DNA from: Nemertoderma westbladi
Lineage: Eukaryota; Animalia; Xenacoelomorpha
Length of the DNA stretch: 64,000 nt
NCBI GenBank assembly: GCA_032718475.1
Contig: JAUCBJ010002739.1
Span: 1 to 64,000, forward strand
Direction of reading: 5' to 3'
Shown here: positions 1-64,000 of the stretch, piece by piece
Position numbering within the stretch: the first letter of the stretch is position 1
Layout of the letters: each line of letters begins with the position of its first letter
The notes under the pieces: generated by a model
What the model was told of the DNA's origin: nothing
The model's input: only the letters and a program-made list of their open reading frames with translations
The model's database searches: none
Translations under genes and position numbers: made by a program

Positions 1-1
1 A

Positions 2-1579
2 AGATGTTTTTCTACGCCTACTTAGATGAGATCTATTTCCTCCGCCTTCAGGATCGGTGGTCTCGCCTTCCTCCGAGGATGTGTATCCCTGGCGCTTGGG
101 AGTAGATTTTCTCATCATCTGCATTTGATTAGCAGTAAACTGTTTATTTATACTGTCTTGTGTCTCTTGCAGATTTTCCAACTCCAGTTGGGTAGTCTGC
201 TCAGAGGCTCTCCGTTCTGCTTCGGCCACTGCCCTTTCCGCCTTTGCTTCTGCCGCCGCTGCCTTTCTTTTTGCTTCTGCTTCTGCCGCTGCTGCCCTTC
301 CTTTTGCTTCTGCTTCTGCCGCTGCTGCCCTTGCTGCTATTCTTTCTGCTTCTACTTCTGCCGCCGCTGCCTTTCTTTCTGCTTCTGCTTCTGCCGTAGC
401 CGCCGCCTTTTGTTCCTCTATCCTTCTTTTCTTTATTTGTTCTTCTCGGACTCTAGTGAGGCGGAGTTTTTCATCACATTCAGCTTGGTTTGCAGCTAAC
501 ATTTCGGCATCGATTGAGTCCAACACAAGCTTGGTTCCTTCACTATTAGGGGAAAGTCCAGACAGCCGTCTCCTCAACTCTTCGTCTCCTAGGAATCGCT
601 GATAGTCGGACAAATAAATGTCGATAGCGTCTCTAGTTCGCGGTTTCTCGGCGGCCTCTTCGCTTTCCGCTTGAGAAAGGGTGACATCAGTTGGTTCTTC
701 ATAGGTTGATCTCTCAGCCAGCTGGGATTTCCACTGGGCCGTTTCCTGGACTTTGAGATCTACCCGATGTAACCAAGTTTTGACAGCAACCTGCAGCGAC
801 GTGTCTTGTCTTCTTTTGGAAGTTTCCTCAAAGGCTGAGAGGATTAGTCGTATGCGTAGGGTTCTTTCGCGTATTTGATATAGCAGCTCTTCCTGCTCTT
901 GAGGTCCGTGAGGTTGTCGAAACAGTTGTTCTTCCAATCGATCCAAGGATCCGAAGAATCCCTGCACATATCCTGCTGCCGACCTCTTCCAAACAGCTGG
1001 ATCCATTGTATCTTTAGCCACTCCCATCCTGTGTATATCTTCCCAAGTAGCCTCGGACATATCCAACGGAAGTCCGAGTCCGGGAAAGTTCCATTGTGAT
1101 TCAACAATAGATATCAATTCTTCTCTGGCGTATCCCGCGTAATTATCTTGGGTCGCTCGCTTATTCTTCGCCCAGTCGGCTTGATGTTCCTCCACCGCAA
1201 TGAATATAGTAGTTAGCACTGCAGCAGGAAGAGTAAGAAGGGGGTCCGAGTAGACTGTATCAGCCATCTGCACTCCATGTTCGGGAGTCAACTCTACAGT
1301 ATCCGAACTGCTGGAGCTATCGGGTCGCTGGGAAGTAGGTTCTTGACCAAGATGTTGCTGCGATAGGACAACTGCCTCTTGGTCCCGTTTTACCTGTGCC
1401 CGAGTGCCTATGATGGACCTATGTTGGACTAGCCTAGGGTCTGATACTACTGGAGGGATGACCTTTTTTACAGTAGGAGGTGAGCCGAACTCCTTTCTTA
1501 TTCGCTCCACACTCCTATCTGAATCACAGATAGTTGTATCGATCAGACTGTCTGACAGGTTTTGCTGAGTGTCAGACAT
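2..1579 (-). CDS. N-terminal part of BEL/Pao Gag(-Pol) polyprotein, open to window edge (absent from ORF track)
   Basis: Manual translation from ATG 1579: MSDTQQNLSDSLIDTTICDSDRS...DPRLVQHRSIIGTRAQVKRDQE...DAIDIYLSDYQRFLGD...RRRKTS; no stop seen in 526 codons. Homologous to ORFs 5055-8657 and 19103-21084. Confidence 0.9.
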   Translation of the reverse strand, partial: MSDTQQNLSDSLIDTTICDSDRSVERIRKEFGSPPTVKKVIPPVVSDPRLVQHRSIIGTRAQVKRDQEAVVLSQQHLGQEPTSQRPDSSSSSDTVELTPEHGVQMADTVYSDPLLTLPAAVLTTIFIAVEEHQADWAKNKRATQDNYAGYAREELISIVESQWNFPGLGLPLDMSEATWEDIHRMGVAKDTMDPAVWKRSAAGYVQGFFGSLDRLEEQLFRQPHGPQEQEELLYQIRERTLRIRLILSAFEETSKRRQDTSLQVAVKTWLHRVDLKVQETAQWKSQLAERSTYEEPTDVTLSQAESEEAAEKPRTRDAIDIYLSDYQRFLGDEELRRRLSGLSPNSEGTKLVLDSIDAEMLAANQAECDEKLRLTRVREEQIKKRRIEEQKAAATAEAEAERKAAAAEVEAERIAARAAAAEAEAKGRAAAAEAEAKRKAAAAEAKAERAVAEAERRASEQTTQLELENLQETQDSINKQFTANQMQMMRKSTPKRQGYTSSEEGETTDPEGGGNRSHLSRRRKTS

Positions 1580-3748
1580 GTTTAGTTATACAGTTGAATG
1601 TCTACTACTATAGTTTCAGTTAAAGCAAGTCTAGTAATTCAGTATGACCGCAAGCCTAGCGATTTATTACCGGTACCGTTACTCAGTGTAACGTGATATA
1701 TATACAATATATTAGAATACCGGTATGCTTATAATATATATATAAGTATTATTACAGACTAGATTTGTCACAGAGTACCGGTATATAATTTTAGCACAAC
1801 TATATATAAATATATAATAGGCCTATCGTGAATACCGGTATGCAGCTTACACTTATAGTATATAAGTATAATTATGAACTAGAATTAATTACAGAGTACC
1901 GGTATGATTTCAGCTCAAATTTATAGAAATAAATATAATAAGCCTATGGTAAGTACCGGTATGTCAATTATTTTTAGAATAATGGAATTCCTGAATATTT
2001 TAGGGTTACTTAGTTACTTTAACTTACTTTATTACCGTTATTTAAGCAGTAGTCCAACTGATAGTGAGACCTAGTTGTTGTATGGCAGGCCTACTATTTA
2101 TAAATCGTTTGATTTGATTTATAATATTTATATACCCGTTTAAATGGGTTTTGTCAAGATTTGAAATAAATGTTATTATTTCTGGGGGAGTCACTACACA
2201 GAAGCTGAACGCCTCTCAGTGAAGTGCTATTTATTTGACACTAAAACTGATAATTCTAATTTACCTAAGTTACTTAATACTACAAATTACTTACGATACG
2301 GGTGAGATTAATTCTCTAATTAAACACAACAAAATATTACGTACAAAATTTTTAGGGTAATTTTACAGGGAACTACAAACCAGCCTAACAAAGGGTTAGA
2401 TTTCTGGTTATTACAACGGACAGGGTACTACGGTATTTGAAATAATAAGTAGTAGTAAATATATTGTACTGTCCAGATAGGAAAATACCACCGCCTGACG
2501 ACCTATAACCGTATCGCTATAGGTACTACGTTATGTATCACGGATTGTTCCTACCCAGAAGCTAATAGAGCTAACGAATGTGCCTATCAACCACTTTACA
2601 ACACAAATATACTGCCTACACTAATTACTTCGGAAAGCACTGTACACTAAACCCTAAATTAGGTACAAGTACCGGTATAACAAATAATCAGTAGTTAAAT
2701 ATACTTGAACAGTTAAAAGAACCACGGCATCTGCTGGAGTGACCGAAGCACAAAATCTCCAGTCTTTACCTACGCCGAGCAGCCCTGATGTAGTACCGGA
2801 GTTAATTTAACTATAACGGTATGTATAACAAGCACAATTACTGTAGGAATAAACTTGGGGACATGAATGTTGCGAATAATCGCATAAACTCTGAATAATA
2901 AATATTACGCTACCCGTACAGAATACTCAAACAAAATACAAACTAAACGCTGGCAGACTACTATCAAGCCTAAACAAACTACAGTATGTGCAGATTCTGA
3001 AACTGTTAGTTAGTATGCGTTCTAGCACGAGTACGACTTATTCTTTAAGAGGGGATTGACCTTACCGCTTATGGCTGCCCCAACTTACTAACGGCACTTT
3101 ATCAGACCAACTCTACACACGCAGCAATCCCTTCAGGCCTAAGAATAGCTAGACAACAATCTAGCCTACAAAATATCTGAGTAATAACTATTACGGTACC
3201 TGAACAGACCACACAAACAAACACAGGCTAAAACACTGGCAGACTACAATCAAGCCTAAATAAACTACAGTATATGCAGATTCTGAAACTGTTAGTTAGT
3301 ATGCGTTCTAACACGGTAGTACGACTTATTCTTTAAGAGGGGATTGACCTTACCGCATATGGCTGCCCCAACTTACTAACGGCACTTGATCAGACAAACT
3401 CTACACACGCCGTAATCTCTCCAAACTCAACACAGTCAGACAGCAGTTCAGCCTACAATTATTTGAACAATCTGAGCAGACTTACACGTCTTCAGCTCAA
3501 TATTAACTTACTAGGAAATAAAACCGACAGAAATAAGTAAGCTCCAAAAGAAACAAGGGGTGTACAGTCCCTAATCTCTTAAACAGCCTACCGGTATACA
3601 ATAATCAAAATCGAATAATACTAAATGTACTTGTACAGCAGTACCGGTACCGGTGATGACAGTTAGGCCTACTGACCTACAGAAGTACCGGTTCAGTTTT
3701 ACCAGTCACTACGGTATTTTGCAACCTTATTGCCTACTGCAATAAGAT

Positions 3749-3761
3749 TATAAACTGTTAC
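3749..3761 (-). promoter_or_regulatory. Primer-binding-site position of copy A (GTAACAGTTTATA), non-tRNA type
   Basis: Directly follows the LTR end CA, lacks TGG, and is the exact reverse complement of element-sense TATAAACTGTTAC at 4510-4498 in the same LTR. Confidence 0.75.
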
Positions 3762-4954
3762 TGTTCGCGCTTTTGAAGACCTTTAGCAGTTTAACCTGCC
3801 AAAATTTATATGTCTTTTAGTTAATTAAAACACCTTTAGCATACGACAATATTTTATGCTAATACGCAAAACATTAGCCGAAGTCAGCCCATGCGCGATC
3901 ATTCACCCGATGGATCTACACCCGGGAGGCTGAATTCGGATGCTTAAATTTTATTATTGCAGTGTAAGGTTGCAGTGTAAACCTACTGTATTATTCGATA
4001 GATCGTTAATAATTAATTTCTGACAGATATTATTGGCTTTCGGGAAATATTAACAGTTCCTTTAGGACGTGGCGCTCTATCTATTTAAACAGAACTAAGA
4101 CTTATACTAAAACGCAACGATACCGCTTATGATTAAAGTATAAAGCGTATTCTTTAGGAAATACTTTGTTACCAATCACAATCATGCACACTATTCTGCC
4201 GACCGTCAGTATATTTGATCACACATAAAGAGAGTAGCAATTGACTCATGTAGGGTCTGCTAAATAACATTAGATTCAATACACACCACATTAATATAAA
4301 TCGCAATTGTTATGTATAGCCTGTCTCTCTAACCTGTAGTGTATCAAGAAAATTGGGAAATTTGGGTGATTTATCCGTATTATCCAAAGAGCAATATTTC
4401 CATTAATAACTGACGGTAAATAACAGTACAAACAATATGATTAATAGTGAGTTAAGATTGATTAGTTAAGTTAAGATTCGGTTGGTTCGTTAGTTAGGTA
4501 ACAGTTTATACTTTCGATAATTTAAGCAGTTTTACTAGAGTTCTTCCCAAAAAGCCGGTGTTATGGCGAAAATGGGAACACAACAACAGAATCATATAAA
4601 ATCATATGACTACTACCACTATACGAGTATACCAAAAACTCTTATTCCCCGAAGCTCCCGTCCAACACAGAGGATGAGCAGTGAGATAGGAAATTCAGTT
4701 CAGTAGCGCTGGGATAGGTCGAAATCAACGCCCACTCAAATTCTATTGGCCGATACGGACAGCAAGGCTAAGGCAACCTCTCTAAGCTAGTTGGCCGATT
4801 AAACTGAGCCCAGATATCTCCGTACAGCACATCAGCCAATAAGCTGGTAGCTTGCACTATTTTAGTTATAAATCCCTTTGAGAGTATTCTAGCGACCGGG
4901 GGGGAACTGGCCAGCAAAGGCAAACGTATCAGTTATCCCACAAAAGCTTTTACA
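3762..4954 (-). repeat. 5' LTR of copy A (1193 bp)
   Basis: TG...CA termini match the TSD-bounded solo LTR at 54934-56030. CCAAT-like motifs in the 5' part. Confidence 0.9.
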
Positions 4955-5054
4955 GGTCCGTCGCTCCCTGCAGGAGAGGTGAGAGTCCCTGCGAGACGTC
5001 TGATGTTCCAGAGCTCCAATCGCTCTCTCTGATCTTCATGAAGGATCCACTCCT

Positions 5055-8000
5055 TCATGGTCCTTTAGGGATGTTAAGTTGTTGGGCATGATCATCTTCG
5101 TCCCAATTATAAGGTTCCACTTGGGTGGTAGCGAAGTTCTTTATTGCCACCATTTTTACTGACCTTATACTGTATTCTCCTAGTTTATCCTGTGGAGTGG
5201 ACAACTCACCTATATAATAGTCGGCAGCTACAGTTGAATTCCAAACCTGCATGATCCCTGACATGTTTAGCTTGGTTCGGAACTTGGGTTGTCCAGCAAA
5301 GATGACTTCGGCTAGTTCTTTATCGATGAATGTTCCTGTGCTACCGGAGTCCAGGAGGGCGTTCACTATATAGCTCTTCTGAGGTCCGTGGACCCGTAAC
5401 TGGACTACAGGAAATTCTCGGATTCCTATATTGGAAGTTGGCGCTTTCCAAGATGGTTGTTGATCGGAAGTAGTTAAGGTAAGGTCGCTGTCTGTGTCTT
5501 TCTCATGCACGAGTGCTCGATACACTGCGGTGGTGTTTATTAGGTAACAGGTTTCGTTTTGGTCGGAGAATTCGTCCGTATAGAATCCTTCCATTTCAGA
5601 ACTTTGGTCGGAGAATTCGTCCGTATAGAATCCTTCCATCTCAGAACTTTGGTCAGTGTCGTTCACATCACTGAATTGGACATGTAGTTCGGACTCACTT
5701 ACCTGACTCGAGCTGTTTCGTTCGAATTCCGTGTGCAACAAGATATGATGTTTTGCGCCGCACTTTGCACACCTTGCGTCGGAGTAACAGGTTCGCCGTT
5801 GGTGTCCTCGTCTGAGGCAATTATAACACAACCGCTTATCCCACATGACTTCACGTCTATCCTTTAGTGATTTCCTCAGGAATTTATCACACGCATTTAA
5901 ACGGTGGGGCCCGTCGCACAGCACACATTTCGGCTTGATGTTACTTACTTTAACCTGTGCTATGTGGTGCACACTTGTTCTTTCCTCGGGCTTTCTCACC
6001 TGAATTCTTTTAGGAGACGTAGGAAGGGTTTTATGTACCGGTTCCCTTCTGTCATTGGGTCGAGACTCGGATTTACTTACCTGATCTTTAGGCATTTTAT
6101 TGACATAATAAGATCTGTCAGTGTCTTTCCCGCTGTCCTCTCCTTGAGAAGTTTGGCTTTCACCGTCGTCGGTATAACATACTGGTGTTACCCTTCTCCT
6201 AGAAACGGGTTTCTCACTTACCTTGTTTTCCAATGTCTTCTCTCTGGACTGCCTTAGGAGCTGTAATTTCACTTCTCTATCTAAGAATGACATGAGATCA
6301 GTCATGGTAGGGTCTCGTCGTTGTTGTTCCATCATATATAACACCTTCTTATCCCAGCGTGTACCTACTCCACCCTTGGGCAAAGTAGATGCTAAGGCTC
6401 CTACAACCATAGAATTCTGGTATTCATGAGACTTACCTAACCAATCTAGTTGTCTACAGATCTCCTGAATCTCATCGGAAAACTCTATAATCCCGCTGCT
6501 AAGAAACTTTCGGGGCGCCATTAATTTCGCATATAAATACCTAGCTATGTTAGTCCTATTACCATACCTGATGTTTAGTGTATCCCAAACTTGTCTTAAT
6601 CCATCTGGATGTCCAATAAATTTTAACGCCATTGACTTGGGAGGTCCTTCCAAACATTCGATGAGGAATCTAAGTTTCTCTCCGTTAGATAGTACAGAGT
6701 TCTGTATGTTATCTTTGTAATATTCATTAAAAGGTAACCATTTCATCTCATCTCCATTGAACTTGACGATCTCTCCAACCTTTACCGCTTGTCGGGCTTC
6801 GGTTCTAGCCATTTGGCGTGTAAAACTTTCTTGAGCCATCGCATTATTGAATAGAGAATTATCGGTATATAAGTTTCTCGGATTATTATCAAGTCTAGAT
6901 GAGATATCATTATCAACAGGTTTATAATTACCCTTAATAGGGTTCACTATAGGAGTTTCTATTTCGCTAGCAGTATAGATGCGTGTAGGCTCCACACCTT
7001 GAGCATGGGATACTTCAGACCTAACGGGTTGACACATTGTTACAGGGGGTGGTGGTATACCCTTTTGTAAATTGACTAATTTATCGCGTTCTAGCGCGAT
7101 ACTTTGCTGCACTTCTTGCAACTCTAGCCTACTTTCCCTTACTGTGCCCTTGAATTGCTGGACAGTCTCCTGCATCTGCCCGAGCAGGAGATCCATCCCC
7201 CGCCGTCTCTCATCCACCCATTCGACCGCCGAAGCGGGAGTCGCCAACGTTGTAGCGGGCGGACGAGGGACAATGGGCGACAAATTATGAATATTTCGCT
7301 CGGGGTCCAGGACATGAACTGTCTCCTGGGCAGTTCTACGGGGCACAGGTAGCTTAGTGCTATGCAGAGGGAATTTAGAGGTAATCTCAGGGAGCACAGG
7401 TGTGTCTATCACCGAAGGGGTGATTTCAAGAACAGGCCTAATTATTTCAGGCTCATCTACTATCGTAGGGAGTCTTTCTATTTTAATTGTTTGGTCTGTG
7501 GGCTCTGTACTACCTAAGTTGGTGTTATTTAGTTGCCTTCTAACAGCTGGAGGCAAATCAGGCAATTTCTGACGGTGGAATGTTCTTTTACGTCTGCTTA
7601 GACGAGATCTATTTCCTTTGCCTTCAGTATCGGTGGTATCGCCTTCCTCAGATGATGTATATCCATGTCGTTTGGGAGTAGATCGATTCATCATCTGCAT
7701 ATTACTAGCTGTTAACTGTTTATTTATGCAGTCTTGATTCTCCTGAATGTTTTCCAATTCTAATTGGGTGGTTTCTTCAGTCGCTCTCCGTTCGGCTTCT
7801 GCCACTGCCTCTGCGGCCTTTCTCTCAGCCTCGGCCGCCTTTGCTTCTGCCGCTGCCGCTGCCGCTGCCGCTGCCGCTTTTGCTTCTGCCGCTGCCGCTT
7901 TTGCCTCTGCCGCTGCCGCTGCCGCTTTTGCCTCTGCCGCTGCCGCTTTTCTTTCTGCTTCTGCAGCTACCACTGCTGCTTTCTTTCTGTCTTCTATACG

Positions 8001-8657
8001 TTTTTTCTTTACTTGTTCTTCTTGGGCTCGTGTGATGCGGAGTTGTTCATCAAATTTAGCCTGATTCGCAGCCCTCATTTCCACATCGATGGCATCCAAC
8101 ACAAGCTTGGTTCCTTCACTATTAGGGCTAAGTCCCTCTAACCTTCTCCTCAACTCGTCATCACCTAAAAAACGTTGATAGTCTGACAGATAGATGTCAA
8201 TGGCATCCCTCTTATGCGGTTTCTCTGCTGTCACTTCGCTTTCTTCTTGAGAAGAAGTGGCGTCGGTTGATTCTTCATAGGTTGGCCGCTCATCATAAAC
8301 CTTATCCGCCATCTTCGCTCCGCGTTCGGGCGTCCGCTCAACAGTATCCGAACTACTGGAGCTATCGGGCCGTTGAGAAGTAAGTTCTTGGCTCGCGGGT
8401 TGTTGAGGTTCCGCTGCTTCTTGGTCCCGCTTGACCTGAGCTCGAGTGCCTATGATAGACCTACGATGTTGGACTAGCCTAGGGTCTGAGATTACTACAG
8501 TAGGGATGGCCTTTCTTACAGCAGGAGGTGACTTCGACTTGGATCTAGGATGTTCTATACTTTGATCTTGGTCACAGATCTTTTTAAGGCACTGTCTAAC
8601 AGTCATTCTAACACTATCTAGGAGACTATCTGACAGTGTTTGTTGTGAGTCAGACAT
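5055..8657 (-). CDS. BEL/Pao Gag-aspartic protease, 1200 aa, no RT/RNase H/integrase
   Basis: Capsid-like region (KFNGDEMKWLPF...EKLRFLIECLEG), three BEL-type Cys/His knuckles (CVLCDGPH, CYNCLRRGHQRRTC, CAKCGAKHH), protease motif ALLDSGS. Confidence 0.92.
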   Translation of the reverse strand: MSDSQQTLSDSLLDSVRMTVRQCLKKICDQDQSIEHPRSKSKSPPAVRKAIPTVVISDPRLVQHRRSIIGTRAQVKRDQEAAEPQQPASQELTSQRPDSSSSSDTVERTPERGAKMADKVYDERPTYEESTDATSSQEESEVTAEKPHKRDAIDIYLSDYQRFLGDDELRRRLEGLSPNSEGTKLVLDAIDVEMRAANQAKFDEQLRITRAQEEQVKKKRIEDRKKAAVVAAEAERKAAAAEAKAAAAAAEAKAAAAEAKAAAAAAAAAAEAKAAEAERKAAEAVAEAERRATEETTQLELENIQENQDCINKQLTASNMQMMNRSTPKRHGYTSSEEGDTTDTEGKGNRSRLSRRKRTFHRQKLPDLPPAVRRQLNNTNLGSTEPTDQTIKIERLPTIVDEPEIIRPVLEITPSVIDTPVLPEITSKFPLHSTKLPVPRRTAQETVHVLDPERNIHNLSPIVPRPPATTLATPASAVEWVDERRRGMDLLLGQMQETVQQFKGTVRESRLELQEVQQSIALERDKLVNLQKGIPPPPVTMCQPVRSEVSHAQGVEPTRIYTASEIETPIVNPIKGNYKPVDNDISSRLDNNPRNLYTDNSLFNNAMAQESFTRQMARTEARQAVKVGEIVKFNGDEMKWLPFNEYYKDNIQNSVLSNGEKLRFLIECLEGPPKSMALKFIGHPDGLRQVWDTLNIRYGNRTNIARYLYAKLMAPRKFLSSGIIEFSDEIQEICRQLDWLGKSHEYQNSMVVGALASTLPKGGVGTRWDKKVLYMMEQQRRDPTMTDLMSFLDREVKLQLLRQSREKTLENKVSEKPVSRRRVTPVCYTDDGESQTSQGEDSGKDTDRSYYVNKMPKDQVSKSESRPNDRREPVHKTLPTSPKRIQVRKPEERTSVHHIAQVKVSNIKPKCVLCDGPHRLNACDKFLRKSLKDRREVMWDKRLCYNCLRRGHQRRTCYSDARCAKCGAKHHILLHTEFERNSSSQVSESELHVQFSDVNDTDQSSEMEGFYTDEFSDQSSEMEGFYTDEFSDQNETCYLINTTAVYRALVHEKDTDSDLTLTTSDQQPSWKAPTSNIGIREFPVVQLRVHGPQKSYIVNALLDSGSTGTFIDKELAEVIFAGQPKFRTKLNMSGIMQVWNSTVAADYYIGELSTPQDKLGEYSIRSVKMVAIKNFATTQVEPYNWDEDDHAQQLNIPKGP

Positions 8658-10922
8658 GTTTGATTGTACATTTGAATGCCTACTGCTATATTACAGCTAA
8701 AGCAAGTCTAGTAATTCAGTATCACTGTTAGCCTAGTAATTAATTACCGATACTGCTACTCAATGTAGCGTGATATATATAATATATTAGAATACCGGTA
8801 TGCTTATAGTATATATAACTATATAAGTATTATTACAGACTAGGTTTATCACAGAATACCGGTATAATTTTAGCACAAATATATATAAATATATAATAGG
8901 CCTATCGGGAATACCGGTATACAGCTTACAGTTTTAGTGTATATATATAAGTATAATTATTAACTAAAATTAATTACAGAATACCGGTATGATTTCAACC
9001 TAAAATTTATAGAAATAAATATAATAAGCCTATTGTAAATACCGGTATGTCAATTATTTTAGAATAATTGAATTTCTGAATTTTAAGGGTTACTTGGTTA
9101 CTTTACTTACTTTATTACCGTTATTTGAGCAGTAGTCCAACTGATATTGAGACCTAATTGTTATATGGCAGGCCTACTATTTATAAATCGTTTGAGTTGA
9201 TTTATAATATATATATATACCCGTTTAATGGGTTTTGTCAATGTTGAAATAAATGTTATTATTTCTGGGGAGTAATCACTACACAAAGCGGTGCGCTTTC
9301 AGTGAAGTGTTACTTATAGGACACTAAAACAAATAATTCTAATTTACCTAAGTTACTTAATACTACAAATTACGTACGATTCGGGTTGAGATTACAATCT
9401 CTAAATAAACACAAAAATTTTACAAAAACACAAAATACGAATTTTCAGGGTAATTTTACAAGAAGTCTACAAACCAGTCTAACAAAGGGTTAGAAATCTG
9501 GTTATTACAACGGACAGGGTACTGCGGTATTTGAAAATAATAAGTAGTAGTAAAATACACTGCGTTGTCCAGATAGGAAAATACCACCGCCTGACGACCT
9601 ATAGCCGTATCGCTATAGGTACTACGTTATGTATCACGGAGTGTCCCTACCTAGAAGTTAATAGAGCTAATCGAACGTGCCTATCAACCAGTTTACAACA
9701 CAAATATAATGCCTACACTAATTACTTTCGGAAAGCACTGTACACTAAACCCTAAATTAGGTACGAGTACTTGTACAACATATAATCAGTAGTTAAATAT
9801 ACTTGAACAGCTAAAAGAACCACGGCATCTGCTGGAGTGACCGATGCACAAAATCACCAGTCTTTACCTACGCCAAGCAGCCCGTGTAGTACCGGGGTTA
9901 ATTTAACTATAGCGGTATGTATAACAAACACAATTACTGTAGGAACAAACTTGGGGAATGAATGTTGCGAATAATCGCATAAACTCTGAATAATAAATAT
10001 TACGCTACGCGTACAAACCACTCAAACAAAATGCAGACCAAATACTGACAGACTACTATCAAGCCTAAATAAACTACAGGACATGCAGACTCCGAAATGA
10101 TTAGGTAGTATGCGTTCTAACCCAGTAGTACGACTTATTCTTTAGTTGGGGGTTTACCTTACAGCATTCGCTGCCCCTACTTCCTAACCGTTCTTTATCG
10201 GACAAGTGATCTACACACGCTGCAATCCGTTCAGACCTAATAACAGCCAGACAACTATCCAGCCTACAAATTATCTAAATAAATATTATACGCTACCTGT
10301 ACAGACTTGCACAAACAAAGTACAGACTAAACGATGGCAGACTACTCTCAAGCCTAAATAAACTACAGGACATGCAGACTCCGAAATGATTAGGTAGTAT
10401 GCGTTCTAACCCAGTAGTACGACTTATTCTTTAGTTGGGGGTTTACCTTACAGTATTTGCTGCCCCTACTTCCTAACCGTTCTTTATCGGACAGGTGATC
10501 TACACACACTGCAATCCGTTCAGACCTAACAGCAATCAGACAACAGCTCAGCCTACAAATTGTCTGTACAATCTGATCAGGCTTACACGCCTTCTGTTCA
10601 ATACTGGCCTACAAACAAATAAAACCGACAGAAACAAGTAAAATCTCAATAAAAAACCAGGGCGGCCGTTCCCTGATTAAGTACTAAGACCTACCGGTAT
10701 ATAACTATCAAATTCGAATAATACTAATGTACTTATACTGGAAGTACCGGTTAGGACAGTTGGGCCTACGGACCTACAGAAGTACCGGTTCTGGCAGTTG
10801 GACCTACGGACCTACAGCAGTACCGGTTCTGGCAGTTGGGCCTACTGACCTACAGAAGTACCGGTTCAGGTTTACCGGTCAACCGGTACTTTCAACTTTA
10901 TTGCTTACTGCAATAAAGAAGC

Positions 10923-10934
10923 TATATCCGTTAT
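10923..10934 (-). promoter_or_regulatory. Primer-binding-site position of copy B (ATAACGGATATA), non-tRNA type
   Basis: Directly after the LTR end CA; exact reverse complement of element-sense TATATCCGTTAT at 11675-11664 in the same LTR. Confidence 0.75.
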
Positions 10935-12158
10935 TGTTCGCGCTTTCAGACCTTTGGCAGTTTAACCCGCCAAATTAGGATGTCTTCTAGATAATAAATC
11001 GCTTTAGCCTCTAACAAGTATTTGATTCACTACACTAGTTGAAACCAATCTGTGCGCGATCATTCACCCGTTGGATATACCCGGGAGATTGATTTCGACA
11101 GCTTAATCGTATTGCTATGTAAGCCTAATGTATTATTCGACTGACAGTATTATATAATCTCTGACAATATTATTCACCTTCGGGGAATATTAACAGTTCC
11201 TTTAGGACGTGGCGCTCTATTTATACAAACAGAGTTATGACTTAAACTACTCACAACGATATGGCTTAGTTACAATTCACATATATGGCGCATTCTTTAG
11301 GAAATGCTTCGTTATCAGTCTCACTCATACACAATGCTGCACAATACTGCACACTAATCTGCCGATCTTCACTGATTTTAGTCACATATAAAAGGAACAC
11401 GGACCGAATCATGTAGGGTCTATCAAATAACATTAGATTCACTTCAAACCACTTTAACATAAGTCACAATTGTTATATGTAACCCTTCTCTCTTACCTTC
11501 GGTATATCAAGAATATTGGGTTTCGGGGTTATTTATCGTTATTCCAAATATAATAATTCATCAACCATATTATGAAGAACTGACAGTAAATAGCAGTATA
11601 ACAATATAAAGTATGCACAGGTTGTTTGATTAGGTATGGTATGTTATGTTGTGATAAATGCAGATAACGGATATATGTCCTTATAATTAAGCCTACTAGT
11701 GTAGGGCTAAAGCCGTTCTTCCTGGCTTAGAATCACCAACAACACTAAAAACTGATAAGAATAACTATAAGAATACCAGCTACCCTTATTCTACAAAGAT
11801 CTCACCCACCACAGAGAATGAGCATACAGATAGGAAATTCAGTTCAGTAGATCTGTGATAGGTCAAAATCAAAACCAACTCAAATCCTATTGGCAGATAC
11901 AGTAGGCAGGGCTATGGGGCAACGTGGCAATATCAGCCGTTAGCCGTCGTCATGGTAGCGACACTGTTTTCAAGAGTATCGAGCTTTTACGTCACGAAAT
12001 TGCAGATTGTGTCCTCTAAAGTACAAATACAGAAGAAATGGCTTTTATGTCCTCCAAAACACCAGTACAGCAAGGACACGGCCCTTTTATGCCTGGTAAA
12101 CCAACCACAGAGTACTTTACGGGGATAATAACCGGCTAATTACGCAAAAGCTTTTACA
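10935..12158 (-). repeat. LTR (1224 bp): 5' LTR of B, also in the position of the 3' LTR of C
   Basis: Same termini as the other LTRs. On the element strand it is preceded by a purine-rich tract and followed by the B leader. Confidence 0.9.
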
Positions 12159-12170
12159 GCCTACCCCTCA
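12159..12170 (-). promoter_or_regulatory. Probable polypurine tract of copy C
   Basis: Element-sense TGAGGGGTAGGC directly before TGTAAAAGC. Confidence 0.55.
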
Positions 12171-13840
12171 CGGCCTCCGGACAGTGCAAGATCCTCAGCG
12201 CCGATATACTGTTGTCGCGGTGTTTATCACCAATGTAGTAGCTACACAACGACAACAATAACCAGCGCGAGTCACTCCACTGTCCGTCCTAAGGGCTTAG
12301 ATTGACTTCAGGTTCTCACTTTAGAGTTAGGGCTACTTTCACAACTGCGACTAGCTACTGTAAACACACTTTAGTAGCAACATTCACCTATAAACGCACA
12401 AACTCCACACAACTGTCACAAATTGTACACATTCGGGCCATTTGTCCGTTAGTCAAGTGCCTTCCAGAATGCCACGTTATTATTATGTATCCTTGGATAC
12501 TAGCAGTGCGCTATTTATTCCGTATGCTATTCAATGGGGCAAGCTTTCTATTGCTCTTTTAACTCGCTTCTAATTCTAGCGTGGTTGTTGCTATGGTGAC
12601 ATTATGGAAAGCTAGCAGTAGAATTAGGATAATTCTCATGCATACAGATCTGGGATGCTATTTAATAGTAATTCTTTAATTGTCAATATTCCCCTTTATA
12701 CATGACTTTATGAATTTTATCGGCTATTGACTATATATTGGAGATTCTCGCACACTAATACACTTAATAGGGAGAATCTCCGCTCCCATGATCTATTAAT
12801 TAATGGAATTTTGGGAATGTTATAAATTGTATAAAATAACAATTTATAAAATTCATGAAAGGATATGAATTTAAATTTATTCCCGTAAATTTTATTATTT
12901 AATATTAAAATAGACACAATTTTATTCCAGAATATGTCTGGGGACTGAGATCCTTGATTCTAGTAAATTTGTCCTTTTAAGAGTATCGGTAAGTGCTACG
13001 ATATCTTAATCGACTAGAATTTTTAAAGGATCTAAATTTTAACAGATCTTGATTTATAGATTTTCTCGGTTTACAAACTACTTAGAGTTTATTTGCGTGC
13101 ATTTACTCTATTATAACATTTGTTTTAATAGATTTTTATAAATATTAACTATGTAATATTTAAGATGGGCACCGATTTATTCCAGAACATGTCTGGGGAC
13201 GTTAACCACTGATTCTAGAATTTTGTCTTTCAAATATATCGGTGGGTGCCGCGGTATCTTAATCGACTAGAATTACAGATGGTCAAAGGGTTTAACAGAT
13301 TTATTTGCGTTGTACGCTACTGTTAAAGGGACATCACGCTACTATATGTATTATTTAATATATAATATAATTAATATAATAGAGCAATATTGCAAGAAGC
13401 AATGTCAGAGAGAAGAGGCAAGTCGTTTCCAAGGTCTACCCAGAGCTTGGTTTAGCCGAGACACGAGGATCTGAACTTTGCATTCCTAATACTCTACTTA
13501 CCAATAATACTTGAGTATATAGTAGGAGCTTTATTGTACTTTAATAAGTACGGACATTTCATCTTACTGTAGTCACGTATTTATAATATGATACGGACAG
13601 TAAGGAAAGAGAAAGAAGAATTATTTCTCGCCATTGCACTAAATATATAATATAAGTAATTAAGTAATAAACACGAGTATATATTGCACTAATCTACTAA
13701 ATAATCGCTAAAATAACATTCTACTAAATAAAATTAAAGAAAACGATTATTATAAAATTACATAATAATACATACCTAAATATAAAAATAATAAAAAACG
13801 AATATAAAATAATATGGTCACACACCCACTCCAGACGCTG

Positions 13841-16800
13841 TTACGTTGGGGAGTCCCTAGATGTCAGTTGGATTAGGGAGGTGGTCGCGGGAAGAGTATC
13901 TTGCCTTCCATAGTTTCCGGACAGTTCTCTGTCTCTCTCCAGTAAACATAAACGACCAACTGGGCGATTGAGCTGCTGCGTCTCGAATACAATTCCCGGT
14001 TTCTTAAAGTTACGTCGCATGACGACGAGTTCTACCGATCGCACTAAACCGTCATCCAAGATATGAGTCTCGATAATATGACCTGTCTGCCACCGCTTAC
14101 ATGGAAGATCTGTTTCCACAATAAGGACCATGTCTCCGGCGCTGACGTTTTCTTGCTGCGCAAACCACTTGGTTCGAAGTTGTAGCGTAGGCAGATAATG
14201 TTTTTCGAAATGGTCAGCGAAACGACGGGATAATAACTGCATAAGTTGCCAAGTTTGCCGGCAGTATTCGTCTCCGTCCGTGATTTCCGATCGTGGGAGC
14301 ATGGCTACAGGTTTCTTCAGTAGGAAGTGCGCGGGTGTTAGCGCTTCCAGGGAGTCGGGACTCGATGAGACTGGCATAAGCGGTCTTTCGTTAAGATAGG
14401 CGGCGATTTCTTCCATTAACGTACGCAAACGTTCGTCGGTGAGATACGCACGGCACGGCACTATCAGAAACCTCCATCAGAAACCTATCTGAGATTTTAT
14501 ATTTGGGAAGATCTTTAATAGCATGGACCTGCACAGATGTCGGTGGAGCGGTATCACTAGTGATCTTCGTCCTGGAGTAGTGATAATGGAAGCATCGCTT
14601 CAAATACGCAACGGCCTTACAAAGCCTGATTCCAGGAGCTATAGTGATGTATCGCCCTCTGTAGGAGAGGTGAGAGTCCCTGCGAAACGTCTGGTGTTCC
14701 AGATTTCCAGTCTCTCTCTCTGATTTCCACAACGGACTTATTTGTGGCGGGGAAGTTTAGATCCACAGCGTCGTCTCCGGAAAGATGTAGTACAGACAGA
14801 TCTATCACGGGTTTAAATAACTTCGATTTACTCGTCCGGGTTTTAGGTTTGACTTTCTCCGCTCCCTTGGCTTGTCTAATCTCAGCCGTGGTAAGATGAG
14901 GAGGCCATTCATCTTCTTCTTTACTTAGGAAGTCGGGTCCACCTAACCAGTCCGGAGTGTCTACCAGTTCTTGAGGAGTTGCTCCTCTGGAGGCGATGTC
15001 GGCTGGATTAATCGTCCCAGGGCAATGTCTCCATTGATCTACACTAGTGCGACTAAGTATAACGGCTACTCTGTTGGTAACAAAGACGCTGAACTGACAG
15101 ACTTCATTGGTTATATACTCCAAAACGAGTAAAGCATCAGTCCAATAGACAGTTTTCTCCAGTGGATAGTCGATCTGTTCTGTGACATTCCGGCCGATGG
15201 CTGTAGCGTATAGAGCCGCTTTTAACTCCGCTCGAGGAACTCGTAGCTTGTTGTTTATCAAGGCCTTAGAGGTAACCAAGGCAACTTTAATTCCATCCGG
15301 AGTTTCAACCCTCAGGTAGGCTACTATACCTATTCCCATATCGCTGGCGTCTCCAAACACATGGAGTTGATAGGAATACGTGGGGAGAACATGACCAAAA
15401 TATGAACGGGAAATCGTAAAGTTCTCGATGGATGGTAGAGAATCTTCCCATTTCATCCACTTCTTTAGTAGTTCTCCCTTAAGTGGATCGTCCCACGAGT
15501 GGTTTTCAAGCCACATTTGTTGAACTAAACTCCGAGCAACCAATATAACTGGGCTAATAAATCCCAATGGATCGAAATAAGTGCTCAGGATACTTAGACA
15601 AATCCGTTTAGTTCGAACTGGATTATCTCGCTGTTTTAGCTGGAAAAACAGGATATCTCTCTCCGTGTCCCATTTCAAACCAAGCGTCTTGGTTTCTGGA
15701 AGATCGTCCTTGATTAGGTCCAGGTCTTTAACTCCTCGGTCTTCTACCGGGATCGATTCCAGAAACTCACGGGAGTTGCTGGTGAATTTAGTTAGTCGAA
15801 ATCCACCACGTTTCAAACACTCTACCATTCCCTTGGCAACATCAATGGCTTCTTCCACCGATGGGAGGGACTTTAAATTATCGTCCATGTATATATCCCG
15901 TTTGATGTTGTCGATAACCGCTTTAGAGAAGGCGTCTCGGTTGTCATCAGCAGTGGTGCGCACTACTGAACAGGCGTTCGAGGGGCTCGAGATGATTCCG
16001 AAAGCCTGGATGGTCATCCAGTACTCCACAGGTTTTTGGCTGAGGTCTCCTTCAGGCCACCACAGAAATCGCAGGCTGTCTCGATCCCTATCCAGCGCCT
16101 TAACTTGTAAGAACATGCCTTCTATATCTGAGGCGAAGGCGATCGAATATTGCCGTAATCTTAAGAGTATTCCCAACAAGGATTGGAGTAAGTTGGGTCC
16201 CGGCAACAACTCCGAATTAAGGGATTGGCCCATGTAGAGGGCGGAGCCGTCAAATACTACCCGAACTTCGTTGGGTTTACCGGGTTTGGGAACGTAATGA
16301 TGGGTTAAATAATACGTTCTCTCAGTTATGGGTGTTTCTTCCGGTACTCGCTCCGCATATCCCTTATCGATGAATTTCTTCAGCTGTGTCTTGTACATCT
16401 CTTTAGCTGAAGCGTTTGCCGTAAGACGTCGATGTAGTTGAGCGATTCTTTTCTCAGCCAAGGGTCGGTTATTTATAAAATTAGGTTCTCGCTTTCGAAA
16501 TGGCAGACCAATTTCATACCTCCCTTGATCCCTAAGGAAACGTGTAGTCGTTGCCTGGATCTGCTTGGCTCTTTCCTCCTCGACTGATAGTGCTTTGTCG
16601 TAGGAATTAGGTTCTACAGCTTCTTGAGTAAAGAATCGTACGGCGTGTTCGTCGCGAATCTTAGCATTATGTCGATCTATCACCTCATTTAGCTCATCGT
16701 CATAATTGAGTTGTCCGCCATGATGGACGAGATGGCAAAGGTGCACTTGGTTTCTCCAAGCTTCACTTTCAGTGAGGAGGTCTATCGTATTTTCCTCGTC

Positions 16801-19800
16801 AAATAGCTGGGTAATATCGTCGTTATCTGAGGAGTATGGTGTTCCCTCAGGTGTGATTTCTCCCTCACTGATTTCTTCTTCCCATTCACTCACCTGGTGC
16901 ACTTGTTCAGGGGGTAATCTTTCCATGAGCGTTCTACGGGAAGGTCCAGTGAAGTACCAACCTACTCTAGTTCTTCCCGCATAAGTTTGCAATGGTTGCG
17001 GTCGAGCAGGTCGTTTCTCTAATGTCTCAAGCGCCTCATGCGCATTTTGGCCGATTAAAATTTGCACCCCTGGGTAGTCGGTGTTGAATCTAGGGATATT
17101 ATGTTGCTGGGTAAAATCGTCTTCATCCCAGTTGTAAGGTTCTACTTGGCTGGTAGCAAAGTTCTTTATCGCCACCATTTTTACTGACCTTATACTGTGT
17201 TCTCCTAGTTCGTCTTGGGGAGTGGACAACGCACCTACATAGTAGTCTGTAGCTACGGTAGATTTCCAAACCTGCATAATTCCTGAAAGGTTCAACTTAG
17301 TTCGGAACTTGGGTTGTCCTGCAAAGATGTCTTCGGCTAGTTCTTTATCGATGAACGTTCCTGTGCTGCCGGAGTCCAGGAGTGCGTTGACTATAAAACT
17401 CTTACTCAACCCATGGACTCTTAGCTGAACTACGGGGAATTCCCGGATTCCGACGTTGGAAGTTGGTGCTTTCCAAGATGGTTGTCGGTCAGGAATAGCC
17501 GGGTGCGCTTCGTTATCGGTTTCAGTCTCATACGTAAGCGCTCGATACACCGCGGTGTTTATTAGATAACAGGATTCGTTTTCGTCGGAGAATTCATCCG
17601 CGTAGAATCCTTCCATCTCAGAACTTTGGTCAGTGTCGTTCACATCACTGAATTGGACATGTAGTTCGGACTCACTTACCTGACTCGGGCTGTTTCTTTC
17701 AAATTCGGTGTGCAACAAGATATGATGTTTCGCGCCGCACTTAGCACACCTCGCTTCGGAGTAACAGGTTCGCCGTTGGTGTCCTTGTCTGAGACAATTA
17801 TAACACAACCGCTTATCCCACATGACATCACGTCTATCTTTTAGGGATTTCTTTAAGAATTCATCACACACACTTAAACGGTGGGGCCCGTCGCACAATG
17901 CACATTTTGGTTTGATGTTACTTACTTTACCTCGGGTAACGTTGTGCACACTCGTTCTTTCCTCGGGCTTTCTTCCATGAATTCTCTTAGGAGACGTAGG
18001 AGGAGTTTTTGTTACCTGTTCTCTCCTGTCACTAGTTCGAGACTTAAATTTACTTACGTCCTTAGGTGCTTTGTTGACATAGTAAGATCTTTCGGTGTCT
18101 TTCCCGTTGCTCTCCTCTTGAGAGGTCTGGCTTTCGCCTTCGTCTGTATAACACACTGGTGTTACCTTTCTCCTAGAAACGGGTTTTTCACTTACCTTAT
18201 TTTCCGGTGTCTTCTCTCGGGACTGCTTTAGGAGCTGTAATTTTACCTCTCCATCTAAGAATGACATGAGATCAGCCATGGTAGGGTCTCTTCGTTGTTG
18301 TTCCATCATATATAGAACTCTTTTGTCCCAACGAGTACCTACTCCACCCTTTGGCAAGGTAGATGCTACAGCTCCAATAATCATAGAACTCTGATACTCA
18401 TGAGACTTACCTAGCCAATCTAATTGTCTACAAATCTCCTGGATCTCATCGGAAAACTCTATAATCCCGCTGCTAAGAAACTTTCGTGGCGCTACCAATT
18501 TCGCATACAAATACCTAGCTATGTTATTCCTATTGCCATACCTGATGTTTAGTGTATCCCAAACTTGTCTTAATCCATCTGGATGTCCAATAAACTTTAA
18601 CGCCATTAACTTGGGAGATCCTTCCAAGCACTCGATGAGGAATCTAAGTTTCTCTCCGTTAGATAGCACAGAGTTATGTATGTTATCTTTATAATATTCA
18701 TTAAAAGGTAACCATTTCATCTCATCTCCGTTGAACTTGACGATCTCTCCCACCTTTACCGCTTAACGGGCTTCGGTTCTAGCCATTTGACGCGTAAAAC
18801 TTTCTTGGGCCATCGTATTATTCAATATTGAGTTATCGGTATATAAATTTCTCAGATTATGATCAGGTCTATATGGAATATCATTATCAGCAGGTCCATC
18901 ATTACCCTGAATAGGGTTTACTATAGGAGTTTCTACTTCACTAGCAGTATAGATGCGTGTAGGTTCCACACCTTGCGCATGAAATACTTCAGACCTAACA
19001 GGTTGACACATTGTTACAGGGGGTGGTGTTATACCCCTTTGTATATTTACTAATTTATCGCGTTCTAACGCGATACTCTGCTGCACTTCTTGCAGTTCTA
19101 ACCTACCCTCTCTTACTGTTCCCTTTAACTGCTGCACAGTCCCTTCCATTTCTCGGACGTGCTGGGAGGAACGGATGCGCTGTTCCTCCAATTGTCCGAG
19201 CCTTCCATTGATCCATCCCCCGTCGTCCCTCATCCACCCACTCGACCACCGAAGCGGGAGCCGCCAACATAGTAGTGGGTAGACGAGGGACGATGGGCGA
19301 TAAATCGTGGATGTCTCGCTCGGCGTCCAAGACTGGGACTGTTTCTTCAGCTAGTTTATTGGGCACAGGTAATTTAGTACTGTGCAAAGGGAATTTTGAG
19401 GTAGGTTCTGGGAGTACAGGTGTCTCTATCACCGAAGGGTTGGCTTCGAGAACAGGCCTAATTATTTCAGGCTCATCTACTATAGTAGGGAGTCTTTCTA
19501 CTCTAATAATTTGGTCTGTGGGTTCTGTACTACCTAAGTCTGTGCTAGCTAGTTGCCTTCTCACAGCTGGGGGCAAATTAGGCAATTTCTGATGGTGAGG
19601 CGTTCTCCTACGTCTGCTGGAACGAGATCTATTTCCTCCGCCTTCAGGATCTGTTGTATCGCCTTCATCAGATGATGTAAATCCCCGTCTCTTGGGAATA
19701 GATCGCCTTATCATCTGCCACTGACTAGCTGTTCTCTGTTTATCTATGTAGTCTTGCTTCTCTTTAAGATTTTCCAACTCTAGTTGAGTTGTCTCTTCAG

Positions 19801-21084
19801 ACGCCCTCCGTTCTGCTTCTACCACTGCCTCTGCCGCTTTTCTTTCCGCTTCTGCCGCTGCTACTGCTGCTTTTCTTTCAACTTCTGCCGCTGCCGCTGC
19901 TGCTGTCTTTCTGTCTTCTATTCGTTTTTTCTTTAACTGTTCTTCTTGGACCCTAGCGATGCGGCTGCTTTCATCAAATTTAGCTTGGTTTGCGGCTAAC
20001 ATTTCCGCATCTAATGAGTCCAACACAAACTTGGCTCCTTCACTAGTAGGGCGAAGTCCAGCTAGCCGTATCCTCAACTCTTTGTCACCTATAAATCGTT
20101 GATAGTCCGACAGATAGATGTCAATAGCGTCCTTCTTCTGAGGTTTCTCCAATGTCGCTTCGCTTTCCACTTGAGAAAAGGTAGCGTCTGTTGATTCTCT
20201 GTGGGTTGAGCGCTCAGTTAGCTGAATTTTCCATTGGGATGTTCCTTGGACTTTAAGACTCCCCGTTGGAACCAATTCTTTACGGCAACTTGCAATGACG
20301 TGTCTTGACTTTTCTTCGAGGCTTCCTCAAAGGCCGAAAGGATTAGTCTAATTCTTAGGATTCGTTCTCGAACTTGATATAGCAGCTCTCCCTGCTCTTG
20401 AGGTCCTTGGGGTTGTTGAAACAGTTGTTCCTCTAATCGCTCCAAAGAGCTGAAGAATCCCTGTACATATCCGGCTGCCAACCTCTTCCACACAGCTGGA
20501 TCTCTAGTGTCCTTTACCACTCCCATCCTGTATAAGTCCTCCCAGGCAGCTTCCGATAAGTTAAACGGGAGTCCGGGTCCGGGGAAGATCCATTGCGTCT
20601 CGACAATAGATTTCAGTTCCTCTTTCGTGTATCCTGCATAACTGTCCTTGGTCAATCGCTTACTTCTCGCCCAATCAATTTGATGTTCGTCCACCGCAAT
20701 CAATACTCTAGTGAGTACGGCTTCAGGAAGAATGAGAAGTGGATCCGAATAAACTGCATCTGCCATCTTTGCTCCGCGCTCGGGTGGCAACTCTACAGTA
20801 TCTGAACTACTGGAGCTATCGGGCCGCTGAGAAATAAGTTCTCGGCTCGGGTGTTGCTGCTGTTTAACAGCTGCCTCTTGGTCCCGCTTGACTTGAGCCC
20901 GAGTGCCTATGATAGACCTACGGTGCTTTACTAGTCTAGGGTCTGATACTACTACTGAAGGGATGACTTTTCTTACAGTAGGAGGGGACTTGAACATTGG
21001 TCTCAAACGTTCGGCACTCCTATCGGAGTCGCAGACTGTTGTTTCTAAGAGACTATCTGACAGAGTTTGCTTTTTGTCAGCCAT
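13841..21084 (-). pseudogene. Disrupted BEL/Pao gag-pol of copy C
   Basis: ORF pieces 20218-21084, 19103-20275, 18763-19233, 14617-18753, 14391-14732, 13841-14461. Frameshifts near 20260 and 19205; CAA>TAA at 18763-18765. Motifs LDSGS, RVVFDGS, YMDD, FGDAS, NPADIASRG and integrase C-terminus (LNERPL, LTPAHFL). HHCC finger and DDE core not found (deleted). Confidence 0.92.
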
Positions 21085-22899
21085 GTTTGATTGTACAGTT
21101 GAATGCCTACTACTATAATGACAGTTAAAGCAAGTCTAGTAATTCAGTATCAACTGTTAGCCTAGTAATTGATTACCGATATCGTTACTCAATGTAACGC
21201 GATATATATATAATATATTAGAGTACCGGTGTACACTTATAGTATATATATAAGTATTATTACAAACTAGGGTTTGTCACAGAATACCGGTATATAATTT
21301 CAGCATAAATATATATAAATATATAATAAGCCTACCGTGAATACCGGTATACAGCTTACACTTATAGTATATATAAGTATAATTATAGACTAAAATTAAT
21401 TACAGAATACCGGTATATAATTTCAGCATAAATTTATAGAAATAAATGTAATAAGCCTATAGTAAATACCGGTATGTCAATTATTTTAGAATAACTGAAT
21501 TTCTGAATTTTAGGGTTACTTTTCTTTACTTTGTTACTGTTATTAAGCAGTAGTCCAACTGATATTAAGACCTAATTGATGTATGACAGGCCTACTATTT
21601 TATAAATCGGTTTGATTTGATTTATAATATATATATACCCTTATAATAGGTTTTGACAATATTTGAAATAAATGTTATTATTTCTGGTAAGGAGTCACTA
21701 CACCGAAGCTGAACGCTCTCAGTGGAGTGCTACTTATTGGACACTAAAACAAATAATTCTACTTTACTAAGTTACTTATTACTATAAATTACATACAATT
21801 ACGGGGTGAGATTACAATCTCTAAATAAACACAAAAATTACACGTACAAATTTGAGGGTAATTTTACAGGAAATCTACAAACCAGCCTAACAAGGGGTTA
21901 GAATTTCTGGTTATTACAACGGACAGGATACTACGGTGTTTGAAAATAATTAAGCAGTAGTAAATAAATTGCGTTGTCCAGATAAGAAAATACCACTGTC
22001 TGACGACTTATAGTCTTTAGCTGTACAGCTCTATAAGTACTACGTTATGTACCCGGAGTGTTCTTACGTAGAAGTTAATTACCGCAGCCAACCAGAGCCA
22101 ACGTGCCTATTAACCACTTTACAACACAAATATACTGTCTACGCACTAATTACCTCCGGAAAGTATTGTACACTAAACCCTAAATTAGGTACAAGTACTT
22201 ATACAACAAATAACCAGCAGTTAAAAATACTTGTACAGCTAAAAGAACCACAGTATCTGCTGGAGTGACTAGAGCATAAAATCACCAGTCTTTACCTATG
22301 CCAAGCAGCCCTGATGTAATACCGGGGTTAATTTAACCATAACAGTATGTATAACAAGCACAATTACTGTAGGAATAAACTTGGGGAGTTATGTATGTTG
22401 CGAATACTCGCATATACTCTGAATAATAAATATTACGCTACCTGTGCAGACTACACAAACAAAATACAAACCAAACGCTGGCAGACTACTATCAAGCCTA
22501 AATAAACTACAGTATATGCAGACTCCGAAATGGTTAGTTAGTACGCGTTCTAACCGAGTAGTACGACTTATTCTTTCGGGGGGGATTTACCTTACAGCAC
22601 TGGATGCCCCCACCTTCCTAACTAGTACTTTATCGGACATACACTCTACACACACTGCAATCTCTTCAGACTCAACAACAGTCAGACAACAATCCAGCCT
22701 ACAAATTATTTATACAATCTGAGCAGGCTTACACGCCTTCTGCTCAATATTACACTTACAAATAAGTAAAACTGACAGAAATAAATAAGCTCTAAAAGAA
22801 ACAAGGGGTGTACAGTCCATAATCTCTTAAACAGCCTACCAATATACAATATCACAATCGAAATAATACTGGTACCGGTAAGGTACCAGTACACTGTTG

Positions 22900-23757
22900 C
22901 ACTGCTGCATACAACTGCACACTGCTGCACACGGATCTGCCGACCGTCACTGAATTTAATCATATATAAGGAGGATAGCAACTGACACATGTAGGGCTTA
23001 TGAAATAGCATTGACACACACTAAAACCACTGTAATGTAAGTCGCAATTGCTACCAGTAACCGGTCTCTCTAACCTTTGTTAATCAAGAAGATTGGGGTT
23101 TTATGATTATTTATCGATATTCTCCAAATATAACACATATCCATCAACAGTTAACAATTAATAACCGACAGTAAATAGCAGTAAAATAATGCGGTGAAAT
23201 TGGTGCAGACAGTTTGTTTGTGACCAATTTGTTGTAGTTTGTTCAGTTTGCAGTTTCATCAGTTGGTAGGTGCAGGTAATAGATTTACGTTTTTATAATC
23301 AAAGCCGTCTAATGTTGGCCAAAGTCTGAAACTTCCAACACAGAAGTACAGAATCATTTCTAAGCAGTTGTTCTCGCTCAGAAAGGTAAACAAAGACCGT
23401 CATGCATTGCGCGATTTCCCGTAGGCTTCTGTGCAAAATAAAATGAAAATCGCTCTGATTGGTCGAGTGAGCCGAACAAAGAAAGTTAAGAAAGCTCCAC
23501 ATCGACATCAAATCAGCTGACAGATTTCGTCATCTGAACTACACTGTATTAAGAGTATTTGGCGTATTGCGGCATAAAATGGCTTGTTATGTCCTTTAAA
23601 ACACCTACAGAGTACATTGCGGAGAAAATGGCTTGTTATGTCCGCTAAAACACCTACAGAGTACATTGCGGAGAAAATGGCTTGTTATGTCCGCTAAAAC
23701 AACTAAACAGTTCATTGCGGAGAAAAATGACTGGTTATATCCGCAAAAGCTTTTACA
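22900..23757 (-). repeat. 5' LTR of copy C; 3' end and PBS deleted; ~50-bp tandem repeats near its 5' end (~23570-23745)
   Basis: Closest to the solo LTR at 54934. Sequence equivalent to A ~3625-4185 is missing at ~22870-22900 (boundary approximate). Confidence 0.8.
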
Positions 23758-25644
23758 ATATAGATGTTCAATAAATATGGACTTTACGATATATGTTCAA
23801 TAAAGATGGACTTTACGATATAGATGTTCAATAAAGATGGACTTTACGATATAGATGTTCAATAAATATGGACTTTACGATAGATGTTCAATAAATATGG
23901 ACTTTACGATAGATGTTCAATAAATATGGACTTTACGATAGATGTTCAATAAATATGGACTTTACGATAGATGTTCAATAAATATGGACTTTACGATAGA
24001 TGTTCAATAAAGATGGACTTTACGATAGATGTTCAATAAAGGTGGACTTTACGATAGATGTTCAATAAAGATGGACTTTACGATATAGATGTTCAATAAA
24101 TATGGACTTTACGATAAATATTCAATAAAGATGGACTTTATGATAGATGTTCAATAAATATGGTCTTTACGATAGATGTTCAATAAAGATGGACTTTACG
24201 ATAGATGTTCAATAAATATGGACTTTACGATAGATGTTCAATAAAGATGGACTTTATGATAGATGTTCAATAAATATGGACTTTACGATAGATGTTCAAT
24301 AAAGATGGACTTTACGATATAGATGTTCAATAAATATGGACTTTACGATAGATGTTCAATAAAGATGGACTTTATGATAGATGTTCAATAAATATGGACT
24401 TTACGATTGATGTTCAATAAAGATGGACTTTATGATAGATGTTCAATAAATATGGAATTTACGATAGATGTTCAATAAAGATGGACTTTATGATAGATGT
24501 TCAATAAAGATGGACTTTATGATAGATGTTCAATAAAGATGGACTTTATAATAGATGTTCAATAAATATGGACTTTACGATAGATGTTCAATAAAGATGG
24601 ACTTTACGATATAGATGTTCAATAAAGATGGACTTTACGATATAGATGTTCAATAAAGATAGACTTTACGATATAGATGTTCAATAAATATGAACTTTAC
24701 GATATAGATGTTCAATAAAGATGGACTTTACGATATAGATGTTCAATAAAGATGGACTTTACTATATAGATGTTCAATAAAGATGGACTTTACGATATAG
24801 ATGTTCAATAAAGATGGACTTTACGATATAGATGTTCAATAAATATGAACTTTACGATATAGATGTTCAATAAAGATGGACTTTACGATATAGATGTTCA
24901 ATAAAGATGGACTTTACGATATAGATGTTCAATAAAGATGGACTTTACGATATAGATGTTCAATAAATATGAACTTTACGATATAGATGTTCAATAAAGA
25001 TGGACTTTACGATATAGATGTTCAATAAAGATGGACTTTACGATATAGATGTTCAATAAAGATGGACTTTACGATATAGATGTTCAATAAAGATGGACTT
25101 TACGATATAGATGTTCAATAAAGATGGACTTTACGATATAGATGTTCAATAAATATGAACTTTACGATATAGATGTTCAATAAAGATGGAATTTTACGAT
25201 AGATGTTCAATAAAGATGGACTTTATGATAGATGTTCAATAAATATGGACTTTACGATAGATGTTCAATAAAGATGGACTTTACGATATAGATGTTCAAT
25301 AAAGATGGACTTTACGATATAGATGTTCAATAAATATGAACTTTACGATATAGATATTCAATAAGATGGACTTTACGATACAGATGTTCAATAAATATGA
25401 ACTTTACGATATAGATGTTCAATAAAGATGGACTTTACGATATAGATGTTCAATAAATATGGACTTTACGATATACAGTAGATGTTCAATAAATATGAAC
25501 TTTACGATATAGATGTTCAATAAAGATGGACTTTACGATATAGATGTTCAATAAATATGGACTTTACGATAGATGTTCAATAAAGAAGGACTTTACGATA
25601 TAGATGTTCCATAAAGATGGAATTTTACGATAGATGTTCAATAA
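23758..25644. repeat. Satellite/minisatellite with 29/31-bp unit (AT)ATAGATGTTCAATAAA(G/T)ATGGACTTTACG, ~60 copies
   Basis: Directly visible tandem units with no spacers. Confidence 0.97.
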
Positions 25645-25825
25645 TTAGATCGATAGATTATTTATTATAATATAATATAAAATATCAATCTATAAAGTAG
25701 TTGTTAAAACGTAAAGTTTGTTTATGAGGAGAAAAGTGTGAAATGGGATGATAACAAAATTTTAATTTAAGTTAAAAATAAGTCTAAAATTAAAAATTAA
25801 AAAAACTGTTGCAAATTAAATACTA

Positions 25826-26380
25826 TTACACAGACCACCATGATGGGGTAAACTTGAGTGGGAAATCTTTATAGTGGGAGTTTAAACGGGTTTTAAAAGA
25901 GTTAAGGTTGGGGGTGGTCACAACATCATCGGATAGCGAGTTCCAGGGATCTATAACTCGAAAGTGAAATGTTGAGTTCATCTGCAGCAGCCGAGCACGG
26001 GGTTTCTGGAGCTTGAATGAGTGGCCGCGTAGGCCAGTCGTACAAAGTTCAAACATGCTGCAGTTCGGTTTGTCGATACCGGTAAGACACCTGGATCAGG
26101 TAGGCGCGAAAACGGCGATATTCAAGGGTCGGGAGACCGAGCCGTTTCAATCTAGTCGGGTATGGTAGATTGCAAATATCTGGTAAAAGTCGAGTCGCAC
26201 GGCGTTGGACAGATTCTAGAAGTCGAATTTTGCTAATGCGGTAAGGTGACAAAATGTAGAGGCGTACTCCAAGATCGGTCTCACAAGGGCTTTGTAGCGG
26301 TTAATTAATGTATTCCCGTCCAGATGTTTAAAGGTGCGAGCAATCAGACCTGTAACTCCGTTGGCTTTCTTTGCGATGGT
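25826..26380 (-). mobile_element. CR1-clade LINE 3' fragment (frameshifted RT C-terminus)
   Basis: KALVRPILEYAS, LLESVQRRATRLL, LGLPTLEYRR, GLRGHSFKL, RVIDPWNSL across ORFs 26216-26542, 26049-26252, 25826-26056. Confidence 0.85.
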
Positions 26381-26559
26381 AGTATGTGTAGATGATGGTA
26401 GATGATGGATAGGTGATGGTAGATGTGTGTTCCGAAAGTAAGGGTGTTTTGGAAGGTCACCCCTAAGTCTTTCTCCCAGCTCGACACCGATAGCACCGAT
26501 AAATGATATATGAAGCTCAGTACTCATGATATCATCATTCATGATGTAAGTAATTCAAC

Positions 26560-27160
26560 TGCATCGCTTATGGTTCATGGACATTAACCAAAGCAGAGTA
26601 TAATTACTCAAACATAGACAGAGAAGCATTGGGTATCATGTTTGGAATTGGAAAATTCCAATCCTATTTGTGGGGTCGACGTTCTGTGTTAGTGACTGAC
26701 CACAAATCTCTACTGACCATTTTTGGTAGCCAAAAGGGTCTCCCAGAACTCGTGTCTCAACGTCTTCACCGATATGCAATACGCTTATCTGCATTTAACT
26801 ACACAGTGAAATATCGCAAGAGTTCACTTTACGGTAACGCCAATGCTTTAAGTCGAGCTCCAACACAATCTGAAACATCAAAGTGGGAGACAATAAATAT
26901 GGTGATAGACGAAGAAGGTCCAATTAATATTGATGAAATTAAAGCAGAAACAAGGAAAGGTGAGGAGCTACGCTCTGTTATTGATATGATAAGACAGTAT
27001 GTTGATATTCAACCTTCGGGGATGTTGAAACCATTTTGGCAGAAGAGATTCGCATTCTCTGTTGAAGAGGACGTTTTATTTATGGCTAGCCGGGTAGTTT
27101 TGCCAAAGTCACTTAGTAGAAGGTATTTAGATGAATTACATCGCTTACATCAAGGATCTT
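26560..27160 (+). mobile_element. Ty3/Gypsy pol relic (RNase H to integrase linker)
   Basis: NYSNIDREALGIMFG, LVTDHKSLLTIFG, RLHRYAIRL, NANALSR, YLDELHRLHQG. Confidence 0.85.
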
Positions 27161-27174
27161 CTTGGGCTCCTTGT

Positions 27175-27245
27175 ATAAATACATACAAATCAGAGCACAC
27201 ACTCATCCTACTTGAGTGTGTGCTCTGATTTGTGTATGTATTTAT
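27175..27245. repeat. Near-perfect hairpin (31/33-nt arms, 7-nt loop)
   Basis: ataaatacatacaaatcagagcacacactca-tcctact-tgagtgtgtgctctgatttgtgtatgtatttat; one 2-nt bulge. Confidence 0.9.
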
Positions 27246-27277
27246 GTGCTTTGGCCATTATATAAGGTACATTTATT

Positions 27278-27827
27278 TTATATTAGGTCACCCTTGTGAC
27301 TGGTGAAATTTAAACTAGATAATGTTGGAGCTGGCTCCAGCATAGCTAGTCTCTGGACAGGTCTATCCAGAATCGATCCAATGGATGTTTTCACTGTTAC
27401 AGTTCTGATAAGATCATTTTTATCACTTTTAGTTGCCATGACAACAGCTGACAACCAATGTCGATTGGGGAATATTTTCACCTTGGAGGAGAATTAAGTC
27501 TCCTACTTTTAAATTTAATTGTTCCATCCGCCACTTAGGCGCTAAAGATATTTTTCTTAAATATCCTTCGGACCAGTGGTCCCAAAAGCGATCACTAACT
27601 AACATATTGTGAGCGCTGCGGACTTACAACTAAATGATAACTTGTCATCATTCAGTTCGTGTGGAACTGGCACAAATGATTTATAACCAAGGATGTGCGC
27701 AGGGGTGATAACCTGGGACTGATGTAAATCGTTTGTGATCAGTTCAAGTGAGCGCGCATTGAGCATCCCCTCGATTTCGATGAGGACAGTTTGGAGTTGC
27801 TCATCGGTTAAATTTGAGGTGGGAGGG
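27278..27827 (-). pseudogene. Older BEL/Pao integrase relic, C-terminal half (family distinct from A-C)
   Basis: LTDEQLQTVLIEIEGMLNAR, ITPAHILG, DLIRTVTVKT, LDRPVQRL; contains stops and frameshifts. Confidence 0.85.
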
Positions 27828-30800
27828 TGTGGCAATAGCGACTATGGTACCAGTACCGGCACTATATACTTTCACTTTGATGACGACCGAGGGTCTGACT
27901 GCGTCTGTCATCTGTAGATACGTAGGCTATCTGTACCGACTGTCCTGTCTACCGGTATTATGTTTGGACCTAGATCCGTGTAGCCCAGTAGGCTACCTTT
28001 ATTCGATATATACATTATATATTATTATACTTATCTGCTCCAGCATATGTTTCGACTTTACAACATTGCCTGCACGGCGTCCCGATAACAGGTATGCGGG
28101 ACCGAGAGTAGATTCCAACACTACAAATTTGTTTCCTACATATTTGATAATTTGGGCCCATGCCGCCTAAATCTAAAAGGAAGCAAAAACCCACGTCACC
28201 GCCCACGGCGGACAGCAGCGACGGCGACGAAACTATAGAAGCCCGAGGCAGCAGTCACACTCCTATCCGGATGGACGACCTCGTGCGTATTCTCGCCCAA
28301 CAACAGACTGCTATGGCTCAGCTGCTGGCGCAACAGCAGGAAGATGCCAACCGTCGCCAGGCGGCCGCGGACGACCGCATCGCTCAACTCCTCGCGGCTT
28401 TACAACCCGGCGTGGCGGCGGCCGCCGCACCGGGACCGCCGGCGACCCAACCCACATACGCGGGAGCCGCTACGAACCCAGCTCCACGACGCCGGGTTAT
28501 CGACATCTCCGCCATGGAGAAGATCGACGCGGACGTCGACTTCTCCTCGTTCCGCCGGTGGAGACAGGCGTGGAGGGTCCACGCCCACCGGCAGCAGGTC
28601 GCCACGTTCCCCAGGGCAGAGCAGGTTTACGCTCTCGTCGCCGCCCTGGGCAGCGACCTCCAGGAGACCATCCGCGTCACCCTCCAGGTTGACATCGACT
28701 CGGACGAGACGACCCCGGAGGCGATCCTCGACACTCTCCAGGCCCACCTCAGCTCCAAACGGAGCATCGCGATCGACGCCATCAAGTTTCACAAGCGCCG
28801 CCAAGGTGGGAACGAGGGGTTCGACTCCTTCAGGGTGGCCCTGGAGGACCTGGCAGTGTCACGGACACCGCCGAACTCTGCGGCCACTGCCGGGACCGGC
28901 AGATCGTTACCCAAATCCTCGTGGGTGTGCGGTGCTCGGAGACCCGAACCGAGCTGCTCAAGGTGCTCCCGCAGCCAACCCTCGAGGACTGCGTGCGGAT
29001 CGCGCAGAGTGTGGAGGCCAGCGAGAGGAACGACTCCATTCTGGCGAGCAGGAAACCGATCCACAAACTCTCCTCCTACAAACGCGAACGTTCGGTTTCC
29101 CGAACCCTGGCGGCCTCCCGCACCCTGGCGGGTTCTCGCTACTCGTCCCCCGACCCTTCCCGTCGAACCAATGCATCCAACAGTTGCGGCAACTGTGGGC
29201 GAAACCACGACAAGGGGAAGGACTGCCCCGCCAAGGGTATCACGTGCCACGCCTGCGGCAAGACGGGGCACTTCAAGTCGGTGTGCTGGTCCAAACCCGC
29301 ACCCAAATCGTCGAAGGTTTCGACGATCTTCCGACAACGGAGCGTCCACAGCTCGGACAAAGACCGCACCAGCTGCGACCTAAACTACATCTCTGTCGAT
29401 GTAACAAACTCGAGGAACAACCGGTTTATGGGACGGGCCCGCCACTCCCCCCCGGATAGCAGAGCGGCTGCCTCTGTCCTCAACGAGAAACTCTTCCTTC
29501 AACTCGGGGGTCGCCATGCTGACCTCCTCCCGCTACGGGAAGACGACAAGTTCGAGGCGGCGAACCGGCTCCCCATGGCGGCCGTGGGGCGGTTCCCGGT
29601 GGAGCTCGAATACTTCGGGGCGAAGGCAATCACCGAACTGGTTATCTCCCCAGAGTCCGACGGTTTAATCCTCTCCAAGAGGACCATCCAGGACCTCGGC
29701 ATCCTCCCGCGGAACTTCCCGGCTCCCCTCCGCAGCCGAGGAACCGTCGCCTCCATCGCTCCATCCCCGGCGACCCGCTCCCGGGACGACTACCTCCGCG
29801 AGTTCGACGACGTCTTCGACGACGACTCCGCCCCGCTCCCGATGATGCACGGCCCGCCCATGCACATCCTGCTGAAAGACGGGGCGACGCCGTTCCACGT
29901 CAACGGCGCGCGACCCATCCCGTTCGCGATGCGGGACGAGGTAAAGGGTCTCCTCGACAACCTGGAACGGAGGGAAGTCATCGCCCGGGTCGACGAGCCA
30001 ACAGACTGGGCCCACCCGATGACAGTGGCGAGAAAACCGGGGGGTAAACTGCGACTTTGCGTCGACCTCCGCCACTTAAACTCGCAGGTGCGACGTCCCT
30101 ACTATCCCACCCCGAGTCCACGGTCGGCGGTGGCCGGAGTTTCTTCCACCGCCCAGGTTTTCTCGGTGTTTGACGCCGCCAGTGGCTACTGGCAGGTTCC
30201 CCTGGACGAGGAGTCACAACTCCTCACAACCTTCGCGACTCCCTGGGGCCGGTACCGTCACACCCGCAGCGTCATGGGGCTCATCTCGTCCGGAGATGAG
30301 TTTAACCGGCGGGGCGACGACGCACTCCAGGGACTCCCCAACCTCATCAAGGTTGTAGACGACGTGCTCCTCTACAACGACACCATGGAGGAGCACCTGG
30401 CCAACGTCGGCCGGTTCATGGAGCGGTGCCGGACCCACGGCATTACGCTGCACCCTGGGAAGGTGCAGTTCGCCCAGGCCGAGGTTCGGTTCGCTGGGTA
30501 CCTCGTCGGCGCCTCCGGTATCAAGGCCGACCCGGAGAAACTGAAGGCGATCGCCGCCTTCCCCCGCCCAGGGAACATCACTGACCTCCGCAGCTTCGTG
30601 GGACTCGTGGAGCAACTCGCTCCGTTCTCCGGCAACATCGCCGCCGCCATATCTCCGCTCCGCCCCCTCCTCAGTACGAAGGCGACCTTCACCTGGACGG
30701 GGGACCACGAACGGGCCTTCGAGGCCACTAAACTGGCGCTCACAACCCCACCGACCCTCGCCCCGTTCGACACGACCCGGGAGACCCGCCTCGTTACCGA

Positions 30801-32956
30801 CGCCTCCCGGCTGAAGGGCCTCGGATACGCCCTCCTCCAGCGGTACGGGGAGGATTGGAGGCTGATCGAGTGCGGCTCGAGGTTCACCACCGACACGGAG
30901 TCCAGGTACGCCATGGTGGAACTCGAGCTCCTCGCCGTCGTATGGGCCGTCCAGAAGTGCCGGCTGTATCTTCTCGGCCTCCCCCACTTCAACTTGATTG
31001 TCGACCACCAACCGCTCGTCACAATCATTGACAAGTATACGGTGGACGCCACAGACAACACCCGCCTCCAACGCCTCAAGACTAAACTGGCCCCGTACCA
31101 GTTTACCACCACATGGACCAAGGGGAAGGACCACGCCATCGCCGATGCGTTGTCCCGCGCCCCGGTCAATGACCCCACACCCGATGACATCGTCGACGAT
31201 GGGGACATGGCGACCTACATCAGGGCAGTCACCCGCCAGTCCGCCGCCGACATAACCGGCTCCGACTCCGCCCACCTCGCGGATCCCGTCCTCGAGGAAC
31301 TCGCCCGAGTGGCTCGGGACGACCCGGACTATAAAGCCCTACTCGCGGCCATTGAGTCGGGCTTCCCGGAATCCGGCCGGAAGGAACCGGCTGTCAACAT
31401 ATACTGGTCCGCCCGGGACCAGTTAACTACGGACGGGGACCTGGCCTTATTCGGCCACCGTATTGTGGTCCCCACAGGGTCCCGGAAATCCACCCTCGCA
31501 CGCCTACACGCGGCACACCAGGGGGTGGAAAAAACGCTACGTCGCGCCCGGCAGTGTGTATACTGGCCGGGCATCACCAACGACATCCGGACATCCGTGG
31601 GCGCCTGCAGCGTGTGTCTGGCCTGTCGGTCAAGTCAGACCAAGGAACCATTTCTGACGGAGCCCCCACCAACTCGCCCGTTTGAAGATATCTCGGGAGA
31701 TTTCTTCTCACTCGACGGGAAACATTTCCTCGCCACCGCAGACAGATATTCCGGATGGCCGGAAATCTACAGTTTCTCCGCCCCACCCACCGCTGCCCGG
31801 ACAACCACCGCCCTGCGTGACTGGTTCGTCCGCTACGGGGTACCAACCCGCTTCCGGTCGGACGGCGGAACCCAGTTCACAGCAGCAGAGCTGACCAGCT
31901 TCCTAAAAGACTGGGGGGTCACACCGGTCACATCGTCGCCAGAATACCCCCAGAGTAACGGGCACGCTGAATCAGCAGTGAAGGCCCTCAAGCGCCTACT
32001 GGAGAAGACTGGGGGGTCAATGACCTCCGCCGCGTTTCAGGAGGGGCTCCTGGAACTCCGAAACAGCCCCAGGGAGAGCGGCTTCTCCCCAGCGGACATC
32101 GTGTTCGGCCATCCTATGAGGTCGCGCGTTCCGGCCCACCACAGCGCCTTCGCTCGGACACTCCAGGAGACCCGGACGGAGCTAGACCGAGTGGCGCCGG
32201 CATTAAAATCAACCAGGACCGCCCAATATAACCGCGGAGCGAAGGCCCTGGAACCACTCGCGGTGGGCACCAGGGTCCGGGTTCAACACCCGACCAATAA
32301 ACGGTGGGAGCGCACCGGCACCATCGTTGAGTCCGGTAAACACCGGAAGTATACTGTCCGGATGCCTTCCGGACGCACACTCATCCGGAACCGACGCCTA
32401 CTTATTCCGGACACCGCCCTCCAGGAGACACCCACGGGCCTACCAACCCCGGACGTGACACCCACAGCCCCCAAACTCGTACGCTGGCGTGAACCCCTCA
32501 TCGAAACTCAACAATTTGAGAAACTTTCAGTTTCCAAATACCCGAGGCGGGTACGTCAGCCACCCGACCGACTCTGACATGAATTTTGATGAACGAATTT
32601 TAGCTCGGCACCGCCTCAGACGGCTAACCCGAGCTCGAAAGGGGGTGTGGCAATAGCGACTATGGTACCAGTACCGGCACTATATACTTTCACTTTGATG
32701 ACGACCGAGAGTCTGACTGTGTCTGTCATCTGTAGATACTTAGGCTATCAGTACCGACTGTCCTATCTACCGGTACAGCAGTACTATGTTTGGACCTAGA
32801 TCCGTGTAGCCCAGTAGGCTACCTTTATTCGATATATACATTATATATTATTATACTTATCTGCCCGCTCCGGCATATGTTTCGACTTTACAACATTGCC
32901 TGCACGGCGTCCCGATAACAGGTATGCGGGACCGAGAGTAGATTCCCCCACATACA
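27828..32956 (+). mobile_element. Near-full-length Ty3/Gypsy (Mag-like) LTR retrotransposon, 5-bp TSD GAGGG
   Basis: LTRs 27828-~28120 and 32646-32956 (TG...CA), purine tract AAAGGGGG before the 3' LTR, GAGGG at 27823-27827 and 32957-32961. About 7 substitutions and 2 indels between LTRs by eye. Confidence 0.95.
28160..32577 (+). pseudogene. Gypsy gag-pol with one frameshift in gag (~28855-28862)
   Basis: Gag frame from 28160 to LEDLA, continuing in the 28921 frame (DTAELCGHCRDRQIVTQILVG). Two Cys/His knuckles, degenerate protease PDSRAA, RT LCVDLR/VVDD, RNase H TDAS, integrase HHCC, SDGGTQF, NGHAES. Confidence 0.92.
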
Positions 32957-32961
32957 GAGGG

Positions 32962-33110
32962 GTAATTTTATTCATTGAGTGCTGGATTACCCCGATTTCC
33001 CTCTCCAAAATTCCACCTCGCCACTTTACAGATGGGGTATTGAATAACCAATCGATTTGGTGAAATTTAAGATGATCTTGGATCACCTGGTGGTTCCATG
33101 AATTATTGGG
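32962..33110 (-). pseudogene. Same BEL integrase relic, core part, separated from the rest by the Gypsy insertion
   Basis: IDWLFNTPSVKWRGGILERE...NKITP. Removing the Gypsy and one GAGGG restores in-frame KITPPTSNLTDEQ. Confidence 0.85.
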
Positions 33111-33116
33111 GTCAGA

Positions 33117-33325
33117 GTAAAACGCGGATCCGGATCCGGATTCCACATTTAACATTGTCCCTACGGAAGTCGATTATTTTTACATTTTTATAACTCCCAA
33201 AAATAAAACTATAACCTGTTCTATTGACTTTAGTTTATTGTTTTGGTTAAAATAACGTGCCACTGTAACCTGCTCCTTTCCCTTAATTGATAATTTTGGA
33301 ATCCGGATCCGGATCCGCGTTTTAC
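33117..33325. mobile_element. MITE-like element with perfect 29-bp inverted arms
   Basis: GTAAAACGCGGATCCGGATCCGGATTCCA at 33117-33145 and its reverse complement at 33297-33325. Marks the end of the BEL relic. Confidence 0.7.
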
Positions 33326-35059
33326 ACCTACCTGAATTATTGATGAAAGATTTATTTTTGTAATCCAATCAATTATATGTTCTAGTTGAATATTGTATTC
33401 GGCTAATTGTTTAAGGGTTTATATTAATGAAAGATTTTTTCGTTTTTTTTTTACATACTGAAGCAATTTGTCTGGAGTCAAACATTTATTTTACTTATAT
33501 AGTATTACATGTTGTATTTCTTTTACTTTTTTTTAACTGCGCTTAATGCGTAATGATTAATTTCGTGTCCCTTGGTTAATAGGAACCCGATGGAGTAGTG
33601 TCACTTTTTTTGGCACTCGTTCCGTTATTTACTTATTTTTGGTCCAATCCAAATTATAGCTTTACAGGTTTCAGCTACAGCGGATATTTTATATTTTTGT
33701 TGGCAAATTTATAATAATATTCTCAGCAGGAATTAATTTATTAGACCAGAAATTATATTCAGTTAAATTCATGTGCTATATATTCCAAGCCGTCAGATAG
33801 ATAGCCTTAGATAATGTGCCGGTTATAATATTGTATTATAATGATTTCAATTAATCCTCTCCATCCGAGTGGCTCCCTGTAACAATATTATTATATTGGT
33901 TAAACTGTTTACTTAGGTGGAAAATGTATTAGGGAAAATGCTGTGTAGTAAAGGTAGCTTCCTATTGGTCGGCTGATATAACCTACATTAGCGCCTAAGG
34001 GTGTAGGGGCCTTGATATTGATAAAGCGGCCCTGATATAATACAGTTGCGACATAATTATTAGTCCCAATTCACGGTGTTCAAAATTCACAATTTTGCTA
34101 CTGTAATATTATTCTACCGGTTGTATAAGTTAAAGTTATATGATTATTTGATCACAATTATTTAAATTGTTAGTGATATATTTATACGTTGGTTTAGAGG
34201 TTATTTTGTCACCGGTATATTTTCATGAGTCTTTGTACTCCACCTTACCTTTCTTAGGAAGTTAGAAGCTTAGTTTTTTTCAAATGTTTCCTGGCAATCT
34301 GAAATACAGCAGGGCCTATAGTATTCCGTCCGAGTTTCAAATTACATTTTCCTTTAGCCTTTCGGGCCTTGACCTAAAAGGCGGTGAACTACCGGTTACT
34401 GCATACGGATTAAAACTCTTAGCGTCACGCCAAGGTCGGATTATGGCCGACCTTAGGTTGACTGGTTACTACGACGGATGACTGGAGAGGCACCTTATCA
34501 TTAACGGGCGCGGGCGAGCCATTCAATGCGAGATCGATGATGTGGGATGTGGGTGGATGCTCCACGGTCTACACTAGTCTATGGTGGCCCATCGGGCTCA
34601 CTACTTTTTTAACGGAAAATATATACTATATAGCCTATACTATACTGCTATATACTATATATTTGTAAAGGTCAAAATCAAGGTCTGGAGTACTGTCAAT
34701 ACGCTGTAGTACAATACAACAATGCTGCAATAGCTAGAGAGCGGTGGCGGTTTCCGTGTTTGGTACCATACTGCCACACTGTGTATCGGTACCTAGCCTA
34801 CCGGCTGACTGGCAAGTGGCAACCAAGTGGTACCGCGTACGCGTACCGGTACACAAGTCAGCAAGTAGCTGACTCAAAGTCGAAAGTGCTAATCAGCCAA
34901 TCACCAATAATCCTGTAATCTGACAATTCCTATTACCGGTACCTGGGTACTGTTTACTGTATTACATTCAGACAGTACCGGTACTAAATTCAGAAATTAG
35001 ACCTACATCTTTTGCCTGGCTCTGTCCATAGACCATAACGCACGATTCTACCATTCACA

Positions 35060-35785
35060 ATGAATATTCTTCCAATGACAAGAAAGGACAAAGATAAAAA
35101 TGAAGAGTCTGGTGGGAATCCTTTTCAGAACATGGAGAAGAGTTCGGTACTACAGGAAGCGCGAACATTCAACGAAACCCCAATAAATCCAAAGCGATGC
35201 TGCAACACTCTTACAAAGATACTGTACATGATCAACCAAGGGGAGAAGATAGGAACAACCGAAGCTACCGAGGCCTTCTTTGCAATGACTAAGCTCTTCC
35301 AAAGCAAGGATATAACTCTACGTCGAATGGTATACCTAGCCATCAAGGAGATGGCCAACATATCCGAGGATGTCATCATTGTCACCAGCAGTTTGACCAA
35401 GGACATGACTGGAAAGGAGGATAGTTTCCGAGGTCCTGCAATTCGAGCTCTTTGTCGGATTACTGACGCATCCATGGTACAATCCATCGAACGCTACATG
35501 AAACAATCCATAGTGGATAAGAACGCGGGTGTCGCTAGTTCAGCTATATCGTCGGCGTTGCAGCTGGCCCAGACCAACCCCGATCTGGTTAAACGATGGA
35601 TCAACGAGGCCCAGGAGGCTGTCAACTCCGACAACTACATGGTTCAGTACCACGCTCTCGGTTTGATCTACCACATCCGGGGTTCGGATCGCCTCGCCGT
35701 CTCTAAGCTCGCCACAAAGTTGTCCCACCGCCACCAAGTACGGAGTCCCCACGCCTGCTGTCTACTCATTCGCATCGCCTTCAAG
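35060..35785 (+). CDS. COPG: Coatomer subunit gamma, coding exon 1 (242 codons)
   Basis: [25 protein letters not shown]...[15 protein letters not shown]; donor AAG|GT at 35786, phase 0. Confidence 0.97.
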
Positions 35786-36021
35786 GTTTATCTATTTAAT
35801 TATTATAAGCAATACCGGTAGTTGTAATTAGAGTATAATAAAATATTATATTAAAAATATCGCTAAAAAATCACCAGTTATTTTGGTATTTATAACCAAT
35901 TTTTTGGTATCTATTGTGACATCCTCTTAAACAATAAACTACTTTACGTCGTAAAACTTGAAATTGAATAAAAATCGACATTAACAATTATTATACAATT
36001 CCACCTATTCGTATTGTTTAG

Positions 36022-36876
36022 GTATTGCAAGACGACGATGGCGATCGCAATTCCACACTGTTCGAATACATCGAGTCGTGTCTCCGTCACAAAAACGAGA
36101 TGGTAATCTATGAGGCCGCACACGCCATCGTCAACATGCCGCGAGTGACGGGTAAGGAGCTGGCGCCGGCGGTGTCCGTCCTACAGCTGTTCTGCAGCTC
36201 ACCGAAACCAACGCTGAGATTCGCCGCGGTTCGCACACTCAACAAAGTAGCCATGAGTCACCCTGCGGCGGTTACCGCGTGCAACCTAGACCTGGAGAAC
36301 CTAATCACGGATAGCAACCGCAGTATCGCCACGCTGGCCATCACCACGCTACTAAAAACCGGCAGTGAAGGTTCCATTGACAGGTTGATGAAACAGATCA
36401 CGAGTTTCATGGCGGATTTATCGGATGAGTTTAAAGTCGTCGTTGTTCAATCGATTCAATCTTTGTGTATTAAATTCCCAAAGAAACACGCCGTTCTAAT
36501 GAACTTTCTGGCCTCAATGTTGCGGGAAGAAGGCGGATTTGAGTACAAGAGAGCGATCGTAGACACCATGATAACCATCATAGAGGACAACCCGGACGCC
36601 AAGGACGTCGCGTTGGCCCATCTCTGCGAGTTCATAGAGGATTGCGAGCACACGACGTTGTCCACCAAGGTGCTGCACATCCTCGGGCGCGAGGGCCCCA
36701 AGACGAGCCAACCCTCCCGGTACATCCGGTTCATCTACAACCGCGTCATCCTGGAGAACGCCGCGGTCCGCGCCGCCGCTGTGGCCGCGTTGGCGCGCTT
36801 CGGCGCGCATTGCGAGGAGTTGCGCCCCAGTATACTGGTGCTCCTGTCTCGCTCCATGTTGGATCAGGACGACGAG
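36022..36876 (+). CDS. COPG: Coatomer subunit gamma, coding exon 2 (285 codons)
   Basis: Acceptor tttag|; [41 protein letters not shown]; donor GAG|GTAA at 36877. Confidence 0.97.
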
Positions 36877-37706
36877 GTAATCCGATCTCATAGTCACAAT
36901 TATTATTTAATTTTAATAACTTATTCTTTTTAATTTTATACGCGATTATTGCCAACTGACTTACGCTACCTGTTTTACTTATCACGGACTTACTTTATTG
37001 TTACTTTACTTACTTATTATTTATTTTCTATTGCTTTACAATACTATATTAGAATTAGAGTTTATATAATTACGAATTCGTAAACTTCGATTTCTTACAC
37101 TATTGTAAGTTAATTGAATTGTTGTTTATGTTTATATCTCTTTTTACTCTAAAAGTTAAAAAGTATTTATTTTCCTTTATATTTCATTAGATTACATAAG
37201 GTTACTGTTATTCCGGCTTGTATTCTATTGGACCTTCATGGAATTAATTAGTTAATTTAATATTGTGAATAGGTGAACGATTCTGATACACACGCCACAG
37301 TTGTAAAATGTTCTTATTATCTTTACGATAACGTCAATCAATGATGTTTTTTTTTTTTTTTTTTTATGATTAATGTGCCAAAGTTGTTCCAGTGACGTAT
37401 TTCCTTATAACAACCAACTCATTGCCTTTATGGTTTTACTTGCAATGTTTTCATGTAACTCATTCATTTTAAAATAGCAGAAATTTATTACAAAACCAAA
37501 ATATATATGGCAGCAATTAATGCAAACCGGTGTTAATTAGCAAAGTCTTTAAAATCATTATAAATATATTTATTGAATAAAGCCATGGTACTGGCACTTA
37601 ATAAAATCAAATAAAACGTTTGTGTAAAAGGAGGCGAAAGTAGAAGATGAGAGCTGGTTATTATAATTATATCTAATGGTTTCATTCATGTGATGTCTAA
37701 TTACAG

Positions 37707-38756
37707 GTGAGGGACAGAGCGACAACCTATTACAACATCCTCAACAAGGACAACCCGAGTCTGTACAACCAGATTATACTGGGGAGTCTGAACGTCTCTA
37801 TAGTCGGGTTGGAACGGGCGCTGCACGCGTACACACTGGAGCCGGGAGACAAACCCTTCGATATGCGGACCGTCCCCATAGCGGTGGAGACCCGCGAACC
37901 CGCGGCGCCGGCGCCCGGGGCTGTACCCGCGGCCGGGGGATCGGAGGCCCAGGTGGTGGCCACCCAGCAGGACGTCTACGCCGAGCAGCTGGCGGGGGTC
38001 CCCGGCCTCTCGGGGTTGGGCCCGCTGTTTAAGAGCTCGGAGCGGAGTCAGCTGACCGAGGCGGAGACCGAGTACACGGTGCAGTGCGTTAAACACACCT
38101 ACAAGCAGCACGTGGTGCTGCAGTTCGACTGCACCAACACCCTAAACGATCAAATGCTGGAGAATGTTACCGTAGCGGTTGACACAGAGGAAGAAGGTTG
38201 GCGTGTCCTCGGGGTCGTCGCCTGTCCGGTTCTCTCGTACAACAAACCCGCGAGTACCTACACGATCCTCGCGATCTCCGAGAGCGAGTTCACCGCCACC
38301 TTCACGTGCACCCTGAAGTTCCTCGTTCGGGACTGCGATCCGACCACGGGGGAGCCCGACGACGACGGTTACAACGACGAGTACCCGCTCGACGACGTCT
38401 TCCTCGGGATCTACGACCACATGCAGCGCGCGACGAAGCCCCACTTCCTGGGCGCGTGGGAGCAGCTGGGCGAGCGGAACGAGTGCGAGGACACCTACGT
38501 TATCGGTCACGTAAAGAGTTTAACCGAGGCGGTTAAGAACATCGTTAGCTTCCTCGGGATGCAGCCGTGCGAGCGGACGGATAAGGTGCCCGAAGGTCGC
38601 TCCTCCCACACTCTCCTATTGGCCGGCCAGTTCCGGGGCGGTGTCGACGTGATGATGAGGGCCAAGTTGGCCCTGTCGGACGGCGTCACCATGCAGATAA
38701 CGGTGAGGAGCACCGAGCCAGCTGTTAGCGCTATCATAGCCGGGAGTATCGGGTGA
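37707..38756 (+). CDS. COPG: Coatomer subunit gamma, coding exon 3 (appendage domain); total protein 876 aa
   Basis: Acceptor ttacag|; VRDRATTY, LTEAETEYTVQCVKH, VRDCDPTTGEPDD, FLGMQPCERTDKVP; ends in TGA. Confidence 0.97.
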   Translation: MRDRATTYYNILNKDNPSLYNQIILGSLNVSIVGLERALHAYTLEPGDKPFDMRTVPIAVETREPAAPAPGAVPAAGGSEAQVVATQQDVYAEQLAGVPGLSGLGPLFKSSERSQLTEAETEYTVQCVKHTYKQHVVLQFDCTNTLNDQMLENVTVAVDTEEEGWRVLGVVACPVLSYNKPASTYTILAISESEFTATFTCTLKFLVRDCDPTTGEPDDDGYNDEYPLDDVFLGIYDHMQRATKPHFLGAWEQLGERNECEDTYVIGHVKSLTEAVKNIVSFLGMQPCERTDKVPEGRSSHTLLLAGQFRGGVDVMMRAKLALSDGVTMQITVRSTEPAVSAIIAGSIG

Positions 38757-39815
38757 CGTAGCAACCGATACTTAAACTTATACTGCTGGGTTAACTTCTA
38801 CCTTGAGATATACTTGTGGTGCGATATGGGTCTGGTTCACTGGTTGGATATAAGCGTAAGGGTGAGGGACTAGGGAAGATACAGTTTCTAATTATAAACA
38901 ACATGGATTTGGTTTCCCTTTGGATTTTGACCTTCCATTCAGTCGAACTGTTAGCAATCTGTAATAGGTTTGGGAATATTGGGGCCCCGAATGTGGAGAC
39001 GATAAAGGGATCGGTTTGGGGATCAGTTCTTCACTTTATAGAATGTTGAACCTTCATCTGTAATAGCCTATGTCGTTTTTTTCAGATAGTGGCGCACATT
39101 GGCCGGAAGTGAAATAATGATAGTTTATTGTTTTGGTTAGAAAACACAGCCTCTGTAACCTGCTCCTTTCCGTTTTTAATTAAATTTAGTTAATTTTTCA
39201 AACCCACTAAAATTTATTTTGTGTTTGCGGTCATTTTGCGCCATTGACTCAGTTTTGTTGCTAATTGCTGAAGGCGTACCGAGCTTGGTTTAATGTTTTG
39301 GTCAATGGTCTGGTCAAGTCCCCCCCCCCCCCCGACACTTATTAATATAATTGATTATTGTTTATGATTCCTGATTACTGGATAATTGTTATGATTTTAA
39401 TTCGTTTGGTTCCGTCATTTACTAGGATAAATTTATAAAATGATCGCTGATCCCCAAATTTATAAAACTTTTTCCTGAATAAACAACATTGTACTTTATA
39501 CAGTAATACACCGAAAATATTTGAGTCACTGCGGAGAGTGGAGAGTAATACACATTAATACATTAACAGCAAGATTTACTCAGCTATTAAATTCTATTAG
39601 ATCACAAAATTATTTCAAATTGCCTCATAACGATTGTTTATTGTTTCCTATTTGTTTTGGTGCCGCAGTAGTAGGTAGCTGGATAATACAGGTACCGCTG
39701 TAGGTCTTGTTCCGATAGCTGATACTTATTATTATTTAAATTAATTTGGTTTTGGTTCCTCCCGGACCTTCAAATTAAGTTAATTAAATTATTTGGCAAA
39801 TAGAAATGGAAACTT

Positions 39816-41236
39816 CACTTATCGGTACACTAAAAACTATTGAGGGAAATACCAGCAACCACTTATCGGTACACTAAAAACTATTGAGGGAAATACCAAC
39901 AACCACTTATCGGTACACTAAAAACTATTGAGGGAAATACTAGCAACCACTTATCGGTACACTAAAAACTATTGAGGGAAATACCAACAACCACTTATCG
40001 GTACACTAAAAACTATTGAGGGAAATACCAACAACCACTTATCGGTACACTAAAAACTATTGAGGGAAATACCAACAACCACTTATCGGTACACTAAAAA
40101 CTATTGAGGGAAATACCAACAACCACTTATCGGTACACTAAAAACTATTGAGGGAAATACCAACAACCACTTATCGGTACACTAAAAACTATTGAGGGAA
40201 ATACCAACAACCACTTATCGGTACACTAAAAACTATTGAGGGAAATACCAACAACCACTTATCGGTACACTAAAAACTATTGAGGGAAATACCAACAACC
40301 ACTTATCGGTACACTAAAAACTATTGAGGGAAATACCAACAACCACTTATCGGTACACTAAAAACTATTGAGGGAAATACCAACAACCACTTATCGGTAC
40401 ACTAAAAACTATTGAGGGAAATACCAACAACCACTTATCGGTACACTAAAAACTATTGAGGGAAATACCAACAACCACTTATCGGTACACTAAAAACTAT
40501 TGAGGGAAATACCAACAACCACTTATCGGTACACTAAAAACTATTGAGGGAAATACCAACAACCACTTATCGGTACACTAAAAACTATTGAGGGAAATAC
40601 CAACAACCACTTATCGGTACACTAAAAACTATTGAGGGAAATACCAACAACCACTTATCGGTACACTAAAAACTATTGAGGGAAATACCAACAACCACTT
40701 ATCGGTACACTAAAAACTATTGAGGGAAATACCAACAACCACTTATCGGTACACTAAAAACTATTGAGGGAAATACCAACAACCACTTATCGGTACACTA
40801 AAAACTATTGAGGGAAATACCAACAACCACTTATCGGTACACTAAAAACTATTGAGGGAAATACCAGCAACCACTTATCGGTACACTAAAAACTATTGAG
40901 GGAAATACCAACAACCACTTATCGGTACACTAAAAACTATTGAGGGAAATACCAACAACCACTTATCGGTACACTAAAAACTATTGAGGGAAATACCAAC
41001 AACCACTTATCGGTACACTAAAAACTATTGAGGGAAATACCAACAACCACTTATCGGTACACTAAAAGCTATTGAGGGAAATACCAACAACCACTTATCG
41101 GTACACTAAAAACTATTGAGGGAAATACCAACAACCACTTATCGGTACACTAAAAGCTATTGAGGGAAATACCAACAACCACTTATCGGTACACTAAAAA
41201 CTATTGAGGGAAATACCAACAACCACTTATCGGTAC
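39816..41236. repeat. 44-bp tandem array ACTTATCGGTACACTAAAAACTATTGAGGGAAATACCAACAACC, ~32 copies
   Basis: Near-identical contiguous units. Confidence 0.98.
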
Positions 41237-43260
41237 TACTACTACTAGGTTGAGCGAACTCGGACAGTGAAAATGAGATCCTTCCAAGCTTCCCGATTCT
41301 CCATAGTTGTCGCAATTTCGTTTCTCCTAAGTTCAGTATCCCTTTCAAGTTGATCTATATATGTTATGGCCGGTCGTCCACGACTACGCTTTCCATGAGT
41401 TGGTTGCCAGAAAAGTAGATCTGGTATGACCTCGTCTTTACTTCGCCAGCAGTGCCCACTGAATCTTAATCTGCGTTCACGGAGGGTGGTTGATACAGGT
41501 GGTATTGTACCATAAAGCTCGGCGTTTGTCATGTGTTGTCTCCAGCTGATGTTTAGGGCTGCCCTTAGTAGTCTTGTGTAGCAACCATCAATTCGTTGTT
41601 CAAGTGATTTAGTCAGTGTCCAGGTCTCACCCCCATATAAAAATACACTTTCCACTGTGGCTCGAAAGAACTTAGTCTTCAGGTGCCTGGGGAGATCTGA
41701 TTTCCAGATGGTATCCATTTTTGATAGAGCTACCCAAGCCTTTGCTTTCCTAACTTCTATGCCCTTTTTGCTACTCTCTATCCATGATCCAAGGTACTGG
41801 AAGTCATCGACCTTCCTTAGTTGATTATTATCAATGGTTGTCAAGTTTCCATCAACATTAAAGGTCATGAATTCGGTCTTTGTAGCATTTATATGCAATC
41901 CAACCTCCTTAGCAGCCCTCTCCACTTTATTTAGTAGAAGCTGTGCATCTGCTAGGGTATTAGAGAGCAGGGCGATGTCATCCGCAAAGTCGGTGTCTGT
42001 GACTGTAGTTGCCGGATATCTACTACTTCTGCGTTCTTGAAGTGTGAATGCCAGGTCTTCACCCTTTGTGGCCGTCCTCATTGCGTAATCCAGCACAATT
42101 ACAAATAGTAATGGTGCTAATGTGTCACCTTGCAGTACGCCAGCCAGGATTGAGAAAAACTCAGTTTCACCATCTGGTGAGAGTACCTGCGCTTCTGTGT
42201 CACAATATAACAATCCAATGCCAGCAACAATTACTTCTGGTATTCCATAAGCTCTTAGGATTTCAAGCATTTTACCTCTATGGCTGGAGTCGAATGCCTT
42301 CTTGAAGTCCACAAAAGTCATGACAGCGGGGAGATTCTTTGACTTAATTCCTTCAATCAGTCTCCGTAGTGCAAGTATCTGAGCTATTGTTGATCTACTT
42401 GGTCGAAATCCATTTTGGCTCTTACGCAGTAGTTTCTCTATGTGAGGCCTAATCCTATATAGAATCATTTTATTGTATATTTTGGCAGCTACCACAAGCA
42501 GACAGATCCCACGATAGTTTGTTGGTATGCCGAGGTCTCCTTTCTTGGGGAGAGGCTTTAGTTGACCTTTAGTCCAAATTGGTGGTGGCTTTTCCCCTTT
42601 TAACATCCGGTTGCAAACATTCAATAATGGTCTGTTTAGCACTCCAGTTTTCCATACCTCCGCTGGGATTTCATCTAATCCACTCGCTTTATTATTGGAC
42701 ATGCTTTTAATGCTTCTTTGGAGTTCGGCAGGTGTGAAGTCCCCTGTTTCTATAGGTAGTGTCTTGTCATATATTTTCCTTGTAGGGCTGACCTCGATGT
42801 TTGGTGGCTGCCCAAGCAAGTTGCTGAAGTGATTTTTCCACTTCCCAATAAGGTTCTTCAGGACTATCGGCTTTGAGGCGCCCCTTTGCACAACTTTTCC
42901 GACCAGATACCTCATTTACAGTTTGTCAGGTAAGTCTTGATTCTTGCTGTATGTGAGCAGTTGTAATTGCTTCAGTTTTATCCTGTATGTACTTTTCCTG
43001 GCTGATGTTGTAGGCCAATTTAAGATCGTCCTTAGCTTTCTCAACCTTGTTAATGTTTTCGGTTGTTGGTTGTTCGGTTTTAACGTTGAAGGCTATCTTA
43101 AGATCTTCTCTCTTACAAGTTACCTCAGAGTTTTGCCATGGCACATATTGTTTTCGTTTGGGTTTCTGGGGGATATGCCTCTTAGCTGATTCCTTGTGGG
43201 CTGTTATTATATTCTGGTATATTGAATTGGTGGATTGGTCTTCATCCATTGACTGAAGTG
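41237..43260 (-). mobile_element. 5'-truncated RTE-clade LINE inserted in the 44-bp array
   Basis: RT ORF 41245-42915 (NYRGI, QNGFRP, FVDFKKAFDS, GVLQGD, FADD, LRFSGH), (AGT)n tail, ~12-bp TSD ACTTATCGGTAC (41225-41236 / 43261-43272). Confidence 0.95.
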
Positions 43261-43548
43261 ACTTATCGGTACACTAAAAACTATTGAGGGAAATACCAAC
43301 AACCACTTATCGGTACACTAAAAACTATTGAGGGAAATACCAGCAACCACTTATCGGTACACTAAAAACTATTGAGGGAAATACCAGCAACCACTTATCG
43401 GTACACTAAAAACTATTGAGGGAATTACCAACAACCACTTATCGGTACAACTAAAAACTATTGAGGGAAATACCTACAACCACTTATCGGTACACTAAAA
43501 ACTATTGAGGGAAATACCAGCAACCACTTATCGGTACACTAAAAACTA
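43261..43548. repeat. Remainder of the 44-bp array (~6.5 units)
   Basis: Same unit resumes after the LINE. Confidence 0.97.
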
Positions 43549-44696
43549 CAAAAAACTGAAATCCAAACTGAATGAAAGCTGAATCCAAAATGAAATTCAG
43601 AACTGAATTAGGAGGTGATGGCAAACTGAAGTTGTCAGTCTATAATTTCATTGTTCAACACAAGAGTTGGTTTATTTATTGTCACTGATTGACTATTTAT
43701 TACATTTGCCTATTTATTATTCATTAAAATGTTAAAATTAGTATTCCATATATTTATGATTATATATATTTCAGTTTACCTGAAAGTCACATGATAAATC
43801 TTATTGCCCTTTCTCTAATTAATTATTGAATTTTCGTTGGGAACATGTTAGAAGAATCTGCATTCCAGTGGGGTCGAACTGGTGACTTCCAGATTGAACA
43901 TCAGCCCTGTAATCATTCCGATAGCTGTTCACATATACCACATGGTGTGCTCGCAGCCACTAAGATCGGGCATGTTCAGCCAGAATGAATCTGAAGTTAA
44001 TAATACAATCTATAACCATCACGGCCACTTTATTATTACTTCTTTATTTGTATGTATGATTATTAATAATTAATAATAATAATTCATATCATAATACATA
44101 CAGTCAATCTACAAATTTCAGACACATGGGTACACGAAAGGGTCTGTTTTAAAATAAATTCTAGTGAGGGAACAACCTGAATATTTTCCGCATTCGAAAG
44201 GGAAATCAGTCTGAGGAAAAATGCGGTTCAAGGTAATACAGTACTGTAATATAATTCCAACCCTTTTCAAAAAATGGCAGCGGTTTTTATTATATTTTTT
44301 TACAGGCTAGAGTAGAATCCCCCCCCCCCCCCCCCCCCCCCCCCGGTAGTTAGACCTGGTAGCTCAGTGATGAAGGTTGAGAGGAACTGTTCTTGATTCG
44401 AGCCCCAATATTAATATTGACGACTTTGAAATAAAGGGTTCGAGCTTCGAGCCCAATATTGACGGTTGGTCGGATCACAATATTGTTGAAATAGTCATTG
44501 AAATGTGATACTTTATGAAATCTAATACCTGTATTTTAATTTGTTCAGAAAACAATAAATTTACAATTCTATAAATTAATTAATAAAATGAGATAAATGT
44601 ACAAATATTCTACTTATACATTACAAAAGAAAATATTGTCGGACGTATGGTATGTACAGTAGATGAGTTTGTGTAACTGCAGAAATCTAAAATGCT

Positions 44697-45113
44697 CTAC
44701 CTGTCCCTATCACATATATCTTTATCCAATACATCGGGTGGTATCTCCAGCTTGTTACGGCAATCTCGTCGGTACATCAGATCCGGTTGATATCGGCTTC
44801 GCGAATCTGCGATGCCCGGACGTAAGGCCTCGTACCGCGTCACGATGTACGGCCTCTTCCCATCAACGCGTTCTCGCCACTCAACCTCGTTAAGTCGCTC
44901 GCGTTTACGGAGGAACACGGACTCATCGTGAGGCCCGCGCGCGTTCGGTAGGTTGACCAAGTCGCAGTTCTTTAGCGTCAACTCGCGGTTCTTATATCGC
45001 ATGTCGTTCTTCCATGCAGGTACGTACAGTTTCGGTATCACCGGATGATGGTGAGAAAATTTGGGCTGCACCCTGTAAGAATTACTCTCTCGGTCGTTTC
45101 TGATTCCCGCCAT
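44697..45113 (-). CDS. TEX43: TEX43/SPMIP10-like sperm microtubule inner protein, 138 aa, intronless CDS
   Basis: PKFS..IPKLYVPAWKNDM..GPHDESVFL..RERL..SRYQ resembles recalled vertebrate TEX43 (PRFS..IPRRYVMPWKENM..GPLEDSLFL..ERL..SRYQ). Similar length; GC-rich ORF in AT-rich flanks. Recognised from memory. Confidence 0.75.
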   Translation of the reverse strand: MAGIRNDRESNSYRVQPKFSHHHPVIPKLYVPAWKNDMRYKNRELTLKNCDLVNLPNARGPHDESVFLRKRERLNEVEWRERVDGKRPYIVTRYEALRPGIADSRSRYQPDLMYRRDCRNKLEIPPDVLDKDICDRDR

Positions 45114-47435
45114 AGCAAAGTGTCGGTTTATCTACTTTCCGTAATTATGATTCAGTTTTTTATTCGTTTACGCCTATTTATAAAATAATATTGATTCGAA
45201 ATTAAAATGTATGTTGCTAATGGGTGAAAAGAAGAATAGACCTAGCTAAAATATTGAATTTAAATTATCAATTCTGTACATCCGTCCAAATTCTCAGAAA
45301 CTAGACGGTAAAATGTGTACGTGGTGTAAGCAGGTGTCTATTCACTACCGGTATGTAGTCAGACATCTGACAGTTGAATTATGATTATAATTATTACTAT
45401 GTTCATGTGTTGCCAGGCAACGCGGCTGTAATAGCTACATTATGCTTAAATCGGGAGATAACGTATCCTAATCGGTGTGTGGAGGGTAAAAAATACACTT
45501 AAATGATAAAGACCGAATCAACTCTGTTAGCCTATCTTCATTTTGTGGCTATCTCATAAAATGAATGCATCAATTAAACTTAATCTTTTTGAAACAATGA
45601 TCTTATCTTGAAACAACACTCGCCATCCTGGCATTACGATTTCTAAACTGTTTTAAAACTTGTTGAACTGTTTCAAATATGGTGCTCAATTGGACAATTA
45701 GAGATGTTCATAATAATACAACCCGATATTATAGTATATTACGTCTTTGTATTTGTAGGCATAATTAATTGTACACATAAATTCGACCGAAAAGTGAAAA
45801 CCTGATATTCTTCAAATGGGCGAACTTAAGACTACTTGTAAGACTTACTTAGTTGTCTAAATGGGAGAGAAAGTGAAGTCGGGGATACTGTAGGTTGAAC
45901 TGGTTAGAGCTACTGATCCTGTTTCCATTTCTGAACAAAATCATATTTAGCAACTAGAAACGCAACGCAGGCGTTGCGGTAAGGAACCCTTTTCACCGAG
46001 TTAGGAAGACCCTGAAATTGGTACGATTTTTTTTGTATATTTTCGGTTTGTTTACCGTCGATTAGATCAACATTTCGGAGATCTGTAGTGGAATTATAAC
46101 CCGACATCGCCACACCTTTATTGGGGTGTATGTGTATGTGTGTGGATGTGGATATGTTTGTGGTTCCACTATAGCACTTCAGGACTCCAACCTATTCGAA
46201 CGTCTCGTAGTATATAAATAAACGTACGTGTAGCGTCGCGCAGCACGAGCGGCTGCTTACTCGAGAACGAGTAACCCGAGTACTTGACTCGTGCAGCACG
46301 AATGCCCCAAGAAAATTTTCAAAATATTAGAACTTTCTCTAGTAGGTTCATTCCATTCAAATTAGGTTAAAATTGAGTAAAGGCTTCAAAACGATTGAAT
46401 TTTCTATTACAGACAGACGGACAGACAAACTAATTTTTGAAAATGATTTTGTTTGAAAAAAATGTTTGTTTAAAACTAATGATATTAGGCCGTAATACTA
46501 ATTGAAATTGTGCACTAGTACTGTAGCTTCACTCACTAATCGTGGCTCGTTCCACAGTATATTAATTTAATACAACGTACGATGTTTCCCATAGTTCCAT
46601 CTAATTTTTGTTATTGGGTTATTTAATACGCATGACCATTCAGTTTGACAAAACATTAACTTTTGTTACATAATGTCAACTTAACAGCGTTCTGCTGAAT
46701 TATCGGTTGAAAGTTTTAGCAAAGTACAGTACTACTGTACTTTGCAGCGTTGCGGCCGGTAGGACGGAACGCTGCAAAGTAATTAATGACATGGAAACAA
46801 CTTCAATTACCGTATTCCAGAATGTATTATTTCCATTTATGTTAATGAGTGCTGCTTTATTATCCAGTTTGCAGTGACGGGACTAGCTAGGACCTACAAC
46901 TGAATGTAAATAATTGTTTAACGTCAACGTTACCGTAAACGTTAACGTAAAATCCATTATGGCGAAACGTCCACTAGAAGACACTAAAATGACCACCAAA
47001 GAAAATGGCGACAGTGTTCAGTAAAATTGAACGGAGACAGACGGTGACTAAGTTAGCTTCAGTCGACTATTATAGTCAAGATGGATTAATGATTTATCAC
47101 ATCAGGCAGGAGATAACTTCCAATAAACTTTAATTAGATTTAAATTTATAATTAATACTGTGTACCTGTTAATAAATTTAACTTATATTAGGCCTATAGT
47201 ACATGATTAAAATGTATAATTGAGTATCCATAAAATCCTTTCTTCACATACCGAACGCTGATAAGTTGACATAATGTAACAAAATTACATATATCATTGC
47301 TTGCAAAGGTCACTTTTCAGCGTTTGTTTGTAATACTTACCCCGTCAGCTGATAGCTCTTCCCAGTGAATCCTATGGGAATATCTACATGGTTACTCACT
47401 GTACTATGTTAGGTGGCAGGCCAGCTGTATTAAGT

Positions 47436-47930
47436 TTGCACATCTCCTATCGACGCCATTCTTCACATTAGTGAATAATTTTTTCATATCATTAGAAAGC
47501 TTGCGTTGTAAGGATTCCAAATACTTACTGTATGTAACAATATCTGAATTTTGTTGAGAAACAGCTGAGGATATAGGCGTTCAAAGATTTCAAGAATTAT
47601 TGTTCGCTGCAGGCCATTTATTTTTTTTAATAAATACACAAAAATCTAGAACGTGTTATTAATTTTATGAGTAGGTGGGAAACATCGATATGCCATATGC
47701 AATATCTCTATCCCGTACATATTCATACATAAACAAAATGTTCAAGAACATTGTGTATTTATTAAATAGAATAAATGGCCTTCAGCGAACAATAATTATG
47801 GCAATCTTTGAACGCCTACAGTATATCTCAGCTGTTTCTCAACGAATTTTTTGAAATAGCTTGCAACGCAAGCTTTCTAATGATATGATTCTTCACTAAT
47901 GAGAAGATGGCGATGATATGAGATGTGCAA
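47436..47930. mobile_element. Foldback/MITE-like element with ~220-bp imperfect inverted arms
   Basis: e.g. catatcattagaaagcttgcgttg / caacgcaagctttctaatgatatg and gttgagaaacagctgag / ctcagctgtttctcaac. Ends approximate. Confidence 0.7.
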
Positions 47931-48648
47931 TTTCGCAAAAGACACTTTATTAAAACGCTTAGAAAACAATTAGAGGCAAAATCGAAAATTCCGGCTTCAT
48001 TGGGACATCGACGGTGAGTATACTGTAACTACTGTAGTTGACATTTTGAAGATCACCAATTCAAAAAAGAAAATTTAACATCAATAATTTTAGGTCATAA
48101 ATGTTGACTATATTGGAATGATACCATTTATGTCATCGTTACAGTATATCATATCCAAACTGTATATCAAAATGTTTGAGAATTTTATTGATATCATCAT
48201 GTTCATAGGGGGACCGGAATATACAGTATGTAAGTAGGCCCTATAGATTAATATAGGTGAGTCCGGTTTTTAGCACGTACCGTGGCCATATATTCTCATT
48301 TTTTTACCTTACCGTTACTGCAGTCTATGAGACTCTCCAACGCAACTCTACTGTACAGTATATTATATAATTTTGGCTTGGGCCTTTCTGTACTGTACGT
48401 TTTTTACTTTAAGTATGTGTAACTATAAATGTCAAGCCGTATACAGTTATTGAGCCACTGTATATTGTACAGTATAATTATCTACACCATAACTCCCCTC
48501 ACCATAAGGCGACACTGTAACTGTTACCTTAAATTTTAATATACTTTTCATCGTTCTAGATATTTTTAACTCATTTTAACTCTGATTTTAACCCCGACCT
48601 TAGGTTATTTAGTACATTTTTAACATTGACTACATAATGTTTGCCAAC

Positions 48649-51342
48649 TACTACTACTACTAGGTCGAGCAAGCGAACTCGGACAGTGGAAATGAGATCC
48701 TTCCAGGCTTCCCGATTCTCCATAAGTTATCCCAATTTCGTTTCTCCCAAGTTCAGTATCCCTTTCAAGTTTATCTATATATGTTGTGGCCGGTCGTCCA
48801 CGACTACGCTTTCCATGAGTTGGTTGCCAGAGAAGTAGATCTGGTATGATCTCGTCTTTACTTCGCCAGCAGTGCCCACTGAATCTTAATCTGCGTTCAC
48901 AGAGGGTGGTTGATACAGGTGGTATTGTACCATAAAGCTCGGCGTTTGTCATGTGTTGTCTCCAGCTGATGTTTAGGGCTGCCCTTAGTAGTCTTGTGTA
49001 GCAACCATCAATTCGTTGTTCAAGTGATTTAGTCAGTGTCCAGGTCTCACCCCCGTATAAAAATACACTTTCCACTGTGGCTCGAAAGAACTTATAGTCT
49101 TCAGGTGCCTGGAGAGATCTGATTTCCAGATGGCATCCAATTTGATAGAGCTACCCAAGCCTTTGCTTTCCTAACTTCTATGTCCTTTTTGCTACTCTCT
49201 ATCCATGATCCAAGGTACTGGAAGTCATTGACCTTCCTTTGTTGATTACTATTAATGGTTGTTAAGTTTCCATCAACATTAAAGGTCATGAATTCGGTCT
49301 TTGTAGCATTTATATACAATCCAACCTCCTTAGCAGCCCTCTCCACTTTATTTAGTAGAAGTTGTGCATCTGCTAGCGTATTAGAGAGCAGGGCGATGTC
49401 ATCCGCAAAGTCGGTGCCTGTGACTGTAGTTGCCGGATATCTACTACTTCTGCGTTCTTGAAGTGTGAATCCCAGATCTTCACCCTTTGTGGCCGTCCTC
49501 ATTGCGTAATCCAGCACAATTACAAATAGTAATGGTGCTAATGTCGTGTCACCTTGCAGTACGCCAGCCAGGATTGAGAAAAACTCAGTTTCACCATCTG
49601 GTGAGAGTACCTGCGCTTCTGTGTCACAATATGACAATCCAATGCCAGCAACAATTACTTCTGGTATTCCATAAGCTCTTAGGATTTCAAGCATTATACC
49701 TCCATGGATGGAGTCGAATGCCTTCTTGAAGTCCACAAAAGTGATGACTGCTGGGAGATTCTTTGACTTAATTCCTTCAATCAGTCTCCGTAGTGCAAGT
49801 ATCTGAGCTATTGTTGAACTACTTGGTCGAAATCCGTTTGGCTCTTACGCAGTAGTTTCTCTATGTGAGGCCTAATCCTATATAGAAAATTTTTATTGTT
49901 ATTTTATTGTTTATTATATGTGTTGTATTTATTTTAACATCCGGTTGCAAACATTCAATAATGGTCTGTTTAGCACTCCGGGTTTCCATACCTCCGCTGG
50001 GATTTCATCTAATCCACTCGCTTTATTATTGGACATGCTTTTAATGCTTCTTTGGAGTTCGGCAGGTGTGAGGCTGACCTCGATGTTTGGTGGCTGCCCA
50101 AGCAAGTTGCTGAAGTTAATTTTCCACTTACCAACACGTTCTTCAGGACTATCGGCTTTGAGGCGCCCCTTTGCACAACTTTTCCGACCAGATACCTCAT
50201 GTACAGTTTGCCAGGTAAGTCTTGATTGTTGCTGTATGTGAGCAGTTGTAATTGCTTCAGTTTTATCCTGTATGTACTTTTCCTGGCTGATGTTGTAGGC
50301 CAATTTAAGATTGTCCTTAGCTTTCTCAACCTTGTTAATGTTTTCGGTTGTTGGTTATTTGGTTTTAACTTTGTAGGCTATCTTAAGATCTTCTCTCTCA
50401 AGAGTAACCTCAGAGTTTTGCCATGGCACATACTGTTTTCGTTTGGGTTTCTGGGGGATATGCCTCTTAGCTGATTCTTTGTGGGCTGTTATTATATTCT
50501 GGTATATTGAATTGGTTATTGAATTGAATTGAATGGGTATATTATCTTCATCCATTGACTGAAGTGCTTCAAAGCGGTTTTGAACTTCTACTGTATAAGC
50601 ATCCTTTACAACATTATCAGTCAGTTCTGAGTTTCTCCCAGTCATATTTGATTTGCTTGCTTGTCCTGGGTTTGCTGGCTCTCAAACTGAGTCTGATCTA
50701 TGCAGTCACAATTATGTGGTCCGAACCAATTAGGTTGAACGAGCTGTATGCCTCGCAGTTGATCATGCTGTTTCTCCGCTTTTTGTTTATAAGGATGTAA
50801 TCCAGTTGTGCTTTGGTTCCATTAGGGTATTGAAAGGTCCATAGCTTCCCCATACTCTTTCCGAATGTGTTGTTTGTTGGTATCAATTCACATTCTTCCA
50901 TTAGGTCTAAAAGTAAGTACCCATTTCTGTTAGAATGGTGTTATAGGTGTAACCCTTGATGTCTTCTGGGCCAATTTGAGCATTCAGGTCACCAGCAATG
51001 ACTTTAAAATTGTGTTTCGGAATGTCCTTTATAAGTCCAGTCAGTTCTTCATAAAACTTGACTGATTGTTTTGGCTCTGAGGCATTGGTTGGACCGTAGC
51101 AACATATAACTGTTGCCTTGGGATTCCCATCAAATGTTGCGATCATAACCCTGGAATTTATAGATTCGATGTTGTTTAGGGTTTTAAGTGCAAATGGGCT
51201 TAGCAGAATTCCTACTCCACCAATTGATGCATTGGCCGAGTTTCTTACTGCTGAGCTTGTTACTAACGTCCATCCATTTCCAATGTCATTGTACTTCATG
51301 GCCGTGTTTTCATGACAAATCCGATGTTCTTGGATGCAGATA
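48649..51342 (-). mobile_element. Second RTE LINE copy, same family, degenerate, includes partial AP endonuclease; 9-bp TSD TTTGCCAAC
   Basis: APE motifs CIQEHR, AGDLNA, LDYIL, SDH; frameshifted RT; (AGT)n tail; TTTGCCAAC at 48640-48648 and 51343-51351. Confidence 0.93.
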
Positions 51343-51749
51343 TTTGCCAACATAATGGCTTAATAACGTAATTATAAAAATAATATTGTAATTACTGTAA
51401 TTAGCTTACTGTACAGTATGTCTTGTTTCTGTTTGTGTCTTTTTACTTTAGTACAGTAGAAACTGTAGGGTAGTTTGTAAACTATCCCGAAGTGCCCAGT
51501 GTAAAAAAATCAACCAACTGACCAATCAATACCGGCACTGACTGACGACTGAATCTTCACTGCCTACGAACGTTATAAATCCCACGCCCACCAACCGTAA
51601 AACAATTAGAATCCTCACCTCTCTGTGCCTGCTGCTGTATAACAGAAAAGTCAACTCCCAATAAAAGTTCTACACTCTTTGCTCCTTCACACATGTCACA
51701 GCAGCCTAACTACTACACTACTGCTGTACTAATGGCTCATTACCCCCCA

Positions 51750-52800
51750 AGCTGACAGCTAGGGTAAATCACTACGCGTAGGTCCTACGCGAACTACGCG
51801 TAGATGCTACTGTACGCATAACTACGCGTAGGTTCTACCCATAACTACACGTAGGTGCTACTGTACGTATAACTACGCGTAGGAGCTACCCATAACTATG
51901 CCTATACGACCTTTATCAATAGTACAGTAGGCCTACGTATACCAAGCGGTTCAGTACAAAAATAAGACCGTCACATATACAACCATCAAATATGCTTTCA
52001 ACAGAAATGTCTCCTATACCTGTATACTCCATGTAGTGGCATACGGCGCTACTACATATTCTTCACTTCTTCATGGTTGCGCTCGCTATAATGTGTTACA
52101 GTATAATAATGTTTAGAGTTCAAAAATAGTTTACAAGGAAGCAGGCCGGTGGTTCTTATCGATTCTCCATTGCCATTTATTGCCTTTGTTCACGATAGGG
52201 AAAGGATATATTTAATGTGCTAACCCGACTGACAAGGAAAGGGGGAGACTAATTGTCTACCATGGATTGGTTGCACTTGTTATTTAATTAAACAATTGAA
52301 TTATACAGTATTATCAGCTTTCGCTTAACCACTTCACCGGACTGGTAGCTTATTGTACTGTAGAATATTTAAATTATCCAATAGAAACAAAGATACTTGG
52401 TAAAGACTACGTAAATTTTTAGTCTACTTTTTATTCATCCTGTTTAGAGAGATGAGCTTCCGATTCTGTTATTCCGTTTGTCTGATAATCATATACCGAT
52501 ACAGCGATACTTGCCTCTAACAACTTAAAGCCCTGCCCCGGACCTGAAATGAAAAATCTTTGTTATCAGGACCTCTACGCGTAGCTACGTATAGCATATA
52601 CGTGAAGTGCTACGCGTAGTTCCAAAATACCTACGCCGCAACGCGTAGTTGTTAAAAAGACAGTAAGTCTGGCCCTACTGGTAAATGACAGGAATGGAAG
52701 TTACAAACCACACGTAGCTACGCCTAGGTTGGAAAGATATACCCGGCAGCTACAGGTACGAGAGTTGAGTTTGGACTTTTGACTGTTCAGCTGTTTGAGG
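51750..52800. repeat. Probable non-autonomous DNA element with CTACGCGTAG subterminal repeats
   Basis: Clusters of the palindrome CTACGCGTAG at ~51770-51900 and ~52570-52730. Termini not resolved. Confidence 0.4.
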
Positions 52801-53192
52801 TAGGTTAGACCGCGGTAGGCGTGCGTTGCGTAGGCCAGTAGGCTTACCGCTGCACGCTGTACCGCTTTATCCCTACAGCCCTAGCACCTACCAGCCTACC
52901 TGCCTGCCTGCCTACAGACAGACAGACCTAGAAACCAAGCAGCCAAGGACTACCTAGCACCTAGTGCAGTACCTGCAGTAGTGCCTATGCGGGTCCGTCA
53001 GTTCAGTCCGTAATGTCTCACTGTCTGAATGTTAATGCTGTACTGCTGTAGGCTACCGGTTTGAGTTAGATTGTTCTGTTGTTAGCTGCTTCTGTTTTAA
53101 GCTGTTAACTCAGTACAGCAGTAGGGCTGTAGGGCCTACTGCAGTAACTGCAAACTGTCTGTGTCTGACAGTTGAAGAAACAAGGAGAGGAA

Positions 53193-53390
53193 ATGTCGTC
53201 TCCAGACAATGTTATAACTAATTGGAGTGTCAATGGACCTTCGTATATGGGATTCGAGCTGCAAGAACCCCATGTATTGCAGTCTAATATTAATTGCATG
53301 TCGTGGAAGGGTCACACTGCCAGCTCCTCAACGATACCTTCTGTTAGTTTGGCGTCTGGAATCTCAACAAATCGTCCCAGCCAATCTCAA
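53193..53390 (+). CDS. TULP4: Probable first coding exon of a TULP4 (tubby-related protein 4)-like gene
   Basis: Acceptor gacag| at 53171, ATG 53193, donor CAA|GTAAGT at 53391. SNINCMSWKG resembles the recalled TULP4 N-terminus SNILCLSWKG. Confidence 0.65.
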
Positions 53391-54933
53391 GTAAGTTCAC
53401 TTTTTATGCCATGACAAGCTGACAAGTGTTAGGGGAAGGTGGGGGAATTAGAAACATGGGGTAATTAGAAGCAATGGCTACTACATGAATGCTTTTGTAT
53501 TTATAGACATGACATTTTGATGTTTCTTGAGATAAATTATTGGTGATTATTTTTCCAATAGGAATATGGCGTTTATTTTCACTTCTTCATTGTCAAATCG
53601 CTGATTGTATAAGCAGATAAGAGATGAAAAAAAAAATCAAATTTTCGATTATTTTTTTGCAAATTTACAGATGGCTGGATGGATTGTGAGCGATGTCGTA
53701 TTCCAATCATCTTAAGCAATAGCTTAATTTAAAGCTTATTATGTCCTCTATACAGTAGACAACCTAATTAAATGATAGCATAATTAAAAATTTGTTTGTT
53801 CAACATGATTTTAAAAATGGTCAAATTTTGGTGCCATGGGGTAATTGGAAACATTATTTTTTTATAACTTGTAAGTTTTCCTTGTAATACAGTAGTCTCC
53901 AGCTCCAGCGGCTCCAGCTGGGAGCTGGATAAACTGGAAGTGGCCGGTAAAGGAGGATCTTTGTTTTTACTCTAAAGACAAAGTAATTCAGTAGATATAC
54001 CAAATTACCAAGTAGCACCATGTAATAATCGTGGTGTGTTTTGTATACCAGCCATGCTAAAATACATTGCCCAAGGACCAAGCGCTACTTAAAACAATAT
54101 CTGTGCTATATATATTTCTGCTGAAGGCCCATATACCTGTATACAGTACAGAAGTATAACCAACAACTTTATGCAATAATTTGACTATGCAATATCTTGC
54201 AATAGGCATAATAACTTACTTGTAGGTGTTTAATTTAGTTATATAAAGTGCTATAATTAGTTTGAGGTAGAATAAAATGTCTGTCCTTATCTGATCTGAT
54301 CTGATCTGACAGCATCTGATCCTATAACCAATCAGGAGAAAGAGATATACTGATATAATATTTACCTAACTGTCTGTTAGGTAAATAGCCAATAGCTGAA
54401 TAGGGGATCACGTTTCACGTTGCTCTGTTATGTATCAGTATCATCATATGACGTAGCAGTACAGGCATACCGGTATGCATCTGATGCACAACGGCATATT
54501 ATTATATATTAAAAATGCGATATAGGATGAAGGATGGCGGGTATGAAAGTTGTGTGATTGTCCCAGCAAAGATGGATAGTTTCAGATGTAAACAACTTTC
54601 GTAGATTTAGTTGGTGTTGAAACATTAAACATTTATTAAAAACAATACAGCCTTTGCTGCAATATTTTCGTACTGTAAATCTTTCTTGTTAATAGTTATC
54701 ATTATTAATAGTTAAAGTTAATTACTGTATATTAATTATAATTACTATTATTAATTAAGTAATGATACTTATTAATACATTACATTTAAAATATTTATTG
54801 TTTGTTTGTTACACTAAACAGCTAAAGGGAAGGCAGGAAGGGCTATCTATCTAGGCCTATTGTGTAGTGTGTATATGACGAAACACTTAACATGCCCCAT
54901 ATTGCCAGCTGATATACAATGGAGTTTATACTC

Positions 54934-56030
54934 TGTAAAAGCTTTTGCGGACATAACAAGTCATTTTTCCCCGCAATGCGCAGTGTAGGTGCTTTTGCGG
55001 ACATAACAATGCATTTTTGCCGCAATGCGCATAATACTCTAAAAGATTGGAGCTCAGATGACGAAATCTGTCAGCTGGTTTCCTGTAAACGTGGAACTTT
55101 TCTTTGTTCTGCCTAGTCAGCCAATCAGAGCGATTTTCACTTTATTTCTGACAGAGGCCTATGGAAAACCGCGCAATGCATTACGGTCTTTGTTTACCTT
55201 TCTGAGCCTCAGAACCGGCTTGGAAATCTTCTGTACTTCTGTTGTGGAAGTTTCAGACTTTGGCCTAAACATCTGATGGCTTTGATTACAAGAACGTAAA
55301 ACTATTAACACACACATTGAACATTGCTGCACATGGAACACTACATAAGTAACACATACTGACTGTTCACCGCATTATTAACTTCTGTTATTAATTGTTG
55401 GTATATTGATGTATATTGCTGATATGTTTGGAGAATACCGATGAATAAATCATAAAACCCCCAATCTTCTTGATTACTGAAGGTGTGAGGAACAGGTTTA
55501 CCGGTAGCAACTGCGACTTACATTATAGTGGTTTTTTGTGTGAATTAAATGCTATTTCATAATCCCTACATGTGTCAGTTGCGATCCTCCTTATATATGA
55601 TCAAATTCAGTGACGGACGGCAGATCAGTGCGAAGTAGTGTGAAGGTTAATAAAGCATCTCCTAAAGAATGCGCTTTTTACGAAACTTTTTGGCCATCTA
55701 GTTGTGATTAGTATAAGTCATAACTCTGTTTTTATACTTAAAGCGCCACGTCCTAAAGGAACTGTTAATATTTCCCCGAAAGTAAATATATTGTCAGAGA
55801 TTATATATTAACGATCAATCGAATAATACAGTAGGTCTACACTGCAATCACTATCAAAGCATCCGAATCCAGTCTCCCATAAATCTGGGGGTGAATGGTC
55901 GCGCACAGACTGGCTTCGGCTGATGTAATTTCAGTACACTAAATAATTGATATAGGCTAAAGTCGATTTATAAACAAAGGGACAACTAAAATTGGCAGGT
56001 TAAACTGCTAAAGGTCTAAAAGCGCGAACA
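54934..56030 (+). mobile_element. Solo LTR (1097 bp) of the A/B/C BEL family, TSD TACTC
   Basis: TACTC|TGTAAAAGCTTTTG...AAAAGCGCGAACA|TACTC; homologous along its length to LTR C and to the 3' halves of LTRs A and B. Confidence 0.95.
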
Positions 56031-56689
56031 TACTCAGATGATGAAGGAATATGGGAAGGTGGATGGGAATGTGGGAATTAATAAACGCTGTTGTTACCTT
56101 CCAATTGAAGGAAAAGAGCAGGTTACAGCGGCTGTAATTTCTAACCAAAACAATAAACGACGTTTTACCTACAAATTGAGGGAAAGGAGCAGGTTACCGA
56201 GACAGGGTTTTCTAACCAAAACAATAAACGATTTTGTTACCTACCAATTGAGGGAAAGGAGAATATGTTACAACGGCGGCTTGTTTACACCCACCTTCTT
56301 ACTAACTGTCCGACTGACTGATCAATAGATCATCCCCTCAAAAAATAAAGGACATCGCGCACGCGCATAGAACACTTAGGCCTAATGAAGATAAATTTAA
56401 TAAAAAATATATCGACCAATAAAAAAATCGACCGAAAAGTGAAATCCTGGTATTCTTTACATGGGCGAAGAATACCAGACTTTATGCCGTTATATTTCAC
56501 TTTGCAGTTACCCCCATGTGAAGAATACCAGGTTTTCACCAAAAACACAGCAGCCGCTAAAAACAAATTTAAGATTTCTAGCTTATTTTATTTGAATTCC
56601 TTTTAGTTCGTTTCAGTTAGTCTTTTAGTTAGTATCGTTATTATTTTCAGAGCGGGAGGTGTTATATTGACCCCCCCCCCCCCCCCGGG

Positions 56690-56910
56690 TTTAAGGGGAA
56701 TACCGGGGAAACTTCACATGCTGGTTGACATAGGCAGAAAGTCCAGTACTCATTTAGCTACCATTTAAGGATGCAAGGCAGAGATGCCTCGCTAAACCCT
56801 TCAAAACATTCGTGCCGAAACGAAAACTACCTTGGCCCCCACGCCGGGGTTGAACCCACAACCTCCGAGATATGTGAATTCAATATAACCACTACACCAA
56901 GGTGCGCTCT
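56690..56910 (-). mobile_element. tRNA-derived SINE fragment
   Basis: Minus strand A-box TGGTGTAGTGG and B-box GGTTCAACCCC, followed by an AAATGAGTAC core-like body. No full cloverleaf. Confidence 0.6.
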
Positions 56911-57868
56911 GAACCAAGTTGGAACAAGTGTCAGATACCGTCAGATCAGATCAGATCAGATAAGGACAGACGTTTTAGCCATCCTAAATTAGTTTTCATA
57001 TATCAAAATTGTTGCTGGATGTCATTTATTTGCAAACATGCATATCTCTGTTAATTTTTTTAAGTTTGTGAACACTTTAAATATTAAACATATGTGGCAA
57101 CATAGGCATGTTATATATCAAAATGTGCGCAATTTAATCCACATTCTCATGGGGTAATTCGAAATATTCCAATTACCCCATGTGAATTTCTGGTTGATTT
57201 AAATATTGGGAGGCAAACCGTGTTTCCATTTACCCCATTGTGGGGTAAATGGAAACAATCTCGACTTAAAAAAAAAAATCTCGTCTGCCTGTCACTACTA
57301 GATAGTGATAGGCAGACGAGATAGGATGTTCTATTGTTAGCAGGGAGATGCATGATTCTAAATCTATAGTTATAATTCCTCTATAAATGTTTGTGTAGAA
57401 ATGAGGGCACTTTTAATTTTTTAAAATCCAAAAAGTGTTTCTAATTCCCCCACTTTCCCCTACCTAATGCCTGATTGCTGTCAGGCTGTGTAGGCGTAGG
57501 CCCCTAAAGCAGTGTGCAGCGTCTGAGCGTGCAGGTGAAACTAATAACTAAATAATATTCTGATATTACAGATATTGGATATACAGATATAGGGCCTACC
57601 GACCGGTCTGATTTATTTATTACAGTATTATACCGTCTACATCCGACCCGAATGTGGGCATTCCCGAAAGTGGGCACCAACTTTTTAAACTATAGCAGTA
57701 CCGGTATAGGGCTTAACCCATATAAATAGACCTAGGCCTACTTTAAATAATAATGAAAAATTAATTAAATAGGTTTTTTACTAAATCTGCTGACTAATTA
57801 ATATTTATTACTGTATTACATATTATAAGTAGATATTATTAAATTTCTGTATATTGTGAATCTTTCAG

Positions 57869-57946
57869 AGGTCAGGACTGCAGGAGGTTCCACAAAATCG
57901 TCGCCTGAAAGTTCGAGCGACGATTTGCTATAACATTTTCTTACAG
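57869..57946 (+). CDS. TULP4: Probable second coding exon of the TULP4-like gene (RSGLQEVPQNRRLKVRATICYNIFLQ)
   Basis: Acceptor ctttcag|, phase 0 matching the previous exon, open frame. The original donor CAG|GTATT is restored when element 57948-60933 is removed. Confidence 0.5.
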
Positions 57947-57947
57947 G

Positions 57948-60933
57948 CAGTAGGGAACATACCGGTTCTGACATACCCTTAAATAAGCTCCAAAAGTGGG
58001 TTCTTATGTAAGGAAAATGGCTCTTATTTAGGGGTTTTTGGGCCTTTTTTGATATTTTTTCGATATAATATGCAATAACTTGCTGACTTGTTTCAGGAAA
58101 AAATACCGGTACCGCATTATTTTATTTCACAATGTAAAAGTTGGGTCTTTCTTGAACATAATGCAAAAAAACAGAAAACAATTCACCGTCCGGTTTTTTT
58201 TCTAGAAGCGTTTTAAAATTGCATCAAAAATTCGATCAGTTCCTAAATAAGGCTGTAAGGGGGATTTTTTAAATTTACGTTATTTAAGATACCGGGTATC
58301 TAAATTGTACACATAAATACTAAAAGTCCCTAAATAAGAACTTTTTGACCTGGGTTTCTTATTTAGGAATACAATTGTATTCCAAAATCTGCACACTCCT
58401 TAAATAAATTAAATATTCCTGATTCCTTACAGTAGGCAGTAGGCGTTAGGCAGTTAGGCCTACACTTCTTTAATAATTCTTTGATTTATGTCAGTCTGTA
58501 TACAGTATCTGTATATTGCCATTTGTTGGGTTAAGAATAAGGACGATGGTTGCACTGCACTCTATAAATCGTCTATAGAATATCGTATCATAATGAAGTT
58601 GCTAGCACTGGCATTCTTACCTCATACGGTAGCATAGAATAGCCCATTGATATTCAAAAGAATAGCCCATCGCCCACCTGAGCGCACAGACATTGTCACG
58701 TATTTCGATATGAGACATGACTTAAGTAACTGGGCATCGCTGATCGCCGCACAGTTTAGAAAAACTAACTTGTGTCCTGCATTTCCTCTTCTGCTCCACA
58801 AAGATGGTTCGGTCGGGCAGCTGATAGGCGTTATGAAGGTTAAATATGATGACTGGATGACGTTTTGGCTCAACTGGCTCAGGCAGCAGTGGGACACGTT
58901 CGTGGGACCTTTGCGCAGCATGAAGTGAGCAAAGCCTTAGCTAGCCCTAGCTGATAGGGGCCCCATTAACGTGTTGTCTTTCGTTAGTCAGAGGCCGTTC
59001 AACACAATACTCGTCTCCTTAATTTTCCTCATTGCGTTCGTTTGTTTTTACCAAACTTCACAGATTATTTCTAATCTTTTGACAGACTACATACATGAAT
59101 GACCGAGTTATTCACTTATTAGCGATAAAAAATTTACGACGACGACAGACAATTCGTTAATGGCACCCATATGCTAAGGCTTCGCTCACTTGAACGTGGC
59201 TCTCCCTCTCCCCCACATTCAATCCGGTTCGACGCAGTTTGTTGCTCGTTGTTGCTCATTGCTGCTCGTTGTGCTTTATTATTTCTCGTTGTTTGTCATT
59301 GTTGCTCGTTGTTTGTCATTGTTGCTTGTTGGTGCTCATTGTTGCTTGTTAGTTGTAGTTAATTGTTGCTCATTGTGCTCGTTGTTGTACTCTATTATAG
59401 CTCGTTGTTGCTCATTATTGCTCATTGTTAGGTACTCGTTTCTCATTGTTGCTCGTTGTTGTACTTTATTATTGCTCACTGTTGCTCGTTGTTGCTCAAT
59501 ATTAGTCGCAGTTGCTCGTTCAGTCGTTCTTGCTCATTGTTGATCGTTGTTGTACTTTATTATTGCTCATTGTTGCTCGTTGTTGCTCAATGTTGCTCGT
59601 TGTTGTTCTTTATTTTTGCTCAGTGTTTCTCATTGTTGCTCGTTGTTGTACTTTATTATTGCTCGTTGTTGCTCAATGTTACTCGTTGTTACTCATTGTC
59701 ATTGTTGCTCATTGTTCCTCATGTCCTCATTATTGCTCGTTGTTTCTCGTTGTTGCTCGTTGTTGTACTTTATTATTGCTCGTTGTTGCTCATTACTACT
59801 CGTTGTTGCTCGTTGTTGTACTTTATTATTGCTCATTTTTGCTCGTTGTTGCTCATTGTTTCTCATTGTCTGATTGTTGCTCAATGTTACTCGTTGTTGC
59901 TCATTGTTACTCGTTGTTGCTCATTGTTACTCGTTGTTGCTCATTATTGCTCGTTCAGTCGTTGTTCCTCATTCTGTCATTATTGCTCGTTGTTGTACTT
60001 TATTATTGCTCACTGTTGTTCGTTGTTGCTCAATATTACTCGTAGTTGCTCGTTCAGTCGTTGGTGCTCATTGTTGCTCGTTGTTATACTTTATTATTTC
60101 TCATTGTTTCTCGTTGTTGCTCGTTGTTGTTCTTTATTATTGGTCATGGTCATTGTTGCTCAGTGTTTCTCATTGTTGCTCGTTGTTGCTCAATGTTACT
60201 CGTTGGTATACTTTATTATTGCTCATTGTTGCTCAATGTCACTCGTTGTTACTCATTGTCATTGTTGCTCATTGTTTGTTCCTCATGTCCTCATTATTGC
60301 TCGTTGTTGTACTTTATTATTGCTCGTTGTTGCTCATTGTTACTCATTGCTGTACTTTATTATTGCTCATTGTTTCTCAATGTTACTCGTTGTTGCTCAT
60401 TGTTACTCGTTGTTGCTCGTTCAGTCGTTGTTCCTCATTATTGCTCACTGTTCATTTGTTGCACGTCATTCGTTGAACACTGATTGAGCAACAATTCTGT
60501 TGCAATATTTAATTTATTTAAGGAGTATGCAGATTTTGGAATGAAATTGTATACCTAAATAAGAAACCCATGTCAAAAAGTTCTTATTTAATGACTTTTA
60601 GTATTTATGTGTACAATTTCGATGTCTTAAATAAGGTAAATTTAAAAAATCCCTCTTATTTATGAACTGGTCGTATTTTTCATGCAATTTTAAAACGCTT
60701 GTAGAAAAAAAACCGGACGGTGAAATGTTTTCTGGTTTTTTGCATTATGTTCAAGAAAGACCCAACTTCTATATTGTGAAATAAAATTATGCGGTATTTT
60801 TTTCCTGAAACAAGTTCTTGCATTATATGTCGAAAAAAATATCCAAAAAAGGCCCAAAGACCCCTAAATAAGAGCCATCTTCCTTAAATAAGAACCCACT
60901 TTTGGAGCTTATTTAAGGGTATCTTCCCTACTG
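57948..60933. mobile_element. Non-autonomous DNA transposon with ~430-470 bp TIRs, CAGTAGGGAA termini, 5-bp TSD ACAGG
   Basis: Arms 57948-58417 and 60504-60933 are reverse complements; ACAGG at 57943-57947 and 60934-60938. Confidence 0.88.
59235..60480. repeat. Degenerate low-complexity (TTG/CTC/ATT) repeat inside the long-TIR element
   Basis: Recurrent GCTCGTTGTT, GCTCATTGTT and GTACTTTATTATT units. Confidence 0.95.
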
Positions 60934-61616
60934 ACAGGTATTATTTATTCCCGGTAATCAAACACAAACCAAGTGCACCAATTACAATCGATTTAGATGC
61001 TAGTGGATTGAATTGCTGAATAGGGCATACGGGGGCTATTGAATATTACATCAGACTATTAATCTTTAAAATGTATAATACTGTAATACAGTAATAATCT
61101 GTAAAGTTGGTGTGTTCACTTTTGGGTACAAATTTGATCACTATTAGAATATTAACCTTAAGTGGGCATGCTTTTTCCAATTTATTTCCCTAATATGGGC
61201 ATGGCATTAGCATGGGCCTAATGGGGCAGTAGCAGTAGGTTCATATCAGTTTGCATAACGATCATGTTACGATCGTTTTACTCATTCTGTCATTCTACTC
61301 TGACATGGCTATGCCTTGATTGCCTTACATGCCTTACTGCCTTATGCCATTTATGGCCCATATGTCTGTATGTACATTGTACGTGTACTCTATACAATAC
61401 AGGTACTGGTACTATACAGCACATGTACGGCTGTACGGTTAGGGTTAGTTCTTAGTTGGACAGGCGCAGGCCTCAACCCAGTAACCCTAATATTGCAATT
61501 AAAAATTTAGCGTATTTTGGGCAATTTAACATTATTTCCATTTATAACATTTTAATTTATTTATTTATTACTGCATACTGGCATAGGCAGATAGGGGCCT
61601 ATTGTATTTATTTATC

Positions 61617-63069
61617 TAGGGATCGACCGAATTATTCGGTTCGGTAGGCCTACCGAATTTTGCAGAATATGGCATATTCGTTACGGCCGAATTTTAAAAT
61701 TTGAATTGCCGAATATTCGGCACAAATTGCAAATTACTACGGTAGAAGCACCATCAGAACATAGGTAGCTGTAAGAAATTAAATATAATCAGCTAATGAA
61801 TCTTATGTATTATGGTATTATACAGTTATAGGATATAAGACAGTTTGCAACTGCGGTTTGCCTTATTTCATATAATATGTAACATATGATTAGGCCTACT
61901 GTTAGGCGAAGTACCGAGTTCAAATCCCACTCGCTGACATACTTTTTTGTAATGATATTTTTAGCACTCAATCGGGACAAAATTGCAATTATCAGATTAC
62001 ATGATTAGGCCTATAGTGTATAGGCTAACCTTAAATTTAGTATGCCTATAAAACAATATAGGCTGATAGGATTGTATTTTTTCCGGCGAAAAGGTAAATT
62101 AAAATATTTTTGTTTGTGAATTTCTTAAATTTTAATACATGTGTTGAAAGAGCATCGGACGTAGAAAAAGTTTGCACGTAATTTGAGCGAATTCAATGCA
62201 CACACTGAAAAGTTATTGCAACTTAGAACTCAATATCCAATATTGGTTTAGGGGGCGGCCTATGTAGTTAAGCAGCTATCTAGTTTGGTAATAAATATAT
62301 TCGAGAATACTAAATTATTTAACATTGAGTAAGGCATCATCAGGAGTTGAAGCGTACAATAATTCATTCACAAGAATACTACAGTTCAATTTATTTTGTA
62401 ACACTATATACCTAGGCATATCACTCTATTTTTATTAAAGAATTGATCAACAAACTGACAAAAAAGTACCAATAATTTAAGAATAAAATTACGTATTACA
62501 TGGGAAAAAACGTGTATAAATTTTTTTTCAATATTCTCTAAACCCTTTATTAACCTCGGTGACGCTCGGTTAATAAAATCATGAAAATGCTTCGAGAATA
62601 GTGAAAAAAAAGTACTACTTTTTCTACTTGTCTACTTTTTTCCCATGTAATAAATAATAATTACATTCAACAGTTCAATACGGCTTTCGGTAATATTGGT
62701 AATTTGCATAGTGGACTGTCACTCTGTCAGGTCTATCTATGTAATACAATAATAAAGGATTACGGAACAATGATAGATGGACCCACAAAAACCGTAGTTC
62801 ATACAGTAGTACCAGTACCATCAGACCATAGCCGATTTCCCCCCCCCCCCCCCCCCCCCCCTTTACAGCTTTTTGTAGGGGCCTACCGGTACATAAAAAC
62901 TGAATTTTTTGACAAATTTTTTACATTTAAAATGAAAATTGAATTGTGACTTTGGTGGCACTTCAGTATCAAATCTTTCAATATTCGGTACCGAATTTGC
63001 CGAATAGCCTATTTTTTCAAATTCGGTTCGGTTTCGGTTCGGCAAAATTTTAAATTCGGTCGATCCATA
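61617..63069. mobile_element. hAT-like non-autonomous element
   Basis: TAGGGATCGACCGAAT...ATTCGGTCGATCCATA termini, repeated CCGAAT/ATTCGG subterminal motifs, imperfect 8-bp flanks (tatttatc / atttatac). Confidence 0.65.
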
Positions 63070-63639
63070 ATTTATACAAGACCTATATATTTTTTTCATT
63101 TTTATTTAATATGTTAAGCAGTTCATCCACAATGTAATCAATCAGTGCGGCTTACTGCAGTACTGGCAAAGGCCATGGTTGTTATGTTTTACGTATTAGT
63201 CAGTTTGTTGTTTTGTTTGATTTTCAAAGTATTTTGACAAAATTTCGCATTCAATAACGGCACTGCATCCAACAAATAAATCATCAAATTTTAAGGATTT
63301 TTTACCATTTTTGTAGCGCTTGTATTTTTCATCATTGCATTGTTTTTGGCTACTTCTTCCGCCCTTTTTGTTTTTCCCCAATGGTTCCCACATAAGGGGG
63401 TATGTTAAAGAAAAAACCAAGCTAATTTATGTTTTAAAATGCCCACTTTGGGGTAGAACTGGTTTTTTACCTAATGTGGGCACTTTTTTAAATTTTAAAA
63501 AAATGTACAAAAAACTGAAATTTAATAAATTGTTAAATACTTATTGTGAAGATTAGACGTTAGATATCAAACTTTCATTTAATTATACTTCGTGATTAGT
63601 AAACGACCGGTTAACCGGGCCGGGTTCAAACCCGGGCCA

Positions 63640-63845
63640 ACTTTCGCCGTGAGGACCAGCCAGTGCATAATCTTGTACTTTGGCAGCCTCATGGAATGAA
63701 GAAGCATGGTGGACAGACCATGACTTTCTTGAGACGGATCTTAAAGGACACTGGCCTTGAAGATGCGGATGATCTAGCAAATGTCAGGGGTGATAGGGTG
63801 TTGTGGCGGCGCAATTTTGTCGACAAGCCGGCACAGCATTCTTAA
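63640..63845 (+). mobile_element. RTE-type LINE 3'-end fragment (different family from the two long copies)
   Basis: HNLVLWQPHG...LKDTGL...DRVLWR parallels the C-terminus of ORF 41245-42915 (DLLFWQPTHG...ERDTEL...NREAWK). Confidence 0.65.
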
Positions 63846-64000
63846 AAATGCAGCATGCCGATCCTAGAAGCCGAATCTGAGGATGTCAAAATATGACATT
63901 CGCAACACCCCTAAACGAAACTGTATAAATAATAAATATACATATAGATCCCTGATTGAGACGATATATTAATCGCAATAATTTTTATTGTCCGTTTAAA

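Follow-up and report, generated by a model that had tools for sequence, protein, structure and literature searches.

The BEL/Pao retrotransposon family present in the window (the whole stretch of DNA analysed, 64 kb long) probably starts reverse transcription with RNA derived from its own LTR, in the manner of Tf1, and not with a tRNA; we put the probability of this reading at roughly 0.8. Two copies in the window, A and B, retain their primer-binding site (here PBS); each PBS is the complement of a motif within the LTR of the same copy:

4498..4510, minus strand: motif A, a 13-nt candidate self-primer that lies 736 nt upstream of where the LTR ends; PBS A is its exact reverse complement
3749..3761, minus strand: PBS A, without TGG; offset 0 from the LTR end
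11664..11675, minus strand: motif B, a 12-nt candidate self-primer that lies 729 nt upstream of where the LTR ends; PBS B is its exact reverse complement
10923..10934, minus strand: PBS B, without TGG; offset 0 from the LTR end

As the initial annotation had proposed, TGG is missing from the first bases after LTR A and LTR B, and the two PBSs are exact complements of 4510-4498 and 11675-11664 over 13 and 12 nt. Pairing begins precisely at the LTR boundary in both copies and ends on both sides. The motifs occupy identical columns in the LTR alignment; the A and B versions, said to differ by about three substitutions and an indel, do so by 3 substitutions and 1 indel, in motifs and PBSs alike. 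When the partners are swapped, each PBS pairs over just 5 nt with the LTR of the other copy (taking the LTR end as anchor), and the duplex energies, -13.9 and -13.3 kcal/mol for the own pairs, become -5.0 and -2.7 kcal/mol. The motif is conserved at 9 of 13 positions, about equal to the rest of R-U5 (69.5%), and the LTR end together with the 100 nt after the PBS is 83% alike between copies. This comparison of motif and flank indicates that what is kept is the pairing, not the sequence. Both copies also conform, with 13 nt in A and 12 nt in B, each at offset 0, to a published rule for predicting self-priming, which in the available text of its source asks for at least 10 bp of complementarity 0–5 bp from the LTR end (PMC6317226).

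None of 300 Markov-resampled LTRs contained an equally long match for either copy. In an empirical background sampled on both strands at one window position in three, matches of at least 13 nt occur at 0.12% and of at least 12 nt at 0.17%. These values exceed the chance estimate of 2e-5 given earlier because real repeats are counted in them, but the match is seen two times, in homologous positions and right at the LTR boundary. The AT-rich sequence and the background frequency speak for chance, or for a one-off DNA template switch that placed the motif beside the LTR end. Against such an origin stand two diverged copies with mirrored changes, the recurrence of the pairing across a clade and matches that span splice junctions, which DNA cannot yield. 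The survey of relatives described below largely refutes it, and we consider it extremely unlikely.

The copies lie in a nested arrangement of LTRs and partial elements:

3762..4954, minus strand: LTR A, 1193 bp; 5' LTR of element A, inside the deleted pol of element B
10935..12158, minus strand: LTR B, 1224 bp; serves the upstream element as 3' LTR and element B as 5' LTR
12159..12177, minus strand: purine-rich, PPT-like tract adjoining LTR B; similar tracts precede the 3' LTRs of relatives
22915..23757, minus strand: LTR C, the fourth LTR; 3'-truncated, PBS deleted
54934..56030, plus strand: solo LTR, 1097 bp, flanked by a TACTC/TACTC 5-bp target duplication
2..1585, minus strand: start of the element A gag ORF (first Met at 1579), continuing beyond the window edge
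5055..8690, minus strand: element B gag-protease ORF with DUF1759, triple Cys-His box and LLDSG
14617..18762, minus strand: element C gag-pol ORF with DUF1759, protease LLDSG, RT YMDD and Peptidase_A17 (RNase H region, DAS); stop before the integrase
13841..14476, minus strand: C-terminal piece of the element C integrase, DUF5641; the integrase is split over several frames

Both LTR ends are fixed by the solo LTR and its target duplication, which the initial annotation had used for the 3' end, and LTR A has TG...CA ends in common with the solo LTR. A pol 3' end and the purine-rich tract precede LTR B, which therefore serves two elements. LTR A has no purine tract upstream, and its flank is homologous to the RNase H region at 14652-14724. 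Because LTR B is common to two elements and the deleted pol of element B houses LTR A as an insertion, the interval 3749-11675 is not a single element. Element B has lost RT and most of RNase H, and the only PBS-bearing copies in the window (n=2, A and B) belong to elements that are defective or cut off by the window edge. The leader is ~2.2 kb long. Homologous motifs are found in LTR C (23288-23276) and in the solo LTR (55296-55309), in both cases with letters that differ from motifs A and B.

Assignment to BEL/Pao rests on the proteins. DUF1759, Peptidase_A17 and DUF5641 all score above cut-off, and the triple Cys-His box, LLDxG protease, Y[VM]DD RT and DAS RNase H agree with the BEL/Pao motifs in the available text of PMC554778. 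The order PR-RT-RH-IN followed by a PPT before the 3' LTR is preserved in element C (18762-14617, 14476-13841, purine tract, LTR B), with a broken integrase. The 18-nt PBS for a host tRNA 3' end that is otherwise typical of BEL/Pao is absent, no TGG following either LTR. The best matches are to cnidarian, echinoderm, mollusc and nemertean sequences, a host range that fits the marine range of Sailor (Sinbad/Sparrow/Surcouf), which with the Suzu clade is a candidate lineage for the family. For the host itself, COP-gamma gives 72–79% against several phyla among the matches listed, with one exception at 59%, which points to an animal, probably an invertebrate. The pol is BEL/Pao and not the Ty3/gypsy (chromovirus-related) pol of the Tf1/sushi group; the family thus appears to work like Tf1 without being a Tf1/sushi member.

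We scored 22 related loci, 12 without and 10 with a TGG primer site. Pairing of at least 11 nt with the own LTR is present in 9 of the 12 loci that lack TGG (11–12 nt; 7 of 10 families), contiguously in two and only across a predicted GT-AG junction in seven; the splice filter was devised after the first junction results, and LTR ends were placed by hand. Examples of the predicted introns are LTR positions 198-274 in L040, 259-381 in L094 and 323-471 in L101. The remaining three reach 10 nt (L066, under a lenient splice rule only), 8 nt (L004) and 4 nt (L079). No TGG locus (0/10) pairs with its own LTR over more than 6 nt, and the longest match among 546 cross pairs is 9 nt. In all 11 positive cases pairing is purely Watson-Crick and starts 0–4 nt from the LTR end; in L001 and L003 the PBS and exon-1 letters change jointly at the junction. 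The TGG relatives have one tRNA-like PBS form common to several families, and the PBSs of non-TGG elements differ from family to family. An exploratory scan of nine loci with unknown LTR ends gave two junction matches and one contiguous match, and twenty further regions held only TGG-type elements or no LTR pairs.

In the tree, every non-TGG element, the window family included, falls into one clade (100/100, stem 0.8) among tRNA-type elements, and the 10 TGG-type loci fall outside it. The window family, represented by element C, which has itself lost its PBS, forms a long branch (1.15) at the clade base, with a best identity of 44%. Since own-LTR pairing is found in both window copies and in most relatives of the same branch, the branch likely self-primes. 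The self-priming reading of the initial annotation thus gains support at the sequence level from 9 of 12 non-TGG relatives and a single clade. Its attribution to this family needs widening, as the trait belongs to a larger clade; most of the members scored there form the complement only over a predicted splice junction. We lean towards the view that a widespread animal BEL/Pao clade lost tRNA priming once and self-primes, that the spliceosome joins two LTR exons into the primer in most members, and that contiguous forms such as the window family are intron-less versions.

A primer made from a tRNA half or another host small RNA, with the LTR motif as a by-product, has a precedent in half-tRNA priming without TGG in Copia lineages (excerpts of PMC6317226). 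The PBSs are nevertheless AT-rich and differ among families and between A and B, each matching its own LTR only, and a host RNA would not follow the splice junction of the element, which makes this source very improbable. No tRNA genes or Rfam families were found within the 64-kb window.

Searches for further copies yielded short pieces. Contigs of four runs compared with the solo LTR indicate a highly repeated and variable family; among the matches listed none joins motif and PBS, and among the loose ends listed there is no PBS variant. The LTR-end pattern had no match in metagenome contigs, two scans of viral contigs gave no confirmed relative, and a second scan of genome contigs with a single protein found no relatives.

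How the primer might form can be sketched from sequence and folding. Transcription would start at the motif or upstream of it, and the motif RNA would pair with the PBS over ~730 nt, the PBS being kept open by its position amid two predicted hairpins. Cleavage at the motif 3' end, probably by the RNase H of the element as in Tf1, would provide a free 3' OH, from which RT would extend the primer to a strong-stop DNA of ~730 nt. Plus-strand synthesis would then copy the attached primer into a new PBS, which would explain both the joint change of PBS and motif and the match of relatives' PBSs to a spliced junction missing from the DNA. The length of such a strong-stop DNA, 730 nt, is considerable and counts against self-priming; the contiguous relatives have strong-stop lengths of 99 and 148 nt.

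The hairpins predicted around the PBS are:

3782..3803, minus strand: U5 hairpin, shared by A, B and the solo LTR; 20 nt separate it from the LTR end that follows
3727..3745, minus strand: hairpin directly downstream of PBS A; z -3.75 for the 91-nt stretch
10896..10918, minus strand: hairpin directly downstream of PBS B; z -2.46, 3/200 shuffles fold equally well

A U5-IR-like stem is reported for Tf1, and A, B and the solo LTR likewise have their predicted hairpin near the U5 end. Its 8 predicted pairs include two with one-sided and none with two-sided changes, and one is broken in one copy. The 5' arm of the hairpin at 3727..3745 resembles a 3' splice site (candidate). In folding, the motif:PBS helix of copy B has a probability of ~1.0 at all five RNA start sites tried; that of copy A reaches ~0.7 for an RNA beginning at the motif, at most 0.19 with a start at least 10 nt upstream, and 0 at 50 nt. 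None of the four window LTRs has a TATA box at -30; CCAAT boxes lie 174–239 nt upstream of the motif, positions from which the RNA may start well upstream of it. Motif A itself was considered as a TATA box and dropped, the hexamer not being kept in B or the solo LTR.

The weakness of the copy A helix with upstream starts favors an LTR-derived RNA acting in trans (a short LTR-bounded transcript or a nuclease-cut small RNA) over the RNase H-cut 5' end of the same molecule. Such a primer has no 730-nt loop to close, could arise from a highly repeated family (6643 contigs in one run) and accounts equally for complement, covariation and splice-junction match. Strict own-copy matching suggests instead that each genome carries its primer along, and Tf1 offers a precedent in cis (excerpts of PMC7175516); we regard the trans route as unlikely.

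Donor-like sites are conserved in 4/4 LTRs (at 4333 in A and 11496 in B) and an acceptor-like site follows each PBS. A splice junction that would lengthen motif A to 16 nt was rejected: its sites are weak, it disappears under a stricter filter and B has none. The conserved sites, together with the length of the leader, suggest regulated leader processing, and the pairing could then be a structural RNA switch over the PBS (for packaging, dimer formation or translation control) in an element that uses another primer. A switch leaves unexplained the onset of pairing so close to the LTR end in 11/11 positive cases, its pure Watson-Crick nature and the clade-wide absence of TGG, and is in our judgment decidedly unlikely.

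Self-priming from the LTR would explain why PBS searches of such elements come back empty, and elements using it may escape tRNA-fragment silencing directed at the PBS; the splice-junction form would tie primer supply to host RNA processing. For Belpaoviridae, the ICTV profile gives tRNA priming and terms their replication poorly understood (PMC8742986); a self-priming clade would alter that description and mean that a rare mechanism arose one more time. Our literature search found no report of self-priming in BEL/Pao, in line with the initial annotation. Beyond Tf1/sushi, the group named in the initial annotation, self-priming has also been predicted for Copia TAR/Houba/Osr-1 (excerpts of PMC6317226). 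With self-priming known in Tf1/sushi and predicted for Copia TAR, BEL/Pao would be the third lineage and, should the clade-wide reading be true, the third origin among LTR elements and the sole one tied to splicing.

Among known systems, the closest in mechanism is Tf1, whose PBS is complementary to ~11 nt of its own LTR-derived RNA, with RNase H cleavage falling between bases 11 and 12 (excerpts of PMC7175516 and PMC4600332). In Tf1/Tf2 of Schizosaccharomyces pombe, Tj1 and the Tf1/sushi-Tcn1 group, as described in those excerpts, the PBS complements the own LTR and not a tRNA, as in the window family. Tf1 is a Ty3/gypsy element, whereas the window family belongs to the BEL/Pao superfamily and has its motif ~730 nt from the PBS; the complement in Tf1 is formed by the first transcript nucleotides, whereas the motif here is a candidate RNA 5' end only. 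Many relatives of the window family need a predicted intron, and the excerpts of PMC7175516 and PMC4600332 describe none for Tf1. In the Copia TAR lineage (Houba, Osr-1), self-priming is likewise predicted by sequence complementarity alone, under the same rule; these are plant Ty1/copia elements with an unrelated pol order, and the excerpts of PMC6317226 mention no splice junction. Closest in proteins is Semotivirus, of the tRNA-primed Belpaoviridae, which ICTV describes with an 18-nt PBS for tRNA-Arg or tRNA-Gly (PMC8742986). It shares with the window family the triple Cys-His gag, DSG protease, YMDD RT, DAS RNase H, an integrase after RNase H, TG...CA LTRs of ~1.2 kb and the 5-bp target duplication, but it has a tRNA PBS where the window family lacks TGG.

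The region is a nest of three BEL/Pao elements, A, B and C; the interval 3749..11675, listed under one heading in the initial annotation, is not a single element. The features of the window are as follows.

3749-3761 (-): primer-binding site (PBS) A
3762-4954 (-): LTR A, 5' LTR of element A
4498-4510: motif A, candidate self-primer
10923-10934 (-): PBS B
10935-12158 (-): LTR B
11664-11675: motif B, candidate self-primer
12158-23757 (-): element C
22915-23757 (-): LTR C, 3'-truncated
23752-25644: 31-bp tandem array, ~63 copies, adjoining the LTR C start
27825-32956 (+): Gypsy-type element, LTRs ~300 bp and 93% alike, 1294-aa pol
35039-38756 (+): coatomer gamma gene, three long open frames (260, 303 and 351 aa)
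39816-41241 and 43261-43548: 44-bp tandem arrays flanking an RVT_1 ORF (99% and 96% matches)
41245-42915 (-): RVT_1 ORF, 556 aa, between these arrays
49101-49844 (-): second RVT_1 fragment
54934-56030: solo LTR

Element C begins with a truncated LTR at 23757, its PBS deleted, and its gag-pol ORF carries DUF1759, LLDSG, YMDD and Peptidase_A17, followed 3' by a broken integrase, then a purine tract and finally LTR B. The latter also heads element B, whose ORF stops after the protease. The 5' and 3' LTRs of element C come from different subfamilies, and the C/B arrangement is a chimeric tandem, probably produced by recombination. LTR A, the head of element A, is inserted in the remnant of the element B RNase H region; element A extends beyond the window edge. 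Leaders of ~2.2 kb run from PBS to first gag Met (1580-3748 and 8658-10922, -) and contain tandem duplications of 289, 121 and 38 bp. In public sequencing runs under the same organism label, the family is highly repeated; its host is an animal and probably an invertebrate. The Gypsy-type element has no TGG directly past its 5' LTR either, and the long frames of the coatomer gamma gene suggest few introns.

A 5-bp duplication flanks the solo LTR and fixes both LTR ends. The first 14 bases are identical in four related LTRs of the window and the last 9 in three of them. The initial annotation held that each PBS is complementary to its own LTR, and the sequence upholds this: the 13 bases past LTR A are the exact reverse complement of 4510-4498, and the 12 bases past LTR B that of 11675-11664. 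The motifs lie 736 nt (A) and 729 nt (B) from the LTR end and are homologous; their 3 substitutions and 1 indel are mirrored in the PBSs, in line with the covariation claimed earlier, and pairing across copies is 5 nt only. LTR identity in the window is 50-66% upstream of the motif and 57-68% over the next 300 nt, and the LTRs therefore represent distinct subfamilies. Matches of such length occurred in 0 of 300 resampled LTRs for A and B alike, and the raw window background is 0.12% (A length) and 0.17% (B length). The complementarity is a real feature; a chance match, the least probable alternative, deserves minimal credence.

Predicted duplex energies are -13.9 and -13.3 kcal/mol for own pairs and -5.0 and -2.7 for swapped pairs. 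In folds of 800-900 nt, the B motif-PBS helix has a probability near 1 for all five RNA starts tried; that of A is 0.7 when the RNA starts at the motif and 0.19, 0.07, 0 and 0 when it starts 10, 30, 50 and 90 nt farther upstream. The PBS sits between a predicted U5 hairpin on its LTR side, kept in three LTRs with two-sided changes at 0 of 8 pairs, and a second predicted hairpin directly downstream, kept in A and B. No TATA box was found at -30 in the four window LTRs; their CCAAT boxes are 174-239 nt upstream of the motif. All four LTRs carry a donor-like AG/GT site at corresponding positions, in A and B at 4333 and 11496 (-), and acceptor-like sites follow shortly past each PBS (near 3737 and 10908, -); together they might delimit an intron of ~600 nt whose removal would take U5 and PBS out of translated mRNA.

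Scans for relatives gave 39 and 79 loci that carry a BEL/Pao pol, and 20 further regions brought the total to 138. The 5' LTR end was set by hand at 22 of these, same-family duplicates being dropped; the remainder had no usable LTR pair. The first 39 loci (L001-L039) come from prokaryote genome records, nearly all MAGs, and several are complete with identical LTRs; all 39 probably represent DNA of animal hosts that ended up in microbial bins. In 10 of the 22 loci TGG, the tRNA-type PBS start, is found no more than 7 nt from the LTR end; six of these share the same PBS start, and none of the 10 pairs with its own LTR over more than 6 nt. Among the 12 non-TGG loci, L002 and L098 show contiguous own-LTR pairing of 11 nt. 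Seven others (L001, L003, L013, L054, L094, L101 and L040) pair over 11-12 nt only across a predicted GT-AG junction with consensus-like sites in their own LTR. The other three fall below 11 nt: L066 reaches 10 nt, under a lenient splice rule only, L004 8 nt and L079 4 nt. The stricter splice filter was fixed only after the first junction results and accepts the unusual donor of L001. At L004:5615-6169 the PBS fits a strong predicted splice junction at 10/11 positions by eye, both LTRs having the same mismatch. LTR ends are TA instead of CA at L094:7978-8518 and L098:566-911.

Exon-1 letters differ between L001 and L003, and their PBSs differ accordingly. When every GT and AG was admitted as a splice site, the junction scores of the seven loci positive in that first analysis (including L066, without L040) were equalled by 0 or 1 of 40 resampled LTRs. 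Cross pairs reached at most 9 nt among 546. An exploratory scan of nine loci with unknown LTR ends yielded two junction matches and one contiguous match.

An IQ-TREE phylogeny of 23 rows comprised element C, 11 non-TGG loci (L013 being omitted for its short match), 10 TGG loci and the window's Gypsy element as outgroup. Elements A and B are represented by element C, to which they are ~82% identical in nucleotides over shared parts. All 12 non-TGG rows form one clade (support 100/100, stem 0.8); element C is its deepest branch, its sister is a group of four TGG rows (97/97), and the remaining six TGG rows lie outside. Rooting is uncertain, and the outgroup branch is very long. A FastTree of 118 rows gives the same split. 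The clade's marine invertebrate range fits the Sailor lineage, as described in PMC6238403 and PMC8556966.

From sequence comparison, this BEL/Pao clade likely uses Tf1-like self-priming, of the kind known from Schizosaccharomyces pombe. The primer is normally copied into the PBS during replication, according to PMC7175516. A PBS matching a spliced junction not present in the DNA is most simply explained by an own-RNA primer copied into the PBS each round; this also explains why PBS and motif covary exactly without each change having to be selected. Among the alternatives, a primer supplied in trans, the foremost, is unlikely, a role of the pairing as a structural switch very unlikely, and a host RNA as primer highly improbable. 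By analogy with Tf1, RNase H cleavage would free the primer. The motif is contiguous in the window family, not split by a junction; such contiguous forms may, speculatively, arise by copying of a spliced 3' LTR.

Full-text search found no paper on self-priming in BEL/Pao, and Repbase, GyDB, supplements or subscription papers may hold an earlier remark; the term 'PBS' does not occur in the Sinbad paper or in three surveys of BEL/Pao elements. Cer7, a BEL element of C. elegans, reportedly encodes its own tRNA-like primer, for which the literature search gave no confirmation; this would be a different mechanism from that of the window family.
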